Shown: piece after piece, positions 1 through 64,000 of the stretch
How the letters are laid out: every line of letters starts with the position of its first letter
Position numbering within the stretch: the first letter of the stretch is position 1
Assembly: GCA_043801585.1 (NCBI GenBank)
Contig: JAZDLX010000007.1
Coordinates: 80,625-144,624, forward strand
Length of the DNA: 64,000 nucleotides
From: a bacterium
GTDB taxonomy: Bacteria; Electryoneota; Electryoneia; Electryoneales; Electryoneaceae
Direction of reading: 5' to 3'
Program-made: the position numbers and the translations under genes
The notes under the pieces: generated by a model
The model's input: only the letters and a program-made list of their open reading frames with translations
What the model was told of the DNA's origin: nothing
The model's database searches: none

Positions 1-1779
1 CTGGTCAAGGCGACCTGGAACGCCCTGCACGGAAGCAAAAGCCGCGGCGGGAGCACAATCACCCAACAACTGGCGCGTAATCTCTTCTTCAGCTTCGAAA
101 AGACATACGCACGAAAATTCCGTGAGATCCTGGCGACGCTTGAGATCGAACGGCGATTCAGCAAAGGCGAAATCCTCGCCGCGTACTGCAACGGAATCTA
201 TTTCGGCAATTATGCCTACGGCATCGAAGAGGCGGCGACCTCGTATTTTGGCATCCACGCCGCCAACCTCGACCTCGCGCAAGCATCGCTACTCGCCGGA
301 CTTCCCCAGTCTCCGAGCCGCTTCAACCCCTATCGGTACCCGGAGAGAGCTGCGGTTCGCCAGAAATGGATTCTGAATCGTCTCAAGAATCTTGACTGGG
401 TGAACCTCGAAGAATTCCGGACCGCCGCTGCAGAGCCGCTGGACTTTCGCCCGCTTTACGAAGCCGCCGACGAGGGGAGTTATTTCCTCGATGCCGTGTT
501 CGATCAGTTGGAGGAAAAATACGGCCGCACGGTACTCTATCACGGCGGTTTGAAGATCTACACGACGCTTGACCCGACTCTCCAGACCTGGGCGGTGGAG
601 GGGGTGCAAGAGGGACTCGCCGATCTCGACACTCACCTTGGATTGCCGAGATTCGATCCCTCTCGCGAGGAGGAGCGGCAGAATTACCCGCAGGCCGCAC
701 TGGTCGCCGTGGAGGCTGCAACGGGCGCCGTACAGGCGCTGGTCGGCGGGCGCGACTGGCAGGCGAGCCAGTTCAACCGTGCGATTCAGGCGCAACGTAA
801 TATGGGGTCGGTGTTGAAACCTGTCCTCTACCTGGCGGCGATGGAAACGCTCGGTGTCCAACCGGCATCGCTGATCAATGACGACAGCATCACTGTCGTG
901 ATCCCGGGGACCAATCCCTGGTCACCAACGAATTTCGAACCCGGCTTCCGCGGCACGACGATCCTGAAAATCGCGCTCGAAAAATCGTTGAACACTCCAG
1001 CGGTCCGGCTGATCCTCTCTGTGGGACCCGAAAGCGTCGTGAAGACTCTGCAAAAGATGCAGGTACAATCTCCTCTGGTTCCACATTACAGCATCGCTCT
1101 CGGCGGAACGTCCGTCTCCGCCGTCGAACTGGCGGCGATCGGCGGATCCATCGCCAACCTCGGCGAGGTCGTTCAACCCTTTTTCGTGCGGCGGATCGAG
1201 GACGATCGCGGCCAGATTCTGGAAGAGCACATCGCATCACGGCAAGCTGAGTTCGACCCCGAAGTCAGCTATATGCTTGTGGACATGATGAAGGGTGTGA
1301 TCAGCGAGGGCACCGCCGCGGGTGTCAAGGATTACGGATTCACCCTTCCGGCGATTGGAAAAACCGGGACGACGGATGACCATCGCGACTCCTGGTTCCT
1401 CGGAGCGACAACACAACTGTCGGTATCCACGTGGGTCGGCTTTGATGATTACCGGGCGATGATCGACGTCAAGGAAGAGGGAATTACCGGAGCAACCGGT
1501 GCGATGCCCATCTGGGTCCATTTCATGCAGAAAGCGACCGAGGGCGAACCTCCCCGTGATTTTCCCATGCCCGCTGGAATCGAACTCGTGCCTGTCAACC
1601 CGAAAACGGGAAAGAGGGTGTCCGAACGAACGCGCGGTGCGATTTTCGCCGCGCTCCCCACGGGAGTGGAACTTCCCGATTCCACTCTCCTGCGCATCGA
1701 GGCAAGCTGGGGCGACACCGTCCGAGTGGATTCCCTCGGACAGGTGACCATGAACTTCAGCGATGAGGTGTTGCCATGA
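1..1779 (+). CDS. mrcA: Penicillin-binding protein 1A (class A PBP, transglycosylase/transpeptidase), 5' partial
   Basis: Open frame-1 reading from the window edge to the stop at 1777-1779. The N-terminal part carries GT51 transglycosylase motifs (ITQQLARN, RKxRE, GIYFGNYAYGIEEAA, LAGLPQSP) followed by a transpeptidase-like region. The 400..1779 ORF in the track is the in-frame tail of this gene. Confidence 0.9.
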   Translation: MVKATWNALHGSKSRGGSTITQQLARNLFFSFEKTYARKFREILATLEIERRFSKGEILAAYCNGIYFGNYAYGIEEAATSYFGIHAANLDLAQASLLAGLPQSPSRFNPYRYPERAAVRQKWILNRLKNLDWVNLEEFRTAAAEPLDFRPLYEAADEGSYFLDAVFDQLEEKYGRTVLYHGGLKIYTTLDPTLQTWAVEGVQEGLADLDTHLGLPRFDPSREEERQNYPQAALVAVEAATGAVQALVGGRDWQASQFNRAIQAQRNMGSVLKPVLYLAAMETLGVQPASLINDDSITVVIPGTNPWSPTNFEPGFRGTTILKIALEKSLNTPAVRLILSVGPESVVKTLQKMQVQSPLVPHYSIALGGTSVSAVELAAIGGSIANLGEVVQPFFVRRIEDDRGQILEEHIASRQAEFDPEVSYMLVDMMKGVISEGTAAGVKDYGFTLPAIGKTGTTDDHRDSWFLGATTQLSVSTWVGFDDYRAMIDVKEEGITGATGAMPIWVHFMQKATEGEPPRDFPMPAGIELVPVNPKTGKRVSERTRGAIFAALPTGVELPDSTLLRIEASWGDTVRVDSLGQVTMNFSDEVLP

Positions 1780-3353
1780 GCTGGTTCACCTCATTGTCCC
1801 TGCGGCTGTTCCTCGGTGCGGCCGGTGGGCTCGGATTCAGCCTGTTCCTCAGCCGCTATCTCCTCTCGAAGGTAAGCGGAGCGGGGTATCCGGTTCTTCC
1901 GATTCTTGTGATGATCCTGCCGCTGCTTCTGGCGCTGACGATCTTCATCATCATCCCTGAGTGGATCATCCGCCATCGCTGGGAGAGGAAATGGCTTCCG
2001 GGCGCCAACGGAGTGCGAGAGATCCTCCCGGAAAAGAGACTGGCGTTCATTCAGGCGGGACTTCGCGAACTGACCGGACCCTGGACATTTCCCCAGATGG
2101 CGCGAAACCACACACGCCTGTTCACGACTGGATGGGCAAAAACACTCCTGCGCCTTCGTGCCCGAGACGTATGGACGTGGGAACTTTACGCGCTCTCCTG
2201 GTATGCGCTGAAAGATGACGAAGACGCTGTCGATGAATTGCGCGGGCTGCTGATGGAGAGCCGGACGCTGGAAGATGCAGCGTTTGACGTCGGTCTCTCC
2301 GTGCTCGACGTTCGCCAGGCGGATGTCGATCTGGCCATTCTGCTCTCGCATGAAGGTCTCGTGCGCGAATTCTCACGTCTTAATCCAGAACGGCGTGTGC
2401 TTCTTGAAAATGTCTGGCTCGCGGCCTATGCGCGTGACGAAGCCTCACGCGGGGAACTGTTGCCTCATCTGACAAAACTCTTTCTCCAGCAGCAGCGGCG
2501 CGATGAAGTATCGGGGCGAATTTACCTCGATGCTTTCATCGCGGGAATCCGCTCGCCTGATCTGAGGATGGAGATGCGGAGGGTGGCGGCGGTGCTTGCC
2601 CGAACCGGCCGGAGCCCTGAGATGACCGCAAATCTGCGAGCGCTGGCGGGCAGCGGAAATGGCCATGAACCGCCTCAGGAGGCGGGTGTCGAGGTCGACA
2701 CTGGCACGATCCTCCGGGCGCCTACCGCGTGGAGCGAGTTCAAATCCGCCTTTCCAAAGGATGCGGATCTGACGCAGGAGGTTCCAGATTCCAAAACCGC
2801 AGGTAAAGGACGCATACGGATTTCGAAAAGTGTAGCGAAAGAGACAGAAGCGGTGGTTGGTCTCAGGGAACAGGCAGGCAAACGGAAATCCTGGAAACGT
2901 GAAAGGACGAAGGCTCTCGGCGTTGGTTCTTCCATAAGGGTCTGGGTTGCGATCGTTCTGGTGGTGGTTCTGACTGCGACAGGAGCCGCTGTTGCGTGGT
3001 ATTTTGCGACGACCCGTGAAAAGCCGCCCCAGTTGGAACCCGCAACGGTCTCGAAACCCGTTTCGACCAGGGGCGTGGAGTCCGAGCTGCCTTTCACGAT
3101 TCAGGTTGCGGCGCTTCCCCAGCGTGGAGCGGCGTTCGACCGTGTGCGCACGCTCCGTTTGCAGGGATTGGATGCCTATTACGTGATCACCCAGCGAGGT
3201 GATGCCAGTTGGTACAGGGTTCGATTCGGCCATTTTGAGACCACACGGGCCGCACAAGCTGTGGCGGACTCCCTGAGGGAACTCGGTATCATCAATGAAT
3301 ATTTTGTAGCAACCTTCGAGCAGGGTGTTGTCCCGCCGGATCGATCTCGCTAA
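1776..3353 (+). CDS. Membrane protein with C-terminal SPOR (septal peptidoglycan-binding) domain
   Basis: ATGA start/stop overlap with the PBP1A gene. N-terminal TM helices, a long low-complexity linker and a C-terminal ~80-aa SPOR-like segment (FTIQVAALPQ...YRVRFGHFETTRAAQAVADSL). Confidence 0.6.
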   Translation: MSWFTSLSLRLFLGAAGGLGFSLFLSRYLLSKVSGAGYPVLPILVMILPLLLALTIFIIIPEWIIRHRWERKWLPGANGVREILPEKRLAFIQAGLRELTGPWTFPQMARNHTRLFTTGWAKTLLRLRARDVWTWELYALSWYALKDDEDAVDELRGLLMESRTLEDAAFDVGLSVLDVRQADVDLAILLSHEGLVREFSRLNPERRVLLENVWLAAYARDEASRGELLPHLTKLFLQQQRRDEVSGRIYLDAFIAGIRSPDLRMEMRRVAAVLARTGRSPEMTANLRALAGSGNGHEPPQEAGVEVDTGTILRAPTAWSEFKSAFPKDADLTQEVPDSKTAGKGRIRISKSVAKETEAVVGLREQAGKRKSWKRERTKALGVGSSIRVWVAIVLVVVLTATGAAVAWYFATTREKPPQLEPATVSKPVSTRGVESELPFTIQVAALPQRGAAFDRVRTLRLQGLDAYYVITQRGDASWYRVRFGHFETTRAAQAVADSLRELGIINEYFVATFEQGVVPPDRSR

Positions 3354-3392
3354 CCTTCCCTCATCACCTATCGGAAACGTACGGAACCGCTG

Positions 3393-4331
3393 ATGAACTC
3401 TCTTGATGTCATGGGTGTCGGCCGCGCCGTGATCGATTACGCCGTGCTCGTACCAAAGTACCCTGTGGCTGACCAGAAGACGGAGGCGTTGGACCGTTAT
3501 TACGGCAGTGGCAGTCCGGTGCCGAACGCGCTCTGCCAATTGTCACGTTGGGGGTGGAAAACGGCACTCACAGCGGTGATTGGGGATGATCGAGAGGGGG
3601 ATGATTTCATCCGGGATCTGACTTCTTGTTCGGTTGATACGGCTTTCGTAACAAGAAGAACCGGGCAATCGACACCGCGCGCTTTTATCTGGGTGGAAGC
3701 CGGCAGTGGAAAGCGTACAATCGTTTTGGACAGGGCACTTGCGCCACTCTCAGTGGGAGACCTACCTTTCGGCAGTCTACATCCATCGCGTTTCTTGTTG
3801 GTCGATGGTTACGAAGCCAGTGCGAACCTCGCCGCGATGAAAGCAGTGCGCGAGGGGGGCGGAGAGGTGATGCTCGACGTGGGCGCTGTTCGGGAGCAGA
3901 TGGACGAACAGCTCGCGCTCTGTGACTGGATCATTACATCTCTTGCCTTCGCCAAAGAGCGGTATGGCAACCTCGATCTGTTCCAGGTTGTTCGTGAGTT
4001 GCTCGGTTTCGGCGCCAAAGGCGCGGTGGTGACCAACGGCGCGGGTGGATGTGTTGTCGCCTGGGAACAGCAGGTGGAATGGTTTCGCAGCTATCGCGTC
4101 GAGACGGTGGACACGACTGGTGCGGGCGATGTTTTTCATGCGGGGTTTCTGCACGGACTGTTGAAAGGGTGGTCGGTGCCGTCATCGGTTCGTTGGTCGT
4201 CGGCAGCGGCGGCTCTCTCGGTTACAGCTCTCGGAGGACGTGGAAAACTGCCGGATGAAGTGGAAGTGCGGGATTTACTGGTGAGGGAAGGGGAACCGTG
4301 GGACGGAAAGCCGGAAAACGAGTGGAGGTGA
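3393..4331 (+). CDS. PfkB-family carbohydrate (ribokinase-like) kinase
   Basis: PfkB signature 2 DTTGAGDVFHAGF near the C-terminus, 312 aa. Substrate unknown. Confidence 0.8.
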   Translation: MNSLDVMGVGRAVIDYAVLVPKYPVADQKTEALDRYYGSGSPVPNALCQLSRWGWKTALTAVIGDDREGDDFIRDLTSCSVDTAFVTRRTGQSTPRAFIWVEAGSGKRTIVLDRALAPLSVGDLPFGSLHPSRFLLVDGYEASANLAAMKAVREGGGEVMLDVGAVREQMDEQLALCDWIITSLAFAKERYGNLDLFQVVRELLGFGAKGAVVTNGAGGCVVAWEQQVEWFRSYRVETVDTTGAGDVFHAGFLHGLLKGWSVPSSVRWSSAAAALSVTALGGRGKLPDEVEVRDLLVREGEPWDGKPENEWR

Positions 4332-5218
4332 ACCCGGATCAAGAGGATCAGCTTGCTCTGCCGGGTTTTGAATCCACTGCCGGAATCGAAGGCAACGGGA
4401 ACGGATCGAAGAACGGGAAGTCCGAGGATGTCTCCGCCGAAATGGAGGTCCCGGAGGAACTGGCGATCGAGCTCCACACCCGCACCTTTTACAAAGGCAA
4501 GCAGCACAAAGGCCGCTGGCACGATACAGTGTTCGCCGGTGACAACATGCACGTGTTGGAGAGCATGCCCGACGAGACTGTGGATCTGATCCTGACCGAT
4601 CCACCCTACAATATCAATTACCGTTCCAACCGGCGTGTTAAAAAGGCGAAGTTCAAACATATCGAAAACGACAATCACGGCGATTGGATCCCCGAATTCG
4701 CCCGTGAGGCCTATCGGGTACTCAAGGACAACCGGCACCTCTATTGTTTCTGCCGTCACGACACCTACCCGGAGTTCATCAAGGCGCTGCAGGATACCGG
4801 TTTCAAGATCAAGCGAACCCTGATCTGGGTCAAGAACAACCACGGAAGTGGCGATCTGAAAGGAGATTACGCCCCCCAGGACGAGTGGATCATCTATTGC
4901 CACAAGGGACGACGTGAACTTTTCGGGAAACGCCATTCGAACGTTCTCGTCTTTTCCCGTCTGAACAGCGACAAGCTGTTGCATTCAACGGAGAAACCGG
5001 TTGAGTTGCTGAAATTCCTCATCGAAAAATCGACGAAGAAGGGTGAACTTGTCCTCGATCCATTTGCGGGCTCGGGATCGACAATGCACGCCGCGAAGGA
5101 GTTGGAACGGTTCTACTGCATCGTGGAGCTTTCGGACGCCTATTACCTGACGAGTGAGATGCGACGAGGGGAACTTGATCAGATAACGCTTGAGGATCAA
5201 CTGTACAAGGATCTCTGA
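4298..5218 (+). CDS. Beta-class DNA methyltransferase (N6-adenine or N4-cytosine type), orphan
   Basis: Motif IV TDPPYN precedes motif I DPFAGSGST (beta-class order), and HSTEKP is present. The GTG at 4298 overlaps the PfkB 3' end by 34 nt; an alternative ATG lies at 4442. The stop overlaps the next start (TGATG at 5216-5220). No restriction endonuclease gene is adjacent. Confidence 0.8.
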   Translation: MGRKAGKRVEVNPDQEDQLALPGFESTAGIEGNGNGSKNGKSEDVSAEMEVPEELAIELHTRTFYKGKQHKGRWHDTVFAGDNMHVLESMPDETVDLILTDPPYNINYRSNRRVKKAKFKHIENDNHGDWIPEFAREAYRVLKDNRHLYCFCRHDTYPEFIKALQDTGFKIKRTLIWVKNNHGSGDLKGDYAPQDEWIIYCHKGRRELFGKRHSNVLVFSRLNSDKLLHSTEKPVELLKFLIEKSTKKGELVLDPFAGSGSTMHAAKELERFYCIVELSDAYYLTSEMRRGELDQITLEDQLYKDL

Positions 5219-8200
5219 TGAACAGTGAAGGTGAACTGGTCGTAACAGGAAGCTGGGTAAAATCCCAGCCTTTCTCGTTATGGCTGTTATGGATTGCACT
5301 GTTCCTCCCCGGTGTTGTCCGCGCGGCGTCCCTCTGGGAGCAACGGGTTGATTATCGGATGGATGTTTATCTGAACGACGAATCACGATCGCTCGACGCA
5401 ACGGTCACAATTACCTACATGAACAATTCTCCTGATACTCTGGATGCGATCTGGTTCCGTCTTCCTCCCGCGGCGCTTCGCGATGACTCTCCTGAGGAGA
5501 ATACCCTTTATCGTGGAGCTGCACATCGGTTAAGGATCGTACCGAAGGAAGAGTGGGGGAACCTGGTCGTTCATGGTGCAACCTGTCAGACACGCCAGGT
5601 GCGGTTCGAACAGGACGGAAGCATCGGCAGGTTGATTGTATCGCCGGCCATCCAACCGGGCGATTCCCTCGAATTTCAGCTCGACTTCACGACTCTGTTT
5701 CCCACCGGAGAAGCTCAATCCAGGATCGGGTACAGCCGTGGACAGTACAAGGGCGCCTACTGGTATCCGATGATCTGTCCCTACACCTCGCTGTATGGCT
5801 GGACGGTGAACCGATACTTCGGGACAGCGGAGGCCTACGGAGAATTCGGCGATTACACCATCCGTTATCATGTCCCCAACCGCTTTATCGTTGCCTCTAC
5901 CGGTGAGCTGGTCAACGAGTCGGATGTCCTGCCTCCAGAGCGATTGGCGGGACTGGCATTCGACAATCCCACTCCGATCCCGATTCCCGGAGGCGAGGAA
6001 GGCGAAAAAGAGGCCGTCTGGGAGTACCATGCGCACCTGGTGACCGAGGTCGCCTTCGCGATGACCCCGGATTTTCTCATTGATCGCAAGGATTTTGGCC
6101 ATTTCGAGGCGTGGGCCTTCGTGCGCCGAGGGCGTCAACAAAAATGGCCAGATGCCACCAGCATCCTGGGGTGGACGATCCTCCAGTTGGAACAGATCTA
6201 TGGACCTTACCCGTGGCCGAGGGTGATGATGACCGACTCCTGGTCCGGCATGGAATACCCCATGCTGACCATGATGAGCAGTGAATCACCCCGTTACCAT
6301 TATTTCCTGATGCATGAGGTCATCCACAATTATACCCCGATGATCATCCACTCCAACCCCGTCGACGCGCAGGTGCTGGATGAGGGATTCACGACTTTCG
6401 TTGAGCACAGTCTCGCGGTTCGCTACTCCGGGACTGCATGGAACAAGCTGACCGATGTGAGACGGGGACCGTTTCAACAGGAAATCACCCTGCGTGATGA
6501 TTGGGAGCGAGGGTTAAGACCTTATTTCGAAGCAGTCCTCGCCGGAGAGGACCTGCCGATGGTACGCGGGGCGGATGTGGCGGAGGATTACCCTCTGTTG
6601 CGTGCCTCGACGTATTACAAGACTCCCGTGATGCTGAACGCGCTCCGGTATGTCATCGGTGAGCAGGATTTCTGGGCGGGGATGAAGGAATATTACCGCA
6701 GGGGAGCCTTTCATCATATAGACGAAACGGATGTCGTCGAAGCGTTCAGCACCGCCGCGGGCCGGCCGCTCGGGTGGTTTTTCAAACCGTTCCTGTATGG
6801 AACGGGTGATATCGATTATCGAGTCGGGGGATTCTACAAGCATCGCAGTGGTTCCGAGTGGCAGATAGAGTTCAGCGTGAAGCGTCCGGGTGACATTCGG
6901 CTTCCCGTAAGGTTGGGTGTGGTGACCTCCCTGGGGGACACCCTGCGCGGCGAAATCGCGTTTCTCGATACGGATCCTGAGTTGCCGGGGTACGAGCGGT
7001 GGGGTACTTGGGATCAGCTTCACGAACCGGATGATTCCAGGATATTCCACATTACGCTGTCCACGGAGGCCACGCCAGTTGAACTGATGCTCGATCCTGA
7101 TCACCTTCTGGCGGACCGCAACCCTCTGAACAATTCCACCCGTTCTCACTTCTCCGACCGATTTGACGTCGGGATTCTCCCTGTCGCCCCGGACGTGCTC
7201 GATCGATCCACCATTCGGTTTCGACCGGCCATCGGTTATGCGGAAGAGACGGGAGCTCTGGTAGGTGTCAACGCCAGTCATGGTTGGATGAACACGGTCT
7301 CACGGTTTCAGATGCAGGCGTTCTGGAGAACATATCCGCCGGGAGACGGTAATCAGGTGCGACTCGGTTTTTCCAACCCGATTCCACCGGGAAATGGTCC
7401 CATCCGGGGATCGGTCTATGCGGGCAACGTATTCGACGAAACCTGGTACGAAGGCGGTGTCGAGGCAAAATGGCGGTTGTGGCGGCCGGAACGGACCAGT
7501 TTCCGTGCCCAGCTTCGGATGGGGTATTGGGAAGGTGATGTCTGGATGAGATCCCGTCCCAGTGCATCCTACCTGACGATGATGCTGGAGAAGAAGTGGG
7601 AGGAGATACAGGGTCACAGCGGCTCCACCAACGTCTGGATGGCCACAGGACTGCAAACGGAGGGATGGTTCTCCCTCGATGCATCGCACCAGACGAACTA
7701 CGATCTCTCCGCCTGCGCCTATCTGCCCGTTCTCCGCTGGTTCAGGCATTTTCACCTTGAGGTGTCGGAGAGGTATGTAGGGCAAACAGGGGGAGTCCCC
7801 TCGCTGTTTCTTGCGACACCAACGTTTGGAATGCGCTACCAGGTGCTCGGTTCGCCGATCGCAGGCGCTCCCTGGTCGGCGCTTGCAGGTCCTTACGTGG
7901 ATCGCCCTGCACTCATCCCAGGCATGGACTTTGTCCCGTTGCGGGATTTCGTTTCGCTGGGTACGCGGTTGGATTGGACACCTTATTCCCTTTTTGGTCC
8001 CCAAACGGACACGTTTATCAGCCGTTTTTGCGAGCATCTCCATTTCGGGGCGAGGGGCAGCGGGTTGACCCGCAGTCTTAAATTCACCTCGCAGGAGATC
8101 GCGTATAGCGCGGGGATCGATGCACAGCTTGTTGACCTGTATGGTGTTACGTTAACAGCGGCGTTGCCATTTGTCGTAAAGAATCCAGGCGAAGTTCATG

Positions 8201-8286
8201 CAGACTATGATGGGTTGCGGTCCTTGACCTGGAGACGTGATGTCAAATTCATGATTTCCCTGGATCCTGATCTTTTCGTTCGTTGA
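5218..8286 (+). CDS. Secreted M1-family (gluzincin) metallopeptidase-like protein with a ~400-aa beta-rich C-terminal extension
   Basis: N-terminal signal-like hydrophobic segment. Zinc motif HEVIH-x18-E (FLMHEVIHNY...VLDEGFTTFVEH), 1022 aa. Translationally coupled to the methyltransferase gene. Confidence 0.6.
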   Translation: MNSEGELVVTGSWVKSQPFSLWLLWIALFLPGVVRAASLWEQRVDYRMDVYLNDESRSLDATVTITYMNNSPDTLDAIWFRLPPAALRDDSPEENTLYRGAAHRLRIVPKEEWGNLVVHGATCQTRQVRFEQDGSIGRLIVSPAIQPGDSLEFQLDFTTLFPTGEAQSRIGYSRGQYKGAYWYPMICPYTSLYGWTVNRYFGTAEAYGEFGDYTIRYHVPNRFIVASTGELVNESDVLPPERLAGLAFDNPTPIPIPGGEEGEKEAVWEYHAHLVTEVAFAMTPDFLIDRKDFGHFEAWAFVRRGRQQKWPDATSILGWTILQLEQIYGPYPWPRVMMTDSWSGMEYPMLTMMSSESPRYHYFLMHEVIHNYTPMIIHSNPVDAQVLDEGFTTFVEHSLAVRYSGTAWNKLTDVRRGPFQQEITLRDDWERGLRPYFEAVLAGEDLPMVRGADVAEDYPLLRASTYYKTPVMLNALRYVIGEQDFWAGMKEYYRRGAFHHIDETDVVEAFSTAAGRPLGWFFKPFLYGTGDIDYRVGGFYKHRSGSEWQIEFSVKRPGDIRLPVRLGVVTSLGDTLRGEIAFLDTDPELPGYERWGTWDQLHEPDDSRIFHITLSTEATPVELMLDPDHLLADRNPLNNSTRSHFSDRFDVGILPVAPDVLDRSTIRFRPAIGYAEETGALVGVNASHGWMNTVSRFQMQAFWRTYPPGDGNQVRLGFSNPIPPGNGPIRGSVYAGNVFDETWYEGGVEAKWRLWRPERTSFRAQLRMGYWEGDVWMRSRPSASYLTMMLEKKWEEIQGHSGSTNVWMATGLQTEGWFSLDASHQTNYDLSACAYLPVLRWFRHFHLEVSERYVGQTGGVPSLFLATPTFGMRYQVLGSPIAGAPWSALAGPYVDRPALIPGMDFVPLRDFVSLGTRLDWTPYSLFGPQTDTFISRFCEHLHFGARGSGLTRSLKFTSQEIAYSAGIDAQLVDLYGVTLTAALPFVVKNPGEVHADYDGLRSLTWRRDVKFMISLDPDLFVR

Positions 8287-9722
8287 AGGAAATGATGCTT
8301 TCAGCAAAAACATTGCACAATCCACCTCGTCTCCATTTCAGCGGCATCGGGGGCACCGCGATGGTCGCCGGTGCGCGCCTTGCACTCGAAGTGGGATGGG
8401 AGGTTCGCGGCAGCGACAATCCACTCTATCCACCGACTTCGGAGATGGTGCGGGAACTGGGTGTCCAGGTTTATGAAGGCTACGCGGCTGAAAATCTTGC
8501 CTGGCAACCCGATCTTGTCCTCGTCGGAAACGCCCTGAGCAGAGGGAATCCGGAAGTTGAGGAGATGCTGCGTCAACGGATTCCCTACGCCAGCCTTCCG
8601 GAATGGTTGAAGAGCGAAGTGCTGCAAACGAGACGGCCGGTGGTAATCGCCGGGACGCACGGGAAGACCACGACCACCGCTCTGACAGCTTTCCTGCTCG
8701 ATCGTTGCGGATTGAACCCCGGATTTCTCATCGGTGGCCAACCTCTTGACTTTCCGTATTCGAGCAGATTGGGGCAGGAAGGAGGACCGTTTGTCATTGA
8801 GGGAGACGAATACGATACCGCCTTTTTTGACAAGCGAGCGAAATTCTTTCATTACATCCCCGAAATCGCGGTTGTCACCTCCATCGAGTACGACCATGGC
8901 GACATCTACCGGGACGTCGAGGAGATCGAGCGTGCCTTTTGCCTGATGCTCCGTCAGGTTCCACCGGGAGGTTGGTTGATCGCCTGTGCGGACGATCTCC
9001 GCTCCCTATCGCTGACCAAGGACGCCCCGTGCAGGGTGGTGACCTATGGTTTTTCCGAGAATGCCCATTGGCGCGGTGAAGAGATGGGGATCTCGTCGGG
9101 ATTCAGCGGGCTCGCCGTATATCGTGGGGAGAAACGATTCGCGGAACTCGCCGTTCCGCTCTTTGGCCACCATAACCTTCGAAACACTCTTGCGGCGGTG
9201 GCCGTCGCCGCGACTCTTGGGGCGACGAGCAGTGAAATCCAGACAGCGTTAATGGAATTTCGGGGGGTGCGAAGGAGGATGGAAGTCTTCCTGAATGCGG
9301 GGCAGAGGGTGTTTGTGGACGATTTTGCCCATCATCCGACCGCAATCCGTGAAACGATCGCAGCGGCACGGTTGCGCTGGCCTGATCACAAACTTCGAGT
9401 TCTGGTTGAACCTCGATCCAACACGATGGTCCGGAAGATCCATGAGAAGGACCTGGCTGAGGCGCTCGGGGGTGCGGATGAGGTTGTTTTCGGGCCGATT
9501 TATCGTGCTGAACGGATTCCCGGACCGGAACGGCTGGACCGCGAAAAAATACTGTCAGAATTGAAGAAACATGGCATTTCAGGTTTTTTCACGGATTCCG
9601 TGCCTCAGATCACGAAATACCTTATCGATGTTGATGAAACGCGGACAATTGATCTGATACTGTCGAACGGATCGTTCGGCGGGTTGTACGAAGCCCTTCG
9701 AGACGCGTTTGGATCGGGGTAA
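8283..9722 (+). CDS. mpl: Mur ligase: UDP-N-acetylmuramate:L-alanyl-gamma-D-glutamyl-meso-diaminopimelate ligase (Mpl)-like
   Basis: N-terminal HFSGIGGTAM and P-loop GTHGKTTTT. YPPTSEMVRELGVQVYEGY...LVLVGNALSRGNPEVEEML resembles Mpl more than MurC. ATGA overlap with the upstream gene. Confidence 0.75.
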   Translation: MKEMMLSAKTLHNPPRLHFSGIGGTAMVAGARLALEVGWEVRGSDNPLYPPTSEMVRELGVQVYEGYAAENLAWQPDLVLVGNALSRGNPEVEEMLRQRIPYASLPEWLKSEVLQTRRPVVIAGTHGKTTTTALTAFLLDRCGLNPGFLIGGQPLDFPYSSRLGQEGGPFVIEGDEYDTAFFDKRAKFFHYIPEIAVVTSIEYDHGDIYRDVEEIERAFCLMLRQVPPGGWLIACADDLRSLSLTKDAPCRVVTYGFSENAHWRGEEMGISSGFSGLAVYRGEKRFAELAVPLFGHHNLRNTLAAVAVAATLGATSSEIQTALMEFRGVRRRMEVFLNAGQRVFVDDFAHHPTAIRETIAAARLRWPDHKLRVLVEPRSNTMVRKIHEKDLAEALGGADEVVFGPIYRAERIPGPERLDREKILSELKKHGISGFFTDSVPQITKYLIDVDETRTIDLILSNGSFGGLYEALRDAFGSG

Positions 9723-9790
9723 CAGGGAGAATCGATCTGGACTATATTGACTTTCAGTTGAAGGTTTTTAAGAGTCAGACTTGAAATTCC

Positions 9791-9882
9791 GGGAGCGGAT
9801 GTGATCCTGGTGGACGCCGCGGCCTTCAAAGCCGTTGTGGGACCTGACCGTCCCGGCTCGGTTCGATTCCGAGACGTTCCCG
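9791..9882 (+). tRNA. selC: tRNA-Sec-like candidate (anticodon UCA, long variable arm); D-arm non-canonical by hand fold
   Basis: T-arm CTCGG/TTCGATT/CCGAG at 9857-9873. Anticodon stem GCGGC/GCCGT with loop CTTCAAA, anticodon TCA at 9826-9828. Variable-arm hairpin GGGAC-ctgacc-GTCCC. 7-bp acceptor GGGAGCG/CGTTCCC and discriminator G. A 6-bp D-stem could not be built. Confidence 0.4.
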
Positions 9883-9921
9883 CTACCCGAGCAGCGCTGA
9901 ACGGGATGGGCTGCGACAGGG

Positions 9922-10713
9922 ATGACCGGAGACAGGTGGATGGGGCTTCGCAACGCATGCAGGGTCACCTTCCGGAATGCGGAAGGCAGCGAGCTGTGCG
10001 GCCACATCGAACGCCCGCAGGACCGTGAACCGTATGCATGGGCGATTTTCGCACACTGTTTCACCTGCAACAAAAACTACAAAGCACCCGTCTTCATCAG
10101 CAGGTATCTGGCGGATGCGGGAATCGCAACCCTTCGCTTCGATTTTCCGGGGTTGGGCGGGTCGTCCGGAGATTTTGCGGACACGACTCTTTCCGGATAC
10201 GTTCGGGATGTTGTCTCTGCAGCATCTTTTCTGACGCAGCATTTTCGCTCTCCCCGCGTCCTCATCGGTCATTCCATGGGAGGCGCGTCGGTGTTGCTCG
10301 CTGGATCGCAGATCAGCGGCGTCGAATTGATCGCAACCGTTGGCGCTCCCTCGAAACCCGGGCAACTTGGAAAAAACCTGCAGGTCGCCAGGGAACAGGC
10401 CGTGGAAAGAGGCATCGGTGAATTGCTTGTGAACGGCCGGACGTATCGGCTTCGCAGGGATTTTTTCGATGACCTGGAGCGGCACGACCTGCATAAGGGA
10501 CTTGACGCTCTGCGCTCGAAATTGCTGATTGTGCATAGTCCCAGCGACGACATCGTACCCTATGAAAATGCGAAGCGTTTGATGGAGTGGGCGCACGCGC
10601 CGAAATATCTGCTCACACTCGATTCGGAAGCAGACCATTTGTTGAGTCGGGAGCAGGACGCCTATCAGGTGGCTCACGCTATCGTGATCCGTGTCCGGAA
10701 GGGTGTTCACTAG
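9922..10713 (+). CDS. Alpha/beta-fold hydrolase (Ser-Asp-His triad)
   Basis: Nucleophile elbow GHSMGG, acid SDDIV and His in ADHLL. The start could alternatively be the ATG at 9940. Confidence 0.7.
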   Translation: MTGDRWMGLRNACRVTFRNAEGSELCGHIERPQDREPYAWAIFAHCFTCNKNYKAPVFISRYLADAGIATLRFDFPGLGGSSGDFADTTLSGYVRDVVSAASFLTQHFRSPRVLIGHSMGGASVLLAGSQISGVELIATVGAPSKPGQLGKNLQVAREQAVERGIGELLVNGRTYRLRRDFFDDLERHDLHKGLDALRSKLLIVHSPSDDIVPYENAKRLMEWAHAPKYLLTLDSEADHLLSREQDAYQVAHAIVIRVRKGVH

Positions 10714-10787
10714 GAGAAACCGAGATTAAATCATATATAACAATTACATAACAATGCGTGAAGCCCAACGGGTAGTGTCGTCGATTG

Positions 10788-10816
10788 TTGCCTTTCAAAG
10801 GCACCCCAGCTATATT
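10788..10816 (+). promoter_or_regulatory. Sigma70-like promoter for yggS (-35 TTGCCT, 17-nt spacer, -10 TATATT) overlapping the 15-bp palindrome TGCCTTTcAAAGGCA
   Basis: Hexamers at 10788-10793 and 10811-10816. The palindrome lies at 10789-10803, 27 nt upstream of the yggS ATG. Confidence 0.4.
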
Positions 10817-10842
10817 GCAACCTGCCTGAAACGGGCAATGCC

Positions 10843-11565
10843 ATGATAAAGAACGCACTATCGCAACGGTTAGCTGAAGTTCAACGCCAGATTGCGGAAG
10901 CCGCCCGAATCGCAAACCGCGATCCAGCGGGCGTTACGATCATCGGCGTGACGAAGACTCTACCAGCGGAGCTGGTTGCGGAGGGTGTTGCAGCGGGTTT
11001 GACAAACCTTGGCGAAAACCGTCTTCAGGGAGTTCCTGAAAAAGTGGAGATGGTGAAGCGGCTCGCAGGGGCTGGTCTGGCCGAGCGGTTGACCTGGCAT
11101 TTCATCGGCCACCTGCAAACCAACAAGGTTCGTTCTGTACTCGAGACGTTTACGCTGATACACAGTCTGGACCGCGAGAACCTTGTGGACCGTGTGGACC
11201 GAACCGCGGGTGAGTTGGGGATCGTCGCTCACGGTCTGATCCAGGTAAATGTCAGCGGCGCGGAAAGCCAGGGGGGAGTCGAGCCGGAAGCGTTGATGAA
11301 GTTGGCGGAGATTGCCTCGAATCGTGAATTTCTTCGAGTGCACGGTTTGATGGCGATCGGTCCGAATACGGACAATGCGGATGACATTCGGAGGGCATTC
11401 CGCAGTGTTCGCGGACTTGCAGCGGAGGTTGGCGCAACCAACCTTCCCGGTGTGACAATGGAAATGCTCTCAATGGGAATGAGCAATGATTATCAAATCG
11501 CTGTTGAAGAGGGTGCGACCCATGTACGGATTGGAACGGCCATCTTTGGCCCCCGCTGGACTTGA
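10843..11565 (+). CDS. yggS: YggS-family pyridoxal-phosphate homeostasis protein (alanine-racemase N-domain fold)
   Basis: Conserved GENRLQ, HFIGHLQTNK, SMGMSNDY and IGTAIFG motifs; 240 aa. Confidence 0.85.
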   Translation: MIKNALSQRLAEVQRQIAEAARIANRDPAGVTIIGVTKTLPAELVAEGVAAGLTNLGENRLQGVPEKVEMVKRLAGAGLAERLTWHFIGHLQTNKVRSVLETFTLIHSLDRENLVDRVDRTAGELGIVAHGLIQVNVSGAESQGGVEPEALMKLAEIASNREFLRVHGLMAIGPNTDNADDIRRAFRSVRGLAAEVGATNLPGVTMEMLSMGMSNDYQIAVEEGATHVRIGTAIFGPRWT

Positions 11566-11574
11566 GAGGAAACC

Positions 11575-12090
11575 ATGAACCTCACGCCGTTGGACATTAG
11601 AAAACAGGATTTCAGCCGGCAGATGCGCGGCTACGATGTGGATGAGGTGCGCAGTTTCCTCGATTTGATCGCTGAGCAATTTGAAGCGTTGCGCAGCGAG
11701 CGGGACGAACTGATCAAGCATGCCGAGTTCCACGAGTCGAAACTCAAAGAGTATCAGCAGATGGAGGGCAATCTTCAAGACGCGATGATGAACGCCCAGA
11801 AGGCCGGACGCAGCGCGGAAGAGGAGTCCTCGAAAAAAAGTGAACTACTGGTGCAGAATGCCCGGCTTGAGGCGGACAGGATCATTTATGAAGCCCGCCG
11901 CAAACATCAGCAACTTCTTGACGACGTGCATCGCCTGGAGGGGCAGCGCCGTTCGTTCATTTTGAAGATGAAGCAGATCCTGCGTGGGCAGGTGGAATTG
12001 CTGGATATTCTTGAACAGGAAGCTCTCGAAGACAGTGAGATGTTGAAAAAAAGCCTGTCGGGTGGAAAACCACCAGTTGGAAATGTCTGA
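11575..12090 (+). CDS. divIVA: DivIVA-domain cell-division protein
   Basis: N-terminal LTPLDIRKQDFSRQMRGYDVDEVRSFLD followed by coiled-coil-rich sequence. Located next to yggS as in dcw-distal clusters. Confidence 0.8.
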   Translation: MNLTPLDIRKQDFSRQMRGYDVDEVRSFLDLIAEQFEALRSERDELIKHAEFHESKLKEYQQMEGNLQDAMMNAQKAGRSAEEESSKKSELLVQNARLEADRIIYEARRKHQQLLDDVHRLEGQRRSFILKMKQILRGQVELLDILEQEALEDSEMLKKSLSGGKPPVGNV

Positions 12091-12312
12091 ACTTTGCTCC
12101 ATTAAATGCCATATTATACAATTAAATAGGAATAATTATAAGACGAAGAGGAGTGACTCGGCGAGTACTCTTGTAGAGTCCCGGACAGGGAGCGAAAGCT
12201 GGGTGAAGATCGTACCTTTGACCGCTCTCGTCAGATCGATTTGACGGGCGGACGGGACACAAAACAGAATCTGCAGGGCCGACCAGGCTAACATTGATGC
12301 ATAAGGTGTACC

Positions 12313-12714
12313 ATGGCCAAGAAAGACGGAATGCGCCGTTATTCGACAAAGGATCTGCCGCATTTCCGGAAGATCATCGAACAGAAGCGTGAAGCGGTTC
12401 AACGGGAGCTCGGATACCTCGAGGAGAATTCGTTGAAAACTCTCGAGGAATACTCCGGTGATTCCTCGACCTATTCGCTGCACATGGCGGATCAGGGCAC
12501 GGATGCGCAGGAGCGGGAGAAGGCATTCCTCTTTGCTTCGCGCGAGAACAAGTTCCTCGGTCATTTGAATCGAGCGCTGGAACGCATGGAAAGCGGCGTT
12601 TACGGAATGTGTGCAGAATGCGGTCAGCCGATTCATTACAAGCGGCTCGAGGCCGTGCCACACGCCACACTCTGCATCGATTGCAAGAAGAAGCAGGAAG
12701 AGGAACGGCGTTGA
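12313..12714 (+). CDS. DksA/TraR-family C4-type zinc-finger protein
   Basis: C-terminal CxxC-x17-CxxC (CAECGQPI...CIDCKKK); 133 aa. Confidence 0.75.
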   Translation: MAKKDGMRRYSTKDLPHFRKIIEQKREAVQRELGYLEENSLKTLEEYSGDSSTYSLHMADQGTDAQEREKAFLFASRENKFLGHLNRALERMESGVYGMCAECGQPIHYKRLEAVPHATLCIDCKKKQEEERR

Positions 12715-12738
12715 ATCCCGGCCGACGGAAGAGGTCGG

Positions 12739-13503
12739 ATGGGAGAGAGCCTGACATCGTCTGAACCAATTGATTTAAACCCTCTCCTGTATTCTGCCTC
12801 TCCGCCGATGTTGTTCAAGCGGTACCGTCCCTTGAAAAGTCCTTCACCCGCCCAATCCATCATCCGGAGACCGGCCGTGACCCGAACCGTTCGACACTAC
12901 CTGCCACTGACACTCACGCTGCTGGTCATCTTTCTGGATCGGCTGACGAAAGTGATCGTGTCGCACTCGATGAAACTGCGTGAGTCGATCCCTTTTCTTG
13001 GGGATACGGTTCGATGGACGTACATCCACAACGATGGAATGGCGCTGGGGATCAACCTGATCAATACGCGCACTCTGGGCATCCTTTCGCTGCTTGCCGT
13101 CATTATCGTGACGTGGGTGTTCATCCGTGTCAGTGACGATCCGAAGGGAATTCGTTGGATTCTGGCTGCGATTCTCGGTGGCGCGGTGGGCAATACCTAT
13201 GACAGGTTGGTGCATGGATACGTCATCGACTTCGTCGATGTAGACCTGCCGAATTTTCTCATGGAACGTTTTGCGGTTTTCAACGTTGCGGATTCTGCGG
13301 TATCCGTAGGAGTAACGGTGCTGATCCTGATGCTGTTCCTTCAGAAACAGCATGAAAAGCCGTTACAAATACCCGAGCTGGATACTCCATCGATGAACGC
13401 TCCCTCCACGAAAGAAACTCCCATACCTTCCAATGAATCCATATCCGGCGGGACTGAAACGCCGGGCGGATCCGATGCAGCGAAGGAAACGGAGGAGGCA
13501 TGA
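12739..13503 (+). CDS. lspA: Lipoprotein signal peptidase (signal peptidase II) with extended N- and C-terminal tails
   Basis: FNVADSAVSVG motif, NDGMALGI, four TM segments. The start is uncertain (alternative ATG at 12808). The C-terminal ~60 aa are rich in P/S/T/E. Confidence 0.8.
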   Translation: MGESLTSSEPIDLNPLLYSASPPMLFKRYRPLKSPSPAQSIIRRPAVTRTVRHYLPLTLTLLVIFLDRLTKVIVSHSMKLRESIPFLGDTVRWTYIHNDGMALGINLINTRTLGILSLLAVIIVTWVFIRVSDDPKGIRWILAAILGGAVGNTYDRLVHGYVIDFVDVDLPNFLMERFAVFNVADSAVSVGVTVLILMLFLQKQHEKPLQIPELDTPSMNAPSTKETPIPSNESISGGTETPGGSDAAKETEEA

Positions 13504-14270
13504 AACGTCTGACGCTCGCATGCGTGCTCCTTTTCACCCTTGTCGCAGGATCATCTGCGCAGACCTTCCCGAAGCCCCAGGGTTTTGTCAACGATTATGC
13601 CGGTGTGATGTCCTCAGGCGACCGCCAGCGACTCGAGTCGTTGGGACGGGAAATCCAGCAGAAAGCTGACATTGAATTTGCTTTCGTGACCATCGATACC
13701 ATCCCCGAGGGCGAGGACATTTCTCTTTATACCGTTGAGTTGGGGCATGCCTGGGGGGTTGGGAAGAAGGGGGCTGACCGCGGCGCAGTACTCCTGTACA
13801 AAACGGGACGGAGCGATGGGAGCGGCCGTCAGGTGTACCTGGCGACGGGGTACGGACTTGAGGGTCAGGTTCCCGACGGCGTTGCGGGACGAATTCTGGA
13901 CCAGGTGACGATTCCCTATCTGAGTCAAGAGAAAATCCTCGAGGGATTTGCCGCTACTGCTGTCGCAGTCGTGCAACGTGTGGAGCCCAAAGTCCGGCTG
14001 ACAGGCGAGATGTCACGCCAGGTGCAGTGGGATAATAAGGGTCGGGAGATGAGCCCCATCGGCATCATCTTCATGATCATCCTGTTCATCGTCCTGATGT
14101 CTTCCCGCACCGGCCGTGCAATTCTTTTCGGTATGTTGCTCAGCTCGATGTTCGGTCGCCGCGGTGGGGGTTGGGGTGGCGGCGGATTTGGCGGCGGTGG
14201 ATTTGGCGGAGGATTCGGTGGTTTCGGTGGTGGCGGTTTCGGTGGTGGCGGCGCCGGCCGTTCCTTCTAA
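13500..14270 (+). CDS. TPM-domain (TLP18.3/Psb32/MOLO-1, YgcG-like) protein with TM anchor and Gly/Phe-rich tail
   Basis: Signal peptide, TPM-like core (GFVNDYAGVMS...AFVTIDT), one TM helix, and a C-terminal GGGWGGGGFGGGGFGGGFGGFGGGGFGGGG tail. Confidence 0.7.
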   Translation: MKRLTLACVLLFTLVAGSSAQTFPKPQGFVNDYAGVMSSGDRQRLESLGREIQQKADIEFAFVTIDTIPEGEDISLYTVELGHAWGVGKKGADRGAVLLYKTGRSDGSGRQVYLATGYGLEGQVPDGVAGRILDQVTIPYLSQEKILEGFAATAVAVVQRVEPKVRLTGEMSRQVQWDNKGREMSPIGIIFMIILFIVLMSSRTGRAILFGMLLSSMFGRRGGGWGGGGFGGGGFGGGFGGFGGGGFGGGGAGRSF

Positions 14271-14283
14271 TACGGAGTCAGAG

Positions 14284-15000
14284 ATGGACCAGAGAATCAA
14301 GGGCGCAGTCGAATCGAGCGTCGAGCTTTGGAAGCGTGTGTGGGGTGACTCTTTGCAGTCAATCCATCTTTACGGTTCTGCTGCTAGGGGCGATTGGTCT
14401 GCGAAGACAAGCGACGTCAACCTCCTGCTCCTTGTCGAGAGCGGTGACTACAGCCAGTGGCCGAATGCGGCAGATGTGGTCAAGAGGAAAACGAAAAAGG
14501 GATTCGCGGTTCCGCTGATTCTTTCGGAGAATTACGTGCGCTCGTCGCTTGACGTCTATCCCATGGAATTTCTGGACATCAAGCTGTTTCATGAAACGCT
14601 CCATGGGAGCGACTTCTTTGACGAGGTGACGATTCGTCCCGAGCATCTGCGGTTGCAGGCGGAGCGGGAGGTCAAGGGCAAGTGGGTTCAACTGCGCCAG
14701 GCAGCCCTCGAACGTGGAAGCAGCACAACGGCGATTCGCGAACTGCTGGCGATGAGCTCGGCGACGTGGAGCGCTGTTTTCCAGGCGCTCCTGGTGATCG
14801 AAGGGAAGGACGTTCCGCCCGACCGCAAGGAAGTCATCCGGCAGGGGGCGGCCTTGGCGAACGTGGATCCGGACGTTTTTCTGAGAGTGCACGCAGTTCG
14901 TCATGAACGCAGAGCGATGAACCGGCTTGGCGCCTGGGATTTGCTCATGAAGACGTTGAAACAACTTGATCATCTGGCTCGGTTCGTCGATGCGTGGTAG
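14284..15000 (+). CDS. Pol-beta-superfamily nucleotidyltransferase domain protein (two-domain, KNTase-like)
   Basis: YGSAARGDWSAKTSDVNLLLLV matches the hG[GS]x9-13 DxD NTase motif, but the second acidic residue is Asn. ATG at 14284 with RBS GGAG. The 14116 start in the track is an out-of-frame overlap artefact. Confidence 0.6.
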   Translation: MDQRIKGAVESSVELWKRVWGDSLQSIHLYGSAARGDWSAKTSDVNLLLLVESGDYSQWPNAADVVKRKTKKGFAVPLILSENYVRSSLDVYPMEFLDIKLFHETLHGSDFFDEVTIRPEHLRLQAEREVKGKWVQLRQAALERGSSTTAIRELLAMSSATWSAVFQALLVIEGKDVPPDRKEVIRQGAALANVDPDVFLRVHAVRHERRAMNRLGAWDLLMKTLKQLDHLARFVDAW

Positions 15001-15041
15001 TCCTGAGCAGGGGCGGACAGAGTTACATTTGAATCATCCTA

Positions 15042-15066
15042 TGTCCGCGCAGGGCGGACACTTTTG
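15042..15066 (+). terminator. Intrinsic terminator after the nucleotidyltransferase gene
   Basis: Stem TGTCCGC/GCGGACA with loop GCAGG, followed by CTTTTG. Confidence 0.5.
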
Positions 15067-15081
15067 TGCAAGGAGGTATCC

Positions 15082-15657
15082 GTGAAACGTGGAACGGTCA
15101 CGATCCTGATCGTCGTCGGAGTACTGGTTGTCGTTGGATTTTCCATTTTCTCGTTTGTCCGGGGTACATACAACTCGCTCGTCAACATGGAAGAAACGGT
15201 CAATGGCTCATGGGCGGAGGTTGAAAACAACCTTCAGCGGAGATATGACCTGATTCCGAATCTCGTGAACACGGTCAAAGGGTACGCCAAGCAGGAACAG
15301 CAGGTGCTGCTGGGAGTCACCGAAGCGCGTGCAAAGGTCGGCGGCGCCACAAACCAGGGGCAGCGGATGGAGGCGGAGAACGAACTTTCCGGCGCTCTTT
15401 CCAGGATGCTGCTGGTCGTAGAGAATTACCCGCAACTGAAATCCGATGCCAATTTCCGCCAGCTTCAGGACGAGCTCGCGGGAACGGAAAATCGCCTGGC
15501 TGTTGCCCGGAAACGGTACAACGATTCGGTGAAGAACTATAACGTGATGCTGCGGAGTTTCCCGCAGAATATCATCGCGGGCATGTTCGGCTTCGTGAAA
15601 AAGGAATTCTTCCAGGCACCTGCAGCATCGCAGGGAACGCCAGAGGTGCAGTTCTGA
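15082..15657 (+). CDS. lemA: LemA-family membrane protein
   Basis: N-terminal TM, then LemA core (YNSLV...[13 protein letters not shown]...YNDSVKNYN). GTG start at 15082 with RBS AGGAGG 6 nt upstream. Confidence 0.8.
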
Positions 15658-16445
15658 TGATTCCACCCCCCGGACAAACCGGGGTTGTTGCGTTGGTAAC
15701 GGATTTCGGCATGCAGGACGACTACGTTGGTCAGATGCATGCCGCAATTCTGTCAGTGAACCCGGAACTGCGGATTATCGATCTTTGTCATTTTGTTCCG
15801 GCTGGGAACGTCCGGCCCGGAGCGTTCCTTCTCTATCACGATCTCGGGATCCTGCCAGAAGGATCGGCTGTCGGGGCTGTTGTCGATCCCGGGGTCGGGA
15901 GCAGGCGGGCTCTTCTGGCTGCGGAGATCGAGAACCGGTATCTCGTGGCTCCGGATAACGGATTGATCGCACCGCTGCTGGACCGCGATCATCACGCCCG
16001 TGTGTATCGCCTGGAAAATCGTGAGTGGGTGCGATCGCAACCGTCCTCGACGTTTCACGGCCGTGACATCATCGGACCCGCTGCGGCGATGCTCGCCTCG
16101 GGACACAACGTCGAGGATGCGGGACCTCCGGTGCAGCATTGGGCGTCAATAGCGATTCATCCTGTGGAACAGGAGGATGGTTTCGCGGGTGAAGTGATGT
16201 GGGTTGACAGATTTGGAAATCTGATCACCAATCTGACGGCGGATCAGGCCGAGGGTCTGACGTTGTGGATTGATGGACGGCCAATCAGGCGGGTTTCCAC
16301 CTTTGTCGACGCTGATTCTGAAGAAATTGTCTACCTGATTGGCAGCAGAAACACTGTCGAAATCGTCCGCAACGGCGATTCGGCTGCTGAGGCTCTTGGT
16401 CTTGGACTGGGGGCGGTTGTTCGGCTCGTCAGGGAACCCGTATGA
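15657..16445 (+). CDS. SAM hydroxide adenosyltransferase family protein (DUF62; fluorinase/chlorinase-like fold)
   Basis: VALVTDFG, VVDPGVG, LVAPDNGL and DRFGNLITN motifs typical of DUF62/SalL-like proteins. Start codon overlaps the lemA stop. Confidence 0.75.
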   Translation: MIPPPGQTGVVALVTDFGMQDDYVGQMHAAILSVNPELRIIDLCHFVPAGNVRPGAFLLYHDLGILPEGSAVGAVVDPGVGSRRALLAAEIENRYLVAPDNGLIAPLLDRDHHARVYRLENREWVRSQPSSTFHGRDIIGPAAAMLASGHNVEDAGPPVQHWASIAIHPVEQEDGFAGEVMWVDRFGNLITNLTADQAEGLTLWIDGRPIRRVSTFVDADSEEIVYLIGSRNTVEIVRNGDSAAEALGLGLGAVVRLVREPV

Positions 16446-16507
16446 ACAAGCGTTCCCGGCCGGACAACGTGACCACCTCGAGAAATCCATCGAGGAAGGG
16501 AGACTTC

Positions 16508-17911
16508 ATGAGTGATCGGATACGTCTGGATGTCACCCGGATGTTTGATGATGCAGTAGGTGAAGAATTTGGTGTCAGTGCGGAAGACCTTGACAAGCAT
16601 TGGGCGAAGGTCGAAGCCGCACTTCAGGGGCTCGAGGCTCGCCGTAAGGCGGGTGAATTGCCCTTCTATGATCTGCCGCAGGAAAAGGACACAGTCAAGC
16701 GCATCCAGGAATACGCAGATAAGAACAGAAGCAAGTTCCGCAATGTCGTCGTGCTGGGAATCGGCGGAAGTGCGCTGGGGTCGATCGCCCTCCAGGAAGC
16801 GCTCAAACCAACGCTCTGGAACGAACGTTCCGATATGGATCGTGACGCTCCCCGTCTATTCGTCCCGGACAATCCGGATCCCGAGTATCTGGGTGCGGTC
16901 ATGGACATTTGCGATCCGGCGGAAACGCTCTACAACGTGATCACAAAATCCGGGAGCACTGCTGAGACGATAGCCGCCTTCGGAGCGCTTCTTGGACCCC
17001 TGAAAGAGGCAGTGGGCAACGATTTCCGTGACCACATTGTCTTTACGACCGATCCGGCCAAGGGAGCACTTCGCCAGACAGCCCGGGAGGAGGGCATCAC
17101 GACCTTCTCGATTCCATCGGGAGTCGGAGGAAGGTTCAGTGTACTGACTCCTGTCGGACTACTCCCCGCGGCGCTCATCGGAATCGATCTGGATGAGCTG
17201 CTTGGTGGAGCTGCGGAGCAGCGTGAGAAAGTATTCAACAGGGAGTTCGACAGGAATCCCAGTGCCGCGTTTGCGCTTTTGCAGTTTCTTGCGCACACGC
17301 AGCGCGGTCAGAAGATCCATGTGATGATGCCCTATTCGAACGCCCTTTATCGGACAGCCGACTGGTTCCGGCAACTTTGGGCGGAATCCCTCGGCAAAAA
17401 GAACAACCTGAAGGGCGAAACGGTCAACCAGGGACCGACACCGGTGGCGGCGCTTGGTGCGACGGATCAGCACAGCCAGGCCCAGCTTTACGTCGAAGGA
17501 CCGAACGACAAAACCTTCACTTTCATCTTCCCGCAGAGCTACCGCCGGAAAGTGACAGTTGGGAAACATTTTCCCGACATCGAGACGATCGATTATCTGT
17601 CCGGGGAGGATATTGGCGATCTGCTGAGGGCGGAGGGAGAAGCCACGCAACGGGCATTGACCGCCGCTCACCGTCCCAACATGGCGTTTCTGCTTGAGGA
17701 AATTGCTCCGGATACCGTTGGCGGCCTGATGTACCTTCTTGAGGCGGCCACATTGGTGGCTGGAGCGCTCTATGAGGTGAATCCTCTTGATCAGCCTGGG
17801 GTCGAGGCAGGCAAGGAAGCGACCTATGCACTGATGGGCCGTGCGGGTTACGAAGACATCGCGGCGGATATTGAACGTGAACGAAAGCGATCGTCTCGTA
17901 TCGTTTCGTGA
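16508..17911 (+). CDS. pgi: Glucose-6-phosphate isomerase
   Basis: GIGGSALG, TKSGSTAET and GGRFSV motifs. ATG at 16508 preceded by GAGGAAGGGAGA. The longer 16442 start in the track is an upstream extension. Confidence 0.85.
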   Translation: MSDRIRLDVTRMFDDAVGEEFGVSAEDLDKHWAKVEAALQGLEARRKAGELPFYDLPQEKDTVKRIQEYADKNRSKFRNVVVLGIGGSALGSIALQEALKPTLWNERSDMDRDAPRLFVPDNPDPEYLGAVMDICDPAETLYNVITKSGSTAETIAAFGALLGPLKEAVGNDFRDHIVFTTDPAKGALRQTAREEGITTFSIPSGVGGRFSVLTPVGLLPAALIGIDLDELLGGAAEQREKVFNREFDRNPSAAFALLQFLAHTQRGQKIHVMMPYSNALYRTADWFRQLWAESLGKKNNLKGETVNQGPTPVAALGATDQHSQAQLYVEGPNDKTFTFIFPQSYRRKVTVGKHFPDIETIDYLSGEDIGDLLRAEGEATQRALTAAHRPNMAFLLEEIAPDTVGGLMYLLEAATLVAGALYEVNPLDQPGVEAGKEATYALMGRAGYEDIAADIERERKRSSRIVS

Positions 17912-17926
17912 AATTGGAAGGTCATT

Positions 17927-18967
17927 ATGAGCCGGCAAGAGACATGGCCAGCCGGAATGGAGATCACACACCAGGGAGAAACCTGCAACCATGCGCTGGT
18001 GATTCAATCGGGAACCGTGCGCCTGTCCCGCCAGGTGGGTGCCAATAAAGTTCCGATCGCTTTGCTGGGTCCAGGTGACATTCTCTCCGCGGAGTGCCTT
18101 TTCAATGACCCTCCGCTGAATTACAATGCGGTCGCAGTCGATGATACAGAGGGAGTTTCGGTAACTCTCGATGACTATCGGGACGCTGTCGAGCAGAATT
18201 CCGAATGGTTGCAGCGAATCATCCGCAACGGAATGGAACGCGAACGTGTCGCTGAACGGCCTGTCCGTTCGAGCCTGTCGACTCTCTATGGAATCGGCAT
18301 TCTCCTCTACACCTTCCTCAGGTTGAAAACGGAAGAAGAGGACTTGATACCACGGATGTCGCTCGCGTCGCTGCTCGATGAACTGATCAACACCCTGCCG
18401 CTTTCCCGAGGATTTATCCATCCGGTGCTGAATGGCCTTTCGCACGTGGGACTTGTGGATCTGAAACTCTCTGACCCTTATTCGCAGTCCATCGAGCTGC
18501 CTAACGAATCCCTGCTGCTGGGATTTCTCAATTTCATTCAGCGTGCTTCGGACATGCACAGCGGATTGTTGACTGGATCGGGGATGCCGATGCCTGCGGA
18601 ACTGTCCGGTCCTACTTCCGATCTGCTTGACCATTTCCTGACGATGCCAGAGTACTCCGAACGCCTGTTCAATCCCAGTCGCGCACTGGTTCATCTTCAA
18701 ATGGATAAGATTCTCGAAAACATTCGTGAAACCCGGGGTGATCAATTTGATCTGGAAAAAGCGTTTTCCGGACTCGAAAAGTGGAGCGTTGTCAAACGGA
18801 TGAAGGATGGAGGCCAGACGTCGGTTTTCCTTGATCTTCGGGCAATGCTTCGGTTGAACATTCTGCGGGATCCTGAGGCCAACTACATCGACATCATCGA
18901 ATTCCTGCTCGGACTTATGTACGAATCCCGTTTTCCCCAACCCCGGTCGGTTCCGAATCAGGTGTAA
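17927..18967 (+). CDS. Hypothetical protein with N-terminal cNMP-binding-like (Crp effector/cupin) segment and unknown C-terminal domain
   Basis: 346 aa. VIQSGTVRL...LLGPGDILSAE resembles a CNB beta-roll. Chosen over the 593-aa minus-strand ORF, which has an R/H/Q-rich antisense composition. Confidence 0.4.
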   Translation: MSRQETWPAGMEITHQGETCNHALVIQSGTVRLSRQVGANKVPIALLGPGDILSAECLFNDPPLNYNAVAVDDTEGVSVTLDDYRDAVEQNSEWLQRIIRNGMERERVAERPVRSSLSTLYGIGILLYTFLRLKTEEEDLIPRMSLASLLDELINTLPLSRGFIHPVLNGLSHVGLVDLKLSDPYSQSIELPNESLLLGFLNFIQRASDMHSGLLTGSGMPMPAELSGPTSDLLDHFLTMPEYSERLFNPSRALVHLQMDKILENIRETRGDQFDLEKAFSGLEKWSVVKRMKDGGQTSVFLDLRAMLRLNILRDPEANYIDIIEFLLGLMYESRFPQPRSVPNQV

Positions 18968-19082
18968 TTTCCTTTCCTACTTGCGTGGTGATGAAGATTC
19001 ATTGCAGGGTTTGAAACAGGGACGTATATTCCGCTTCCCAAAAGGGAACTCGCGACGGCTGATACGCACGGGAGTCTGCCGG

Positions 19083-20489
19083 ATGGCCCTTGAGACGTTG
19101 AAAGAGTACTGCGGTGTGATGGCGGTCTGGAACGCAGAAAATGCGGCAGAACTGGCCTACCACGGCCTGTACTCCCTGCAACACCGCGGTCAGGAATCCG
19201 CGGGCATTGTCAGTACCGACGGTGACCATTTCTACCGGCGTCTCGGAATGGGAACACTCACCCAGGTCTTCGATTCCCCGGAACTGCTCCATGAACTCCA
19301 CGGCAACACCGCCATCGGGCACAATCGCTACTCTACAACAGGTTCCAACTCCCAGTTGAACATCCAGCCGCTTTCCGCGGTGCTCCGTGACGGCCCAGTG
19401 GCAATTGGTCACAACGGGAATCTGGTCAACACGCGAAAACTGCGAAAAGCCCTGCAGGAAGATGGCGCAATCTTCCAGAGCACCACCGACAGCGAGATCC
19501 TGATTCATTTGATGGCCCGGTCCCGTAAGGAAAAACTCCTTGACCGATTCCTTGAGGCGCTGGGGAAGGTCGAAGGTGCGTACTCGCTGGTGATGATGTC
19601 CCGTGACGCCATCTACGCCGTGCGTGACCCTCATGGCTGGCGTCCGCTGGTCATCGGCAAGAAGGGAGATTCCTATGTCGTCGCCTCCGAATCCTGCGCG
19701 TTGGATCTGCTTGGCTATGAACTGATGCGGGACATCAAGCCGGGGGAACTTGTTGTTCTGGACCAGGAGGGGATGCACTCCATTCAGTACGCGAAAGCCG
19801 ACCGGACTCATTTCTGCATTTTCGAACTGATCTACTTTTCCCGTCCCGACAGCCGGACGCTCGGCGACAGTGTTGACAAATTCCGCCGCAAGATGGGCAA
19901 GAACCTTGCGGTGGAGCACCCTGCGGATGTGGACATCGTCATCAGCGTTCCGGACAGTTCAAACACCGCGGCGTTGGGGTTCAGCCAACGAAGCGACGCA
20001 AAATTCGAGATGGGACTGATCCGAAACCACTACATCGGCCGCACCTTCATCCAGCCGACGAATGCCATGCGTGAGATGGGTGTCAAGCTGAAATTCAACC
20101 CGGTCGCTGGTGTACTGAAAGACCGCAGAGTTGTTGTCGTCGAGGACAGCATCGTTCGCGGGACAACCCTCCGGAAGCTCACCGAGCTGATCCGCGGAGC
20201 GGGGGCGAAGGAGGTTCACGTTCGCGTCTCGTGCCCGCCCATCCGGTTTCCCTGCTATTACGGGATGGATTTCCCTTCGCGGGAGGAGCTGATTGCGAAC
20301 AATCACACCATCGAGGAGATTCGCGAGATCATCGATGTCGACTCTCTCGGGTACCTTTCTGTGGAAAAGTTGCTTGAAAGTGTACCGAATGAAAGTGGCC
20401 AGGGATACTGTACCGCATGTTTCACTGGTCACTATCCCATTCCTCCGGACGGGGACGAGGAGACGGGAACGAAGGAGCGTTATTCTTGA
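19083..20489 (+). CDS. purF: Amidophosphoribosyltransferase
   Basis: Ntn-hydrolase N-terminus CGVMAVW, preceded by a 9-aa propeptide (MALETLKEY) when started at ATG 19083. PRTase and 4Fe-4S ligand region present. The longest ORF starts at TTG 18981. Confidence 0.85.
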   Translation: MALETLKEYCGVMAVWNAENAAELAYHGLYSLQHRGQESAGIVSTDGDHFYRRLGMGTLTQVFDSPELLHELHGNTAIGHNRYSTTGSNSQLNIQPLSAVLRDGPVAIGHNGNLVNTRKLRKALQEDGAIFQSTTDSEILIHLMARSRKEKLLDRFLEALGKVEGAYSLVMMSRDAIYAVRDPHGWRPLVIGKKGDSYVVASESCALDLLGYELMRDIKPGELVVLDQEGMHSIQYAKADRTHFCIFELIYFSRPDSRTLGDSVDKFRRKMGKNLAVEHPADVDIVISVPDSSNTAALGFSQRSDAKFEMGLIRNHYIGRTFIQPTNAMREMGVKLKFNPVAGVLKDRRVVVVEDSIVRGTTLRKLTELIRGAGAKEVHVRVSCPPIRFPCYYGMDFPSREELIANNHTIEEIREIIDVDSLGYLSVEKLLESVPNESGQGYCTACFTGHYPIPPDGDEETGTKERYS

Positions 20490-20508
20490 TTATATTTAAA
20501 GATCACTG

Positions 20509-21237
20509 GTGGAACAACGCCCCGGAACCTCGCAGGACCGGGCGTTTTCGTATGAAGGAGTCGTGATGGTAATACGTTTCCGTGATCCGGAAAGACGCAA
20601 AATCAGCCAGGAACAGAAACGGCGCCATGTCCACCATCCAGGGGTGCGGCTGTCCGACCTTCGTCTGTTGCCGAACATCCTGACGCTGTCCCGTCTTCTG
20701 TTCATCCTTCCGGCAGTGCTGATCATCAGCCGCTCGGAGGGGAGCAATCAGGACATTGTGGCGGGGATTCTGCTCATGTGCGGTTTCATCACCGACATGT
20801 TCGACGGGATCATCGCCCGCACCTTCAAAATGACCAGCGACCTGGGAAAAATCCTCGATCCGCTGGTTGACAAGGTTGTTGTTATTTCGACAGCCGCCGC
20901 GCTAACCTTCTCCTCGCACGAACCGCAGTTCCCGATTTGGTTGTTCGGCGCCATCCTTGTGCGGGACGGCATGATTTTTGTCCTCGCAACGCGTGCACTG
21001 CGTGAGGATCATCATCTCTTTGTCAGTTCATGGACGGGGAAAGCCACCACCTTTGCCACGGCCATGACGCTGATGATTTTCCTGTTGGATCAGTACCTGA
21101 TCCCGGAAATCATGATCGTGGCTCCCTGGGTCGTCCTCGGTCTGCTGACGCTTTCGAGCGTTGATTACCTTGAAAGGTACTGGTCAGTGCGCCATAAACG
21201 GTTTCTTTCAGACGATCAAGGTCAGGAAGCGCAATGA
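20509..21237 (+). CDS. pgsA: CDP-alcohol phosphatidyltransferase (PgsA-like)
   Basis: DGxxAR...G...D...D motif (DMFDGIIARTFKMTSDLGKILDPLVDK) and multiple TM helices. The start may be the ATG at 20566. Confidence 0.8.
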   Translation: MEQRPGTSQDRAFSYEGVVMVIRFRDPERRKISQEQKRRHVHHPGVRLSDLRLLPNILTLSRLLFILPAVLIISRSEGSNQDIVAGILLMCGFITDMFDGIIARTFKMTSDLGKILDPLVDKVVVISTAAALTFSSHEPQFPIWLFGAILVRDGMIFVLATRALREDHHLFVSSWTGKATTFATAMTLMIFLLDQYLIPEIMIVAPWVVLGLLTLSSVDYLERYWSVRHKRFLSDDQGQEAQ

Positions 21238-22640
21238 GTTTTACGATCTACGACACCTTTCAGCGGCGGCAGATACCGTTTGAACCGATGACACCCGGTG
21301 TCGTCAAGATGTACAATTGCGGCCCTACCGTCTACAACCTCGCCCACATCGGAAACTACCGTGCTTTCCTCTTTGCCGATCTGTTGCGCCGGTGGCTCGA
21401 GGTCAGCGGGTATGCGGTGGAACAGGTGATGAACATTACCGATGTGGACGATAAAACGATTCAAAAAAGCCGTGAGGAAGGGCTCACGCTGAAACAAGTC
21501 ACGGATCGCTACATCAAGGTTTTCTTCGACGAACTCAAACAGCTGAATATTCTTCCGGCGAAAGTGTATCCCCGCGCCACCGATCATATCGCCGAGATGG
21601 TCGACCTGATCCGGTCTCTCCTTGAAAAAGGGCATGCTTATAAGGGGCCGGACGGTTCCATCTATTTCCGCGTTGAAAGTTATCCAGAGTACGGAAGCCT
21701 GTCGGGAAAACGGCTTGAAGACCTTCGTATCGGCGACCGTGTATCCAGCGACGAATACGAATCCAAGGAAGATGTACGGGATTTTGCGCTCTGGAAAGCC
21801 TGGGACAGGGAAGACGGGGAAGTTGTCTGGGATACTGAAGTCGGCAAAGGGAGACCGGGATGGCATATCGAGTGCTCCGCCATGTCCCGCAAGCATCTCG
21901 GCGAAGAATTCGACATCCACACCGGCGGAGTCGACAACATCTTTCCGCATCATGAGAACGAGATCGCCCAGAGCCGCTGCGCCACCGGCTCGCGGTTTGC
22001 CCATCACTGGATGCATTGCAACTACCTGATCATCGAAGGAAAGAAGATGTCGAAGTCGCTCGGCAACTACTACACCTTCCGGGATCTGATCGATCAGGAG
22101 TGGCGGGCACGGGAAATTCGCTACGTCCTCGTTGCCACTCATTACCGGGCACAGTTGAACTTCACCCTCGAAGGGCTTGGTGCTGCTAGAGCGGCGCTCG
22201 CACGGCTGGATGAGTTCAGGGATTCGTGGAGACCGGCGCGTGAAGATGACGTTTCGGCTGAGATCCGGGAAATCCATGAGCAGGCCAATCGTGGCTTTGA
22301 TGCGGCGATGGACGATGATTTAAACGTCTCCGCCGCCCTCGCGTCGGTGTTTCAACTGGTACGTGAAGTAAACGCTCAAAATACTCTCAATGGACTGACT
22401 TCCGGTGATGTGAAACTCCTTGAAAAAACGTGGGATCGGTGGGACCATGCTCTGGGTGTATTCAAACCGGAGGTGGATAAGGATGAAGATTCCGAGTGGA
22501 TTGAACGGAAGATAGAGGAGAGGCGAATAGCGCGTGAAAGGAAGGATTGGGGTGCCGCCGACCGGATTCGAGATGAACTGCTCTCTCAAGGAATTCAATT
22601 GAAAGATGGAGCTGATGGAACGACCTGGAGACGCACCTGA
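21234..22640 (+). CDS. cysS: Cysteinyl-tRNA synthetase
   Basis: HIGH-type region (NLAHIGNYRAFL), KMSKS motif, zinc-binding Cys in GWHIECSAM. Confidence 0.9.
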   Translation: MSFTIYDTFQRRQIPFEPMTPGVVKMYNCGPTVYNLAHIGNYRAFLFADLLRRWLEVSGYAVEQVMNITDVDDKTIQKSREEGLTLKQVTDRYIKVFFDELKQLNILPAKVYPRATDHIAEMVDLIRSLLEKGHAYKGPDGSIYFRVESYPEYGSLSGKRLEDLRIGDRVSSDEYESKEDVRDFALWKAWDREDGEVVWDTEVGKGRPGWHIECSAMSRKHLGEEFDIHTGGVDNIFPHHENEIAQSRCATGSRFAHHWMHCNYLIIEGKKMSKSLGNYYTFRDLIDQEWRAREIRYVLVATHYRAQLNFTLEGLGAARAALARLDEFRDSWRPAREDDVSAEIREIHEQANRGFDAAMDDDLNVSAALASVFQLVREVNAQNTLNGLTSGDVKLLEKTWDRWDHALGVFKPEVDKDEDSEWIERKIEERRIARERKDWGAADRIRDELLSQGIQLKDGADGTTWRRT

Positions 22641-23623
22641 TGTCCCGCAACGTGTGGTCATCGGGGAGAAAGTCTTTAGCGTTGGCGGCAGGGATCCTGC
22701 TGATGGCAGGGACAAATTCCTTCGCGTTGCAGCCTGCGGTGGGCGACAGCCTGTCCCGCATTCCCGCTGGCGACCTCGACTCCCGGCTGCGAGTTTCCAC
22801 CCCTGATACGGAGATTGCACTTCAGTCGAATGTGATATCCACCGGACCAAAATCTCCCGCCGTTCCGGATTACACCACTCAAACCTTCCGACATCTGCCT
22901 TTTGGAGTCGGGGAACGACTGCGCTATCATCTTAATTTTTCTTTTGTTCAGGCTGGAAGCAGCGAGATGGCGATCGTCTCGATTGACACCTCCACCAGCC
23001 AGCCATCCTTTCACTTTCGCAGCCGGGCGCACAGCACATCGACCATTGACCTTGTTTTCAAAGTCCGCGATCAGGTGGACTCCTGGTTCGATATCAACAG
23101 CCTCTACTCACACCGGTACGAGCGGCGAATCCGGGAGGGTGGTTATAAATCATTGAAATTCTACGATTACGATCATAAAACGGGGTGGGTATCGATCTCA
23201 AATGAGAATGGACCCAAAGGTGCGACCCCCTTCGAACCATTCAGCCACAACATCATCTCCGCCCTGTACTGGGTCCGCACGCAGCCGTTGCAGGCCGGTG
23301 TCGATCTCCATCTGCCCCTGCACGATTTGAACCTGCAATACCCGTTGACCGTCAAGGTGTACGGAAAGGAAAAAGTGAAAGTTCCGGCGGGCGAGTGGAC
23401 CTGCTGGAAAGTTGAACCAGTCATTGAATCCGAGGGATTGTTCGAAATGACCGGGAGGCTGATTGTCTGGCTGACAGATGATGAACTGCGTCTTCCCGTC
23501 AAGATGAGCAGCATGATTTCCGTTGGTTCCATCGAAGGAGTTCTTGTGAACTATCGCCTTGGAAAGGAATACACACCCGAAAACGCCCCAGATTACAACA
23601 AAGAGTTGGATTGGGATTGGTAA
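22640..23623 (+). CDS. Secreted hypothetical protein (DUF3108-like)
   Basis: Signal peptide MSRNVWSSGRKSLALAAGILLMAGTNSFA; beta-rich. Family assignment is tentative. Confidence 0.45.
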   Translation: MSRNVWSSGRKSLALAAGILLMAGTNSFALQPAVGDSLSRIPAGDLDSRLRVSTPDTEIALQSNVISTGPKSPAVPDYTTQTFRHLPFGVGERLRYHLNFSFVQAGSSEMAIVSIDTSTSQPSFHFRSRAHSTSTIDLVFKVRDQVDSWFDINSLYSHRYERRIREGGYKSLKFYDYDHKTGWVSISNENGPKGATPFEPFSHNIISALYWVRTQPLQAGVDLHLPLHDLNLQYPLTVKVYGKEKVKVPAGEWTCWKVEPVIESEGLFEMTGRLIVWLTDDELRLPVKMSSMISVGSIEGVLVNYRLGKEYTPENAPDYNKELDWDW

Positions 23624-23778
23624 AACAAAGAGTTAGCTTTGAGCCCTCGAACTCCGGTGGTACGAGAATCTACCCGTGAACAATCTGTGTACGGTACCTT
23701 GTGGAGCTTATGCGACGTAACCTTTTTCCAACTCCTGCCGTCCCAAGGACGAAGCCAGAAAGGCTTTGGAGGAAGCGC

Positions 23779-25038
23779 ATGATACGGCCAATTGTCACAT
23801 CCCTGATGGTGTTGCTGGCGCTGGAAGCTTCCGCCCTGGCGGGATCCCCTGAAGTGAAGTGGGAAAAGAGGGGAAGCCGATGGGAGGCTGAAGTGACCCA
23901 CAGCCTGCAAGGCGCTTCATTCAAGAAATTGAATGTCAGCGGGTTTACGGGAAATGTCACGGTCACAGGCAACACCAAGGATGCGGAATTGGTCATACGC
24001 TGTGTGATGGAGCGTGGTCTTTCCCGCGAAGAAGCTGAAGAAGTACTTAAGAAAATCCTTCCCCAGGTCAAGATCAGCAGCCGTGAGGTAGAGGTTCAAA
24101 GCTCCCGACGGTATGTGTGGGGCACTCCGGATGCAAACCTGTCACTGAATGCGAGGATTCCGATTGCTACGGACCTGTACCTGAAAGTTTCCGCGGGGGA
24201 CGCGGACGTCAGCAACCTGAAGGGGACGATCAATTGTGTTCTTTCCGGCGGATCGGTCGATCTGTCGAATGTGGAGGGCAATTTGTCCACCGCTGTTTCC
24301 GGTGGCGATCTGACATTCAATGACGTGCGTGGTGAGCTTTCAGCGGCTACGTCCGGTGGGGATATCAAGTTGGAGAAGTATTCCGGCACGGCGGATGTTA
24401 CAACGTCCGGTGGCAATATCTCGATTCGGCGTGTCAAGGGTACGCTGACAGCAACAACTTCAGGCGGCGACATTCAAGCCATCGGCATCAGTGGTGATAA
24501 AGTGATCTTGACGAGTTCGGGCGGTGATCTGGATCTCGAGGACATCGCAGTGACCAGGCATGCGGAACTCGAAACCTCCGGCGGTAGCATTGGCCTCAGG
24601 AATTCTTCCGGCACGATGAGAGTGTCGTCGTCGGGTGGAGATGTTGATCTTCAAAAGCACGAGGGTGAAATCGAGATCAACGCCAACTCCGGGGATGTTG
24701 TGCTGAAGGAAGTACGGGGAAGTGTGACGGCGAATGTGGGAAGCGGAGATATTCAGGTATGGCTGGTTGAAGGGTTGGGATCTTCCGATCGGGTTGAACT
24801 TTGGACCAATGATGGATCTCTGGAATTGCACATTCCGTCCACAATGGGTGCCTACATCGAAGCCTCTGTGGAGATCTACAGCGACAGCGACAAAAGGGAC
24901 CGAATCGAATCCGATTTTCCGTTGAAATACAAGCATGCCAAACGGGGTGAACTGCGTGCATCGGGTGAGATCAACGGCGGTGGTATTCCGATTCTGCTGA
25001 CCGTCGGCAACGGATACATCCGTATCCGATCACAATGA
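23779..25038 (+). CDS. DUF4097-family beta-strand repeat (putative adhesin-like) protein
   Basis: Signal peptide from ATG 23779 (RBS GGAGGAAG). More than 10 tandem about 20-aa repeats containing SGG(D/S)(I/V/L). Confidence 0.6.
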   Translation: MIRPIVTSLMVLLALEASALAGSPEVKWEKRGSRWEAEVTHSLQGASFKKLNVSGFTGNVTVTGNTKDAELVIRCVMERGLSREEAEEVLKKILPQVKISSREVEVQSSRRYVWGTPDANLSLNARIPIATDLYLKVSAGDADVSNLKGTINCVLSGGSVDLSNVEGNLSTAVSGGDLTFNDVRGELSAATSGGDIKLEKYSGTADVTTSGGNISIRRVKGTLTATTSGGDIQAIGISGDKVILTSSGGDLDLEDIAVTRHAELETSGGSIGLRNSSGTMRVSSSGGDVDLQKHEGEIEINANSGDVVLKEVRGSVTANVGSGDIQVWLVEGLGSSDRVELWTNDGSLELHIPSTMGAYIEASVEIYSDSDKRDRIESDFPLKYKHAKRGELRASGEINGGGIPILLTVGNGYIRIRSQ

Positions 25039-25061
25039 TTGAGGGCCGAAGGAGGACGAAG

Positions 25062-25928
25062 ATGAAGAGGTTTCGTGCCGGTGTTCTGCTTGCCGGGATT
25101 CTGTTCACGGGTGCTGTGCTGGCCGCAGGGCCTCTTGAATCCTACGAGAAGAGTGCACCTCTCGAAGACACGAAAGAGTCCGACGTACGGATCAACCTCG
25201 GCCTTGCTCGGATCGATCTACTCGCCGGCGACAAAGATGAGTTGATCAGTATTTCCGGAGAGTACAACCCAGTGGATTCGGATCCCAGACTCCAGGTTGA
25301 CAGGAGAGGGGATCGAACCGTGGTGACGTTCAAGAACCAGAATGATCGGAGATCGTACAGACACGGAAACCGTAATCGCGATTTCAAAAACGAGGATCGT
25401 TATCGGATCAGGCTTAGCACGATTCCACTGACAGATCTTTCGGTTGACGTCGGATTTGGCGAATACGAGTTGAATCTCGATCGGCTTCGACTGGATAACA
25501 TTGAGTTGAACTCGGGATTTTCCGAAATGCGTGTAAGCCTGGATTCACCGAACAAGGAGCGCGCCTCCCGAGTGAGCATCAAGAGCGGCCTCGGCGAGTT
25601 GAAAACCGACCATTTTGGATTTCTTTACTTCGACAGGCTGAAAGTTGAAGGAGGTTTGGGAGACCTGAAGCTTGATCTTCGAGGCTTTGAAGGGGATGGA
25701 GTCGTGGACCTGAACATTGGGCTCGGAAGCTGCCATATCACTGTCCCCGAGGATGTTGATGTCCGAATTTATTATAGTGGTAATTTTTTATCATCCATTG
25801 ATTTAAATGGATTTAACAAGGTCTCACGGACGGAATATGAAAGCAAGGGTTTTGGGAATTCGAAGTCGACGCTTGAAATCGACGCATCCGTGGGTATGGG
25901 AAACCTGACGGTTGAGCGCAGGCGATAG
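25062..25928 (+). CDS. Secreted protein with LiaF-like toast-rack / DUF2154-like C-terminal domain
   Basis: ATG 25062 with RBS AAGGAGG and a signal peptide. Repeated beta-hairpin pattern (GLGELKLD..., VDLNIGLGSCHITVP). Adjacent to, and same orientation as, the DUF4097 gene. Confidence 0.45.
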   Translation: MKRFRAGVLLAGILFTGAVLAAGPLESYEKSAPLEDTKESDVRINLGLARIDLLAGDKDELISISGEYNPVDSDPRLQVDRRGDRTVVTFKNQNDRRSYRHGNRNRDFKNEDRYRIRLSTIPLTDLSVDVGFGEYELNLDRLRLDNIELNSGFSEMRVSLDSPNKERASRVSIKSGLGELKTDHFGFLYFDRLKVEGGLGDLKLDLRGFEGDGVVDLNIGLGSCHITVPEDVDVRIYYSGNFLSSIDLNGFNKVSRTEYESKGFGNSKSTLEIDASVGMGNLTVERRR

Positions 25929-26211
25929 AGCTGGAGTCCCGGAAGAGTTCGATTCGCTTAACAATTCTTGCGCAGGGTGAAGACCCGGGCTATATTTCCC
26001 TGTGCCATCAGGTTGTGATGCCCGGGTAATCGGCCCCCCACGGTTGCACGCAGGTATTGCACGCTATGATGGCACATCGGACCGCCTGGGGAGCGTTCTT
26101 CCTCGGGCGGTTTGGTGTCAAGCCTTTTCATCCCCGATGAACCGACCATTCCAGATTCATTCCACTCGCACCGATGACGGCTGCTGACAAGTCGGTTCGC
26201 TGTCCCGTCAT

Positions 26212-29200
26212 CTACGCTTTCATTTCTTTCTTTCCCGCTATCCTTGTGAAGAAGGCATCGAACAGGGTATAGATCGCGGGAACGACCAGCAGTGTAAGCA
26301 GGGTCGAGGAGGCTAATCCGCCGATGACTACAGCGGAGAGCGGCACCAGTGTTTCGCCACCTGTTCCGAGGCCGAGAGCGATAAACATCATTCCCGCCAT
26401 CGTCGTCAGGGTCGTCATCAGAATGGGGCGCAGTCGGCGCTGACCGGCCTGTATGATCGCTTCGAGTCGCGGCATGTTATCTTCCCGTCGTCCGCGATTG
26501 ATGAAATCGATCAGGAGGATGCCGTTGTTGACGACGATACCGGAGAGCATGATGATCCCCAGGAAGCTGTTGACATTCAATGCACCTTTGAACAGAATCA
26601 GGCCGAGGACGGCGCCGATCAACGCGAGCGGGATGGCGGTGCTGATGACAATGGGTTGCCAGAAACTGTTGAACTGGCTTGCCATCACCACGTAGACGAG
26701 AAAGATCGCCAGCACCAGCGCGATCGCGAGAGACTGGAACGATTCGACGATCGATCGCGACGCACCAGCCTGCTTCCAGCGGTAATCCGCTGGCAACGTG
26801 ATGTGCTGCTGGACGCGAGCCGCAATCGCCCGCACATCCCGCTGACGGTATCCGGGCGCGGCATCACCGGTGACGGCAAGGAACCGTTCCTGGTCGCTTC
26901 GGCGAATTTCCGATGGACCTGGTTTCATCCTGAAATCCGCAACTGCTCGCAACGGGATGACCGTACCCAACGGCGTCTGCAGCGAAAGCTCCCGCAGATC
27001 GGGGAGACTTCGCACCGCTGAGCGGTCCAGCGAAACCTCGACGTCGTACTGGTTTCCGTCAGCGGTGCTGAATTTCGTCACGGCAACGCCGTCCACCGCA
27101 GTGCGCACCAGCGATGCAACTCTGGCGGTCGAAAATCCCCAGTGCGCCGCTTTCTGCCTGTCAACGACAACCTGCACTTCCGGTTTTCCGGCGTCCAGAT
27201 TGCTTGTCAGGTTGATGATGCTCGGATAAGCCCGAAGGCTGTCCTGAATCTCCTCGCTGATCGTGGCCAGGGTGTCCAGGTTTGGCCCGACAACGCGGAC
27301 GTCGATGCCGGAGGATCCCATGCCCGCACCGATGTTCTGCACCTTCACGTCGATCTTCGCATCCGGATAACCCGTCAGGGCCTGGCGCATCTTTGCCATC
27401 ACTGCGTCCAGATCACCTTTTGAGGGAGGAACGCGGCAATCAAACCAGGCAATGTTTGAAATCGGCTGGTTGTAGAACGCGGACAATCCGACGACGCTGT
27501 AGACCTGGTAGATTTCCGGGATCTGCATCAGTTTCTCTTCCATGTCCGAGGCAATGCCCGAGGTCGCATCGAGGGAGGTGCCGATCGGGAGTTTCAGGTT
27601 CACCCGTATTTGCCCCTCGTCGATACGTGGCAGCTCCTCGATGTCAAGCAGGCGAATTCCGGCGATGGGGATGACCAACAGCGAAAAGGCGGCGATCATC
27701 GTCAGCAACGCACGCTTCCAGTTGCTGCTCAGGGCGGTGATTACGGGGCGGTAGATTTTCGCAATCCAGTCGATCATTTTCTGCCACTGACGCGGGAGCA
27801 GGTGGCTGCCGCCATCCACCTTGAGCACTCTCAGGCTAAGTGTGGGAATCACGGTGAATGAAACGATCAGGCTGAAGATCAGCGCTGCGACCACAGTCAA
27901 CGACAGTTCGCCGAGCAGGAAGTAGCTGAGGCCCTTGGTAAATGCCAACGGAAGGAAGACCACCACGCTCGTTGCTATGGAAGCGGTGATCGGAAGGGCG
28001 ACCTCGCTGACGGCGTTGTCGAAAAGATCGGTTTTCGCTTCCAGTGTCATCGAGGAGACGCCGTTCAACCTGCGTTGTCGGTAGAACAGGTTCTCCAGCA
28101 CAACAATGCTCGAATCCACGATCATTCCGACACCGAGCGCCAGCCCACCGAGCGAGATGGTGTTCAAACTGATTCCGAGGGCACCCATGACGAGGAACGT
28201 CGCCAGGATGGACACGGGAATCGAGATCACAATGATGAACGTGTTGCGGATACTGCCCAGGAAGAGGTAGATGAACAGGGATGCAACGAGTGCTCCGAAG
28301 AGAACGTTGGTCGACACGGAACGGATGGTCGAGCGGATGAACGCACTGTCATCCTTGATGACGCGGAACTCGAGATCAGGCCAACTCCGCCGGATACCCT
28401 CCATCTCCGAATTCACTTCGTCAACCATGGCTACCGTGTTGCCATCGGTCGTCTGACGCACGGACAGGGCGAGTGATTCCTGACCGTCGATGTAGGCAAT
28501 CCCCACCCTGTCATCGTCCGTGAACCGCACTGTGGCGATATCCCCGAGCAGAATCGGGGTCTGCCCACGCAGGTTGATGACAACGCTCCGAATATCGTCA
28601 AGAGACTGGAATTTGTTGAAGCTTCGGACAATGAACTGCCGACTGCCCTGTGTCAGCTCTCCCGCGGGAATATTGAGGTTTTCCGACCCAAGCACCTGGG
28701 TGAGCTGGTCCAGAGTGATCCCCAGGTTCAGCATTTTCTCGGGATTCGCTTCGACACGGACAACCTTGTCCCCGCCGCCACGGATATCGATAGCGGCAAC
28801 GTTCGGGAGGCGCAGCAGCCGGTTGACAATGCGATCCTCCAGGATGCGGCGCAGCTCACCCTCGTCGTACCGTTTGGAGGTGACTGCGAGTTCCAACGGT
28901 GCTGGAATCAGCGCATCCAGTGCAAGGACGGAGGTCGGTTGGATGTCACGGGGCAACTCACCGCGAGCACCGTCCAGTTTTTCCCGCAGGTCAATCTTGG
29001 CGCGGTTGACATCGGTTCCCCAGTCGAAACGGACCGTAAGCTGGCTCATCCCCTCGATGGAGAGTGATTCGACCTCGTAGATGTTGCTGACCGTCGAGAC
29101 AACCCGTTCGAGAGGTTTGGTCACCTCTTCCTCGATGTCTTCCGGAGAAACGCCGGGGTAGGGGGTCTGGACGATGAGGAATGGAGGAGTGATGTTCGGC

Positions 29201-29310
29201 CAGTAGGCGATCGGCAGGCCGCGCACCGTGATGATCCCGAGCACCGCCAATGCGGTCGCGAACAGCGCGGTGCCAACCGGGTTCTTCATGGACAACCTGG
29301 TGATCTTCAT
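26212..29310 (-). CDS. RND efflux transporter permease (AcrB/HAE1-like)
   Basis: 1032 aa, 12-TM RND architecture with large periplasmic loops. Last gene of the minus-strand operon. Confidence 0.9.
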   Translation of the reverse strand: MKITRLSMKNPVGTALFATALAVLGIITVRGLPIAYWPNITPPFLIVQTPYPGVSPEDIEEEVTKPLERVVSTVSNIYEVESLSIEGMSQLTVRFDWGTDVNRAKIDLREKLDGARGELPRDIQPTSVLALDALIPAPLELAVTSKRYDEGELRRILEDRIVNRLLRLPNVAAIDIRGGGDKVVRVEANPEKMLNLGITLDQLTQVLGSENLNIPAGELTQGSRQFIVRSFNKFQSLDDIRSVVINLRGQTPILLGDIATVRFTDDDRVGIAYIDGQESLALSVRQTTDGNTVAMVDEVNSEMEGIRRSWPDLEFRVIKDDSAFIRSTIRSVSTNVLFGALVASLFIYLFLGSIRNTFIIVISIPVSILATFLVMGALGISLNTISLGGLALGVGMIVDSSIVVLENLFYRQRRLNGVSSMTLEAKTDLFDNAVSEVALPITASIATSVVVFLPLAFTKGLSYFLLGELSLTVVAALIFSLIVSFTVIPTLSLRVLKVDGGSHLLPRQWQKMIDWIAKIYRPVITALSSNWKRALLTMIAAFSLLVIPIAGIRLLDIEELPRIDEGQIRVNLKLPIGTSLDATSGIASDMEEKLMQIPEIYQVYSVVGLSAFYNQPISNIAWFDCRVPPSKGDLDAVMAKMRQALTGYPDAKIDVKVQNIGAGMGSSGIDVRVVGPNLDTLATISEEIQDSLRAYPSIINLTSNLDAGKPEVQVVVDRQKAAHWGFSTARVASLVRTAVDGVAVTKFSTADGNQYDVEVSLDRSAVRSLPDLRELSLQTPLGTVIPLRAVADFRMKPGPSEIRRSDQERFLAVTGDAAPGYRQRDVRAIAARVQQHITLPADYRWKQAGASRSIVESFQSLAIALVLAIFLVYVVMASQFNSFWQPIVISTAIPLALIGAVLGLILFKGALNVNSFLGIIMLSGIVVNNGILLIDFINRGRREDNMPRLEAIIQAGQRRLRPILMTTLTTMAGMMFIALGLGTGGETLVPLSAVVIGGLASSTLLTLLVVPAIYTLFDAFFTRIAGKKEMKA

Positions 29311-30176
29311 CGACGCAGATCCTCTCGAATGATCACCATCGCCCCATCCTCGAGTGAATTCTGACCGAAGGTGACGACCGCGTCTCCACCCTGAAGGTTT
29401 GCACCGCGTATCTCAAGACGGTCGCCGAGATCGGCGATTATCGTGACGGGCATCCAGCTGGCCTTTCCGGTCCGAACGACAAACAGCCCTTTGATCCGTT
29501 TGCGTTCCACCACGGCATCACGGGGGACGGTCATCCCCTGATGCTGGTCGAGCAGCAGCTCCAGTTCACCCACACTGTTCGGAAGCAGCCTGTGGTCCGG
29601 ATTGGGCAGTACCACCTCGCCGGGAACAACCTGTCTCTGTTCGTCGACGTAGGGAAGGATTTTTCGCAACCGAACGTTGTCGAAAAACTGGCCGTTCGTC
29701 AGCCTCAGAGTGCCGGTCAATCCGACGCGCAGACTGGGAAGGTCCACTTCGAGGATGTCCGCCCGAAAGACCATCGAATCGTCATGGACGATTTCGAACA
29801 GCTTGGTTTGGGGTGTCACACGTGCGCCCGGCGAGATGTAGCGGTGGGTAATCGTGCCGGAAAGTGGCGAGTCAACTCGCTCCGGCTCATAATGGACTCC
29901 GGGATCGATACGTTTGACATGAATAAGGATTTGACCGCGACGGACGCGGTCTCCCTCGTCCACGGTGAGGTCAACGACATCCCCGCCGAAGGTGCTGAAT
30001 ACGTCAACATGTTCGGGTGCGACAATCCGTCCACGCACCGGGAGTGTCTGGCGCACTGTTTCCAGTTTCACCCTGTCGATATAAACCGGAATGGCGTCCC
30101 TTGGCGCGTCCTTTGCATAAACCATCGGCCAGAGGATGAACGAAACCACAACGGTCAGGAGCATACGTTTATTCAT
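29307..30176 (-). CDS. RND efflux periplasmic adaptor (membrane-fusion protein, short form)
   Basis: Signal/TM N-terminus and beta-barrel/lipoyl-like MFP segments. 4-nt overlaps with both neighbouring genes. Confidence 0.7.
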   Translation of the reverse strand: MNKRMLLTVVVSFILWPMVYAKDAPRDAIPVYIDRVKLETVRQTLPVRGRIVAPEHVDVFSTFGGDVVDLTVDEGDRVRRGQILIHVKRIDPGVHYEPERVDSPLSGTITHRYISPGARVTPQTKLFEIVHDDSMVFRADILEVDLPSLRVGLTGTLRLTNGQFFDNVRLRKILPYVDEQRQVVPGEVVLPNPDHRLLPNSVGELELLLDQHQGMTVPRDAVVERKRIKGLFVVRTGKASWMPVTIIADLGDRLEIRGANLQGGDAVVTFGQNSLEDGAMVIIREDLRR

Positions 30177-31488
30177 CGAATGCCTCGATGTATGGGAGAT
30201 ATTCCGCGTCGCGCATGGAGCACCATTTAACGACGGCGTCGAACCGGTAGCCCATCAGAGTCAGGCGGGTGCGGCGCAGTGTCCGTTGCGCCTCGATCAG
30301 ATCCAAGCTCCCGATGCCACCGTTCTTGTAACGGTTCAGGGCGATCGTGTAGCTTGCGTTCGCCTGTTCAAACGACTTCCGGCCGATCTCGATCTGTTGC
30401 AGGGCTTCTGCGAGATCGAGCCGGGAATCGAGGATGGATTGTTCGATTTCCGCGTTTTTATCCTGCTCTTTGGCTTGCAGGGACCTGCGGGAAATCGTGA
30501 TCTCCTCCAGCTTCCGTTTTGTCAGCCATCCGTCGAAAAGAGGAATCGAGAGGGAGACGCCCAGTGACCAGGAATCCTGAAACGCCTCGACATCCGGAAA
30601 CTGTCCGTTACGAATCACCCAGGAAAAAAACGCGGAGGGCATCGGACGGAGCCAACCCGTTTTCGTGATCTTCTCCTGTTCGGTGTAAAGGTCAAAGGAA
30701 CGGCGGAGCATCTTCAGCTCGAGATGCTGAAGAACCGCCGTGGACACTTCCGTTGTGTCCAAATCGCCTGGAGGAGATTCCGGAAGCGAGATGTCTGAAT
30801 CGACGGGTGCGGTGAGCGGACGCCCAAGCAAACGGTTCAAAGCGACTTCCAGACGGTTCACCTGCTTGCGGCGGTTCACGATCTCGCTTTGAGCACCAGA
30901 CAACTCGACTTCCATCCGCAGCACGTCGAAGTCGCTCGCGAAACCGCCTTTGTACTGGGCCTTGACCAAAGCGACCTGGTTATCGAGCAGGGATGCATTC
31001 TCTTCGGCCCAGCGAAGCGCTTCTTTGGCGAGGGAGATGCCGAAATAGGATCTCGCAACCGCAAGAGTGACCGCTCGGCGAGCCTGCTCTTCCGCGTCCC
31101 GCGCGGTTTGGGCGTTCAACTCCGCGATGTGGACGGACGCTTGAGTGCGGCCCCAGGTGAAAAAGGGGTAATTGGCGCTGAGCTGGGTGTTGATCTGGTT
31201 ATCGGTGCCGAATTTCAGCATTCTGCCGGATCCCAGATTCGCTTCCGGGATGTAGGAGGGTCTTGTGTACGATGCCGAAAGAGCGGCAGTCGGCAACAAC
31301 CCTGAACGCGCCTGCTCAATCTGGATCTCGGCTTGGGAAACCGACTCTCGTGCAGCAAGAAGCGAAGGATTGGAGGACAACGCCTCCTCGACGAGCGAGG
31401 AAAGCGGTTCTCCCGCCCGGGCCATTATCGGGAGGACGATGGCGACCAGGAGAATAGCGGCCGTTCGCCATCGGAATGTCTGTTTCAT
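30169..31488 (-). CDS. TolC-family outer-membrane efflux protein
   Basis: Signal peptide and a two-repeat OEP architecture with coiled-coil segments; 439 aa. Confidence 0.8.
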   Translation of the reverse strand: MKQTFRWRTAAILLVAIVLPIMARAGEPLSSLVEEALSSNPSLLAARESVSQAEIQIEQARSGLLPTAALSASYTRPSYIPEANLGSGRMLKFGTDNQINTQLSANYPFFTWGRTQASVHIAELNAQTARDAEEQARRAVTLAVARSYFGISLAKEALRWAEENASLLDNQVALVKAQYKGGFASDFDVLRMEVELSGAQSEIVNRRKQVNRLEVALNRLLGRPLTAPVDSDISLPESPPGDLDTTEVSTAVLQHLELKMLRRSFDLYTEQEKITKTGWLRPMPSAFFSWVIRNGQFPDVEAFQDSWSLGVSLSIPLFDGWLTKRKLEEITISRRSLQAKEQDKNAEIEQSILDSRLDLAEALQQIEIGRKSFEQANASYTIALNRYKNGGIGSLDLIEAQRTLRRTRLTLMGYRFDAVVKWCSMRDAEYLPYIEAFDE

Positions 31489-32000
31489 GACGCTTCTCCC
31501 TGTCCGAGATCCTGGATCAATTGACCCATCATGAAGAGTGCACGGAGGAGAAGATCCCGCTGCTTTTGCGAAAGGTTCCTGAGAAGCCCCTGCATCGTTT
31601 CCCGAACGATCTCACGCCGTTGGGTCTGGTAGCTTCGACCGCGAGTTCCAAAGTCGAGCAACACCTCGCGGCGGTTCTTCGGATTCTCTATACGGGTCAG
31701 GTAGCCCTCGCGCACCATTCGATCCACAAGCACAGATGTGGTGGATCGGGCGAGACCATGTTTATCCGCAAGCGCACGGAGGGTGATCTGGGGTGTTGAC
31801 GAAAGTGTGTCGAGCACCTCGAGTTGCCGCAACGTGAGGTTGCCCAGTTCCGAACGGGCAGGAGCTAAATCGTGAAAAAACTTCCCAATAGCGAGAATTG
31901 CATCAGCGAGATGTTCGGAACTGAATTCGCCCTCGTGAAAGGACATCCCCTCTGCGGGAATTGACATCGGCTGTGGATGAAGAGGATCTGTTGTGTCCAT
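31485..32000 (-). CDS. MarR-family transcriptional regulator (first gene of efflux operon)
   Basis: Winged-helix MarR core (LTLRQLEVLDTLS...ITLRALADKHGLARSTTSVLVDRMVREGYLTR). Start taken at ATG 32000 so that the upstream palindrome stays intergenic; the track's longest start is 32054. Confidence 0.75.
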   Translation of the reverse strand: MDTTDPLHPQPMSIPAEGMSFHEGEFSSEHLADAILAIGKFFHDLAPARSELGNLTLRQLEVLDTLSSTPQITLRALADKHGLARSTTSVLVDRMVREGYLTRIENPKNRREVLLDFGTRGRSYQTQRREIVRETMQGLLRNLSQKQRDLLLRALFMMGQLIQDLGQGEAS

Positions 32001-32022
32001 CGCATCTCCAAACTGTTTCAAA

Positions 32023-32039
32023 ATACGAATAGTTCGTAT
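32023..32039. promoter_or_regulatory. Putative MarR operator: inverted repeat ATACGAA-tag-TTCGTAT, with a third half-site AACGAATATA downstream
   Basis: Perfect 7-bp inverted repeat 23 nt upstream of the marR ATG at 32000. Confidence 0.45.
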
Positions 32040-32253
32040 AAACGAATATAGCATTCAGGGTGAAGGAGATGCAAGAAGCTGTGAACAGGCTGGAGAACGT
32101 CAAAGATGCCGGGCATTTCACGGGTTCATGCCCTGTGGCCTCGTCGGTCCGAGTTTTCCATGACCCCGTCCCATCTGCCGGTTGACCGTGCCGCGTTGGA
32201 GCCTTGAAAGATGACACCTATCTTACGGACAAACAGAAACAACCCTTCCGGAG

Positions 32254-32775
32254 GTGGACGTGCGGCGGATCGCGGTGTTCGGTGGCGGAGACTGGGTGCG
32301 CGGAGGGGATGATTGGGCGCTCGGTTACGAGGTGGGCCGCCGGATTGCGTTCGCCGATGCGGAGTTGGTCACCGGAGGGTACGGTGGAGCAATGGAAGCT
32401 GCCAGCGAAGGGGCAGCGCAGGCGGACGGAAAGGTGCGTGGGATCGTTCACCTTCCACTCGGGCAAAAGCCACCGAATTCATTTGTCACAACGGTTGAAC
32501 AGGCAGAAGATTATGCGGACCGCCTCGCCAGGTTGCTTCGAGTGCCGGAAGCAGTGGCGCTTCCGGGCCTGAGTGGAACGTTTGCGGAAATCGCCGCTTC
32601 ATTTGCTCTGATGCAGAGAATTGAAGGACGCCGGCTTGCTCTTTGGGCGCCATGGTGGCGTTCGTTGCTTGGCGATGTGTTGACGAGGATGTCCAGCGGG
32701 CATATGCCGGGTGTCGCCTGGCTGGATGATCTTGCAGGTGTGGAACGCTGGCTTTCCCGTTATCCTGTGGAATAA
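32254..32775 (+). CDS. LOG/TIGR00725-like Rossmann-fold protein (SLOG superfamily)
   Basis: VFGGGD...LVTGGYGGAMEAASEGA and PGLSGTFAE motifs; 173 aa; GTG start. Confidence 0.5.
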   Translation: MDVRRIAVFGGGDWVRGGDDWALGYEVGRRIAFADAELVTGGYGGAMEAASEGAAQADGKVRGIVHLPLGQKPPNSFVTTVEQAEDYADRLARLLRVPEAVALPGLSGTFAEIAASFALMQRIEGRRLALWAPWWRSLLGDVLTRMSSGHMPGVAWLDDLAGVERWLSRYPVE

Positions 32776-32788
32776 CCGGTCGGATGGG

Positions 32789-33883
32789 ATGATCTCAGGC
32801 GCTAAAGAACGGAAATCGATGGCCGTGGAAAAGGCCGCACCGCGCTTTCGGCGGGTACGCTACGCGATCTACGCAGTAGCCTATGCCTGCGCGCTCGCGG
32901 CTTTCATTTTTTGGTTGTACGTAAAGGGTGCACCTGCGCACCCGGACCGTAGCGGGACCGCGCGGATTGTCGTGTCGCAGGGGGCTTCCGCGTGGCGTGT
33001 GGGTTTTCTGCTCAGGGATGCGGGGTTGATCCGAAGCCCGCGGCGTTTCGCCTGGCATCTCAAGGTTCGAGGTGAATCCGAGAAGTTGAAGGCGGGTGTC
33101 TATGACATTCCGCGATCCGCTTCAATGAAGGAGATGGGGAGGAAGATTCTCAATGGCGAAGAAGTCATCGTCGAAATCACCTTCCCGGAAGGGTGGACCG
33201 CCGCCCAAATGGCCGGATTGCTGCAGAAAGAGGGAGTCGTCGATTCCACCTCCTTCATCCGGGCGATTCGTGACGAAAAACTGATTCACAACCTGAGTCT
33301 TGACCTCACCACGCTGGAAGGATTCCTCTATCCTGAAACCTACATTTTTCGCCTTCGTCGTACGCCCCTGGACGTCATTAGTTCGATGGTGACGGTGTTC
33401 CGGGAGAGGGTTGGAGACGACTGGATGCGACGTGCCCAGCAGGATCCATTGGGATTGCAGGGCATCGTCACGTTGGCGAGCATCGTCCAGGGGGAGTACC
33501 AAGTTGCTGGTGAAACCCCTGATATAGCCGCGCTTTACAGGAACCGTTTGAAGCAGGGGATGCTGCTGCAGGCGGACCCCACGGTCCAGTACATACTGCC
33601 CGAGGGACCGAGACGGTTGACCCTCAGGGATTTGAAAATCAAGAATCCCTACAACACTTATGTCTATTCGGGTTTGCCGCCGGGGCCGATCGACAATCCG
33701 GGGATCGATGCGTTGCGCGCGGCGCTCGAACCACCCGACCGTCCCTGGCTCTACATGGTGGCTCGCGGGGATGGCCGACACACATTCACGACCACATTCG
33801 AAGACCACCTCCGGGCGAAAAAACGGCTTGACGCCATTCGCCGCCAGGAGGCTCGACGCAAACTTCAGGGAAGTAACTCCTAA
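32789..33883 (+). CDS. mltG: Endolytic murein transglycosylase MltG (YceG family)
   Basis: N-terminal TM, LQADPTVQY, NPYNTY...GLPPGPIDNPG motifs. ATG 32789 just after the upstream stop. Confidence 0.85.
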   Translation: MISGAKERKSMAVEKAAPRFRRVRYAIYAVAYACALAAFIFWLYVKGAPAHPDRSGTARIVVSQGASAWRVGFLLRDAGLIRSPRRFAWHLKVRGESEKLKAGVYDIPRSASMKEMGRKILNGEEVIVEITFPEGWTAAQMAGLLQKEGVVDSTSFIRAIRDEKLIHNLSLDLTTLEGFLYPETYIFRLRRTPLDVISSMVTVFRERVGDDWMRRAQQDPLGLQGIVTLASIVQGEYQVAGETPDIAALYRNRLKQGMLLQADPTVQYILPEGPRRLTLRDLKIKNPYNTYVYSGLPPGPIDNPGIDALRAALEPPDRPWLYMVARGDGRHTFTTTFEDHLRAKKRLDAIRRQEARRKLQGSNS

Positions 33884-36192
33884 TGCAGATGCACGGCACC
33901 GATCCTCTGAAGGGTCTCAACGAGGCACAGCGACAGGCAGTGGAAGCAACCGAGGGGCCGGTACTCGTCCTCGCCGGAGCGGGGAGCGGTAAAACCCGTG
34001 TCCTCGCGCATCGCATTGCACATATCGTTCAGCAGGGCAAAGCGAAACCGTGGCAGGTACTCGCTGTCACCTTTACCAACAAAGCTGCCCAGGAATTAAG
34101 GGAACGGGTCGCACGGATCACACCGGGTGGTGATGAGGTCGCGGCGGGGACGTTCCACGCGACGATGCTCAGGGTGCTTCGCCGGGAGGCGGACGCCATC
34201 GGTTTTCCCAAGGATTTCACCATCTTCGACACGGACGACAGCCGCAGGTTGATCAAGATCATCCTCAACGAATATGGGGAAGATCGGTTCCGCTCGCGCA
34301 CGATCCACACGATCATCAGCCGGGCAAAGAACGACCTGATCGACCCGGATGCCTACGAGTCCACCGCCACGATGCCAATCGAAAAACTGGCGGCGAAGGT
34401 CTATCACGAATACCAGCGCCGGATCAAACTTCACGCGGCGATGGATTTTGACGACTTGCTGATCCGTCCGCTTGAGCTTTTCCGCAGCAACCCCACAGTC
34501 CTGCTGAAATGGTCGCAACGCTGGCGTTACCTGCATGTGGATGAATACCAGGACACGAATCTCGCACAATTTGAGCTGCTGAGAGTTCTCGCAGGACCGA
34601 AGCCCAACCTGTTCGCCGTGGGTGATGACGACCAGTCGATCTACGGGTGGCGCGGCGCCCGTGTCGAGAACATTTTCCGTTTTCGTGATGCTTTCCCCGG
34701 CTCACAGGTTTTCCGCCTGGAACAGAACTACCGCAGCACCCAGAAAATCCTTGACCTCGCTCACGCTGTCGTCTCAAGGAGCGTTCGCCGCGAGGAGAAA
34801 AAACTGTGGACGGAGAAACAGGGTGGATCGACCCCGAAAATCGTCGGAGTGCCCTCGGATCAGGACGAAGCCCGCGAAATCGCCGACCTGATTGGAAGGG
34901 AGGTCCTCGCCGGTAGTCGGGCGTTCAAGGATTTCGCCGTGCTCTACCGGACAAATGCTCAATCCCGCCTGTTGGAAGACGTTTTCCGGGGTCGGCGATA
35001 CCCATTTCAGGTCGTCGGAGCGGTCAGTTTCTACGAGCGGAAAGAAGTTCGCGATGCGCTCGCCTATTTCAAGCTGTGCCTGAATGAACGTGATGACCTG
35101 TCGTTACGAAGGATCATCTCGGAGCCGCCACGCGGCATCGGGGCGAACACTCTCGAGAAGTTGATCCATTGGGCAAAGGAGCATGACGCACCTTTGATGA
35201 GAGCGCTGGCGGACGTCGGAAAGATCGACGGTGTTGCGAAACGTTCGGCTGCTGCGTGTGTGAAATTCTCGAAGCAGCTCGTGCAATGGAAGAGCGAGCT
35301 GGAAAATCTTCCGCTCGAACAGTGGGCTTCGCACGTGCTGGAGGAATCGGGATACCTGCCACGGCTGCGTGAGGAGAAGAGTTTTGAATCGCAGGGACGG
35401 ATCGACAACCTCGAAGCATTCGTCGATTCATTGGCTGAGTTCGCATCGGATGGTGGATCTCTCGGCGAATACATCGAGCAGGCGGCATTGGCAACCGACC
35501 AGGACAAGTACGATCCGGGGTCGGACACGATCCGCCTGATGACGGTACACGCGGCAAAGGGGTTGGAATTTCCGGTTGTCATCGTCTCCGGGCTTGAGAG
35601 CACTCTGTTCCCGTTGGCGGGCGAAGACCGTGAGACCGACACGGACGAGGAGCGCAGGCTTTTTTATGTCGCCGTGACACGGGCGCGCGAAGACCTGGTT
35701 CTCACCTACGCGAATCTGCGACGGGTGTGGGGACAGATGGACACCCGTGAACCGAGTATCTTTCTTCGTGAGATTCCCGAAGAGGCAGTCAACTGGAAAA
35801 CCCGTGGCGTAGCGATGCTTGATACATCGGTGGCGGGTTCACGCAGACGTTCCGGACGCAGTTCCGATGATCCGTCTTCCCGTTCGATTCACGGTGAAAG
35901 AAGTGGTGAGTACGATCCGTGGGCGGCTCGGCGAAAGAACCGTTCAGCGGTGGATGCGGAGGATGAGTCCGGATCGTCAACGACCCGCTCGCCGGCTCCC
36001 ATGCAGGATGAGGATGTTCCTGCCGTGCGCGTCGGAGACCTTGTAGAACATCCTACCTTTGGGCAGGGAATCGTTCTGGCAACATCGAAGTGGCGAAACG
36101 ATATCAAAGTCCAAGTGGAATTCGAAGGGCGCGGTGTGATGTCGCTGATGCAGCGCATCGCCCGGCTCCACCCGGTGAGGGATTTTCGATGA
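33883..36192 (+). CDS. pcrA: ATP-dependent DNA helicase PcrA/UvrD (superfamily 1A)
   Basis: Walker A AGAGSGKT, motifs TFTNKAA, VDEYQDTN and the helicase C-terminal set; 769 aa. Confidence 0.9.
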   Translation: MQMHGTDPLKGLNEAQRQAVEATEGPVLVLAGAGSGKTRVLAHRIAHIVQQGKAKPWQVLAVTFTNKAAQELRERVARITPGGDEVAAGTFHATMLRVLRREADAIGFPKDFTIFDTDDSRRLIKIILNEYGEDRFRSRTIHTIISRAKNDLIDPDAYESTATMPIEKLAAKVYHEYQRRIKLHAAMDFDDLLIRPLELFRSNPTVLLKWSQRWRYLHVDEYQDTNLAQFELLRVLAGPKPNLFAVGDDDQSIYGWRGARVENIFRFRDAFPGSQVFRLEQNYRSTQKILDLAHAVVSRSVRREEKKLWTEKQGGSTPKIVGVPSDQDEAREIADLIGREVLAGSRAFKDFAVLYRTNAQSRLLEDVFRGRRYPFQVVGAVSFYERKEVRDALAYFKLCLNERDDLSLRRIISEPPRGIGANTLEKLIHWAKEHDAPLMRALADVGKIDGVAKRSAAACVKFSKQLVQWKSELENLPLEQWASHVLEESGYLPRLREEKSFESQGRIDNLEAFVDSLAEFASDGGSLGEYIEQAALATDQDKYDPGSDTIRLMTVHAAKGLEFPVVIVSGLESTLFPLAGEDRETDTDEERRLFYVAVTRAREDLVLTYANLRRVWGQMDTREPSIFLREIPEEAVNWKTRGVAMLDTSVAGSRRRSGRSSDDPSSRSIHGERSGEYDPWAARRKNRSAVDAEDESGSSTTRSPAPMQDEDVPAVRVGDLVEHPTFGQGIVLATSKWRNDIKVQVEFEGRGVMSLMQRIARLHPVRDFR

Positions 36193-39100
36193 GATGGATC
36201 GTGCGGCTAATGGGAGTTGTGTCGTTTCTTCTCCTCGCTGAACTTCTGTTTCCCGTCGGGGTATTTGCCCAGACTGGACGGGAATCGGATTTCCTTTACG
36301 CCCGCCGTCTCTACGAGGATGGACTGTACGATCTCGCCGTGGAAGCCCTCGAACGCTACCTTGCGGCCGATCCGGAGAACCCCCACCAGGTTGAAGCAAA
36401 CCTGATCATCGGCGACGCCCTCTGGAAGGAGAAGAAACTCGATCTCGCACGGCAGGCGTATCAGCGTGCGGCCATGGCGGACCCCGATGATCCGCGAGGC
36501 GTTGAGGCGTTGACCAAGGTCGCGGACAGCTATCTGGCGGAGAACGACTGGCTGAAAGCCGCGCGAGCCGAGGAGAGGATCGCCGTTTTCTATCCGAATT
36601 CCCCGGCCGCTCCCGCCGCACTGACTCGCACTGCGCGAATCCTGATCGAGCACAACCAGTTCAACCAGGCGGAAGCGCCCATACAGCAGGTACTCCGCCA
36701 ATATCCGGGGTCGTCCCAGCAGCGCGAGGCCCGGCTCCTCTGGGCACGGGTTCTGGCAGACAGGGGGGAGTTGGAACAAGCCGCCGACGAGGCCGGAGCT
36801 GTGGCACGGGCGACGCGTGACGCCGACCTCGCGGTGGAGGCGTTGAGTTTTCAAGGCGAATGGTACTGGCGGCTTGGACGAGATCCTGACGCGGAAGCGG
36901 CGTGGCGAAGCATTCTCGAGGGGTATCCGCGTGCCGCAAAAAGGGCGGAAGCACTCACCCGGATGGGGCAGCAGCGATTGCGGATTGGCGATGCGAAACA
37001 GGCGGAACCGCTTCTCCGGGACGCCCTCGGCGGCATCCAGAAAGATTCATTGCTGGAACACGAGGCGCGGCTGACGCTCGCCGACGCCCTGTTGCTTGAG
37101 GGGAAACCGGTCGAAGCGCTGCTGCATCTGAACCGCCTCGAAGGAACGGTCACGCCGTCAATCTCCTTTCGGAAAGCGCTCGTCCTCGAGGATGCCGGAC
37201 GTAATGCGGAAGCCATCAGCCTCTATCGGAACCTGGGACAGGGAACCGATTCACTTGCTGCCGGGGCGCGCTGGAGAGTCGCGGCGATGCTGGAGAAATC
37301 GGGACGTCCCCGCGAAGCGGCGGAAGCATGGCGCTGGGCCGAGCAGGCGCTTCCTTCCGACCTGCAAAAATCGGAGGCGAGGTACCGCGCTCTCGCTTTG
37401 ACGGTGGCTATCGAACCGCTCCGGGCGTTGGAGGTAGCGTCCGTGTTCGCGGATGATTATCCCCGCTCGGCACGTGTCGATGATGCTGAATTCATCCGGG
37501 CGAAGGCATTGCTTGCCCTTGGGCGGCGCAAGGAGGCGGTGGAGGCGTTTCGCGGGCTTGGAGAAATCTGGCCGGTGAGTCCCTACCACTACGACGCAAC
37601 TTCACGGGCGGATTACATCGAGACGATGGTGCTCCCCAAGGGCGATCCATCCTCGAAACTCGCGGGTTTGCTGGCGGAGTTTGCCGGGGGACGAGATCGC
37701 CGGGATCTCTCCCTGAGACTTGCGGAAGTCTACCTCTTTGAGCTGAAGGATTACTCGGCTGCAAAAAAGCAACTGCAAGAGTTGCTGGCGGATTCGAGTG
37801 TGGATCAGGCTCGGCGATTGCAGGCTCGTGAACTGCTCGCCGAATCCCTGTGGCGCAATTTCCAACGGGAAACGCGAGGGGAGGATGGCACCCTTCTTCC
37901 AGATGTCGCCGCCCGTCGTGCCGCGGCGAATCGGACGATAACCGACCTGCAGCAATTGCTCCCGAATCTGAGAAACGAGAATCTTCGGGCGGAAACATCC
38001 TGGCGGTTGATGAATCTCGAAGCGGATTCACGCAGCGGCCTTGACAGCCTCCTCTACGTGCGCAAGATGCTCCAGAACCATCTTGCAGATTATCCGAATT
38101 CTTCCCATGCTGGCGATGCCTATCTCGATCTCGGAAAGGCGTTTTCAAGGGTGGCTAAAGGAATCGACAACCCTGACAAAGGCGATCCATCCATCTGGTA
38201 CCTTGAAGCCTTCCGGGACAACTACAGTTCACATCCCCGCTTTGCGGAGGGACTGCTTCTGCTTGCGGACCGGTATGCGAAAGCAAAACGGTTTGCGCCG
38301 GCCGAGCAGACGTATCGAAGCATTCTTCGCCTCGCTCCATCACCGGAACGGGTCGAGGCGGTTCTCGCACTGCTCAATCCGGAAAAGAGCAAATCGTCCA
38401 TGGGAATGGGGGAGGAGCTGGAGTGGGTGCGGACTCACGCCTGGTATCACCCCGATGTTCAGTTGGGCCGCCGTCTGCTGGTTCAGCGTTTGATGGACGA
38501 TGGCCACTATCACGAAGCTTCCGATGAGCTGGTGGCCTTGGGCGAGTTGAACATGGATTGGGGAGCGGGTCTGGTGATCGAGGGGGCTCGCAATCAGCAG
38601 TTGGCGTGGTACTGGGGTCAGGTGTACGAAGGATTGCATCAACCGGAAAAGGCTCGCGACGAGTATCGCCGCTACCTTTCACGGAATCCCAGCGGACCGG
38701 ACGCCGATCAGATACGTCTGAAACTGGCGGAACTGAGGAAGCGTCAGGGCTATCCCGACGCGGCGCTTCGGCTCTACCGCCGTCTGCTTGCCGATGCGTC
38801 CGATTACCGGATGCGGGAGGCGGGGCTTCGTGGGGTGGCAAACATTCTGTTCGACCAGGGGCAGTACGAAGCCGCAATGAGAAACGCCGAGGAGATCGTC
38901 CAGACAAAAGGTACAGCGAGAGATACCGCCTTCGTTTACGACGAGATGGCTGTCATTTGCCGTTATCGCCAGGGACACCTGGATGAAGCGCGCAAGCAGG
39001 CCAACGCCTTCCGCAAGAAGTGGTCACGGATGGATGGACTTTACGACGTCTCCGCACGGTTCGAGCTGGAACGCGGAAAGTGGCTCTCCAAGGACAAGAA

Positions 39101-39884
39101 CTATCCGGAAGCCGAGCGGAACTACAACCGGATCTTGAAGAATTACAACAACAGCAAATGGGTGCCCTACGCGAAGTACGAGCTGGGCCGTGATCTCCTT
39201 GAACAGAACCGGACCGATGATGGAATGAAACTGCTTGCAGAACTTCCGCCTCGTTATCCCAGGCATCCGATTCTTGGGAGGGTGTGGTGGATCCTGGGAA
39301 ATCAATACGCTCAATCCGGAGACATCATGCACGCGGTTCAGACGTACGACAAGGTGCTGACGGATAGTGCCTATGTGGACGTCTGGCCTTACGTCCTGGT
39401 CAATCAGATCCAGGCCTATCAGAACGCCGGATTCTACGCCGGAGCGTTGCAGGCGGCACAACGGTACCTCGAACTGTATCCCGAGGCTCCCGACGCGTTC
39501 GATCGCCAGATGGATGTCGGTGTGATGTATCTGCAGATGGGGCAGTATGACCTGGCGATATCGCAATTCAGGAAAATCCAACCGCTGGCGGATGTGGAGG
39601 ATGAAGCCGCCATCCAGTTCTACGTCGGTGAGTCGCTGGAAAAATCCGGACGACTTGCCGAGTCCGTGATTGAATACAAGAAGGTCGATTACCTCGGAAA
39701 ACGGACGAAAATGGAGTGGGCGATCACGGCGCTGTACAACGCCGGACGAGTGCTCGAACGGTTGGGTCAGACCGATCAGGCATTGAACATGTACCAGGAA
39801 ATTGTCCGTCGGGAGGGACTGGCAAGCCCCTTTGGACGGAAAGCCCAGGAACAGGTGGATCGTTTGCGTGCGAGCAAAAGGTAA
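36189..39884 (+). CDS. Large secreted tetratricopeptide-repeat (TPR) protein
   Basis: ATG 36189 overlaps the pcrA stop (ATGA). Signal peptide MRWIVRLMGVVSFLLLAELLFPVGVFAQ. 1231 aa of degenerate TPR-like helical repeats. Confidence 0.7.
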   Translation: MRWIVRLMGVVSFLLLAELLFPVGVFAQTGRESDFLYARRLYEDGLYDLAVEALERYLAADPENPHQVEANLIIGDALWKEKKLDLARQAYQRAAMADPDDPRGVEALTKVADSYLAENDWLKAARAEERIAVFYPNSPAAPAALTRTARILIEHNQFNQAEAPIQQVLRQYPGSSQQREARLLWARVLADRGELEQAADEAGAVARATRDADLAVEALSFQGEWYWRLGRDPDAEAAWRSILEGYPRAAKRAEALTRMGQQRLRIGDAKQAEPLLRDALGGIQKDSLLEHEARLTLADALLLEGKPVEALLHLNRLEGTVTPSISFRKALVLEDAGRNAEAISLYRNLGQGTDSLAAGARWRVAAMLEKSGRPREAAEAWRWAEQALPSDLQKSEARYRALALTVAIEPLRALEVASVFADDYPRSARVDDAEFIRAKALLALGRRKEAVEAFRGLGEIWPVSPYHYDATSRADYIETMVLPKGDPSSKLAGLLAEFAGGRDRRDLSLRLAEVYLFELKDYSAAKKQLQELLADSSVDQARRLQARELLAESLWRNFQRETRGEDGTLLPDVAARRAAANRTITDLQQLLPNLRNENLRAETSWRLMNLEADSRSGLDSLLYVRKMLQNHLADYPNSSHAGDAYLDLGKAFSRVAKGIDNPDKGDPSIWYLEAFRDNYSSHPRFAEGLLLLADRYAKAKRFAPAEQTYRSILRLAPSPERVEAVLALLNPEKSKSSMGMGEELEWVRTHAWYHPDVQLGRRLLVQRLMDDGHYHEASDELVALGELNMDWGAGLVIEGARNQQLAWYWGQVYEGLHQPEKARDEYRRYLSRNPSGPDADQIRLKLAELRKRQGYPDAALRLYRRLLADASDYRMREAGLRGVANILFDQGQYEAAMRNAEEIVQTKGTARDTAFVYDEMAVICRYRQGHLDEARKQANAFRKKWSRMDGLYDVSARFELERGKWLSKDKNYPEAERNYNRILKNYNNSKWVPYAKYELGRDLLEQNRTDDGMKLLAELPPRYPRHPILGRVWWILGNQYAQSGDIMHAVQTYDKVLTDSAYVDVWPYVLVNQIQAYQNAGFYAGALQAAQRYLELYPEAPDAFDRQMDVGVMYLQMGQYDLAISQFRKIQPLADVEDEAAIQFYVGESLEKSGRLAESVIEYKKVDYLGKRTKMEWAITALYNAGRVLERLGQTDQALNMYQEIVRREGLASPFGRKAQEQVDRLRASKR

Positions 39885-39956
39885 TCACCCCGGAAGAATG
39901 AAAAACATCATAGCTGACCTGAAAAATCAGAACTCTTTCGTTTTTCGCGATCATTT

Positions 39957-40910
39957 TTGATAAGAATGGAAGAACATGAATCGCCACAGGGAAAACCGCG
40001 CATGAGTGAAAAACGCCTGATATCTGTTGTCGGGAAAGCCTGGCTTGAAGCTCAGGTGGACGCAGCTCTGCACGAAGATCTCGCAAAAGCGGGGGATATC
40101 ACCAGCGCGGCGACCGTTCCGGAAACGCTTCAGGGTTTCGCCGAGCTGGTTGCGAAGGGCGATGGGATCCTCTGTGGGCTGGATTGGGCGATCACCTGTG
40201 GTGACCGGACTGACCCGCCTGTCACTTGGGAATTCCTTGTCAGCGATGGAGAATCCGTACATCCGGGTCAGGTACTGGCACGGATTTACGGTCCGATGCG
40301 CGGGGTCCTGATATCGGAACGCACAGCACTGAACGGTCTTGGCCATTTGTCGGGCATCGCCACGGCTGCGGCAAAGACCATGGAGCTTGTAAAAGGGACC
40401 GACGCACAGGTGATCGACACCCGGAAAACCTTTCCTGGATGGAGGTTGGCGGAAAAATATGCGGTCCGATGCGGAGGTGCGGGGAACCACAGAATGGGGC
40501 TTTATGACGAAATCCTGATCAAGGAAAACCACATCGAGGCTGCGGGTGGGGTGAAAAACGCCGTGCTCGCTGCAAAAACGTGGCGTGAACAAGATGCGTC
40601 ACGTTCCAACATCCCCATCGAGGTGGAGGTGCGCGATCTCGATGAATTTCGCGCAGCAGTGGAGACGGAGCCGGATCGTATTCTTTTGGACAATTTCGCT
40701 CTCGATGTCATGCGTGAAGCGGTAAACTTGGCAAAAGGACACGTTACGCTGGAAGCGTCAGGTGGGATTACCATGCGGACGCTCGCCGAGGTGGCGGCGA
40801 CTGGAGTAAACCGAATCTCGCTCGGTGCACTGACCCATTCGGTGGTGCCGCTGGATATTTCCCTGCTGGTACGCAACACGACAAAGGACAAACCCTCAAC
40901 CGGGACTTAA
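39957..40910 (+). CDS. nadC: Nicotinate-nucleotide pyrophosphorylase (quinolinate phosphoribosyltransferase)
   Basis: QPRTase motifs (LDTRKT.PG.R, YAVRCGGAGNHRMGLYD, LLDNF, EASGGI). The start may be the ATG at 40002. Confidence 0.85.
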   Translation: MIRMEEHESPQGKPRMSEKRLISVVGKAWLEAQVDAALHEDLAKAGDITSAATVPETLQGFAELVAKGDGILCGLDWAITCGDRTDPPVTWEFLVSDGESVHPGQVLARIYGPMRGVLISERTALNGLGHLSGIATAAAKTMELVKGTDAQVIDTRKTFPGWRLAEKYAVRCGGAGNHRMGLYDEILIKENHIEAAGGVKNAVLAAKTWREQDASRSNIPIEVEVRDLDEFRAAVETEPDRILLDNFALDVMREAVNLAKGHVTLEASGGITMRTLAEVAATGVNRISLGALTHSVVPLDISLLVRNTTKDKPSTGT

Positions 40911-40912
40911 TT

Positions 40913-42631
40913 ATGAGTGACTCGAAATCCATCGGTCGATTTACCTTCGTTCTGCATTCCCATTTACCCTACGTCCTCAGCCACGGAAACTGGCCCCACG
41001 GCATGATCTGGTTGTCGGAGGCGGCGGCGGAGACCTACATCCCATTGTGGCGAGTGTTTAGAAAGCTGCACAAGGAGGGACGCAAGGTTGCAGTGACGAT
41101 CGGATTCAGTCCGGTGCTGACGGAGCAGCTTTCTGACCCGGTGTTCGTTGAAGAATTCAAGAGATACCTGAAGCAGAAAAAAGACGCAGCATGGAAGGAC
41201 AAGGAGCAGTTTGCCAGGGAGAAAAAGAAACACCTGGCTAAGCTGGCTGACTTCTGGCACGGTTGGTATGACAAGGTGGAGAAGGATTTCAACGGTCCCA
41301 TCTCCCAGAACATCGTCGCGGCCTTCCGCAAACTTCAGGATGACGGCGCCATCGAAATCATCACCTGTGGGGCAACCCATGGCTACCTCCCGTTGCTTGG
41401 AACGGACGAAGCGGTGAACGCTCAAGTCGCCCTCGCCGTTTCCAGCTACGAAAAGCATTTTGGACGCAAGCCGCGAGGTATCTGGCTCCCCGAATGCGCC
41501 TACAGGCCCGGCTATCATTGGGTAAATCCGACTCAGCCGAAGGACAAGGGCTTCGACCGGAGGGGCGTGGAGCAGTTCCTTCAGAAATACGGATTGCGTT
41601 ATTTCATTGTCGACAGCCACCTGCTCGAGGGTGGAAAGGCGATGGGCACTTATCTGGCCCGGTTCGAGGGGTTGAAACTACTCTGGGAGCGTTCCCAAAT
41701 GTCCATCCGGGAGCACGAAACCGAGGTGGATGAAACGAAGGAGCCCTATCGCATTTACTGGGTCGATGGCACTGTCGGGAAGGATGAGCCGGTGGCTGTT
41801 CTGACCCGTGATCCGAAAACCAGCCTCCAGGTCTGGTCGGGCGAATGGGGATACCCAGGGGACGGCAGCTATCTGGATTTTCACAAGAAGCATTTTCCCG
41901 GAGGGCACCGTTACTGGCGTGTGACACAGGCGAAGGCGGATCTCGGCGATAAGGAGGAATACTACGTCGAGAACGTAAGCGACCGCCAGGAAGAGAACGC
42001 AAACCATTTTGTCCATTTGCTTCATGACGTCCTCAAAAAGGCGAGTGCGGAACCTGCGGATCGCCTCGTGGTGAGTCCATTCGATACGGAACTGTTCGGT
42101 CACTGGTGGTTTGAAGGCCCCGGCTGGATGGAGCGGGTGCTGCGTCAGGTCGACAGTTCAGAGTACATCGAAGCGGCTCATGGCGGCGATCTGGTCACAG
42201 CAACGGACGAGGCGCCGGTGGTGGCGTTGCCGGAAGGGTCGTGGGGCGAGGGCGGGTTCCATTACGTCTGGTTGAACGAAAAGACGGAGTGGTCGTGGCT
42301 GTTGATCTACGAATGCGAACGGCAAATGAGCGAACTGGCGCGCAAGTACAAGGGTGCGTCCGGAGAAATCCGTGAAATTCTTCAGCAGCTTGGACGTGAA
42401 TTGCTGCTGCTCGAATCGTCCGACTGGCAATTCCTGATCAGCACCATCGCCGCGGCGGATTACGCGGAACTTCGCATTCGAGTTCACTACAACGATTTTC
42501 AGTTTATCCGTTCATATTTGGAGATTGTCGCATCCGGGGAGGAACCCATGTATGAGGACCGTGAACGGTTTGCGGCGATCTGCCAGCGTGATTCCCTGTT
42601 CATGGATCTTGATCCTTCTCTCTGGGCGTAG
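40913..42631 (+). CDS. GH57-family 1,4-alpha-glucan branching enzyme
   Basis: N-terminal FVLHSHLPYV, WLPECAY and the GH57 catalytic-region layout; 572 aa. Confidence 0.8.
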   Translation: MSDSKSIGRFTFVLHSHLPYVLSHGNWPHGMIWLSEAAAETYIPLWRVFRKLHKEGRKVAVTIGFSPVLTEQLSDPVFVEEFKRYLKQKKDAAWKDKEQFAREKKKHLAKLADFWHGWYDKVEKDFNGPISQNIVAAFRKLQDDGAIEIITCGATHGYLPLLGTDEAVNAQVALAVSSYEKHFGRKPRGIWLPECAYRPGYHWVNPTQPKDKGFDRRGVEQFLQKYGLRYFIVDSHLLEGGKAMGTYLARFEGLKLLWERSQMSIREHETEVDETKEPYRIYWVDGTVGKDEPVAVLTRDPKTSLQVWSGEWGYPGDGSYLDFHKKHFPGGHRYWRVTQAKADLGDKEEYYVENVSDRQEENANHFVHLLHDVLKKASAEPADRLVVSPFDTELFGHWWFEGPGWMERVLRQVDSSEYIEAAHGGDLVTATDEAPVVALPEGSWGEGGFHYVWLNEKTEWSWLLIYECERQMSELARKYKGASGEIREILQQLGRELLLLESSDWQFLISTIAAADYAELRIRVHYNDFQFIRSYLEIVASGEEPMYEDRERFAAICQRDSLFMDLDPSLWA

Positions 42632-42642
42632 GAGGTGCGTCG

Positions 42643-43668
42643 ATGGCGGAAATGAGGCATGATCCTCTGCACCGGCGTTGGGTTGTCATTGCGCCGGAAC
42701 GGGCGCAACGGCCCACGGATTTCAAACCCCACGGCGAGGAGGCGAAGGGGGACGATCCATTTGCCGAGGGCAACGAGGATCTGACTCCTCCGGAAATCTT
42801 TGCGATCCGTAAACCGGGTTCAAAGAAAAATGGACCCGGCTGGACTGTTCGTGTCGTTCCCAACAAATACCCCGGTTTTCGTGTGGAGGGCGAGCTTGAG
42901 CGGTCAGGCGACGGACTCTACGACCGCATGAACGCCCTGGGAGCTCACGAGGTGATCATCGAGGGACCCCGCCGCGACGAGGATATGACCCAGTTTACAC
43001 CGGAACATCTCTTCGACCTCGGGTTGGTGTGGCGTGAACGGATGACCGACCTGATGCGGGACATCCGGCTTCGCTATGTCCTGTTGTTCAAAAACCACGG
43101 ACGCATCGCCGGGACGAGCCTCACGCATCCGCATTCCCAGGTGATTGCTACGACGATCACACCGAGGATGATTTCGCACAAACTCGAGGCGGCACGGGAT
43201 CATTACAACACCCGCGAACGGTGTCTGATCTGCGACATGATTCAGCAGGAGCTGCGCGAGCGCAGCCGGATCGTGACGGTCAACGACCGTTTCATCGCGT
43301 TCACTCCCTACGCCAGCCGTTTCGATTTTGAGGTCTGGGTGATGCCCCGATACCATCAGCACGATTTCCGGCAGATTGGCGACGAGGATCTGAAAATCTT
43401 CATGATCACTCTGCAAGAGGTTTTGTTGCGGCTGCGAACGGCGCTGAACGACCCCCCGTGGAATTTCGTGTTGCAAAGCGCGCCGAACAGCGAGAGCGAT
43501 ATTCCCCGACCGACGCATTGGACCACCCTGAAATATGATTGGCACTGGCACGTTGAGATTACCCCGAGGCTGTCCGTCAGCCAGGGATTTGAATGGGTGA
43601 CCGGTTTTTTTATCAACACCACGACACCGGAACAGGCAGCGGAAGTCCTGCGAGCCATCCGGTTGTAA
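42643..43668 (+). CDS. GalT-like HIT-family hexose-1-phosphate nucleotidyltransferase
   Basis: Active-site HPHSQV (HxHxQ), two GalT half-domains, 341 aa. Confidence 0.75.
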   Translation: MAEMRHDPLHRRWVVIAPERAQRPTDFKPHGEEAKGDDPFAEGNEDLTPPEIFAIRKPGSKKNGPGWTVRVVPNKYPGFRVEGELERSGDGLYDRMNALGAHEVIIEGPRRDEDMTQFTPEHLFDLGLVWRERMTDLMRDIRLRYVLLFKNHGRIAGTSLTHPHSQVIATTITPRMISHKLEAARDHYNTRERCLICDMIQQELRERSRIVTVNDRFIAFTPYASRFDFEVWVMPRYHQHDFRQIGDEDLKIFMITLQEVLLRLRTALNDPPWNFVLQSAPNSESDIPRPTHWTTLKYDWHWHVEITPRLSVSQGFEWVTGFFINTTTPEQAAEVLRAIRL

Positions 43669-43686
43669 AACCCTCAGGAGGCGCTC

Positions 43687-44643
43687 ATGGGAACGTCCCG
43701 CCCCGAGGCAAGCATTATTACGACTCACAAGGGTCCGCCAGGGATTATCGATGTCCTGCGGCTTTCACTCGAGGAACAGTCCTTTCCATTCAAGCACTTC
43801 GAATGGGTTGTCGTCGATGACGGGAGCGAGGAGGGAGTGCCGGAGTGGTTTCAAACGTACGAGGGGCCGCTGACGATTGTGCCGATCCAGAATATCCGGA
43901 CGCTGGGTCGATCGACTTCCCGCAACCGCGCTGTTCAGGCGGCACGTGGGAAGATCCTCGTTTTCCTCGACAGTGACATGACGGTCGTTCAGAACTGGCT
44001 CGCCTGCCTGGTGGAATCAGTGGAAAAATCGGGAGCCGTGGTCCTCGGTAAAGTGAACCCTCATTACACGCTTCCGAGGACAAAATTCGTCCAGTACATC
44101 CATTCCCGTGGCGCTCAGAAGCTGAAGGATCGGGAACGGTGTCCGGGACGCTATTTCTCGACGAACAATTCCGCGATGCCGGCGGAGATCCTGCGGCGGT
44201 TCAGGGGCTTTGACGAAACCTTTATCGGATGGGGCGGGGAAGACCTCGAGATGGGGCTTCGGCTGGAACGCGGTGGGATCAAATTCAGCACCGATTTCCG
44301 GGCGAAAGCCTTTCACCGTCATCACCGCGAGTGGCATGTGATCGAAAAACAGTACATGGAATACGGCCGTCATGGCGTGCCGTATATCTATGATTTATAT
44401 GGAGATCATGAAAATATTCTCGGTCTGGACAAATTGCAGTCGCCACTGGAGACGAGAAGTCTCGGTGGGGCGATCAGCCGTCTGATGGTCAGGATGTTCA
44501 ATCATCAATGGGCGTATAAAATCGCGCGTTCCTTTGTTGTCCGGTGGCCTGAGGGTCCCTGGCCTGACCGGTTGTTTGACTTCCTGTTGTTTTATCTCTA
44601 CTCTCGTGGCCTGGTGGAACGGAAAAAGGGAACGGTTCAGTGA
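43687..44643 (+). CDS. GT2-family glycosyltransferase
   Basis: VVVDDGS and DSDM (DxD) motifs of the GT-A fold; 318 aa. Confidence 0.7.
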   Translation: MGTSRPEASIITTHKGPPGIIDVLRLSLEEQSFPFKHFEWVVVDDGSEEGVPEWFQTYEGPLTIVPIQNIRTLGRSTSRNRAVQAARGKILVFLDSDMTVVQNWLACLVESVEKSGAVVLGKVNPHYTLPRTKFVQYIHSRGAQKLKDRERCPGRYFSTNNSAMPAEILRRFRGFDETFIGWGGEDLEMGLRLERGGIKFSTDFRAKAFHRHHREWHVIEKQYMEYGRHGVPYIYDLYGDHENILGLDKLQSPLETRSLGGAISRLMVRMFNHQWAYKIARSFVVRWPEGPWPDRLFDFLLFYLYSRGLVERKKGTVQ

Positions 44644-45542
44644 GCTCTTCGGCGACGTTGATCGATGGCAAAGCAGTTTCGGACACGATCTTCAAAGAAA
44701 TTCGAGAAGAAGTTGCCCGCAGGGCACAGCAGGGAAGACGGCCCGGTCTGGCGCTGATTCTCGTGGGCGATGACCCCGGCAGCCAGACCTACGTTGGAAT
44801 GAAACACAGGCGGTGCGAGGAAACTGGCATCCTCTCGGTGATTGAACGGTTGCCCGCGGACACTTCGCAGAAAACCCTGCTCGCCAAGGTTCGCCAATTC
44901 AACAGTGATCCGAGATTTCACGGCCTGCTCGTCCAGTCACCCTTGCCGGAGGGATTGGATGATGATGAGGTCGTCAATGAGATCGATCCGGAGAAAGACG
45001 TTGACGGTTTCCACCCGGTCAATGTCGGCCTGCTCGCCCTGAATCAACCCCGCTTTGTTGCCTGTACGCCTGTGGGAATCCTCGAGTTGTTGGACCGCTA
45101 CGGTGTGGATCCTTCAGGCAAACATGCTGTCATCGTAGGCCGCAGTCATATCGTCGGAACGCCGATGGCTCTGCTGTTGATGCGCAAAGCCAAAGGCGGA
45201 AACTCCACAGTCACTGTCTGCCACAGCCGGACGGTGGATCTGGCAAGCTACACACGGCAGGCGGACATCCTGATCGCGGCTATCGGGAAACCGGAATTCA
45301 TCAAGGGGGATATGGTAAAAGAAGGTGCGGTGGTGATCGACGTGGGGATGAACCGAGTGGAGGATGCCACGAAGAAAAAGGGGTACCGTCTCGTCGGGGA
45401 TGTGGTGTTCGAAGAGGCGAAAAAACGGGCATCCCTGATCACGCCGGTGCCGGGTGGCGTCGGACCGATGACCGTTGCAATCCTGTTGCGCAATACCCTC
45501 GAAGCAGAGCAGAGGTCATATAAAGCGAACTCCTCTCGCTGA
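44640..45542 (+). CDS. folD: Bifunctional methylenetetrahydrofolate dehydrogenase/methenyl-THF cyclohydrolase
   Basis: Conserved YVGMKHRRCEE..., GRSHIVGTPMALLL and PVPGGVGPMTVAILL; GTG start. Confidence 0.9.
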   Translation: MSSSATLIDGKAVSDTIFKEIREEVARRAQQGRRPGLALILVGDDPGSQTYVGMKHRRCEETGILSVIERLPADTSQKTLLAKVRQFNSDPRFHGLLVQSPLPEGLDDDEVVNEIDPEKDVDGFHPVNVGLLALNQPRFVACTPVGILELLDRYGVDPSGKHAVIVGRSHIVGTPMALLLMRKAKGGNSTVTVCHSRTVDLASYTRQADILIAAIGKPEFIKGDMVKEGAVVIDVGMNRVEDATKKKGYRLVGDVVFEEAKKRASLITPVPGGVGPMTVAILLRNTLEAEQRSYKANSSR

Positions 45543-45553
45543 GAGGAGTTCGC
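45525..45553. terminator. 13-bp-stem hairpin spanning the folD stop codon (GCGAACTCCTCTC/GAGAGGAGTTCGC), between convergent genes
   Basis: Perfect 13-bp inverted repeat with a 3-nt loop. No U-tract, so function as a terminator is uncertain. Confidence 0.4.
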
Positions 45554-45640
45554 TGTCTCACGTTCACCCTTTGCATGAAGGGGGTCCGTCGTTCTATTGC
45601 GGCATTCGGGATGGAGCAGACGAGTGCTTCCCGTTCCGAA

Positions 45641-47881
45641 TCACCAGAGATTCATGTGGTTCGCCAGCCAATCCACCAGTTGCTTGTCCTCAAGACCGCG
45701 TGTCTGACCCTCTGACACCCACTCGAGTGCATCCTCGTAGCTGACATCATCCGGCTGTACATGCACCCGGAAGCGGTCAAAACGGTCAACATCTTTCACC
45801 GCTTTCTTCATCTCTGACTTTTTCAGGTACAAGATGAATTTCGCTCCTGTCGAACGAATGCCATCGAGTTTCTGATCGCTGGTCTTGTCGAACTGTTTCA
45901 AGTCGCAGATGAGGTAAAGCTGGGGTCCAACACTGGTGAGAAACGCAGGTGCTTCATCCCAGGCTTCGAGGGGGAACTCGACCTGAACGGTTCCTGTTTT
46001 CAGCGCTTGCACCATTGTCTTCTGATCGGAGGTGATTGTATCGCCCTCGAGCCATTCCGGAGGATCCAAGATACACACCATGCCCAACCCTTCATCCGCC
46101 CATTCCAGCACCCTGGTGGTGTCGGACGGGGACAACTGATCGCCGTTGATACCGATGATGACCGTTCCGAGCGCTTCCCTCGCATGGCTCAAGACGTCTT
46201 TCAAATCTTTCCCCATGAGAATATCGTCTCGGTTTGAGACGGCTTTTTGTTGTTGAGCAAGTATCGTTATAAAAGCGGCATGATCGTTTGCTGAAACGGG
46301 GTAAGGGAATTCAAGCACCGTTCCCAGGAAACCTGACAGTGCACGTTTTTTTGCAGCGTCAAGATCGTTATCGATGGAAGACGATGCGTCCACCCGAACG
46401 AAAGAGGATCCCCGATGCCAGACAGTTCGCTGGGCCAGATGATGGTCCGCCAGCGGTTGTTCCACATTGGCGATTTCGTTGATCCAGGTTGATGTTGTCG
46501 TGATCGTTCCCGCAATGGCTTCGGGCTGAATGGTCTGAAAATTGTCATCCGGGCGGTGATAAAAGGGATGCTCGCCGGAGGACCAGATCGTGTAAGCGGG
46601 GATGCCGGCGTTGCGGAACGGTGCATGGTCGGAGGCTTCACCCCCCCAGGCACGTCTGGCGTTGTAGAGTTTTTTCAGGCTATCGGGCAATGTCGAGAAC
46701 CAGGGCTCCCAGATTTCCCCGGTCAGGTCAAATCCGCCAAATCCAGTCAGACCATCGCCTCTCCCCACCATGTCAAGGTTCAACATGGTGACATAGGCGA
46801 AGTCCTTGGGAAGCTGCGGAACGAGTGCCCTGCTGCCGAGCAGACCCTGCTCCTCGCCGCCGAAATTGCAGAATATGAGCGTTCGTTTCTGCGGATGAGC
46901 GGCATAAAAACGGGCCAGTTCCATCACAACCGAAGTGCCGGAGCCGTTGTCGTCCGCACCGGGATAGACCTGTCCGAGGGCGTTTTTTCCGATGTGATCG
47001 CCGTGACCTCCGACGATCACCGCTTCGTTCTTCAGTTTCGGGTCCGTTCCGGGGACGATGCCGGCAACGTCATACCCGATCGCGTTCTCGATTGGCTCGA
47101 AAAGAAAGTCAATGGACATTTCGCGGTCGAGATTGAAGGCACGCGGATGCTCCTTGATACTCTCCTGGTAGCTGTCCACGCTTTCCCCGCTGTCGAAAAG
47201 CAACAACCTCAACGTTGCATCACCGATATATCCGCTCGGGACCGTGGGGGAGTAGGCATCCGCATTGATCGCCGCGCCGTTCACAGGCCATTCCTCCTGG
47301 TGGAAGAAGACCGCCACCGCACCTCGCCGGATGGCTTCCCCGAGCAGATAGGATCGTTGGTTTTCTCCGCTCCAATCTTCCTTGCTGTTGGGAGGACCGC
47401 GAAAGACCACGACAATCCGTCCCGTCACATCCGTATCTCCGTAATCGTCCCAGCCTTTTTCGGGGCGGCTGATCCCATGTCCCACGAGGCTGACTGGCGC
47501 CGTCAGCGTTGCGGAACCGCTGTTTGTGCAGGCCGTGAAATCCTCGCCGAGACGAAGGTGGATCTCACCGTAACGGGGGTCCTGCATCGTTATTTCCGCG
47601 CGTACTTCTCGTGTGGCAAGCATCGGGAAGGGGACAAGAATCTGCCCGTCGATCAGGGGTTTCAGTCCCCATCGTTCATATTGTTTCGCGATCCACGCCT
47701 GGGAGGAATCACCTGTCGGCATCCCTGTTTTTCTCCCTGCGAAGAGATCCGGGTCCGCCAGAGTTTTCAGGCAGGCCATTGCGCTGTCGGGGGAGGGTGA
47801 CGTCTGTGCGAAAAGAGGGACTGCGAGAGTGAACAGGAACAGTGAAACAATACTGAGGCGGATCGATGTTAAGCGACTCAT
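45641..47881 (-). CDS. Secreted M28-family zinc peptidase with PA domain and ~300-aa C-terminal extension
   Basis: Signal peptide. M28 zinc ligands in HGDHIG, GADDNGSGT, GGEE and LNLDMVG. Hydrophobic C-terminus ending WLANHMNLW. Confidence 0.75.
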   Translation of the reverse strand: MSRLTSIRLSIVSLFLFTLAVPLFAQTSPSPDSAMACLKTLADPDLFAGRKTGMPTGDSSQAWIAKQYERWGLKPLIDGQILVPFPMLATREVRAEITMQDPRYGEIHLRLGEDFTACTNSGSATLTAPVSLVGHGISRPEKGWDDYGDTDVTGRIVVVFRGPPNSKEDWSGENQRSYLLGEAIRRGAVAVFFHQEEWPVNGAAINADAYSPTVPSGYIGDATLRLLLFDSGESVDSYQESIKEHPRAFNLDREMSIDFLFEPIENAIGYDVAGIVPGTDPKLKNEAVIVGGHGDHIGKNALGQVYPGADDNGSGTSVVMELARFYAAHPQKRTLIFCNFGGEEQGLLGSRALVPQLPKDFAYVTMLNLDMVGRGDGLTGFGGFDLTGEIWEPWFSTLPDSLKKLYNARRAWGGEASDHAPFRNAGIPAYTIWSSGEHPFYHRPDDNFQTIQPEAIAGTITTTSTWINEIANVEQPLADHHLAQRTVWHRGSSFVRVDASSSIDNDLDAAKKRALSGFLGTVLEFPYPVSANDHAAFITILAQQQKAVSNRDDILMGKDLKDVLSHAREALGTVIIGINGDQLSPSDTTRVLEWADEGLGMVCILDPPEWLEGDTITSDQKTMVQALKTGTVQVEFPLEAWDEAPAFLTSVGPQLYLICDLKQFDKTSDQKLDGIRSTGAKFILYLKKSEMKKAVKDVDRFDRFRVHVQPDDVSYEDALEWVSEGQTRGLEDKQLVDWLANHMNLW

Positions 47882-47959
47882 AATGCCTCCAGTGCGATGA
47901 TTCGTGTGTTAAAATCCAAAGCTACGGTGAGTCTCGGCGGACGGCAAGCGAAACGGTCG

Positions 47960-47988
47960 TTGACACCGTGTAGAGGTTTCCGTACGTT
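47960..47988 (+). promoter_or_regulatory. Sigma70-like promoter (-35 TTGACA, 17-nt spacer, -10 TACGTT) for the small-ORF/tRNA unit
   Basis: Hexamers at 47960-47965 and 47983-47988, ~45 nt upstream of the GTG at 48033. Confidence 0.4.
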
Positions 47989-48032
47989 AAGCGGTCTGTC
48001 AAACGTGGCAAACGCCTTCAAGCGGAGGGCCT

Positions 48033-48305
48033 GTGAGCGATAAAACGAGCAAGAAAAGGGAAAAAACAGGGAAACGGCTGTTTTCCTGGCCCTTTGGACG
48101 GTTGAATCTGATCGTTCTCCTCGCCGGACTGGCGATGATCGTGATTGGTTTTGTTTTCCTCGGCCAGGGGGGCGCGGATAGCGTTCAATCTCTCACAGTG
48201 GCTCCGATCCTGCTGCTGACTGGATACCTGGTGTTGCTGCCCGCGTCGATTCTCATCCGTGATCGTAAGAAAACGGGTGGGAAGGACGTATCCAGGGAAG
48301 CTTGA
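48033..48305 (+). CDS. Small two-TM membrane protein (DUF3098-like)
   Basis: 90 aa with a basic N-terminus (KKREKTGKR) and two hydrophobic helices. Ends 2 nt before tRNA-Val. Confidence 0.45.
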   Translation: MSDKTSKKREKTGKRLFSWPFGRLNLIVLLAGLAMIVIGFVFLGQGGADSVQSLTVAPILLLTGYLVLLPASILIRDRKKTGGKDVSREA

Positions 48306-48306
48306 G

Positions 48307-48381
<75 letters not shown>

Positions 48382-48482
48382 CGGTGGGGAGTCTCGAGAA
48401 GCGGCGGTCTGGCGGTCTTGCGCGAGACACCTCGAGAACCTACTTTACGCGGGCTTGCGAAGTGACGCAGGCGCAGCGGTTT

Positions 48483-48557
48483 GGGGCAGTAGCTCAGTTT
48501 GGTTAGAGTGCCGGCCTGTCACGCCGGAGGTCGCGGGTTCGACCCCCGTCTGCCCCG
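48483..48557 (+). tRNA. tRNA-Asp (anticodon GTC)
   Basis: Acceptor GGGGCAG/CTGCCCC, anticodon stem CCGGC/GCCGG with loop CTGTCAC, T-loop TTCGACC, discriminator G. Confidence 0.9.
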
Positions 48558-48570
48558 CAAAATCATTAGC

Positions 48571-48599
48571 CCTGTCGGATTTTCCGGCAGGGTTTTCTT
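48571..48599 (+). terminator. Intrinsic terminator after tRNA-Asp
   Basis: 8-bp stem CCTGTCGG/CCGGCAGG (one G-U) with loop ATTTT, followed by GTTTTCTTG. Confidence 0.6.
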
Positions 48600-48609
48600 G
48601 TATCAGGGG

Positions 48610-48653
48610 TGTCATTGCCAGCCATCACGTCTGTTTGTGATGGCGAGGCAATC
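48610..48653. repeat. Palindromic hairpin unit TGTCATTGCC-[AGCCATCAC..GATGGCGAG]-GGCAATC, related to the MITE terminal repeats
   Basis: Shares the TGTCATTGCC...GGCAATC flanks with the elements at 48738 and 61541. Confidence 0.4.
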
Positions 48654-48689
48654 TCCAATACTTTTTGACGCTGTGGAACTGATTTGGAG

Positions 48690-48727
48690 ATCACCGCGCG
48701 ATGCCAAACCGCGGCATCGCTGGTGAT
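48690..48727. repeat. Long imperfect hairpin ATCACCGCGCGATGCC-aaac-GGCATCGCTGGTGAT
   Basis: About 14 bp paired with two bulges, immediately upstream of the MITE-like element. Confidence 0.35.
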
Positions 48728-48737
48728 GACACCTCTT

Positions 48738-48910
48738 TGTCATTGCCCGGCTTGACCGGGCAATCCAGAGACTCTGAGTTTTGTTCAAGGATTGTGAAAC
48801 CCGGGACTGATCCGCCGGTGGGCGGACAAGAGTCCCGGGCCACCCGGCCTCAGTGCAGTGATGAACCAACGGCAAAACGGCGAGATTGCTTCGCTTCGCT
48901 CGCAATGACA
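48738..48910. mobile_element. MITE-like non-autonomous element (173 bp) with hairpin-forming terminal inverted repeats TGTCATTGCCCGGCTTGACCGGGCAATCC ... GATTGCTTCGCTTCGCTCGCAATGACA
   Basis: The termini TGTCATTGC / GCAATGACA are reverse complements. Internal nested palindrome CCCGGGACT..CCGCCggtgGGCGG..AGTCCCGGG. A shorter copy with near-identical termini lies at 61541-61626. No ORF. Confidence 0.4.
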
Positions 48911-49065
48911 TATAAAGGGAGCCTTCACGACGGTATTCACGGTTGCCTGGATGCTCCTTTATCCCTTGTCCCACTGAACCCCCGCATACTACCTTCCCTG
49001 CTGTCATTTTCAGAAGGTGTGCGGAATCCATCGCGCACGTTTCCCCACGCCACCAAGGACTTCAG

Positions 49066-50316
49066 ATGACAACAAAGACGGTTGCTGGTGCATCGAAAAC
49101 CCAGCATTTTATCGACCTTGAAAACAAGTACGGCGCCCATAACTACCACCCACTGCCGATTGTCATTGCGAAGGCCAAAGGAGTCTGGGTAACCGACCCC
49201 GATGGCAGGAAATACATGGACTGCCTCGCCGCCTACAGCGCCCTGAATCAGGGATACAACCACCCCCGGATCATGGCAGCGGCACGCGAACAACTGAAGA
49301 CGGGCGTGACCCTGACCAGCCGCGCCTTTTACAACACGAAACTTGGCGAATTCCTCGAGAAAGTCTGTAAAATCACCGGCCATGACCGTGCCCTGCCGAT
49401 GAACACCGGCGCGGAAGCCGTGGAGACGGCGATCAAACTGGCCCGCCGCTGGGGCTACCGGGTGAAGAAGGTCCGCAAGGGCCAGGCACAGATCATCGCC
49501 TTCAACGGCAACTTCCACGGCCGTACGACGACCATCGTCGGCTTCTCCTCGGCTGAAGATTACAAAGAGGGATTTGGACCGTTTACGCCCGGATTCAAAA
49601 TGGTGGATTACGGCGACATCGCGGCGCTGGAAAAGGCGATCACGAAGAGCACTGTCGCCATTCTGATCGAGCCGATCCAGGCCGAGGGCGGCATTCTGAT
49701 CCCGCCAAAGGGCTACTTGAAGAAGGTCGCCGCGCTCTGCAAGAAGCACAATATCCTGTTGATCGCCGATGAGATCCAGACCGGTCTCGGGCGGACAGGG
49801 AAGATGTTCGCGATGGATCACGAAGGGGTGAAGCCGGACGTCTACCTCCTTGCGAAGGCGATCTCCGGGGGATTCATGCCGGTCAGCGTTGTCACCGCCA
49901 ACAACGATGTGATGAGAGTCTTCGATCCGGGCAGCCACGGCAGCACCTTCGGCGGCAATCCTCTCGGTGCGGCGGTGGCCGTGGAGGCGTTGAATATTCT
50001 TCTGGACGACAAACTTCCTCAGCGTGCCGCCGAGCTGGGTGAGTATTTTGTCCGGGGATTGAAAGCGATCAAGAGCAGGCATGTCAAAAGCATCCGTGCC
50101 AGGGGCCTGTTGATCGGCGTCGAAATCAGACGTGAGTCCGGCGATGCACGTCCCTTCTGCGAAAAACTGATGGAGAAGGGCATTCTGGCGAAAGAGACTC
50201 ATGAGAGCGTGATTCGTTTCGCCCCGCCCCTTGTGATCACAAAAGAGGAAATCGACTGGGCGCTGAAACGTATCGCTGCTGTACTGACCGACGAAGCGCC
50301 TGTTGAACGCAACTGA
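49066..50316 (+). CDS. rocD: Ornithine aminotransferase (class III PLP aminotransferase)
   Basis: NYHPLP motif, class-III aminotransferase core (DEIQTGLGRTGK), ATG 49066. Confidence 0.85.
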   Translation: MTTKTVAGASKTQHFIDLENKYGAHNYHPLPIVIAKAKGVWVTDPDGRKYMDCLAAYSALNQGYNHPRIMAAAREQLKTGVTLTSRAFYNTKLGEFLEKVCKITGHDRALPMNTGAEAVETAIKLARRWGYRVKKVRKGQAQIIAFNGNFHGRTTTIVGFSSAEDYKEGFGPFTPGFKMVDYGDIAALEKAITKSTVAILIEPIQAEGGILIPPKGYLKKVAALCKKHNILLIADEIQTGLGRTGKMFAMDHEGVKPDVYLLAKAISGGFMPVSVVTANNDVMRVFDPGSHGSTFGGNPLGAAVAVEALNILLDDKLPQRAAELGEYFVRGLKAIKSRHVKSIRARGLLIGVEIRRESGDARPFCEKLMEKGILAKETHESVIRFAPPLVITKEEIDWALKRIAAVLTDEAPVERN

Positions 50317-50339
50317 TACGTACTTGATTTGGATAGAAG

Positions 50340-52892
50340 ATGAACAGACTTCATACTCTTAACGTCATCCCGACACTACCTGAGAAACTGGAACGGCTCC
50401 GGGAAATCGCCATGGACCTGCACTGGACATGGCATCCAGACGCGGTTGAGCTCTTTGAACGGCTCGATCCTGAATTGTGGGTTGAATCCGACCAGAACCC
50501 TCTCTGCATGCTCGCCGCTATCGGTCAGGACAGACTCGAGGAATTGGTGAAGGATGAGGGATTCATGGACCACCTGGAAGGGGTTTGGCAGGATTTCCAG
50601 GATTACCGGGAGGAGAAAGCCTGGTTCTCGCAGCAACACAAGGATACGTCGAATCTCCTCGTAGCCTATTTCTCCTCGGAATTCGGTCTCCATGAATGTC
50701 TCCCGATTTATTCGGGCGGACTAGGCGTGCTCGCCGGCGATCACTTGAAGGCGGCGTCCGATCTGGGGGTGCCGCTCGTCGGTGTCGGATTGCTGTACCA
50801 GCGCGGCTACTTCCGCCAGTATCTGAACGCCGATGGGTGGCAGCAGGAGAATTATCCGAGCAGCGAATTGTTCTGCATGCCGGTGGAGCTGATGCGGGAC
50901 GGGGAGGGCAATCCCCTCGCGGATCGCGTGCTGATCGGCACCCGTGACGTGGAAATTCACGTTTGGCGGGCGATGGTGGGACGCGTGGAACTCTTCCTGC
51001 TCGATACAAATGTCTTCACCAACCATCCCGACGACCGTCAAATCACCGAGGCCCTTTATGGCGGCGACACGGAAATGCGGATTCGCCAGGAAATATTGCT
51101 CGGTATCGGCGGCGTTCGCATGCTGAAAGCGCTTGGCAAGCAGGCGACCGTATTCCATATGAACGAGGGACACTCAGCGTTCCTCGCACTGGAACGCATC
51201 CGTGCACTGATGGCGGAGGAGAAATTGACCTTCGCTGAGGCGCGCGAGGCGATCCGGGCGTTCACGGTGTTTACAACCCACACACCTGTTCCGGCTGGTA
51301 TTGACAAGTTTGGACAGGATCAGATGTACAAGTATTTCAAGGAGTTCATGCCGCAGATCGGACTCGATAAAGAGTCCTTCATGGAACTTGGCGGGGTACC
51401 AAGAGGCAAGTCGGATGCGCCTTTCAACATGGCGATACTTGCCATCGGACTCTCCGCATTCGTCAACGGCGTGAGCAAACTCCACGGCGAGGTCAGCCGC
51501 AAAATGTGGTCAGACCGGTGGCCACTCGTGAGCGCGGAAGAGGTGCCGATCCACCATGTGACAAATGGTGTGCATGCACGTTCCTGGGTTTCCGCGGAGA
51601 TGAGCCACCTTTACGACCGCTACATCGGGAAGCGATGGCAGGAAGATCCCCGCGATCATGAACTTTGGGAGCGGGTGGAACGGATTCCCGACGAGGAACT
51701 TTGGCGCTCCCGCGAACGGATGCGCGAACGTCTTGTGATTTTTGCCCGGAGCCGAGTGAAAAAGCAGTTCGAGCGCCGGGGGGAACCGCTTTCGTCGATT
51801 GAACTTGCCAAGAACCTCCTCGACATGAAAGCCCTGACCATTGGTTTCGCCCGCCGTTTTGCAACTTACAAGCGTGGCAGCCTGCTGATCCAGGATCCGG
51901 AGCGTCTCATCCGTCTGCTGAACAATCCAGAACGGCCTGTGCAGCTGATCTTCGCAGGAAAGGCACACCCCAAGGACGACCCCGGCAAGGAGATGATCCG
52001 CGAGATCATTCACTTTGCCCGTGATGATCGGATCCGCGACCGGATCGTCTTCCTCGAAGATTACGATATGAATGTTGCGCGCCATCTTGTTCAGGGCTGT
52101 GACGTCTGGTTGAACACGCCCCGTCCGCCGATGGAAGCTTCAGGCACGAGCGGAATGAAAGCAGCCGTGAACGGCGTCCTCAATTGCAGCACCTTCGATG
52201 GGTGGTGGGTTGAGGGGTATGATGCTGAAGTAGGGTGGAAGATCGGAAACGGCGAGATGTACAACGATTTGGAAGTTCAGGATAAAATTGAATCCGAGTT
52301 GCTTTACGACCTGCTGGAAAAAGAGATCATACCGCTCTTTTACAGCAGCCGCGGCAGAATCCCCCTTGAATGGACAGCCACGATCAAACGAATGCTCGCT
52401 CGCCAGTGTCCCTTTTTTATCACCACGCGGATGGTCAGCGACTACTCGTCACAGGCGTACGTCCCTTGTCACGAGCGGGCGCTTCACCTCGCGGAAAATG
52501 GCTATGTCAGGGCGAAAAACCTCAGCAGCTGGCAAGAACGAATTCGCGGGCTCTGGTCCGGTGTTGAGGTTGTTGAAGTACGCGGTGATGGCCAGCAGCA
52601 GTTAAATGTTGGCGACAGGGTTCGCGTGCAGGCGAGAGTTCGACTTGGTGAACTCGATCCTTCCGAGGTTCAGGTAATGGCCTGGCACGGCAACCTGGGG
52701 GGTGAGCGGACGATTACCCATGCCCACAGTATTCCGTTGGCCCACATGGGAGTTGCGGATGACAAAGTGCATGAGTACGAGGGACATGTTGAGTGCACCG
52801 ATGCCGGACAATTCGGTTATGCCGTCCGGGTTCTGCCATATCACGAAGATTTGAACAACCCTCTGGATCTCGGATTGGTTACCTGGGAGTAG
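50340..52892 (+). CDS. glgP: Alpha-glucan phosphorylase (GT35, TIGR02094-type GlgP)
   Basis: N-terminal AYFSSEFGLHE..LPIYSGGLGVLAGDHLKAASDLGVPLVGVGLLYQRGYFRQ is diagnostic of this GlgP subfamily; 850 aa. Confidence 0.85.
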   Translation: MNRLHTLNVIPTLPEKLERLREIAMDLHWTWHPDAVELFERLDPELWVESDQNPLCMLAAIGQDRLEELVKDEGFMDHLEGVWQDFQDYREEKAWFSQQHKDTSNLLVAYFSSEFGLHECLPIYSGGLGVLAGDHLKAASDLGVPLVGVGLLYQRGYFRQYLNADGWQQENYPSSELFCMPVELMRDGEGNPLADRVLIGTRDVEIHVWRAMVGRVELFLLDTNVFTNHPDDRQITEALYGGDTEMRIRQEILLGIGGVRMLKALGKQATVFHMNEGHSAFLALERIRALMAEEKLTFAEAREAIRAFTVFTTHTPVPAGIDKFGQDQMYKYFKEFMPQIGLDKESFMELGGVPRGKSDAPFNMAILAIGLSAFVNGVSKLHGEVSRKMWSDRWPLVSAEEVPIHHVTNGVHARSWVSAEMSHLYDRYIGKRWQEDPRDHELWERVERIPDEELWRSRERMRERLVIFARSRVKKQFERRGEPLSSIELAKNLLDMKALTIGFARRFATYKRGSLLIQDPERLIRLLNNPERPVQLIFAGKAHPKDDPGKEMIREIIHFARDDRIRDRIVFLEDYDMNVARHLVQGCDVWLNTPRPPMEASGTSGMKAAVNGVLNCSTFDGWWVEGYDAEVGWKIGNGEMYNDLEVQDKIESELLYDLLEKEIIPLFYSSRGRIPLEWTATIKRMLARQCPFFITTRMVSDYSSQAYVPCHERALHLAENGYVRAKNLSSWQERIRGLWSGVEVVEVRGDGQQQLNVGDRVRVQARVRLGELDPSEVQVMAWHGNLGGERTITHAHSIPLAHMGVADDKVHEYEGHVECTDAGQFGYAVRVLPYHEDLNNPLDLGLVTWE

Positions 52893-52997
52893 AGGCGAGA
52901 CCAGCCAAGTGGAAATGTAGTTTGCATTTGCAGGATGGGATTGCTCAATGAAGGGAAGCGCGGTACCTTTCCCGTGACATCAGAGGAAAGTGGGTGA

Positions 52998-53681
52998 ATG
53001 ATGAGCGCCAACGATAGCGCAGAACTTTCGTCAGGTGATCTCCCCGGCAAGGACGACAAAACGGCAAAGGAGCAATTGACCGACGCTGCAAAACGTCTTG
53101 CCGTCGAATGGATTCCCTTTCATCGTAAACAAGCGGATGAGGCAACGCTGATCAAACGGGCGTTGCGCTCAACACCCCTGTTCGAACGAGTCAATCGGCG
53201 GGACTGGAAATTGATCAGCGATCTTTTCCACGTGCGCCGTTACGATTCGGGGGAAGTCATCTTCGAGAAGGGAACACCCGGGTTGGGGATGTATGTCATT
53301 GTCGAAGGCCGGGTGAAAATCATCAACGAGGAAGAGGGGCATGAGGTTGTCCTCACGGAACTGAAAGAGGGTGATTTCTTTGGAGAGATGTCACTGATTG
53401 ACGAGGTTGAACGGAGTGCGGGAGCAATCGCATTCAGCCAGACCAAACTCGTCGGCCTCTTTCGACCCCAGTTGCGTGAACTGATGAATCACCGTCCCCG
53501 TCTTGGCAACATCATCTTCGAGAGACTGGCGAAGATCGTTGTCCAACGTCTCCGTCAATCCAACCTGATGATGGGTGATGAGATCGGGCGGCATCGGGAA
53601 GAACTTGCGAAAAGCAAGGCGGAAGTGGAAACACTCGCAAAAGCGCTGGAAGCCTATGATACCGCTGGAGGCTCGGAATAA
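52998..53681 (+). CDS. Stand-alone cyclic-nucleotide-binding (CNB) domain protein
   Basis: PLFERV...GEVIFEKGTPGLGMYVIVEGRVKI...GDFFGEMSLID.ERSAGAIA matches the CNB consensus. Disordered N-terminus and a C-terminal coiled coil. Confidence 0.7.
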   Translation: MMSANDSAELSSGDLPGKDDKTAKEQLTDAAKRLAVEWIPFHRKQADEATLIKRALRSTPLFERVNRRDWKLISDLFHVRRYDSGEVIFEKGTPGLGMYVIVEGRVKIINEEEGHEVVLTELKEGDFFGEMSLIDEVERSAGAIAFSQTKLVGLFRPQLRELMNHRPRLGNIIFERLAKIVVQRLRQSNLMMGDEIGRHREELAKSKAEVETLAKALEAYDTAGGSE

Positions 53682-53684
53682 GCT

Positions 53685-54776
53685 ATGAACACATTGGCTG
53701 AAAGCCCAAAGAGCCGAAACCCACTCTACCGGCGTCTTGTGCTGCTGGCCTTGTCGCTTGTGCTTTTCTATGGCTTTCTTCGTATCCTGCCTCACATTGA
53801 AGACATCATCACGGTTCTCATCATCTCAATCGTTCTCACCTACGCCTTTCGTCCACTTGTCGATTACGCAGAAAGAGAGGGGATCAGCCGGGTTGTTTCC
53901 ATCCTTGGCATCTTCGCGATTGTCATTGGACTATTGATCCTTTCTCTCACATCGCTGGTGCCGATACTTATTACGGAAGTTGGCACTCTTGTTGAGCGAT
54001 TGAACGAAATCGACCTGGCGAAGCTGCAAGGTAACGTCATTGACTGGATGCAACAACGGATGCCGGGCGTGATGACGTTTCTTGATGTAAATGAAGGGCA
54101 GACGGATCAGATCATTCAGCGGTTTCGTGACTTTTCGGCAACGTTCCTGCAGCAATCCATTGGTGTTCTCAGTGGAGCCTTCAGCGCACTCAGCCTCGCC
54201 ATAGTGGTTCCCTTCATCGTTTTCTTCCTGTTGAAGGATGGGTCTGCATTCACCCGCAGCTGGGTTCGCCGGGTTCCGAACCGTTTCTTTGAAATGTCGA
54301 TGTCCCTTGCCCATCGCATGGATCGCCAGCTTGGAAACTATATCCTCAGCGTACTGGTCGAATCGCTGATTGTTGGCGCACTTGCGTGGCTCGCCTTCGC
54401 TCTGGTCGGGGTGCGGTTTGCGCTGATTCTCGGAATTCTCAGCGGCCTGTTGAATATGATCCCGTTCTTCGGCCCGCTGATCGCATGGATTCCGACGACG
54501 ATTGTTTTCGTGCTCACCTATCAGCCCTTCGGATTGGGGCTTTTCTGGATGGCGGTAGTGCTGATCGGCGTGCAGATGGTTGATAACGTCTTGTTGAAAC
54601 CGCTTCTGATTTCACGTTCACAGTCAGTTCATCCGATCACCGTTCTGCTTGTGGTTTTGATTGGCGGGAGGGTGGCTGGCCCCATCGGTATGTTCATTGC
54701 CGTACCCTTCTTCTCGATCATCAAGGTGATCGTTGTCGATTTGTACGAACACCTGAAAAACTACCGGATTATCTGA
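53685..54776 (+). CDS. AI-2E family transporter (UPF0118/PerM/TqsA-like)
   Basis: 363 aa, 7-8 TM segments with a central soluble insert; LNMIPFFGPLIAWIP motif. Confidence 0.8.
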   Translation: MNTLAESPKSRNPLYRRLVLLALSLVLFYGFLRILPHIEDIITVLIISIVLTYAFRPLVDYAEREGISRVVSILGIFAIVIGLLILSLTSLVPILITEVGTLVERLNEIDLAKLQGNVIDWMQQRMPGVMTFLDVNEGQTDQIIQRFRDFSATFLQQSIGVLSGAFSALSLAIVVPFIVFFLLKDGSAFTRSWVRRVPNRFFEMSMSLAHRMDRQLGNYILSVLVESLIVGALAWLAFALVGVRFALILGILSGLLNMIPFFGPLIAWIPTTIVFVLTYQPFGLGLFWMAVVLIGVQMVDNVLLKPLLISRSQSVHPITVLLVVLIGGRVAGPIGMFIAVPFFSIIKVIVVDLYEHLKNYRII

Positions 54777-54856
54777 CGTCTCCCGGTGTCGTCGGGGCTC
54801 AGACAATGCGTGGTTCCCAACCTGAAGACCCCTTATTTTCCACCCTATGAGCGCGT

Positions 54857-54948
54857 GTGCTATTGAGTGACAGTTACCTAATTCGAATAAGCGGTGGAGG
54901 GACGATACATTTCGACACCTGAATTAGGCAACTGTCACTCAATAGCAC
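54857..54948. repeat. Near-perfect inverted repeat with 28-bp arms (27/28 paired) and a 36-nt loop, 36 nt upstream of the purL start
   Basis: GTGCTATTGAGTGACAGTTACCTAATTC (54857-54884) pairs with GAATTAGGCAACTGTCACTCAATAGCAC (54921-54948). Confidence 0.6.
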
Positions 54949-54983
54949 TCCAGCGAAACGAATCTGATAAAAGCGAGACAAAC

Positions 54984-57227
54984 GTGACTGCCGAAATCGC
55001 CCAGCCTTTCCCCGGAGATCCCGAGGTGAATGCCGAAATGGCCTATGCGTTCGGGCTCGATTCTCGGGAATATGAGCGCATCCTTGAAATCATCGGACGA
55101 ACCCCAACGTATGCGGAGCTGGGCGTGTTTTCGGTGATGTGGTCCGAGCATGCGAGTTACAAGAATTCCATTCTCGAATTGAAGAAACTGCCTCGAAGCG
55201 GTGGCCGCCTGCTCGTCGGAGCGGGGGAAGAGAACGCGGGGCTTGTGGATATCGGGGATGGCCTCGCCGTCGCTTTCAAGATCGAAAGCCACAACCACCC
55301 CTCGGCAGTTGAACCCTACCAGGGCGCCGCTACAGGTGTCGGTGGTATCCTCCGGGATGTCTTCACCATGGGTGCGCGTCCCATCGCACTACTCAACAGT
55401 CTGCGGTTTGGCCCTCCCGGGGATGACCGCGTGCGTTTTCTTTTTGACGGCGTGGTTCGCGGCATCGCGGATTACGGCAATTGCATGGGAATCCCGACCG
55501 TTGGCGGAGAGATCTATTTCGAGGAATCCTACCGTGGGAATCCGCTCGTCAATGCGATGGCGGTCGGCATCGTGCGGCACGACAGGGTTATGAGTGCCGC
55601 CGCGAAGGGCGAAGGAAACCCGGTGATCTACATCGGCTCCTCGACCGGTCGGGACGGCATCCACGGCGCCACCTTCGCCAGCGTCGAACTCTCGGAAGAA
55701 TCCCAGAGCAGGAAGAGCAACGTTCAGGTCGGCGACCCGTTTACGGAGAAACTGCTGCTCGAAGCGACGCTCGAATTGTCTGAATCAGGTGTGGTGGTCG
55801 GGATCCAGGATATGGGGGCAGCCGGACTGACCTGTTCTTCCAGCGAAATGGCGGCGAAAACCGGCGTCGGCATTTTCCTCGACCTCGACAAGATTCCCCG
55901 TCGCGAACAGGGGATGTCCCCTTACGAAATCCTGCTTTCCGAATCGCAGGAACGGATGCTGCTCGTCGCTGCCAAAGGCCGTGAGGAAGTGGTCTATGCC
56001 ATCGCCCGGAAATGGGGACTGGAAGCGGTTCAGGTGGGAGTGGTCACATCCGATGGGAAAATGAAGGCGGCGCAGAACGGCATCCTCACTGTGGACATTC
56101 CCGCGGAAGTCCTCGCCCTGGGTGGAGGCGCTCCGGTGTACGAACGTGAGGCGGAACGGCCGAAAGTTCTCGACGAAGCGACAACACTGCAACCGCTGAG
56201 TGAACCGGAGGACATTGCCACGGCTCTGACGACCCTGCTGGCACGGCCGAACATCGCCAGTAAACGGTTTGTCTTCCGCCAGTATGACCACATGGTGATG
56301 GGCAACACACGTGTGTTGCCGGGAGTCGGTGATGCCGCAGTTGTGCGCGTCCCCGGTTCGAACAAGGCTCTCGGGATGGCCACGGATTGCAACGGTCGCT
56401 ATGTGTATCTCAATCCCCGTGCGGGAGCGGCGATGGCGGTTGCGGAGGCTGCGAGAAATGTCGCCTGCTCCGGAGCGTTGCCACTCGGTGTCACCAACTG
56501 CCTCAATTTCGGCAACCCCTACAAACCCGAGGTTTACTGGGTGTTTCGTGAAGCGGTGGCGGGAATGGGGGAGGCGTGCCGGGCCTTGGATACCCCTGTG
56601 ACCGGTGGAAATGTTTCATTCTACAATGAGAATCCAACGGGTGCCATCTATCCTACTCCTGTCATCGGTGTTGTCGGATTGGCCGAGGATGTCACTCGCA
56701 CGATCGGCATGGTTCTTCGTGAAGAAGATCTGCACCTGTTGTTGATCGGAGCGGACTCCATTTCATGGGCGGGCAGCGAATGGCAAGCGGTGCACCAGGA
56801 TTCTCCCAGCGGTGAATTGCCACCGTTGGATCTTCAGCTTGAATCTCGTCTCCAGAAATTCATGGTCGCAACGATCGCAGAGGGACGGATCGCAGCGGCA
56901 CACGATATCTCCGAAGGCGGACTGGCGGTTGCTCTCACGGAAATGGCAATCGCTGATCCAGGATGCCGGGTAGGAATCACAGTGGACTGGCCGTTTTCAC
57001 CCCTGGAACTCTTTGGGGAAGGACCGTCACGGGTCCTCGTTGCGGTTCGACCGGAACATCTTGAAAAGGTTGTTTTTGCCGCGGGTATGTCTGATCTTCC
57101 TGTGCGCAGGATCGGTGTTTCAGGGGGGACGGATCTGACATTTGCGGAAGGGGTTGCTGTCCCTCTGGAAGAGCTCGCGAAGGCCTGGCACGGAGGCTTG
57201 GAACGGGGATTGGGGCATCAATCCTGA
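54984..57227 (+). CDS. purL: Phosphoribosylformylglycinamidine synthase subunit II
   Basis: [40 protein letters not shown] and repeated PurM-like domains. GTG 54984. The 54894 start in the track reads through the inverted repeat and is rejected. Confidence 0.85.
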
Positions 57228-57278
57228 ACGGAAAATCGTTCAAAATTCGATTCTGCACAGGCAGGAGGAGGGCACCCG

Positions 57279-57953
57279 TTGCAGGGCACGCCTGAAATGA
57301 TGCGGCTGCTTTTCGCACCGAGAAGCACGATCCGCTGGATTCTCAACCACGATCCCAACTACGGAGTCGCGATGATCGCGATTCTCGCGGGGATCACCTC
57401 GGCGCTGAGATCCAGCATCCTCCATGGACTCCATCCGTTGCCCGATCTTGTGGGCCATTCCGACCTGCTGGATGAGGTGATCGCCTATGGCATCGGTCCT
57501 TCTGCGGGGTTGTTTCTTTCAACGGTGACGATCGCCCTTTACGGTGCTCTCCTTGGGATTGTTCTCATCTGGGTGGGTTCCTTCTTCCTGCGGGTGATTG
57601 GTAGAATCTTCGGGGGAAAAGGAAGATACATTGAGGTGCGCGCAGCGCTCGCCTGGGCATTCGTTCCCTACACATGGTTATTTCCGATTTACCTGATCTA
57701 CGCAATAGTCCACCTCGTGGCATTGAGAAGTGCGAGTTTTTCCTATGGAACGGTGTTGCCGTGGGACACTTCGATGCCGCTTGCGCTTCTGTTGGGCTTT
57801 GACTATCTCTTCCGTTTGCTGGGATTTGTCCTGCTCGTCCTGAATCTGTCTGTGGCGTTGAACGTCGATTTGAAACGGTCATTTTTCGTGGCGTTTCTCA
57901 TCGTCGCGCCGCCGATTTTCTATTTCGCTCCCTGCCAGGGATTCGGATTCTGA
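57279..57953 (+). CDS. Yip1-family integral membrane protein
   Basis: 224 aa, 5 TM helices, Yip1-like topology. The start could be the ATG at 57297. Confidence 0.6.
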   Translation: MQGTPEMMRLLFAPRSTIRWILNHDPNYGVAMIAILAGITSALRSSILHGLHPLPDLVGHSDLLDEVIAYGIGPSAGLFLSTVTIALYGALLGIVLIWVGSFFLRVIGRIFGGKGRYIEVRAALAWAFVPYTWLFPIYLIYAIVHLVALRSASFSYGTVLPWDTSMPLALLLGFDYLFRLLGFVLLVLNLSVALNVDLKRSFFVAFLIVAPPIFYFAPCQGFGF

Positions 57954-57963
57954 AGGAGTCACC

Positions 57964-58476
57964 ATGGCTGTCTGGAAGAAGAGCGTCACGGGAGAAGGAA
58001 TGGGTACGCCTCCCGCCGGTTGGCAGGCTGTTCTTGCGAAACTTTTCGGCACGGGATTGGGCACCGGCTATGCTCGAGCCGGGCAGGGAACCTTGGGCAG
58101 TGCACTGTTTGTGCTTCTCTGGATCGTTCTCGTCCCGGAGCAGATCGTCTGGCAATGGGCTGTCGTGATCGTTCTCCACCTGGTTTCCATACCGCTGTCG
58201 GGATGGGGAGAACGAATGTGGGGGAAGGATCCGGGCCGCATCACTATTGATGAATTCGCTGGGCAGGCCATCGCACTGATCGCCGTTCCAAAGGTCTGGC
58301 CCGCGCTGCTAGCGGCGTTTCTCCTGTTCCGAGTGTTTGACACCTTCAAATTCCCCTTCGTTCGGCGTCATGTTGAGACTCTTCCCGGTGGGTGGGGGGT
58401 TACCCTTGATGACACCATCGCCGGAATCATCGCCCGTCTCCTGATGATTCCCGTTCTGTATTTTCTGACTGTCTGA
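57964..58476 (+). CDS. pgpA: Phosphatidylglycerophosphatase A
   Basis: PgpA motifs GTGLGTGYARAGQGTLGS, RITIDEFAGQ and LDDTIAGI; 170 aa. Confidence 0.8.
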   Translation: MAVWKKSVTGEGMGTPPAGWQAVLAKLFGTGLGTGYARAGQGTLGSALFVLLWIVLVPEQIVWQWAVVIVLHLVSIPLSGWGERMWGKDPGRITIDEFAGQAIALIAVPKVWPALLAAFLLFRVFDTFKFPFVRRHVETLPGGWGVTLDDTIAGIIARLLMIPVLYFLTV

Positions 58477-58545
58477 GCTAAAATCCTGACAATCGATTTC
58501 CGGTAGTATTGGCATGCTGTCCAAGCTGCCAGCGCCTGTTGGTGC

Positions 58546-58597
58546 GAGTAATCAGGGACAGTTCCTGAAAGATTCTGGGGACTGTCCCTGATTACTC
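58546..58597. repeat. Perfect 17-bp-stem hairpin (GAGTAATCAGGGACAGT/ACTGTCCCTGATTACTC, 18-nt loop) between convergent pgpA and yceI, followed by a GC hairpin CCCCGCC/GGCGGGG
   Basis: Perfect inverted repeat. No flanking U-tract on either strand. Confidence 0.5.
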
Positions 58598-58652
58598 TGA
58601 GGGGATACCCCGCCGGGAGGGCGGGGAATATCAATGGTGACAACGGTTTTGC

Positions 58653-59237
58653 CTACTTCTTGTTCAATTCCGCCTCGATCAGAATATCGACCATGTTGTC
58701 AGCGACGACACCTCCACCCTCGATGCTTTTATTCCAGTTTATACCAAAGTCCAAGCGGTTAATCCGTGCGTTTGCGCTCGCCGCGATTTTTGTTCCGCCA
58801 AACACCTTCATCGGGGGAGTGGGACCTTCGACGTTCAGCGTGATCTCTTTGGTCACTCCGCGGATCGTCAAATCACCGATCATCTCGAGGCTGTCGCCGA
58901 CCCTGATGACCTTTTTGCTGACGAATGTCATCAGCGGGTACTTCTCGACATAAAAGAAAGCTTCACTCCTCAGATGGTTGTCGCGGTTGCTGTTGCCGGT
59001 GTTGATCGAATTGACGTCGATAGTAACGCTCACGCTCGCATTTTCCGGATGCTCAGGATCGTAATTCACCGAACCGCTGAAGGTGTCGAATTGCCCCCAG
59101 ACGTTCGCGATCATCAGGTGTTTCACACGAAATTTGACCTGGGTGTGTGGCATGTCAAATTCCCATTCAGAGGCGTTGGCAGAGATGGCACTACCCAGGA
59201 ATACGACAGACAACAGTGCATGAATCGTTCGCTTCAT
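58653..59237 (-). CDS. yceI: YceI-family periplasmic (polyisoprenoid-binding-like) protein
   Basis: Signal peptide from ATG 59237 (RBS AGGGG) and a YceI-like beta-barrel (WEFDMPHTQVKFRVKH...FGINWNK). The track's longest start is 59330. Confidence 0.8.
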   Translation of the reverse strand: MKRTIHALLSVVFLGSAISANASEWEFDMPHTQVKFRVKHLMIANVWGQFDTFSGSVNYDPEHPENASVSVTIDVNSINTGNSNRDNHLRSEAFFYVEKYPLMTFVSKKVIRVGDSLEMIGDLTIRGVTKEITLNVEGPTPPMKVFGGTKIAASANARINRLDFGINWNKSIEGGGVVADNMVDILIEAELNKK

Positions 59238-59281
59238 GAGCCCCTCACGGAGGTTGATGAAGAATGTGGTTAGCTTCTTTA

Positions 59282-59764
59282 TCACATGTTCGCCAATGAT
59301 TCTCGGACGACTGGAGGGTGGAGTGTCCACCCCAGTTTTTTCGCCATGTTTCCGAGGATGTCCATTTCTTCCACGGAAAATTCGGTGAATGCCTCAGCGA
59401 TCAGCGCGACATGTCCAGGCAACAACTCCTCGAACAGATCCTTTCCGGTTTTGGTCAGCAATACTGTCATTTTCCGACGATCGTCCTTGTCACGAATTCT
59501 GCTGACGAGTTTCTGCTTCTCGAGGTTATCGATCACCATGGTCATGTTTCCGCTGCTCTTGAGAATCTTCTGAGCCAGGATCGATTGGCACATCGGGCCG
59601 AGATGGTAGAGAGCGTCCAGAACGCCGAACTGACTGATCGTCAACCTGTTGTCGTAGAAGGTTCTGCTGACATGACCGATCAGCGAGTCGACTGCACGAA
59701 TCAGCTTGATGTAGGTGCTGAGCACTTTCCTGTCCCTCAGGGACCCCTGGTAATGGCTGGGCAT
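59282..59764 (-). CDS. MarR-family transcriptional regulator (upstream of yceI)
   Basis: MarR winged-helix core (ISQFGVLDALYHLGPMCQSILAQKILKSSGNMTMVIDNLEKQKLV); 160 aa. Confidence 0.75.
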   Translation of the reverse strand: MPSHYQGSLRDRKVLSTYIKLIRAVDSLIGHVSRTFYDNRLTISQFGVLDALYHLGPMCQSILAQKILKSSGNMTMVIDNLEKQKLVSRIRDKDDRRKMTVLLTKTGKDLFEELLPGHVALIAEAFTEFSVEEMDILGNMAKKLGWTLHPPVVRESLANM

Positions 59765-59777
59765 AGCATCTCCATCC

Positions 59778-59803
59778 GTAATTGCTTAATGTTAAGCTAT
59801 TAC
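59778..59803. promoter_or_regulatory. Putative MarR operator: 26-bp near-palindrome GTAATTGCTTAATGTTAAGCTATTAC (core GCTTAAtgTTAAGC)
   Basis: Located 14-39 nt upstream of the marR start at 59764. Confidence 0.4.
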
Positions 59804-59859
59804 ATTTTTATTGTTAGGCCAACCGAATGTGATGAGACGGAGAGCAGGGAGAGCAGCGG

Positions 59860-59903
59860 TTGAAAACGAGAAACAGCCTCATGCTGACACACATGAGGCT
59901 GTT
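59860..59903 (-). terminator. Intrinsic terminator after the POT transporter gene
   Basis: 12-bp stem AACAGCCTCATG/CATGAGGCTGTT, followed on the minus strand by TTCTCGTTTTC. T-runs on both sides, so it may act bidirectionally. Confidence 0.5.
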
Positions 59904-59925
59904 TTTTGCGATGTTTACAAAAAGT

Positions 59926-61449
59926 TCAGGCGTTCATATCCGACCATTTCTTCGCCATCTGGTTAAAGATGATCAGGGCGATGATCGCCAGCACTCCAAT
60001 CGTGGCGATGGGAATCCAGACATGAAACTGGGGGTTGTAGGTGTCCCAGAGCAGCCGTGTGGCATCGCTTCCGCCAAGATTCAACGTCTGTTTCAACGCC
60101 TCAAAGGACTCCGTTCGTGGAATCCCGAGCAGATGTTCGAGCTGACTGGGACTTCCGTTCCACTGTCCGAGTTTTCCCTCGCCCAACGCCGTGTGTTGGA
60201 GCAGGTATTTCTGCGCGAGTACCGCCTTGTCGCCCCAGCGTCCATAGAGCCATCCCGCAAGCTGGCTTCCAACGAAAAGACCAATGCCAACCGGAATGTT
60301 CACATAGCCGAGGTACAGACCCTTTTTGCCGGGAGGGGCGATCAGGCCGAGGTATTCGTTCTTCTTCGGTCCGGTAAGCATCTCGCCGAGGGAGAAAAAG
60401 ACGACTCCGAGCAGGAAGACCGAACCGAGCGTGGTGAAACCGGCGACGAGGATGCCGCAGGTGGCGACGGTCATTCCGATCACCATGGCGGAGAGAGTCC
60501 GCATCTTGCGAACGGTCCATGAGACCGGGATCATCAGCAGGACGATCAGCGCGGCGTTCAGGTTGAGCAGAATTTCCTGTGGCACCTGAGGGCCACGGTC
60601 CGTGAGCACCACCCAGCTTCTCGGCAACCAGCCGCTATGCTGCACCCCGGCAGCGAGAGCGCTTGAATCGATCCAGTCCGTGATGAAGTTGGGATGCAGA
60701 TCCCAGAGCTGGTACATCATCAGCCAGAAGCAGCTCATGATCAGCAGCCACGAGATCAACCGTGGCTCCGCGATGTTTTTCATCGTATAGACGAAAACCT
60801 GCAGCGGGGTGCGGGATTTGTCCGCGCCCGATTCAAAATCCTTGAAGGTGAAGAGCATCAGGTAGTTCAGCGAGGTGATGCCCGCCGCGACCAGGAACAG
60901 GAGTTTCCAGGAATACTCATGGCGAATGAACGCTGCGAGCAGCGGTGCGATGGCCGCGCCCACGTTCACGATCCAGTAGAAGATACCCCAGCCGAGCGAA
61001 CTGTTTTTCTTGGAGAGGTTCTGCGCAAGGCTGCCCTGCAGGGATGGCTTGAAAAACGCCGTCCCCGACGCGAGGATCATCACAGCGGCGAAGAACCCCC
61101 AGAAGCTGTGCATGTAGGCCATCAGCACATAGCCGAGGATGTTCATCGACACGGAGAAGACGAGGGTCTTCTTGTACCCGTAACGGTCGGCATAACCGCC
61201 GGTGACCATCGGCAGGATGGATTGGAACACCCCCCACCAGGCGTAGATGTAGCCTTTCTGCAATGCGGTGAAATGGAGGCCGTGGACTTCATCGGCCTGC
61301 ATGATGTAGATGGCGACTACGGAGCGGACGAGGAAGTAGGCCATCCGCTCCCACATCTCCATCACGTTCAACATCCAGTAGCCGAAGGGAAAACCAAACA
61401 GTCGAAAACTGCCCTGATTCTGCGGCGTGGGCACGGTCGTTTCACTCAT
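59926..61449 (-). CDS. Proton-dependent oligopeptide transporter (POT/PTR2-family MFS permease)
   Basis: ExxERxxYFG-like motif (EMWERMAYFLVRS), GWGIFYWIVNVGA, 12+ TM; 507 aa. Confidence 0.8.
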   Translation of the reverse strand: MSETTVPTPQNQGSFRLFGFPFGYWMLNVMEMWERMAYFLVRSVVAIYIMQADEVHGLHFTALQKGYIYAWWGVFQSILPMVTGGYADRYGYKKTLVFSVSMNILGYVLMAYMHSFWGFFAAVMILASGTAFFKPSLQGSLAQNLSKKNSSLGWGIFYWIVNVGAAIAPLLAAFIRHEYSWKLLFLVAAGITSLNYLMLFTFKDFESGADKSRTPLQVFVYTMKNIAEPRLISWLLIMSCFWLMMYQLWDLHPNFITDWIDSSALAAGVQHSGWLPRSWVVLTDRGPQVPQEILLNLNAALIVLLMIPVSWTVRKMRTLSAMVIGMTVATCGILVAGFTTLGSVFLLGVVFFSLGEMLTGPKKNEYLGLIAPPGKKGLYLGYVNIPVGIGLFVGSQLAGWLYGRWGDKAVLAQKYLLQHTALGEGKLGQWNGSPSQLEHLLGIPRTESFEALKQTLNLGGSDATRLLWDTYNPQFHVWIPIATIGVLAIIALIIFNQMAKKWSDMNA

Positions 61450-61540
61450 TGATCGTCACTCCGTCGTTTTGCGGTCCAATTCCGAATTTCCGCGAATCTA
61501 AGCCATGCCTTGAAGGGGAACAAGCGAAGGAGAGGTGGGT

Positions 61541-61626
61541 TTGTCATCCCCCGGCTTGACCGGGGGATCCAGATATTTTTCGATTCTTTCGTTTCCCTTG
61601 GATTGCCCCTCAAGCCGGGCAATGAC
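61541..61626. mobile_element. MITE-like element (86 bp), second copy: TGTCATCCCCCGGCTTGACCGGGGGATCCAGA - 27-nt AT-rich core - TGGATTGCCCCTCAAGCCGGGCAATGACA
   Basis: The terminal ~30-bp hairpins are reverse complements of each other and near-identical to the termini of the 48738-48910 element. Sits between the symporter stop and the POT promoter region. Confidence 0.4.
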
Positions 61627-61674
61627 ATAAAGGGGAGGAGTGCTGAACAAGCATGTATGAAACGGCACCAGCAA

Positions 61675-63051
61675 TCAACGATTACGGATGTAGCCAGGGA
61701 ACAGAGTGACAACGCCGACGAACAAACCGATAAAGATCGGCTGCACTCCGAAGGGATAGCCTGTGCCATAGGAGCCGAGAAATGTCCAGACCGCTGCCGA
61801 GACTCCTGCGAGAAGCATCGAGACGCTCACCCAGGGATCGCGGAACCGCACCCTTTTGCGAAAACTCGCGATCAGGGGCAACAGCAGCATCGGAGTTCCA
61901 ACGGAACCGAGGTCGTACCAGATTTTGACGACCGACTCTTTCCACAGTGCGATCAACACGGCCAGCAGTGCGGAAGCCAGCAGCCCCCACTGGATGCGCC
62001 GGACATCCCAGCGTAAATGAGTCCCCCGTGCCCGGGCGACCAGATCGCGCCCGAGTGTCTGGGCGGCGAGAAACCCGTAGGAATCCACCGTCGACAGGAT
62101 TACTGAAACCAACCCGAGGAGAAACAGCCCGGTGACGCCCGGCGGGAGTACTTTCGCCGCCAGCAGGGGGTATGACAGAAGCGGATCGGCGCCGGGTCCG
62201 AGGATCGCCCTCGCGTAGAGCCCTGAAAAACTGGTGAGAGCGTCGAAAAGCACCCAGAAAAGGATCGAAACGAGGATCCCGCGTCGTGCGGTCCGGGAAT
62301 CCCGGGCGGCGCTGCAACGTTGATGAAATCCGGGGTTCACCAGGGTCGATAGCGCGATCACGTACCAGACCAGCACCGCCCCGATCGGTAACCCGCCGTT
62401 CCACGTCAGATGGTCCTTCGGGAGGTTTGATTTCAACCACGTCAGTCCGCCAGAGTGAATCACCGCGAACGTCAGCAACAGGATAAACCCGATGTACATC
62501 AGCACGAATTGAACCGCATCCGTCCGCACGACCGACCGAAATCCCCCGAAAGCGATGTAGATCGTTGAAAGAAGCGTTCCGATCACCACCCAGACAGCGA
62601 GTTGTCCTCCGAACGTTGCCTGCAGAAGAACTCCGATCATCAGCACATAAGCCGCGGGAACAGTCATGACGAAGACAACCCCTGCGCCGATCAACGCCGG
62701 GCGCCGTCCGAACGCCTTCTCGAGCTGGTCGGAAATCGATGTTACGCCGGAGATCCGGATCCGGTTCGCAAGGAACAATGCGTAGAGCAGCGCCGCAAGG
62801 TAATAGGGCACTCCGAAAACGAGCCAGTTGCTGATTCCATAGGTAAACGAGTATTCGCCGACTCCGAGGATGCCTCCGTACCAGGTCGAAACGAGAGTTG
62901 CCACGAAAGCAGGCAGGGTCAACCGGCGACCGGCGAGCAAGTACTCACTTTCATCACCGTGAGCCTCGTTCCGTGTCCGCCAGGTGACAACGACCAGAAA
63001 GAGGATGTACCCCGCCAGCAGGATTCCGTCGATCGGATGCAATTTCAGCAT
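61675..63051 (-). CDS. Sodium:solute symporter family (SSF) transporter
   Basis: 458 aa, 13-TM SSF topology. Substrate unknown. Confidence 0.8.
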   Translation of the reverse strand: MLKLHPIDGILLAGYILFLVVVTWRTRNEAHGDESEYLLAGRRLTLPAFVATLVSTWYGGILGVGEYSFTYGISNWLVFGVPYYLAALLYALFLANRIRISGVTSISDQLEKAFGRRPALIGAGVVFVMTVPAAYVLMIGVLLQATFGGQLAVWVVIGTLLSTIYIAFGGFRSVVRTDAVQFVLMYIGFILLLTFAVIHSGGLTWLKSNLPKDHLTWNGGLPIGAVLVWYVIALSTLVNPGFHQRCSAARDSRTARRGILVSILFWVLFDALTSFSGLYARAILGPGADPLLSYPLLAAKVLPPGVTGLFLLGLVSVILSTVDSYGFLAAQTLGRDLVARARGTHLRWDVRRIQWGLLASALLAVLIALWKESVVKIWYDLGSVGTPMLLLPLIASFRKRVRFRDPWVSVSMLLAGVSAAVWTFLGSYGTGYPFGVQPIFIGLFVGVVTLFPGYIRNR

Positions 63052-63069
63052 GTGGGATCCCAGTCTCCC

Positions 63070-64000
63070 TTAGAACAACGCACTGAGTCCAAGGAAGACA
63101 TTTCGTGTGGCGCCGACGTAATAATAGTTCTCCCCGTAAACGTAACCGGACGTTTCGTACTCTTCATTCAGCAGGTTGTTCACCCTCAGATTTGCCTCGA
63201 GGGTCGCATAGGGGATCAGGCGAGGCAACCGCAGGGATGCTGAGAGACCAACGACGGTTGACGGATCGATGGTACGATCCTCGCTCTGCGTGTTGTCAAG
63301 GTATTGCTTGCCAAGATGCTGCACATCCACGGTCACCTGTGCATCACGAATTCGGTATCCCACCCCCACGGACGCCATGATCGAAGGAAAAAGGGCGATC
63401 CTGTTTCCGTCGAGGGTAACAGCGTTCACTCCGACAAGATTCCAATCGTCGTCGTAGACCGCTTCGTTGACGGTGTAGTCGGCGAGCACATCTGACGAAA
63501 GGGTCAGATAGAGCCACCCGATCAAGCCGCGTTCCGGTTTGCAGGAGGCTTCCAGTTCGATGCCGCGATGCAGCGAGCGTTTGGCGTTGTCGGTTACCGG
63601 CGATCCGTCACGAATTCCGCCCGCGGGAACGATCTCGTTGTGAAAATCCATCCAGTAGCCATCCAGTTTCAAATTGACGTCGTTTTTCATCCAGGAGGCG
63701 CCTACCTCCAGGTTGACCACCCGTTCCGGGTCGATGGATGGGTCGCTCCATTTGATGTAGCGGACCTTGGAACCTGACCGCACGGTATCCGGAGTCTGGA
63801 AAAGTGGATCGACACCCAGATCGTCCGGCCCCGACCAGACATCCCAGTATTCGTCATTGACCGGAGCACGGTGGGACATTGCTGCTGTCAGGTAGGAAGA
63901 GAGCTCTCGGGTGAATGAGTAATTGAGGCCGATTTTCGGGTTGAGGAATGTGTAATCGACTGTGAAGCGATTCAGTTGATCCCCTTTGAAATTCCCCTCG
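63070..64000 (-). CDS. TonB-dependent outer-membrane receptor, C-terminal beta-barrel part (5' end beyond the window)
   Basis: Ends in C-terminal Phe (GLSALF), with alternating beta-strand pattern and aromatic girdle residues. The reading frame stays open to the window edge upstream of the annotated Met. Confidence 0.6.
   Translation of the reverse strand, partial: EGNFKGDQLNRFTVDYTFLNPKIGLNYSFTRELSSYLTAAMSHRAPVNDEYWDVWSGPDDLGVDPLFQTPDTVRSGSKVRYIKWSDPSIDPERVVNLEVGASWMKNDVNLKLDGYWMDFHNEIVPAGGIRDGSPVTDNAKRSLHRGIELEASCKPERGLIGWLYLTLSSDVLADYTVNEAVYDDDWNLVGVNAVTLDGNRIALFPSIMASVGVGYRIRDAQVTVDVQHLGKQYLDNTQSEDRTIDPSTVVGLSASLRLPRLIPYATLEANLRVNNLLNEEYETSGYVYGENYYYVGATRNVFLGLSALF

Follow-up and report, generated by a model that had tools for sequence, protein, structure and literature searches.

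A complete tRNA-Sec gene (selC) lies on the forward strand at positions 9791–9882 of the window, the 64-kb (64,000-nucleotide) stretch of bacterial DNA analyzed here, and measures 92 nt including the discriminator base G73. The gene upstream on the same strand is mpl, encoding UDP-N-acetylmuramate:tripeptide ligase (8283–9722; TIGR01081, E = 6.9e-109), and the gene downstream encodes an alpha/beta-hydrolase (9922–10713, forward strand), which is also the downstream neighbor in most related copies. Ahead of mpl, and forming with it a block at 5218–9722, is a gene for a large protein of ~1,000 aa whose function is unknown and in which only a weak aminopeptidase-N-like stretch was seen. A DNA adenine/N4-type methyltransferase gene occupies 4298–5218 on the forward strand with no restriction enzyme evident alongside, and a methyltransferase is likewise found upstream of the large protein in one related contig (L082).

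The tRNA gene was called by ARAGORN as tRNA-SeC with anticodon tca at 9791–9883, and by the Rfam tRNA-Sec model, RF01852, with a score of 64.5 bits (gathering score 47; E = 7.7e-11), the match running from 9791 to 9881 in the window and over model positions 1–91 of 91. In the clan competition of the Rfam search of the window, RF01852 outscored the general tRNA model. A preliminary description of this DNA had read the locus as selC from its UCA anticodon and had proposed running ARAGORN and RF01852 on it; both detect tRNA-Sec, and covariation in nine syntenic copies supports the same reading. The acceptor stem, discriminator G, anticodon loop, extra arm and T-arm that it listed are all present where it placed them. 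Its wording of a "hidden" tRNA went too far, since this is a routine gene that every standard annotation pipeline or tRNA finder would report. The fallback it offered, a divergent selC, is not supported, as the curated Rfam threshold was exceeded by 17 bits, indicating that the gene is not especially divergent.

The minimum free energy (MFE) fold of the single sequence is a cloverleaf with a long extra arm. The folding-energy z-score is only −1.4, with 20 of 200 shuffled sequences folding equally well, so that thermodynamics alone would not convince, and the evidence lies in the pattern of the structure rather than in its stability. The gene is complete and carries all the hallmarks of its family in sequence and structure. 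Judged from sequence, 9791–9882 is very probably (roughly 90%) a functional selC encoding a bacterial-type tRNA-Sec.

Architecture of the tRNA and its departures from the textbook form

Read from 5′ to 3′, with the bulged nucleotide in brackets, the layout of the tRNA is GGGAGCGG-AU-GUG[A]UCC-UGGU-GGACGC-CGCGGC-CUUCAAA-GCCGUU-G-UGGGAC-CUGACC-GUCCCG-G-CUCGG-UUCGAUU-CCGAG-ACGUUCCC-G. The 5′ strand of the acceptor stem (GGGAGCGG, 9791–9798) pairs with the 3′ strand (ACGTTCCC, 9874–9881) through seven standard pairs, GGGAGCG/CGTTCCC at 9791–9797 and 9875–9881, followed by an eighth layer, G9798·A9874 (alignment columns 8:85), that is G·A in all five distinct sequences recovered; the discriminator G stands at 9882. 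The eight nucleotides between the T-stem and G73 give the spacing of the 8/5 class (PMC5330540). The T-arm (9857–9873) has a 5-bp stem, CUCGG/CCGAG, and the loop UUCGAUU in both the Rfam alignment and the MFE fold, and the acceptor and T helices together thus have 8 + 5 spacing, with 13 layers of which 12 are standard pairs and one is the G·A layer.

The D-arm (9801–9817) consists of a 6-bp stem, GUG[A]UCC/GGACGC, formed by 9801–9807 with 9812–9817, and a 4-nt loop, UGGU, with A9804 bulged between the third and fourth pairs. This fold was agreed on by the Rfam alignment, the single-sequence fold and RNAalifold applied to nine sequences, and the bulged A is conserved across the copies. The preliminary description had been able to pair only 3 bp here and had entered this as a caveat; RNAalifold and covariation instead support six pairs around the bulge. 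The anticodon arm (9818–9836), invariant in all copies, has a C·U apposition at its top and five pairs, GCGGC/GCCGU (GCGGC/GCCGT in the DNA), closing the loop CUUCAAA (CTTCAAA, 9824–9830), in which the anticodon TCA occupies 9826–9828; this loop is kept in nine copies. The extra (variable) arm (9838–9855) has a 6-bp stem, UGGGAC/GUCCCG, and a 6-nt loop, CUGACC, in both the MFE fold and the RNAalifold structure.

The tRNA therefore has each of the features by which a tRNA-Sec is recognized: UCA in a 7-nt loop, 8/5 spacing, a D-stem of 6 bp closing a 4-nt loop, and a long extra arm with G73. The UCA within a CUUCAAA loop, the 8/5 helix, the D-arm, the long extra arm, G73 and the UUCGAUU-type T-loop are all shared with bacterial tRNA-Sec (RF01852), of which E. 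coli selC is the type. A D-arm with 6 bp in its stem and 4 nt in its loop is a signature of tRNA-Sec (PMC5330540). Compared with the E. coli-type gene, the window tRNA differs in the bulged A of its D-stem, in the C·U top of its anticodon stem and in having no similarity at the BLAST level; a BLAST search of E. coli genomes with the window tRNA came back without a match, which is unsurprising because the 93-nt tRNA has diverged. The last acceptor layer also differs, being C7:G66 in E. coli selC (PMC6267555) and G·A in the window tRNA.

Three departures from the textbook form, the G·A eighth acceptor layer, the C·U topping the anticodon stem and the bulged D-stem A, are thus invariant in all copies. 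Published surveys contain comparable cases, as bulges and imperfect 13-bp helices occur in genuine tRNA-Sec of genomes with selA, selB and selD, the tRNA-Sec of Clostridiales has a bulged D-stem nucleotide at position 13a, and 7/5 (12-bp) variants are found in Cloacimonetes, Epsilonproteobacteria and others (PMC5330540). The window tRNA differs from the Clostridiales bulge and from the 7/5 variants in that its bulge lies between D-stem pairs 3 and 4 and in that 8 nt precede G73. Because these 8 nt are kept between the T-stem and G73, the tRNA belongs to the 13-layer spacing class rather than to the 7/5 variants, and it is best described as 8/5 in its spacing but non-standard in its closing layer, unlike the 7/5 class of tRNA-Sec.

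The 3′-terminal CCA is not encoded, GCTA coming directly after G73, and the CCA must therefore be added after transcription. Its absence sets the window gene apart from the usual bacterial selC, and about 7% of bacterial tRNA-Sec genes are without an encoded CCA (PMC5330540). The oddities of this selC have either published precedents, as with the bulged D-stem and the missing CCA, or, in the case of the G·A layer, a known functional position, and the gene stays within the tRNA-Sec family in spite of them.

Conservation and covariation in related loci

Scanning genomes with the Mpl protein yielded 80 loci. Three of these have an ARAGORN call of tRNA-SeC just 3′ of mpl, namely L001, L002 and L012 (the last from Candidatus Electryonea clarkiae). 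A metagenome scan with a lineage-specific pattern added six contigs, five of which carry a whole selC; in the remaining contig, L081, the tRNA breaks off at position 46. A covariance model based on the nine full copies was searched against the other 77 mpl loci and found no further selC copy or remnant there, the sole other match being a tRNA-Ser(GCT) in L025 at 41 bits, compared with 104–114 bits for the Sec copies.

When the copies were aligned on the explicit 8/5 structure, 93.5% of the cells formed standard pairs, compared with 37–48% when the 3′ pairing partners were slid by one to three columns. Changes on both sides were seen in five pairs, a covariation that rests on few sequences, the nine full syntenic copies comprising five distinct sequences of three types. 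One of these pairs lies in the acceptor stem (columns 6:87; C-G, U-A or U-G), one in the D-stem (12:26, in the middle of its outer half; C-G, U-A or U-G in relatives, with 100% of cells pairing), one in the extra arm (53:62; A-U, G-C or G-U across relatives), and two in the T-stem (70:82 and 72:80), where the changes are fully compensated. An uncompensated D-arm across orthologous loci, which the preliminary description had said would speak against selC, is not what was found, since pair 12:26 covaries instead. The observed covariation score was reached by none of 500 shuffles, and RNAalifold recovered the same cloverleaf unaided from the nine sequences.

Conservation between the window and its relatives ends sharply at the edges of the tRNA. 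The window tRNA is 99% identical to that of L001, with flanks at 43% and 58%, and 84% identical to that of L002, with flanks at 39% and 18%, while the Mpl proteins of the selC-bearing loci are 59–81% identical to that of the window. The compensated changes, the diverged flanks and this level of Mpl identity indicate that the gene is not a decaying relic, and the structure of the tRNA is under purifying selection.

The gene order is shared as well. The large protein and mpl precede selC in all nine related loci compared by tblastn (L001, L002, L012 and L081–L086), and the alpha/beta-hydrolase follows in seven. The copies of the Electryonea type (L012, 5057–5151; L082, 10468–10562; L086, 7966–8060) encode the CCA that is absent from the window type, and an extra treble-clef zinc-finger gene between mpl and the Electryonea-type selC, seen in L082 and L086, is absent from the window type. 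About 70 mpl loci labeled Hydrogenedentota share mpl only and none of the neighbors of the selC locus. By gene order the window therefore groups with the lineage that includes Candidatus Electryonea (Candidatus Electryoneota, FCB group) and not with Hydrogenedentota. Since the other mpl loci differ in gene order, the absence of selC from them reflects genome organization and is not evidence of loss. Several mpl genes that cluster with the Hydrogenedentota-labeled ones, at about 60% identity to the window gene, come from bins assigned to Nitrospiraceae, Nitrospirales and even Bathyarchaeia (L005, L006, L008, L013, L017, L018 and others), and these contigs are probably mis-binned or mislabeled.

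Signals for transcription of the gene were sparse. The promoter scan returned a single, weak sigma-70-like site at 9719–9748, overlapping the end of mpl, that is not conserved in the relatives, where the upstream DNA is not conserved either, and it gave no convincing promoter; the terminator scan found no terminator after selC. The tRNA might be transcribed from a promoter of its own or be processed out of a transcript reading through from mpl.

Gene content of the window and alternative readings of the tRNA

Searches with NCBIfam and Pfam found no selA, selB or selD and no recognizable selenoprotein family among the 48 genes of the window, and no sel or selenoprotein gene was present in the approximately 75 kb of related selC-bearing loci examined. 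A six-frame scan of the 64 kb for open stretches joined by one TGA returned only natural gene ends. selA, selB and selD are often found near selC (Secmarker paper, PMC5330540), and the window gene differs from this bacterial type in adjoining mpl and not sel genes. The gene set of the window is a housekeeping one that includes PBP1, mpl, yggS, divIVA, lspA, pgi, purF and cysS as well as RND efflux genes, pcrA, nadC, glycogen enzymes, folD and purL.

Several other features of the window were recorded in the course of this survey. The otherwise unannotated 648-bp gap at 12091–12738 holds a DksA/TraR C4 zinc-finger gene (12313–12714, forward strand) with its own stop, a TGA lying 24 nt ahead of, and in frame with, the lspA reading frame (12739–13503, forward strand). 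The LspA profile match starts only at residue 58 of that reading frame, and the true lspA start is therefore probably further downstream. Beyond it, two reading frames overlap (13500–14270 and 14116–15000, forward strand), with a short tandem GGCGG-rich repeat at 14171–14208 and a weak nucleotidyltransferase match in the second, followed at 15064–16445 (forward strand) by a LemA/MamQ-like gene and then a member of the (R)-S-adenosylmethionine hydrolase/fluorinase family. A TPR-repeat protein of 1,264 aa (36090–39884, forward strand), unusually long for its family, matches Tol-Pal YbgF/CpoB in its N-terminal part. A tRNA-Val(TAC) and tRNA-Asp(GTC) pair with strong Rfam and ARAGORN calls lies at 48308–48382 and 48483–48558 (forward strand), followed by a 122-aa reading frame (48701–49069) with no family match.

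The least improbable alternative is an orphan or repurposed selC in a genome where SelA or SelB is absent, the tRNA being either a relic or a carrier of serine or cysteine to UGA. tRNA-Sec-like tRNAs that carry serine or cysteine to UGA have reportedly been found in some metagenomic lineages, and the lack of selenocysteine machinery and selenoprotein genes in the 64-kb window would fit such a reading, as would the bulged D-stem and the two layers, G·A and C·U, that are not standard pairs. The 64 kb probably cover little of a genome of typical bacterial size, however, so that the absence of sel genes from the window means little, and the structure has been maintained by compensated changes despite the divergence of mpl and of the flanking DNA. 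G73 and the long extra arm suit serine charging, the tRNA retains the 8-nt spacing that goes with the 13-layer class, and an orphan or repurposed gene is accordingly quite unlikely. A related thought takes the invariant G7·A66, the bulged D-stem A and the C27·U43 together as a lineage-specific architecture with a different SelA/SelB/EF-Tu discrimination, in which, for example, the purine-purine layer could be the sole EF-Tu antideterminant, or as a selC repurposed in genomes without the full selenocysteine machinery; we consider this unlikely.

Genetic codes 4 and 25 use UCA tRNAs for tryptophan or glycine, so a control for the genetic code was needed before UCA could be taken, as had been stated earlier, to be diagnostic of selC. 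UCA alone would be compatible with a sense-codon or suppressor tRNA in an organism where UGA has been reassigned to Trp (code 4) or to Gly (code 25), or with a suppressor of the allo-tRNA type, but TGA is the commonest stop in the window, ending 28 of the 48 genes (TAA ends 13 and TAG 7), and profile matches reach the C-termini of the TGA-terminated pgi, purL and cysS. UGA hence functions as an ordinary stop in this organism, the tRNA cannot then be a general UGA decoder of the code 4 or 25 kind, and the statement about UCA holds. The D-arm and the 13-layer acceptor/T helix are specific to tRNA-Sec and differ from the 7/5 shape of tRNAs for tryptophan or glycine, and the higher score of the tRNA-Sec model over the general one argues in the same direction, making a decoder of reassigned UGA very unlikely. 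Type-2 tRNA-Ser resembles the window tRNA in its long extra arm and G73, which belong to the SerRS identity set (PMC6267555), and differs in its 7/5 helix, 3–4 bp D-stem, large D-loop and serine anticodons. Allo-tRNAs resemble tRNA-Sec in shape and carry serine identity (Mukai et al. 2017, as summarized in PMC6267555). Their acceptor branch is one of 12 bp (PMC6267555), and membership of the window tRNA in this class was ruled out by its 5-bp T-stem, 8-nt acceptor strands and 13-layer spacing. The preliminary description had also suggested a 3′ tRNA fragment, of the kind left as an attachment-site scar by an integrating element. In enterobacteria selC is known as a hotspot of integration, which lends this idea some plausibility, yet the model is matched over its full length, the gene retains its five helices and its discriminator, the last 23 nt of the tRNA occur only once in the window even when three mismatches are allowed, and the gene order is kept across nine related loci. 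As the preliminary description had itself noted, no integrase is found among the 48 genes of the window. A complete tRNA with a single 3′ end and no integrase is not an attachment-site fragment, an explanation we regard as extremely unlikely, and the locus shows no integrated island. Chance resemblance in intergenic DNA could be argued from the unexceptional folding energy given above, but the covariance-model E-value, the borders of conservation falling exactly at the tRNA ends and the covarying stems leave it a negligible probability.

Proposed pathway and probable selenocysteine use

If the window gene is a functional selC, as we believe, its transcript would be charged with serine by seryl-tRNA synthetase, which recognizes the long extra arm and G73. 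The serine would then be turned into selenocysteine by SelA, whose recognition features are the 13-layer acceptor/T helix and the D-arm with its 6 bp and 4-nt loop, and the dedicated factor SelB would deliver the product to those UGA codons that have a SECIS hairpin after them. EF-Tu would be kept off the tRNA-Sec, with the consequence that ordinary UGA stops would not be read through. This pathway of charging, conversion and delivery is established (PMC6267555, PMC5330540), and for the window tRNA we infer the charging, the conversion and the dependence on SelB by analogy.

The G·A layer fits into this scheme. In E. coli tRNA-Sec the EF-Tu antideterminants are 7:66, 49:65 and 50:64 (PMC6267555), and the G·A layer of the window tRNA sits at 7:66. 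The invariant G·A would hold the helix at 13 layers for SelA and SelB, and it is reasonable to suppose, from the E. coli case, that the mismatch may also serve as an EF-Tu antideterminant.

A literature search found nothing specific on selenocysteine in Hydrogenedentota or Electryoneota. The Ace Lake paper includes Fdh (formate dehydrogenase) in the metabolic scheme of Candidatus Electryoneota and does not discuss selenocysteine. The presence of selC suggests that this uncultured bacterium probably makes selenoproteins, in which case selA, selB, selD and the selenoprotein genes themselves would lie elsewhere in the genome. The finding matters for annotation only and opens no newly testable question. 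Given selC, reading frames with an in-frame TGA elsewhere in the genome need to be checked as possible selenoproteins before they are labeled truncated, and formate dehydrogenase is the usual first candidate. With this gene, an uncultured lineage whose gene order links it to Candidatus Electryonea joins the list of probable selenocysteine users.

Follow-up and report, generated by a model that had tools for sequence, protein, structure and literature searches.

The spacer between the tRNA-Asp gene (48483-48558) and rocD, whose ATG lies at 49066 and whose product is named ornithine--oxo-acid transaminase, is packed with palindromes, and the question is what kind of element they belong to. In the first-pass annotation of the 64-kb window, which is the whole stretch of DNA analysed here (64,000 nucleotides), a 173-bp part of the spacer was taken for a MITE-like element with terminal inverted repeats, accompanied by two separate hairpins and by a shorter copy elsewhere. 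When the sequence was read directly and searched for inverted repeats, all of the palindromes listed in that annotation were found, with positions within 1 nt, but their grouping turned out to be different. The two hairpins that had been described separately (48610-48653 and 48690-48727) both exist, and they form the two arms of a single element, so that the spacer holds two elements in tandem. These are called here element A (48610..48731, 122 bp, inverted repeat I3) and element B (48738..48910, 173 bp, inverted repeats I11, I12 and I14), and the gap between them is 6 nt. Upstream of A, and outside both elements, the terminator scan places the intrinsic terminator of the tRNA-Asp gene at 48568-48604 on the plus strand.

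The short 86-bp copy, called element C, is also there and has its end units in common with B, although its true coordinates are 61542..61627 and not 61541-61626 as had been noted. It is located 12.6 kb from the A/B spacer, after the stop codon of a sodium:solute symporter gene (61675..63051, minus strand) and before the start codon of the gene for an MFS transporter (59926..61449, minus strand), the two genes being co-directional. A, B and C are all dimers, in which two hairpin units are inverted with respect to each other, lie on opposite strands and have their tags facing outwards, with spacers of 35 nt in A, 117 nt in B and 29 nt in C. The flanking sequences are ..CAGGGG and CCTCTT.. for A, ..CCTCTT and TATAAA.. 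for B, and ..GTGGGTT and TAAAGG.. for C.

The six units share one anatomy: TGTC, then a stem-loop that starts and ends with AT, and then a C. The canonical form is represented by B-left (48738..48766, plus strand), which reads TGTC ATTGCCCGG CTTGA CCGGGCAAT CC(AG) and has a 9-bp stem, a 5-nt loop and a CCA tail, with a calculated folding energy of −10.9 kcal/mol (z = −4.5). C-left (61542..61570, plus strand), TGTC ATCCCCCGG CTTGA CCGGGGGAT CC(AG), shows a compensatory change relative to B-left, from TG..CA to CC..GG, and folds with −11.1 kcal/mol. C-right (61600..61627, minus strand), TGTC ATTGCCCGGCTTGAGGGGCAAT CC(AA), is of the B-left type minus 1 nt, such that a 7-bp stem remains (−6.1 kcal/mol, z = −1.8).

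In the three other units, which are variants, an outer stem of 5-6 bp is followed by a small internal loop and an inner hairpin, and the tail is CTC. A-left, located as TGTCATTGCC..GGCAATC at 48610-48653 on the plus strand, consists of TGTC, a two-tier hairpin (outer ATTGCC/GGCAAT, inner CCATCAC/GTGATGG) and C, with TCC as the tail, and folds with −13.8 kcal/mol (z = −5.8). A-right (48689..48731, minus strand) is likewise TGTC, a two-tier hairpin (outer ATCACC/GGTGAT, inner GCGATGCC/GGCATCGC) and C, with −14.9 kcal/mol (z = −3.8). B-right (48884..48910, minus strand), TGTC ATTGC GAGCGAAGCGAA GCAAT C, whose outer stem measures 5 bp, is the only one of the six that does not form a stable hairpin when folded alone (−2.7 kcal/mol, z = +0.7). 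The earlier statement that the ends of B are themselves hairpins is thus correct for the left end, with its 9-bp stem, while the right end is a weak one. The GTCATTGCGAG...CGAAGCAATC type of B-right is found again in Bradyrhizobium, WOR-3, Rickettsiales, the relative L141 and the ssn-bearing locus L121 (Thermodesulfobacteriota-type, a label taken from the source label of protein P0064).

The folding extends beyond the individual units. The spacer of A has complementary ends, ATCTCCAA/TTGGAGAT, and the DNA fold of the whole element is a three-way junction closed by GGTGTCAT/ATGACACC, with −34.9 kcal/mol and z-values of −5.8 for the plus strand and −6.5 for the minus strand. In B, the ends TGTCATTGC and GCAATGACA constitute the inverted repeat I11, and the nested internal palindrome that had been reported was recovered as a stem-loop of the spacer, CCCGGGACT..AGTCCCGGG, at 48800-48839 (I14); the single-stranded DNA fold of the complete element has z = −3.7. 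Inside the window the stems covary (TTGCC/GGCAA, CCCCC/GGGGG, CACC/GGTG), and the flanking residues are constant.

Within the 64-kb window, the pattern TGTCATYSC-N(8-38)-GSRATSC has 3 matches against 0.14 expected, and none of 100 dinucleotide shuffles reaches 3. A more general pattern, GTCAT followed by a closing stem of at least 4 bp and ATC, gives 8 matches against 1.6 expected; five of the 8 are in the two loci, and the sixth unit, B-right, escapes the pattern as its stem is too short. The palindromes are therefore real and non-random. The bare 9-mer TGTCATTGC is not enriched in the window (12 matches against 15.9 expected), and its matches at 42684 and 49161, considered as further copies, were rejected as chance matches within genes. 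A very loose motif (GTC, a 6-bp stem and C) was dropped as non-specific, with ca 85 matches against 67 expected.

Hairpins of this architecture have been described before. Di Nocera et al. (2013, PMC3733652) defined 'CGTC-tagged REPs', with the families CGTC-1 to -4, among them dRS3 from Neisseria and RPE-4/RPE-6 from Rickettsia. These have a CGTC, TGTC or CCTC tag, an 8-9-bp stem starting with AT, a 4-5-nt loop and a CCA tail, and they occur mostly as 'HH dimers', which have the tags outside and a spacer of 20-100 bp and are often heterodimers. They were described as 'apparently lacking a dedicated transposase', with no transposase or RAYT gene flanked by the units. More recently, Chenal et al. 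(2025, PMC11893778) described the Neisseria Transformation Sequence (NTS), CGTCATTCCCGCGMAVGCGGGAATCYRG, as an oriented extension of the dRS3 repeat, and generalised it to the Ssn-related motif (SRM). SRMs were found near 71% of the homologues of SsnA (CAX49033.1, cd10448), a GIY-YIG protein of 94 aa, with 42% having them on both sides. According to the same study, SsnA and three homologues bind the hairpin as single-stranded DNA only, and on one strand only. The cut is made a few nt upstream of the hairpin tag, and duplex DNA, the complementary strand and RNA are left untouched; the GTC before the palindrome is critical for cleavage while the C after it is critical for binding. In N. meningitidis, transformation by motif-bearing DNA is restricted, a role in transformation that was shown for Neisseria only. 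The authors likened the NTS-ssnA-NTS arrangement to an insertion sequence and compared it with REP/RAYT systems, and gene-less dimers were not mentioned.

We propose that the three elements are HH dimers, without a gene, of REPs with the CGTC/TGTC tag, that is, of Ssn-related motifs (NTS/dRS3 in Neisseria), and assign to this identification a probability of ca 85%. This kind of repeat has been known since 2013 and its partner nuclease since 2025; the copies in the window are further members. The GTC on which cleavage depends is present in all six units, which read TGTC and then AT, and so is the C on which binding depends, which follows the palindrome in every case (five of the six palindromes being stable hairpins). 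B-left and C-left agree with the 2013 description in full, with the TGTC variant of the tag, the 9-bp stem from AT, the 5-nt loop and the CCA tail, and C-right, having lost 1 nt, is left with a 7-bp stem. The tag and the AT start are retained in A-left, A-right and B-right, but their two-tier or 5-bp stems and CTC tail lie outside the 2013 families. All three elements are HH dimers, B and C being heterodimers, and they also resemble the CGTC-tagged REPs in having spacers with complementary ends or a stem-loop of their own and in being placed between co-directional or convergent genes. One departure in geometry is that the 117-nt spacer of B slightly exceeds the usual 20-100 bp.

The similarity to the SRM/NTS motifs includes the oriented hairpin with a GTC tag, the AT..AT palindrome, the 3′ C and the YRG tail, as well as the hundreds of intergenic copies in many phyla and, at eight of eight loci in other genomes, the bracketing of a gene for a single-domain GIY-YIG protein of ca 95 aa. 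The differences are that no ssn gene is seen in the window, that its elements are gene-less inverted dimers, and that five of its six units, having a 9-bp stem after TG or a two-tier stem, fall outside the hand-made string of the authors, HGTCWYN(0-2)YYVSBRHN(0-5)WNVSBRGN(0-2)RNCYNB. This string matches only C-left in the window, with 0.57 matches expected by chance. It recovers 89 of the 295 units listed in other genomes (30%) and misses the remaining 206, including those immediately beside ssn in three loci (L024, L031 and L081). It was therefore treated as a conservative search tool and not as a definition.

One genome per species was scanned with TGTCAT-NN-CCCGG-N5-CCGGG-NN-ATCC, and at least 120 stretches matched. 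Among the matches listed are Bradyrhizobium and many other Alphaproteobacteria, Nitrospirota, Nitrospinota, Omnitrophota, Gemmatimonadota (Gemmatimonas), Spirochaetota (Treponema), Planctomycetota (Phycisphaerae), Deltaproteobacteria, WOR-3 and Rickettsiales. The free positions of the stem, two per side, can pair in 126 of the 127 matches listed, compared to 48.9 expected if the sides were independent, and they make up 10 pair types; the number of pairing matches is inflated by shared ancestry among the matches, but its direction is clear. What stays conserved is the structure, that is, the pairing of the stem.

In the 120 listed loci, 295 units were counted, and 194 of them are in tags-outside pairs of at most 500 bp, whereas neighbouring pairs are tags-inside in only 7 cases and in tandem in 17. 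Most dimers measure 62-120 bp, with a mode at 95-103 bp, and few fall below or far above this range. The dominant arrangement of the motif is the inverted dimer without a gene. In Bradyrhizobium, one intergenic site is filled by different dimers in different species, and no clean empty site was found among the loci of this genus that were searched for one.

Comparisons with relatives of this lineage show that the elements come and go. One protein of the window has its nearest named homologues in Calditrichota, KSB1, Krumholzibacteriota and Latescibacterota, which hints weakly at the FCB group. A, B and C sit in non-conserved intergenic DNA. The tRNA-Asp/rocD spacer of L141 is mostly unalignable with that of the window; it has one unit at the position of A-left together with a related internal CCCGGG stem-loop, the CCCGGG..CCCGGGCCACCCG motif being similar to the stem-loop in the spacer of B, and the right-hand unit is absent. 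The block that is conserved between the window and L141 is the one immediately upstream of rocD (ca 48960-49040), which is downstream of B and not at its TATAAAGGGAG end, to which the first-pass annotation had drawn attention. The spacer between the symporter and MFS transporter genes is 225 bp in the window, where it holds C, and 107 bp in L144 (84% protein identity), where it holds no unit. In L146 (87% identity) it is 604 bp and contains an orthologous heterodimer and 2.2 copies of a 120-bp tandem repeat, which itself contains half-units. On another contig of the same genome, at an unrelated locus, there is a decayed dimer with the same two hairpin types. The differences between the spacers and the decayed dimer elsewhere indicate that the family is dispersed and turning over in this lineage. 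Since the flanks have diverged, the comparison of empty and filled sites is without nucleotide resolution. The decayed dimer and the 120 or more stretches in other genomes bear out the earlier suggestion of a dispersed REP-like family.

Small GIY-YIG proteins are often annotated beside such sequences. All open reading frames of the fetched loci were searched for ssn, and five further homologues were then looked up in their assemblies. In all eight distinct loci obtained in this way (L024, L031, L081, L121, L131, L148, L149 and L150), a putative ssn gene directly adjoins such units. According to their source labels, these loci come from Planctomycetota, Alpha- and Deltaproteobacteria, Thermodesulfobacteriota-type, Latescibacterota, Gemmatimonadota and Daviesbacteria. 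In most of them units are found on both sides of the gene, and L024 and L149 have one degenerate side. In three loci the unit beside ssn is identical to B-left, namely L024 (Phycisphaerae), where one end is degenerate and an exact match to the NTS consensus stands beside the gene, L031 (an alphaproteobacterial MAG), where the unit as a whole is 381 bp and the nuclease gene is frameshifted, and L081 (a deltaproteobacterial MAG), where the gene-carrying unit is likewise 381 bp. The five further loci (two Thermodesulfobacteriota-type, one each of Latescibacterota, Gemmatimonadota and Daviesbacteria) have TGTCAT-hairpin-ATCCAG units with other stems, only a few nt from the start and stop codons. 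The result is a compact SRM-ssn-SRM unit of ca 330-510 bp.

The putative Ssn proteins have 93-97 aa and a single Pfam GIY-YIG domain (PF01541), and the nuclease has thousands of homologues, 68-78% identical across phyla. NCBIfam holds no model specific for it, and the PDB only a distant UPF0213 relative (1ZG2). In the fetched loci, which are not an exhaustive set, this nuclease is the sole coding cargo between such ends, with no transposase. No ssn gene or remnant was found in the 64-kb window, nor, even at E ≤ 10, in ca 70 kb of DNA from the relatives; the motifs in the window may be relics.

Alternative explanations were also considered. One is that the elements work at the RNA level, as mRNA 3′-end stabilisers, processing sites or attenuators, with their spread being secondary. 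Roles of this kind have been proposed for REPs. Element C is located between co-directional genes and would be transcribed if these form an operon, and its single-stranded DNA folds strongly (z = −5.3 and −5.7, the latter for the transcribed strand, with DNA parameters). Moreover, Di Nocera et al. argue for the transcription of many REPs (PMC3733652). However, the spacer has no Rfam match at E ≤ 1, and the whole window gives only tRNAs at the gathering threshold. Scans for sigma-70 promoters and intrinsic terminators came out empty for A, B and C, which have neither a T-tract terminator nor a promoter-like site, and the idea that they supply promoters or terminators is therefore not supported. 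In addition, A and B lie beyond the tRNA terminator, and in each dimer both strands carry a unit. Furthermore, what is conserved, namely the unpaired tag and the 3′ C, is precisely what Ssn needs on DNA, and Ssn does not bind RNA (PMC11893778). On balance, we consider an RNA function improbable as the explanation of the elements, and A, B and C are probably without a dedicated regulatory role. An effect at the RNA level, including a stabilising one of C, could still be compatible with the identification as SRM dimers and exist alongside it.

Another possibility, in line with the first-pass annotation, is a classical MITE. Such an element derives by deletion from an insertion sequence, its terminal inverted repeats are bound in trans by a DDE transposase, and its insertion produces a target-site duplication. 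The inverted ends TGTCATTGC and GCAATGACA fit this, as do the small size (86-173 bp), the intergenic location and the presence of several copies, all of which are shared with MITEs such as the Correia elements. The ends are, however, not sequence-defined terminal repeats but two independent, oriented hairpin units whose stems covary and are often unlike between the left and right arms. The check for target-site duplications that had been called for gave none at A, B or C, and direct repeats of 2-7 nt are not in excess, whatever the offset, among 96 distinct dimers. Conservation in the listed loci ends 1 nt beyond GTCAT on the outside, while on the inside it runs on as CCAGTA. The only cargo gene seen is that of the GIY-YIG nuclease, and Di Nocera et al. 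report no transposase gene flanked by the units (PMC3733652). Nor was a parent insertion sequence with a DDE transposase found: ten window proteins that were looked up, which are a partial set, have ordinary names and no transposase parent is evident among them. These results make a MITE origin very unlikely.

We give just as little credence to the elements being REPINs, that is, pairs of GTAG-type REPs mobilised by RAYT, an IS200-like HUH tyrosine transposase. The architecture does match, with two inverted palindromic units, a 20-100-bp spacer, long hairpins and no duplication. RAYT genes are likewise described as flanked by inverted REPs (PMC3733652). REPINs and BIMEs share with the present elements also the bracketing of a small nuclease gene by its own repeats and the action on single-stranded hairpins. 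But the tag here is TGTC and not GTAG, and the units belong to another super-family, for which no flanked RAYT is reported (PMC3733652). The flanked gene is that of a GIY-YIG protein in eight of eight loci, a hydrolytic nuclease as opposed to an HUH tyrosine transposase that goes through a covalent intermediate. A similar comparison can be made with IS200/IS605 and its palindrome-associated miniature derivatives. These also have subterminal single-stranded hairpins, lack the usual terminal inverted repeats and produce no duplication, but both of their hairpins are on the same strand, where one TnpA dimer cuts, in contrast to the opposite strands occupied by the units in the window. Finally, chance palindromes or a local segmental duplication, which would suit the merely three elements in 64 kb, are practically negligible as explanations in view of the shuffle controls, of the unrelated interiors of B (117 nt) and C (29 nt), which have only their end units in common and thus do not derive from one duplicated segment, and of the presence of the B-left-type unit in many phyla.

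The identification as SRM dimers suggests a mechanism, by analogy with the characterised Ssn proteins. The tag-bearing strand, when single-stranded, would fold with the (T/C)GTC tag left unpaired, and an Ssn protein of ca 95 aa would bind the hairpin and the obligatory 3′ C, which is usually followed by CAG, and cut a few nt 5′ of the tag. In a dimer, one cut per strand is expected, immediately beyond the element, with the same geometry as in the SRM-ssn-SRM units. The dimers are thus most likely non-autonomous relatives of these units, and they could be multiplied or maintained in trans by Ssn, through single-stranded nicking followed by host repair or replication, which would leave no target duplication. 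Where Ssn is present, the motifs may also mark DNA for single-strand restriction.

GIY-YIG nucleases form no covalent DNA intermediate, and Ssn alone can therefore not complete a transposition. The mobility of the dimers is an inference. The further proposal that tags-outside dimers such as A, B and C are mobile elements in the true sense, non-autonomous and multiplied in trans by SRM-ssn-SRM units, is held only tentatively, and we rate it as somewhat less probable than its opposite. Several observations fit it, none of them proving it: the preferred dimer geometry, the lack of duplications, the conservation that ends 1 nt outside the tag, the two gene-carrying units of 381 bp, the ca 70% identity of the nucleases across phyla, and the presence or absence of elements among relatives. 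A literature search for mobile elements that combine hairpin ends with a GIY-YIG protein returned nothing beyond Chenal et al. 2025 and Di Nocera et al. 2013. Mobilisation by a GIY-YIG nuclease is a question for the family as a whole, one that this window cannot decide.

The present results extend the family to this lineage, including two-tier hairpin variants that are missed by the published string. As that string recovers only 30% of the collected units, surveys based on it undercount the family. For annotation, spacers of this kind should be labelled as SRM/CGTC-REP dimers and not as MITEs, terminators or small open reading frames. The dominance of gene-less dimers, which is not discussed in the 2025 paper, sharpens the question of how the repeats multiply. 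If the dimers are indeed mobilised in trans, the process would resemble transposition, with a GIY-YIG nuclease that hydrolyses single-stranded DNA as its initiator and the replication or repair machinery of the host to finish it, and it would differ from the routes taken by DDE and HUH enzymes and by serine and tyrosine recombinases.

Of the 295 units that were defined by the tag, the closing stem and ATC in the genome-scan loci L001–L120 (the matches listed, from at least 120 stretches), no more than 89 match the published degenerate SRM string, and surveys that use this string therefore probably undercount the variants with a 9-bp stem and those of the two-tier type.

Directly outside the tag, the right units of elements B and C share a pyrimidine-rich stretch, which on the tag strand reads CTCCCTTTATA-TGTCAT for the former (window 48911–48925) and CTCCCCTTTA-TGTCAT for the latter (61628–61642). 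Similar CT-rich flanks are found at the left unit of B and in loci L096 and L146, both from relatives, and the wider sample of units shows an upstream flank that is rich in C and poor in G. These flanks may stem from a preference in the cleavage site or in insertion.

Dimers, that is, two inverted units with their tags outside, also occur in other genomes. At a single intergenic site shared by three Bradyrhizobium species, directly 3' of a conserved stop codon, each species carries a dimer (L095 4591–4672, L016 5015–5187 and L119 343–416). The hairpins there are of different types, GCGCGGG/TTGCCGGG in one species and TTCCGGG in the other two, which suggests repeated insertion or replacement at this site. 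In the symporter–MFS spacer of the relative GCA_964538455.1 (L146 10234–10501), a 120-bp tandem repeat of 2.2 copies, 99% identical, opens with the half-unit CCCCCGGTCAAGCCGGGGGATGACA. This local amplification beside a dimer has the look of a BIME-like cluster.

Turning to the spacer upstream of rocD, a block at window 48960–49040, CTTGTCCCA...ATACTACCTTCCCTGCTGTCATTTTCA.AAGGTG, is kept in locus L141 of a relative, while the remainder of the spacer is not conserved. The block is a candidate promoter or regulatory region of rocD. It contains TGTCATTTTCA, which resembles the repeat tag but lacks a proper hairpin. Elsewhere in the window, a tRNA-Sec gene with anticodon TCA lies at 9791–9883 (Rfam RF01852, 64.5 bits), from which the organism is predicted to use selenocysteine.

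Locus L109, from a deltaproteobacterial MAG, has a tags-outside dimer of 386 bp (2236–2621), nearly as large as the units that carry ssn, the gene of the GIY-YIG nuclease. Its AT-rich interior has neither an ORF nor GIY-YIG similarity, and represents either other cargo or a completely decayed gene. In L031 (4331–4634), a frameshift splits ssn inside a 381-bp unit; either the gene is a pseudogene or the assembly has a sequencing error here. The small GIY-YIG nucleases (P0001–P0120) are 68–78% identical between Planctomycetota, Gemmatimonadota, Latescibacterota, Thermodesulfobacteriota, Deltaproteobacteria and CPR Daviesbacteria, much closer than these phyla are otherwise. This suggests that the unit carrying the nuclease gene has often been transferred horizontally.
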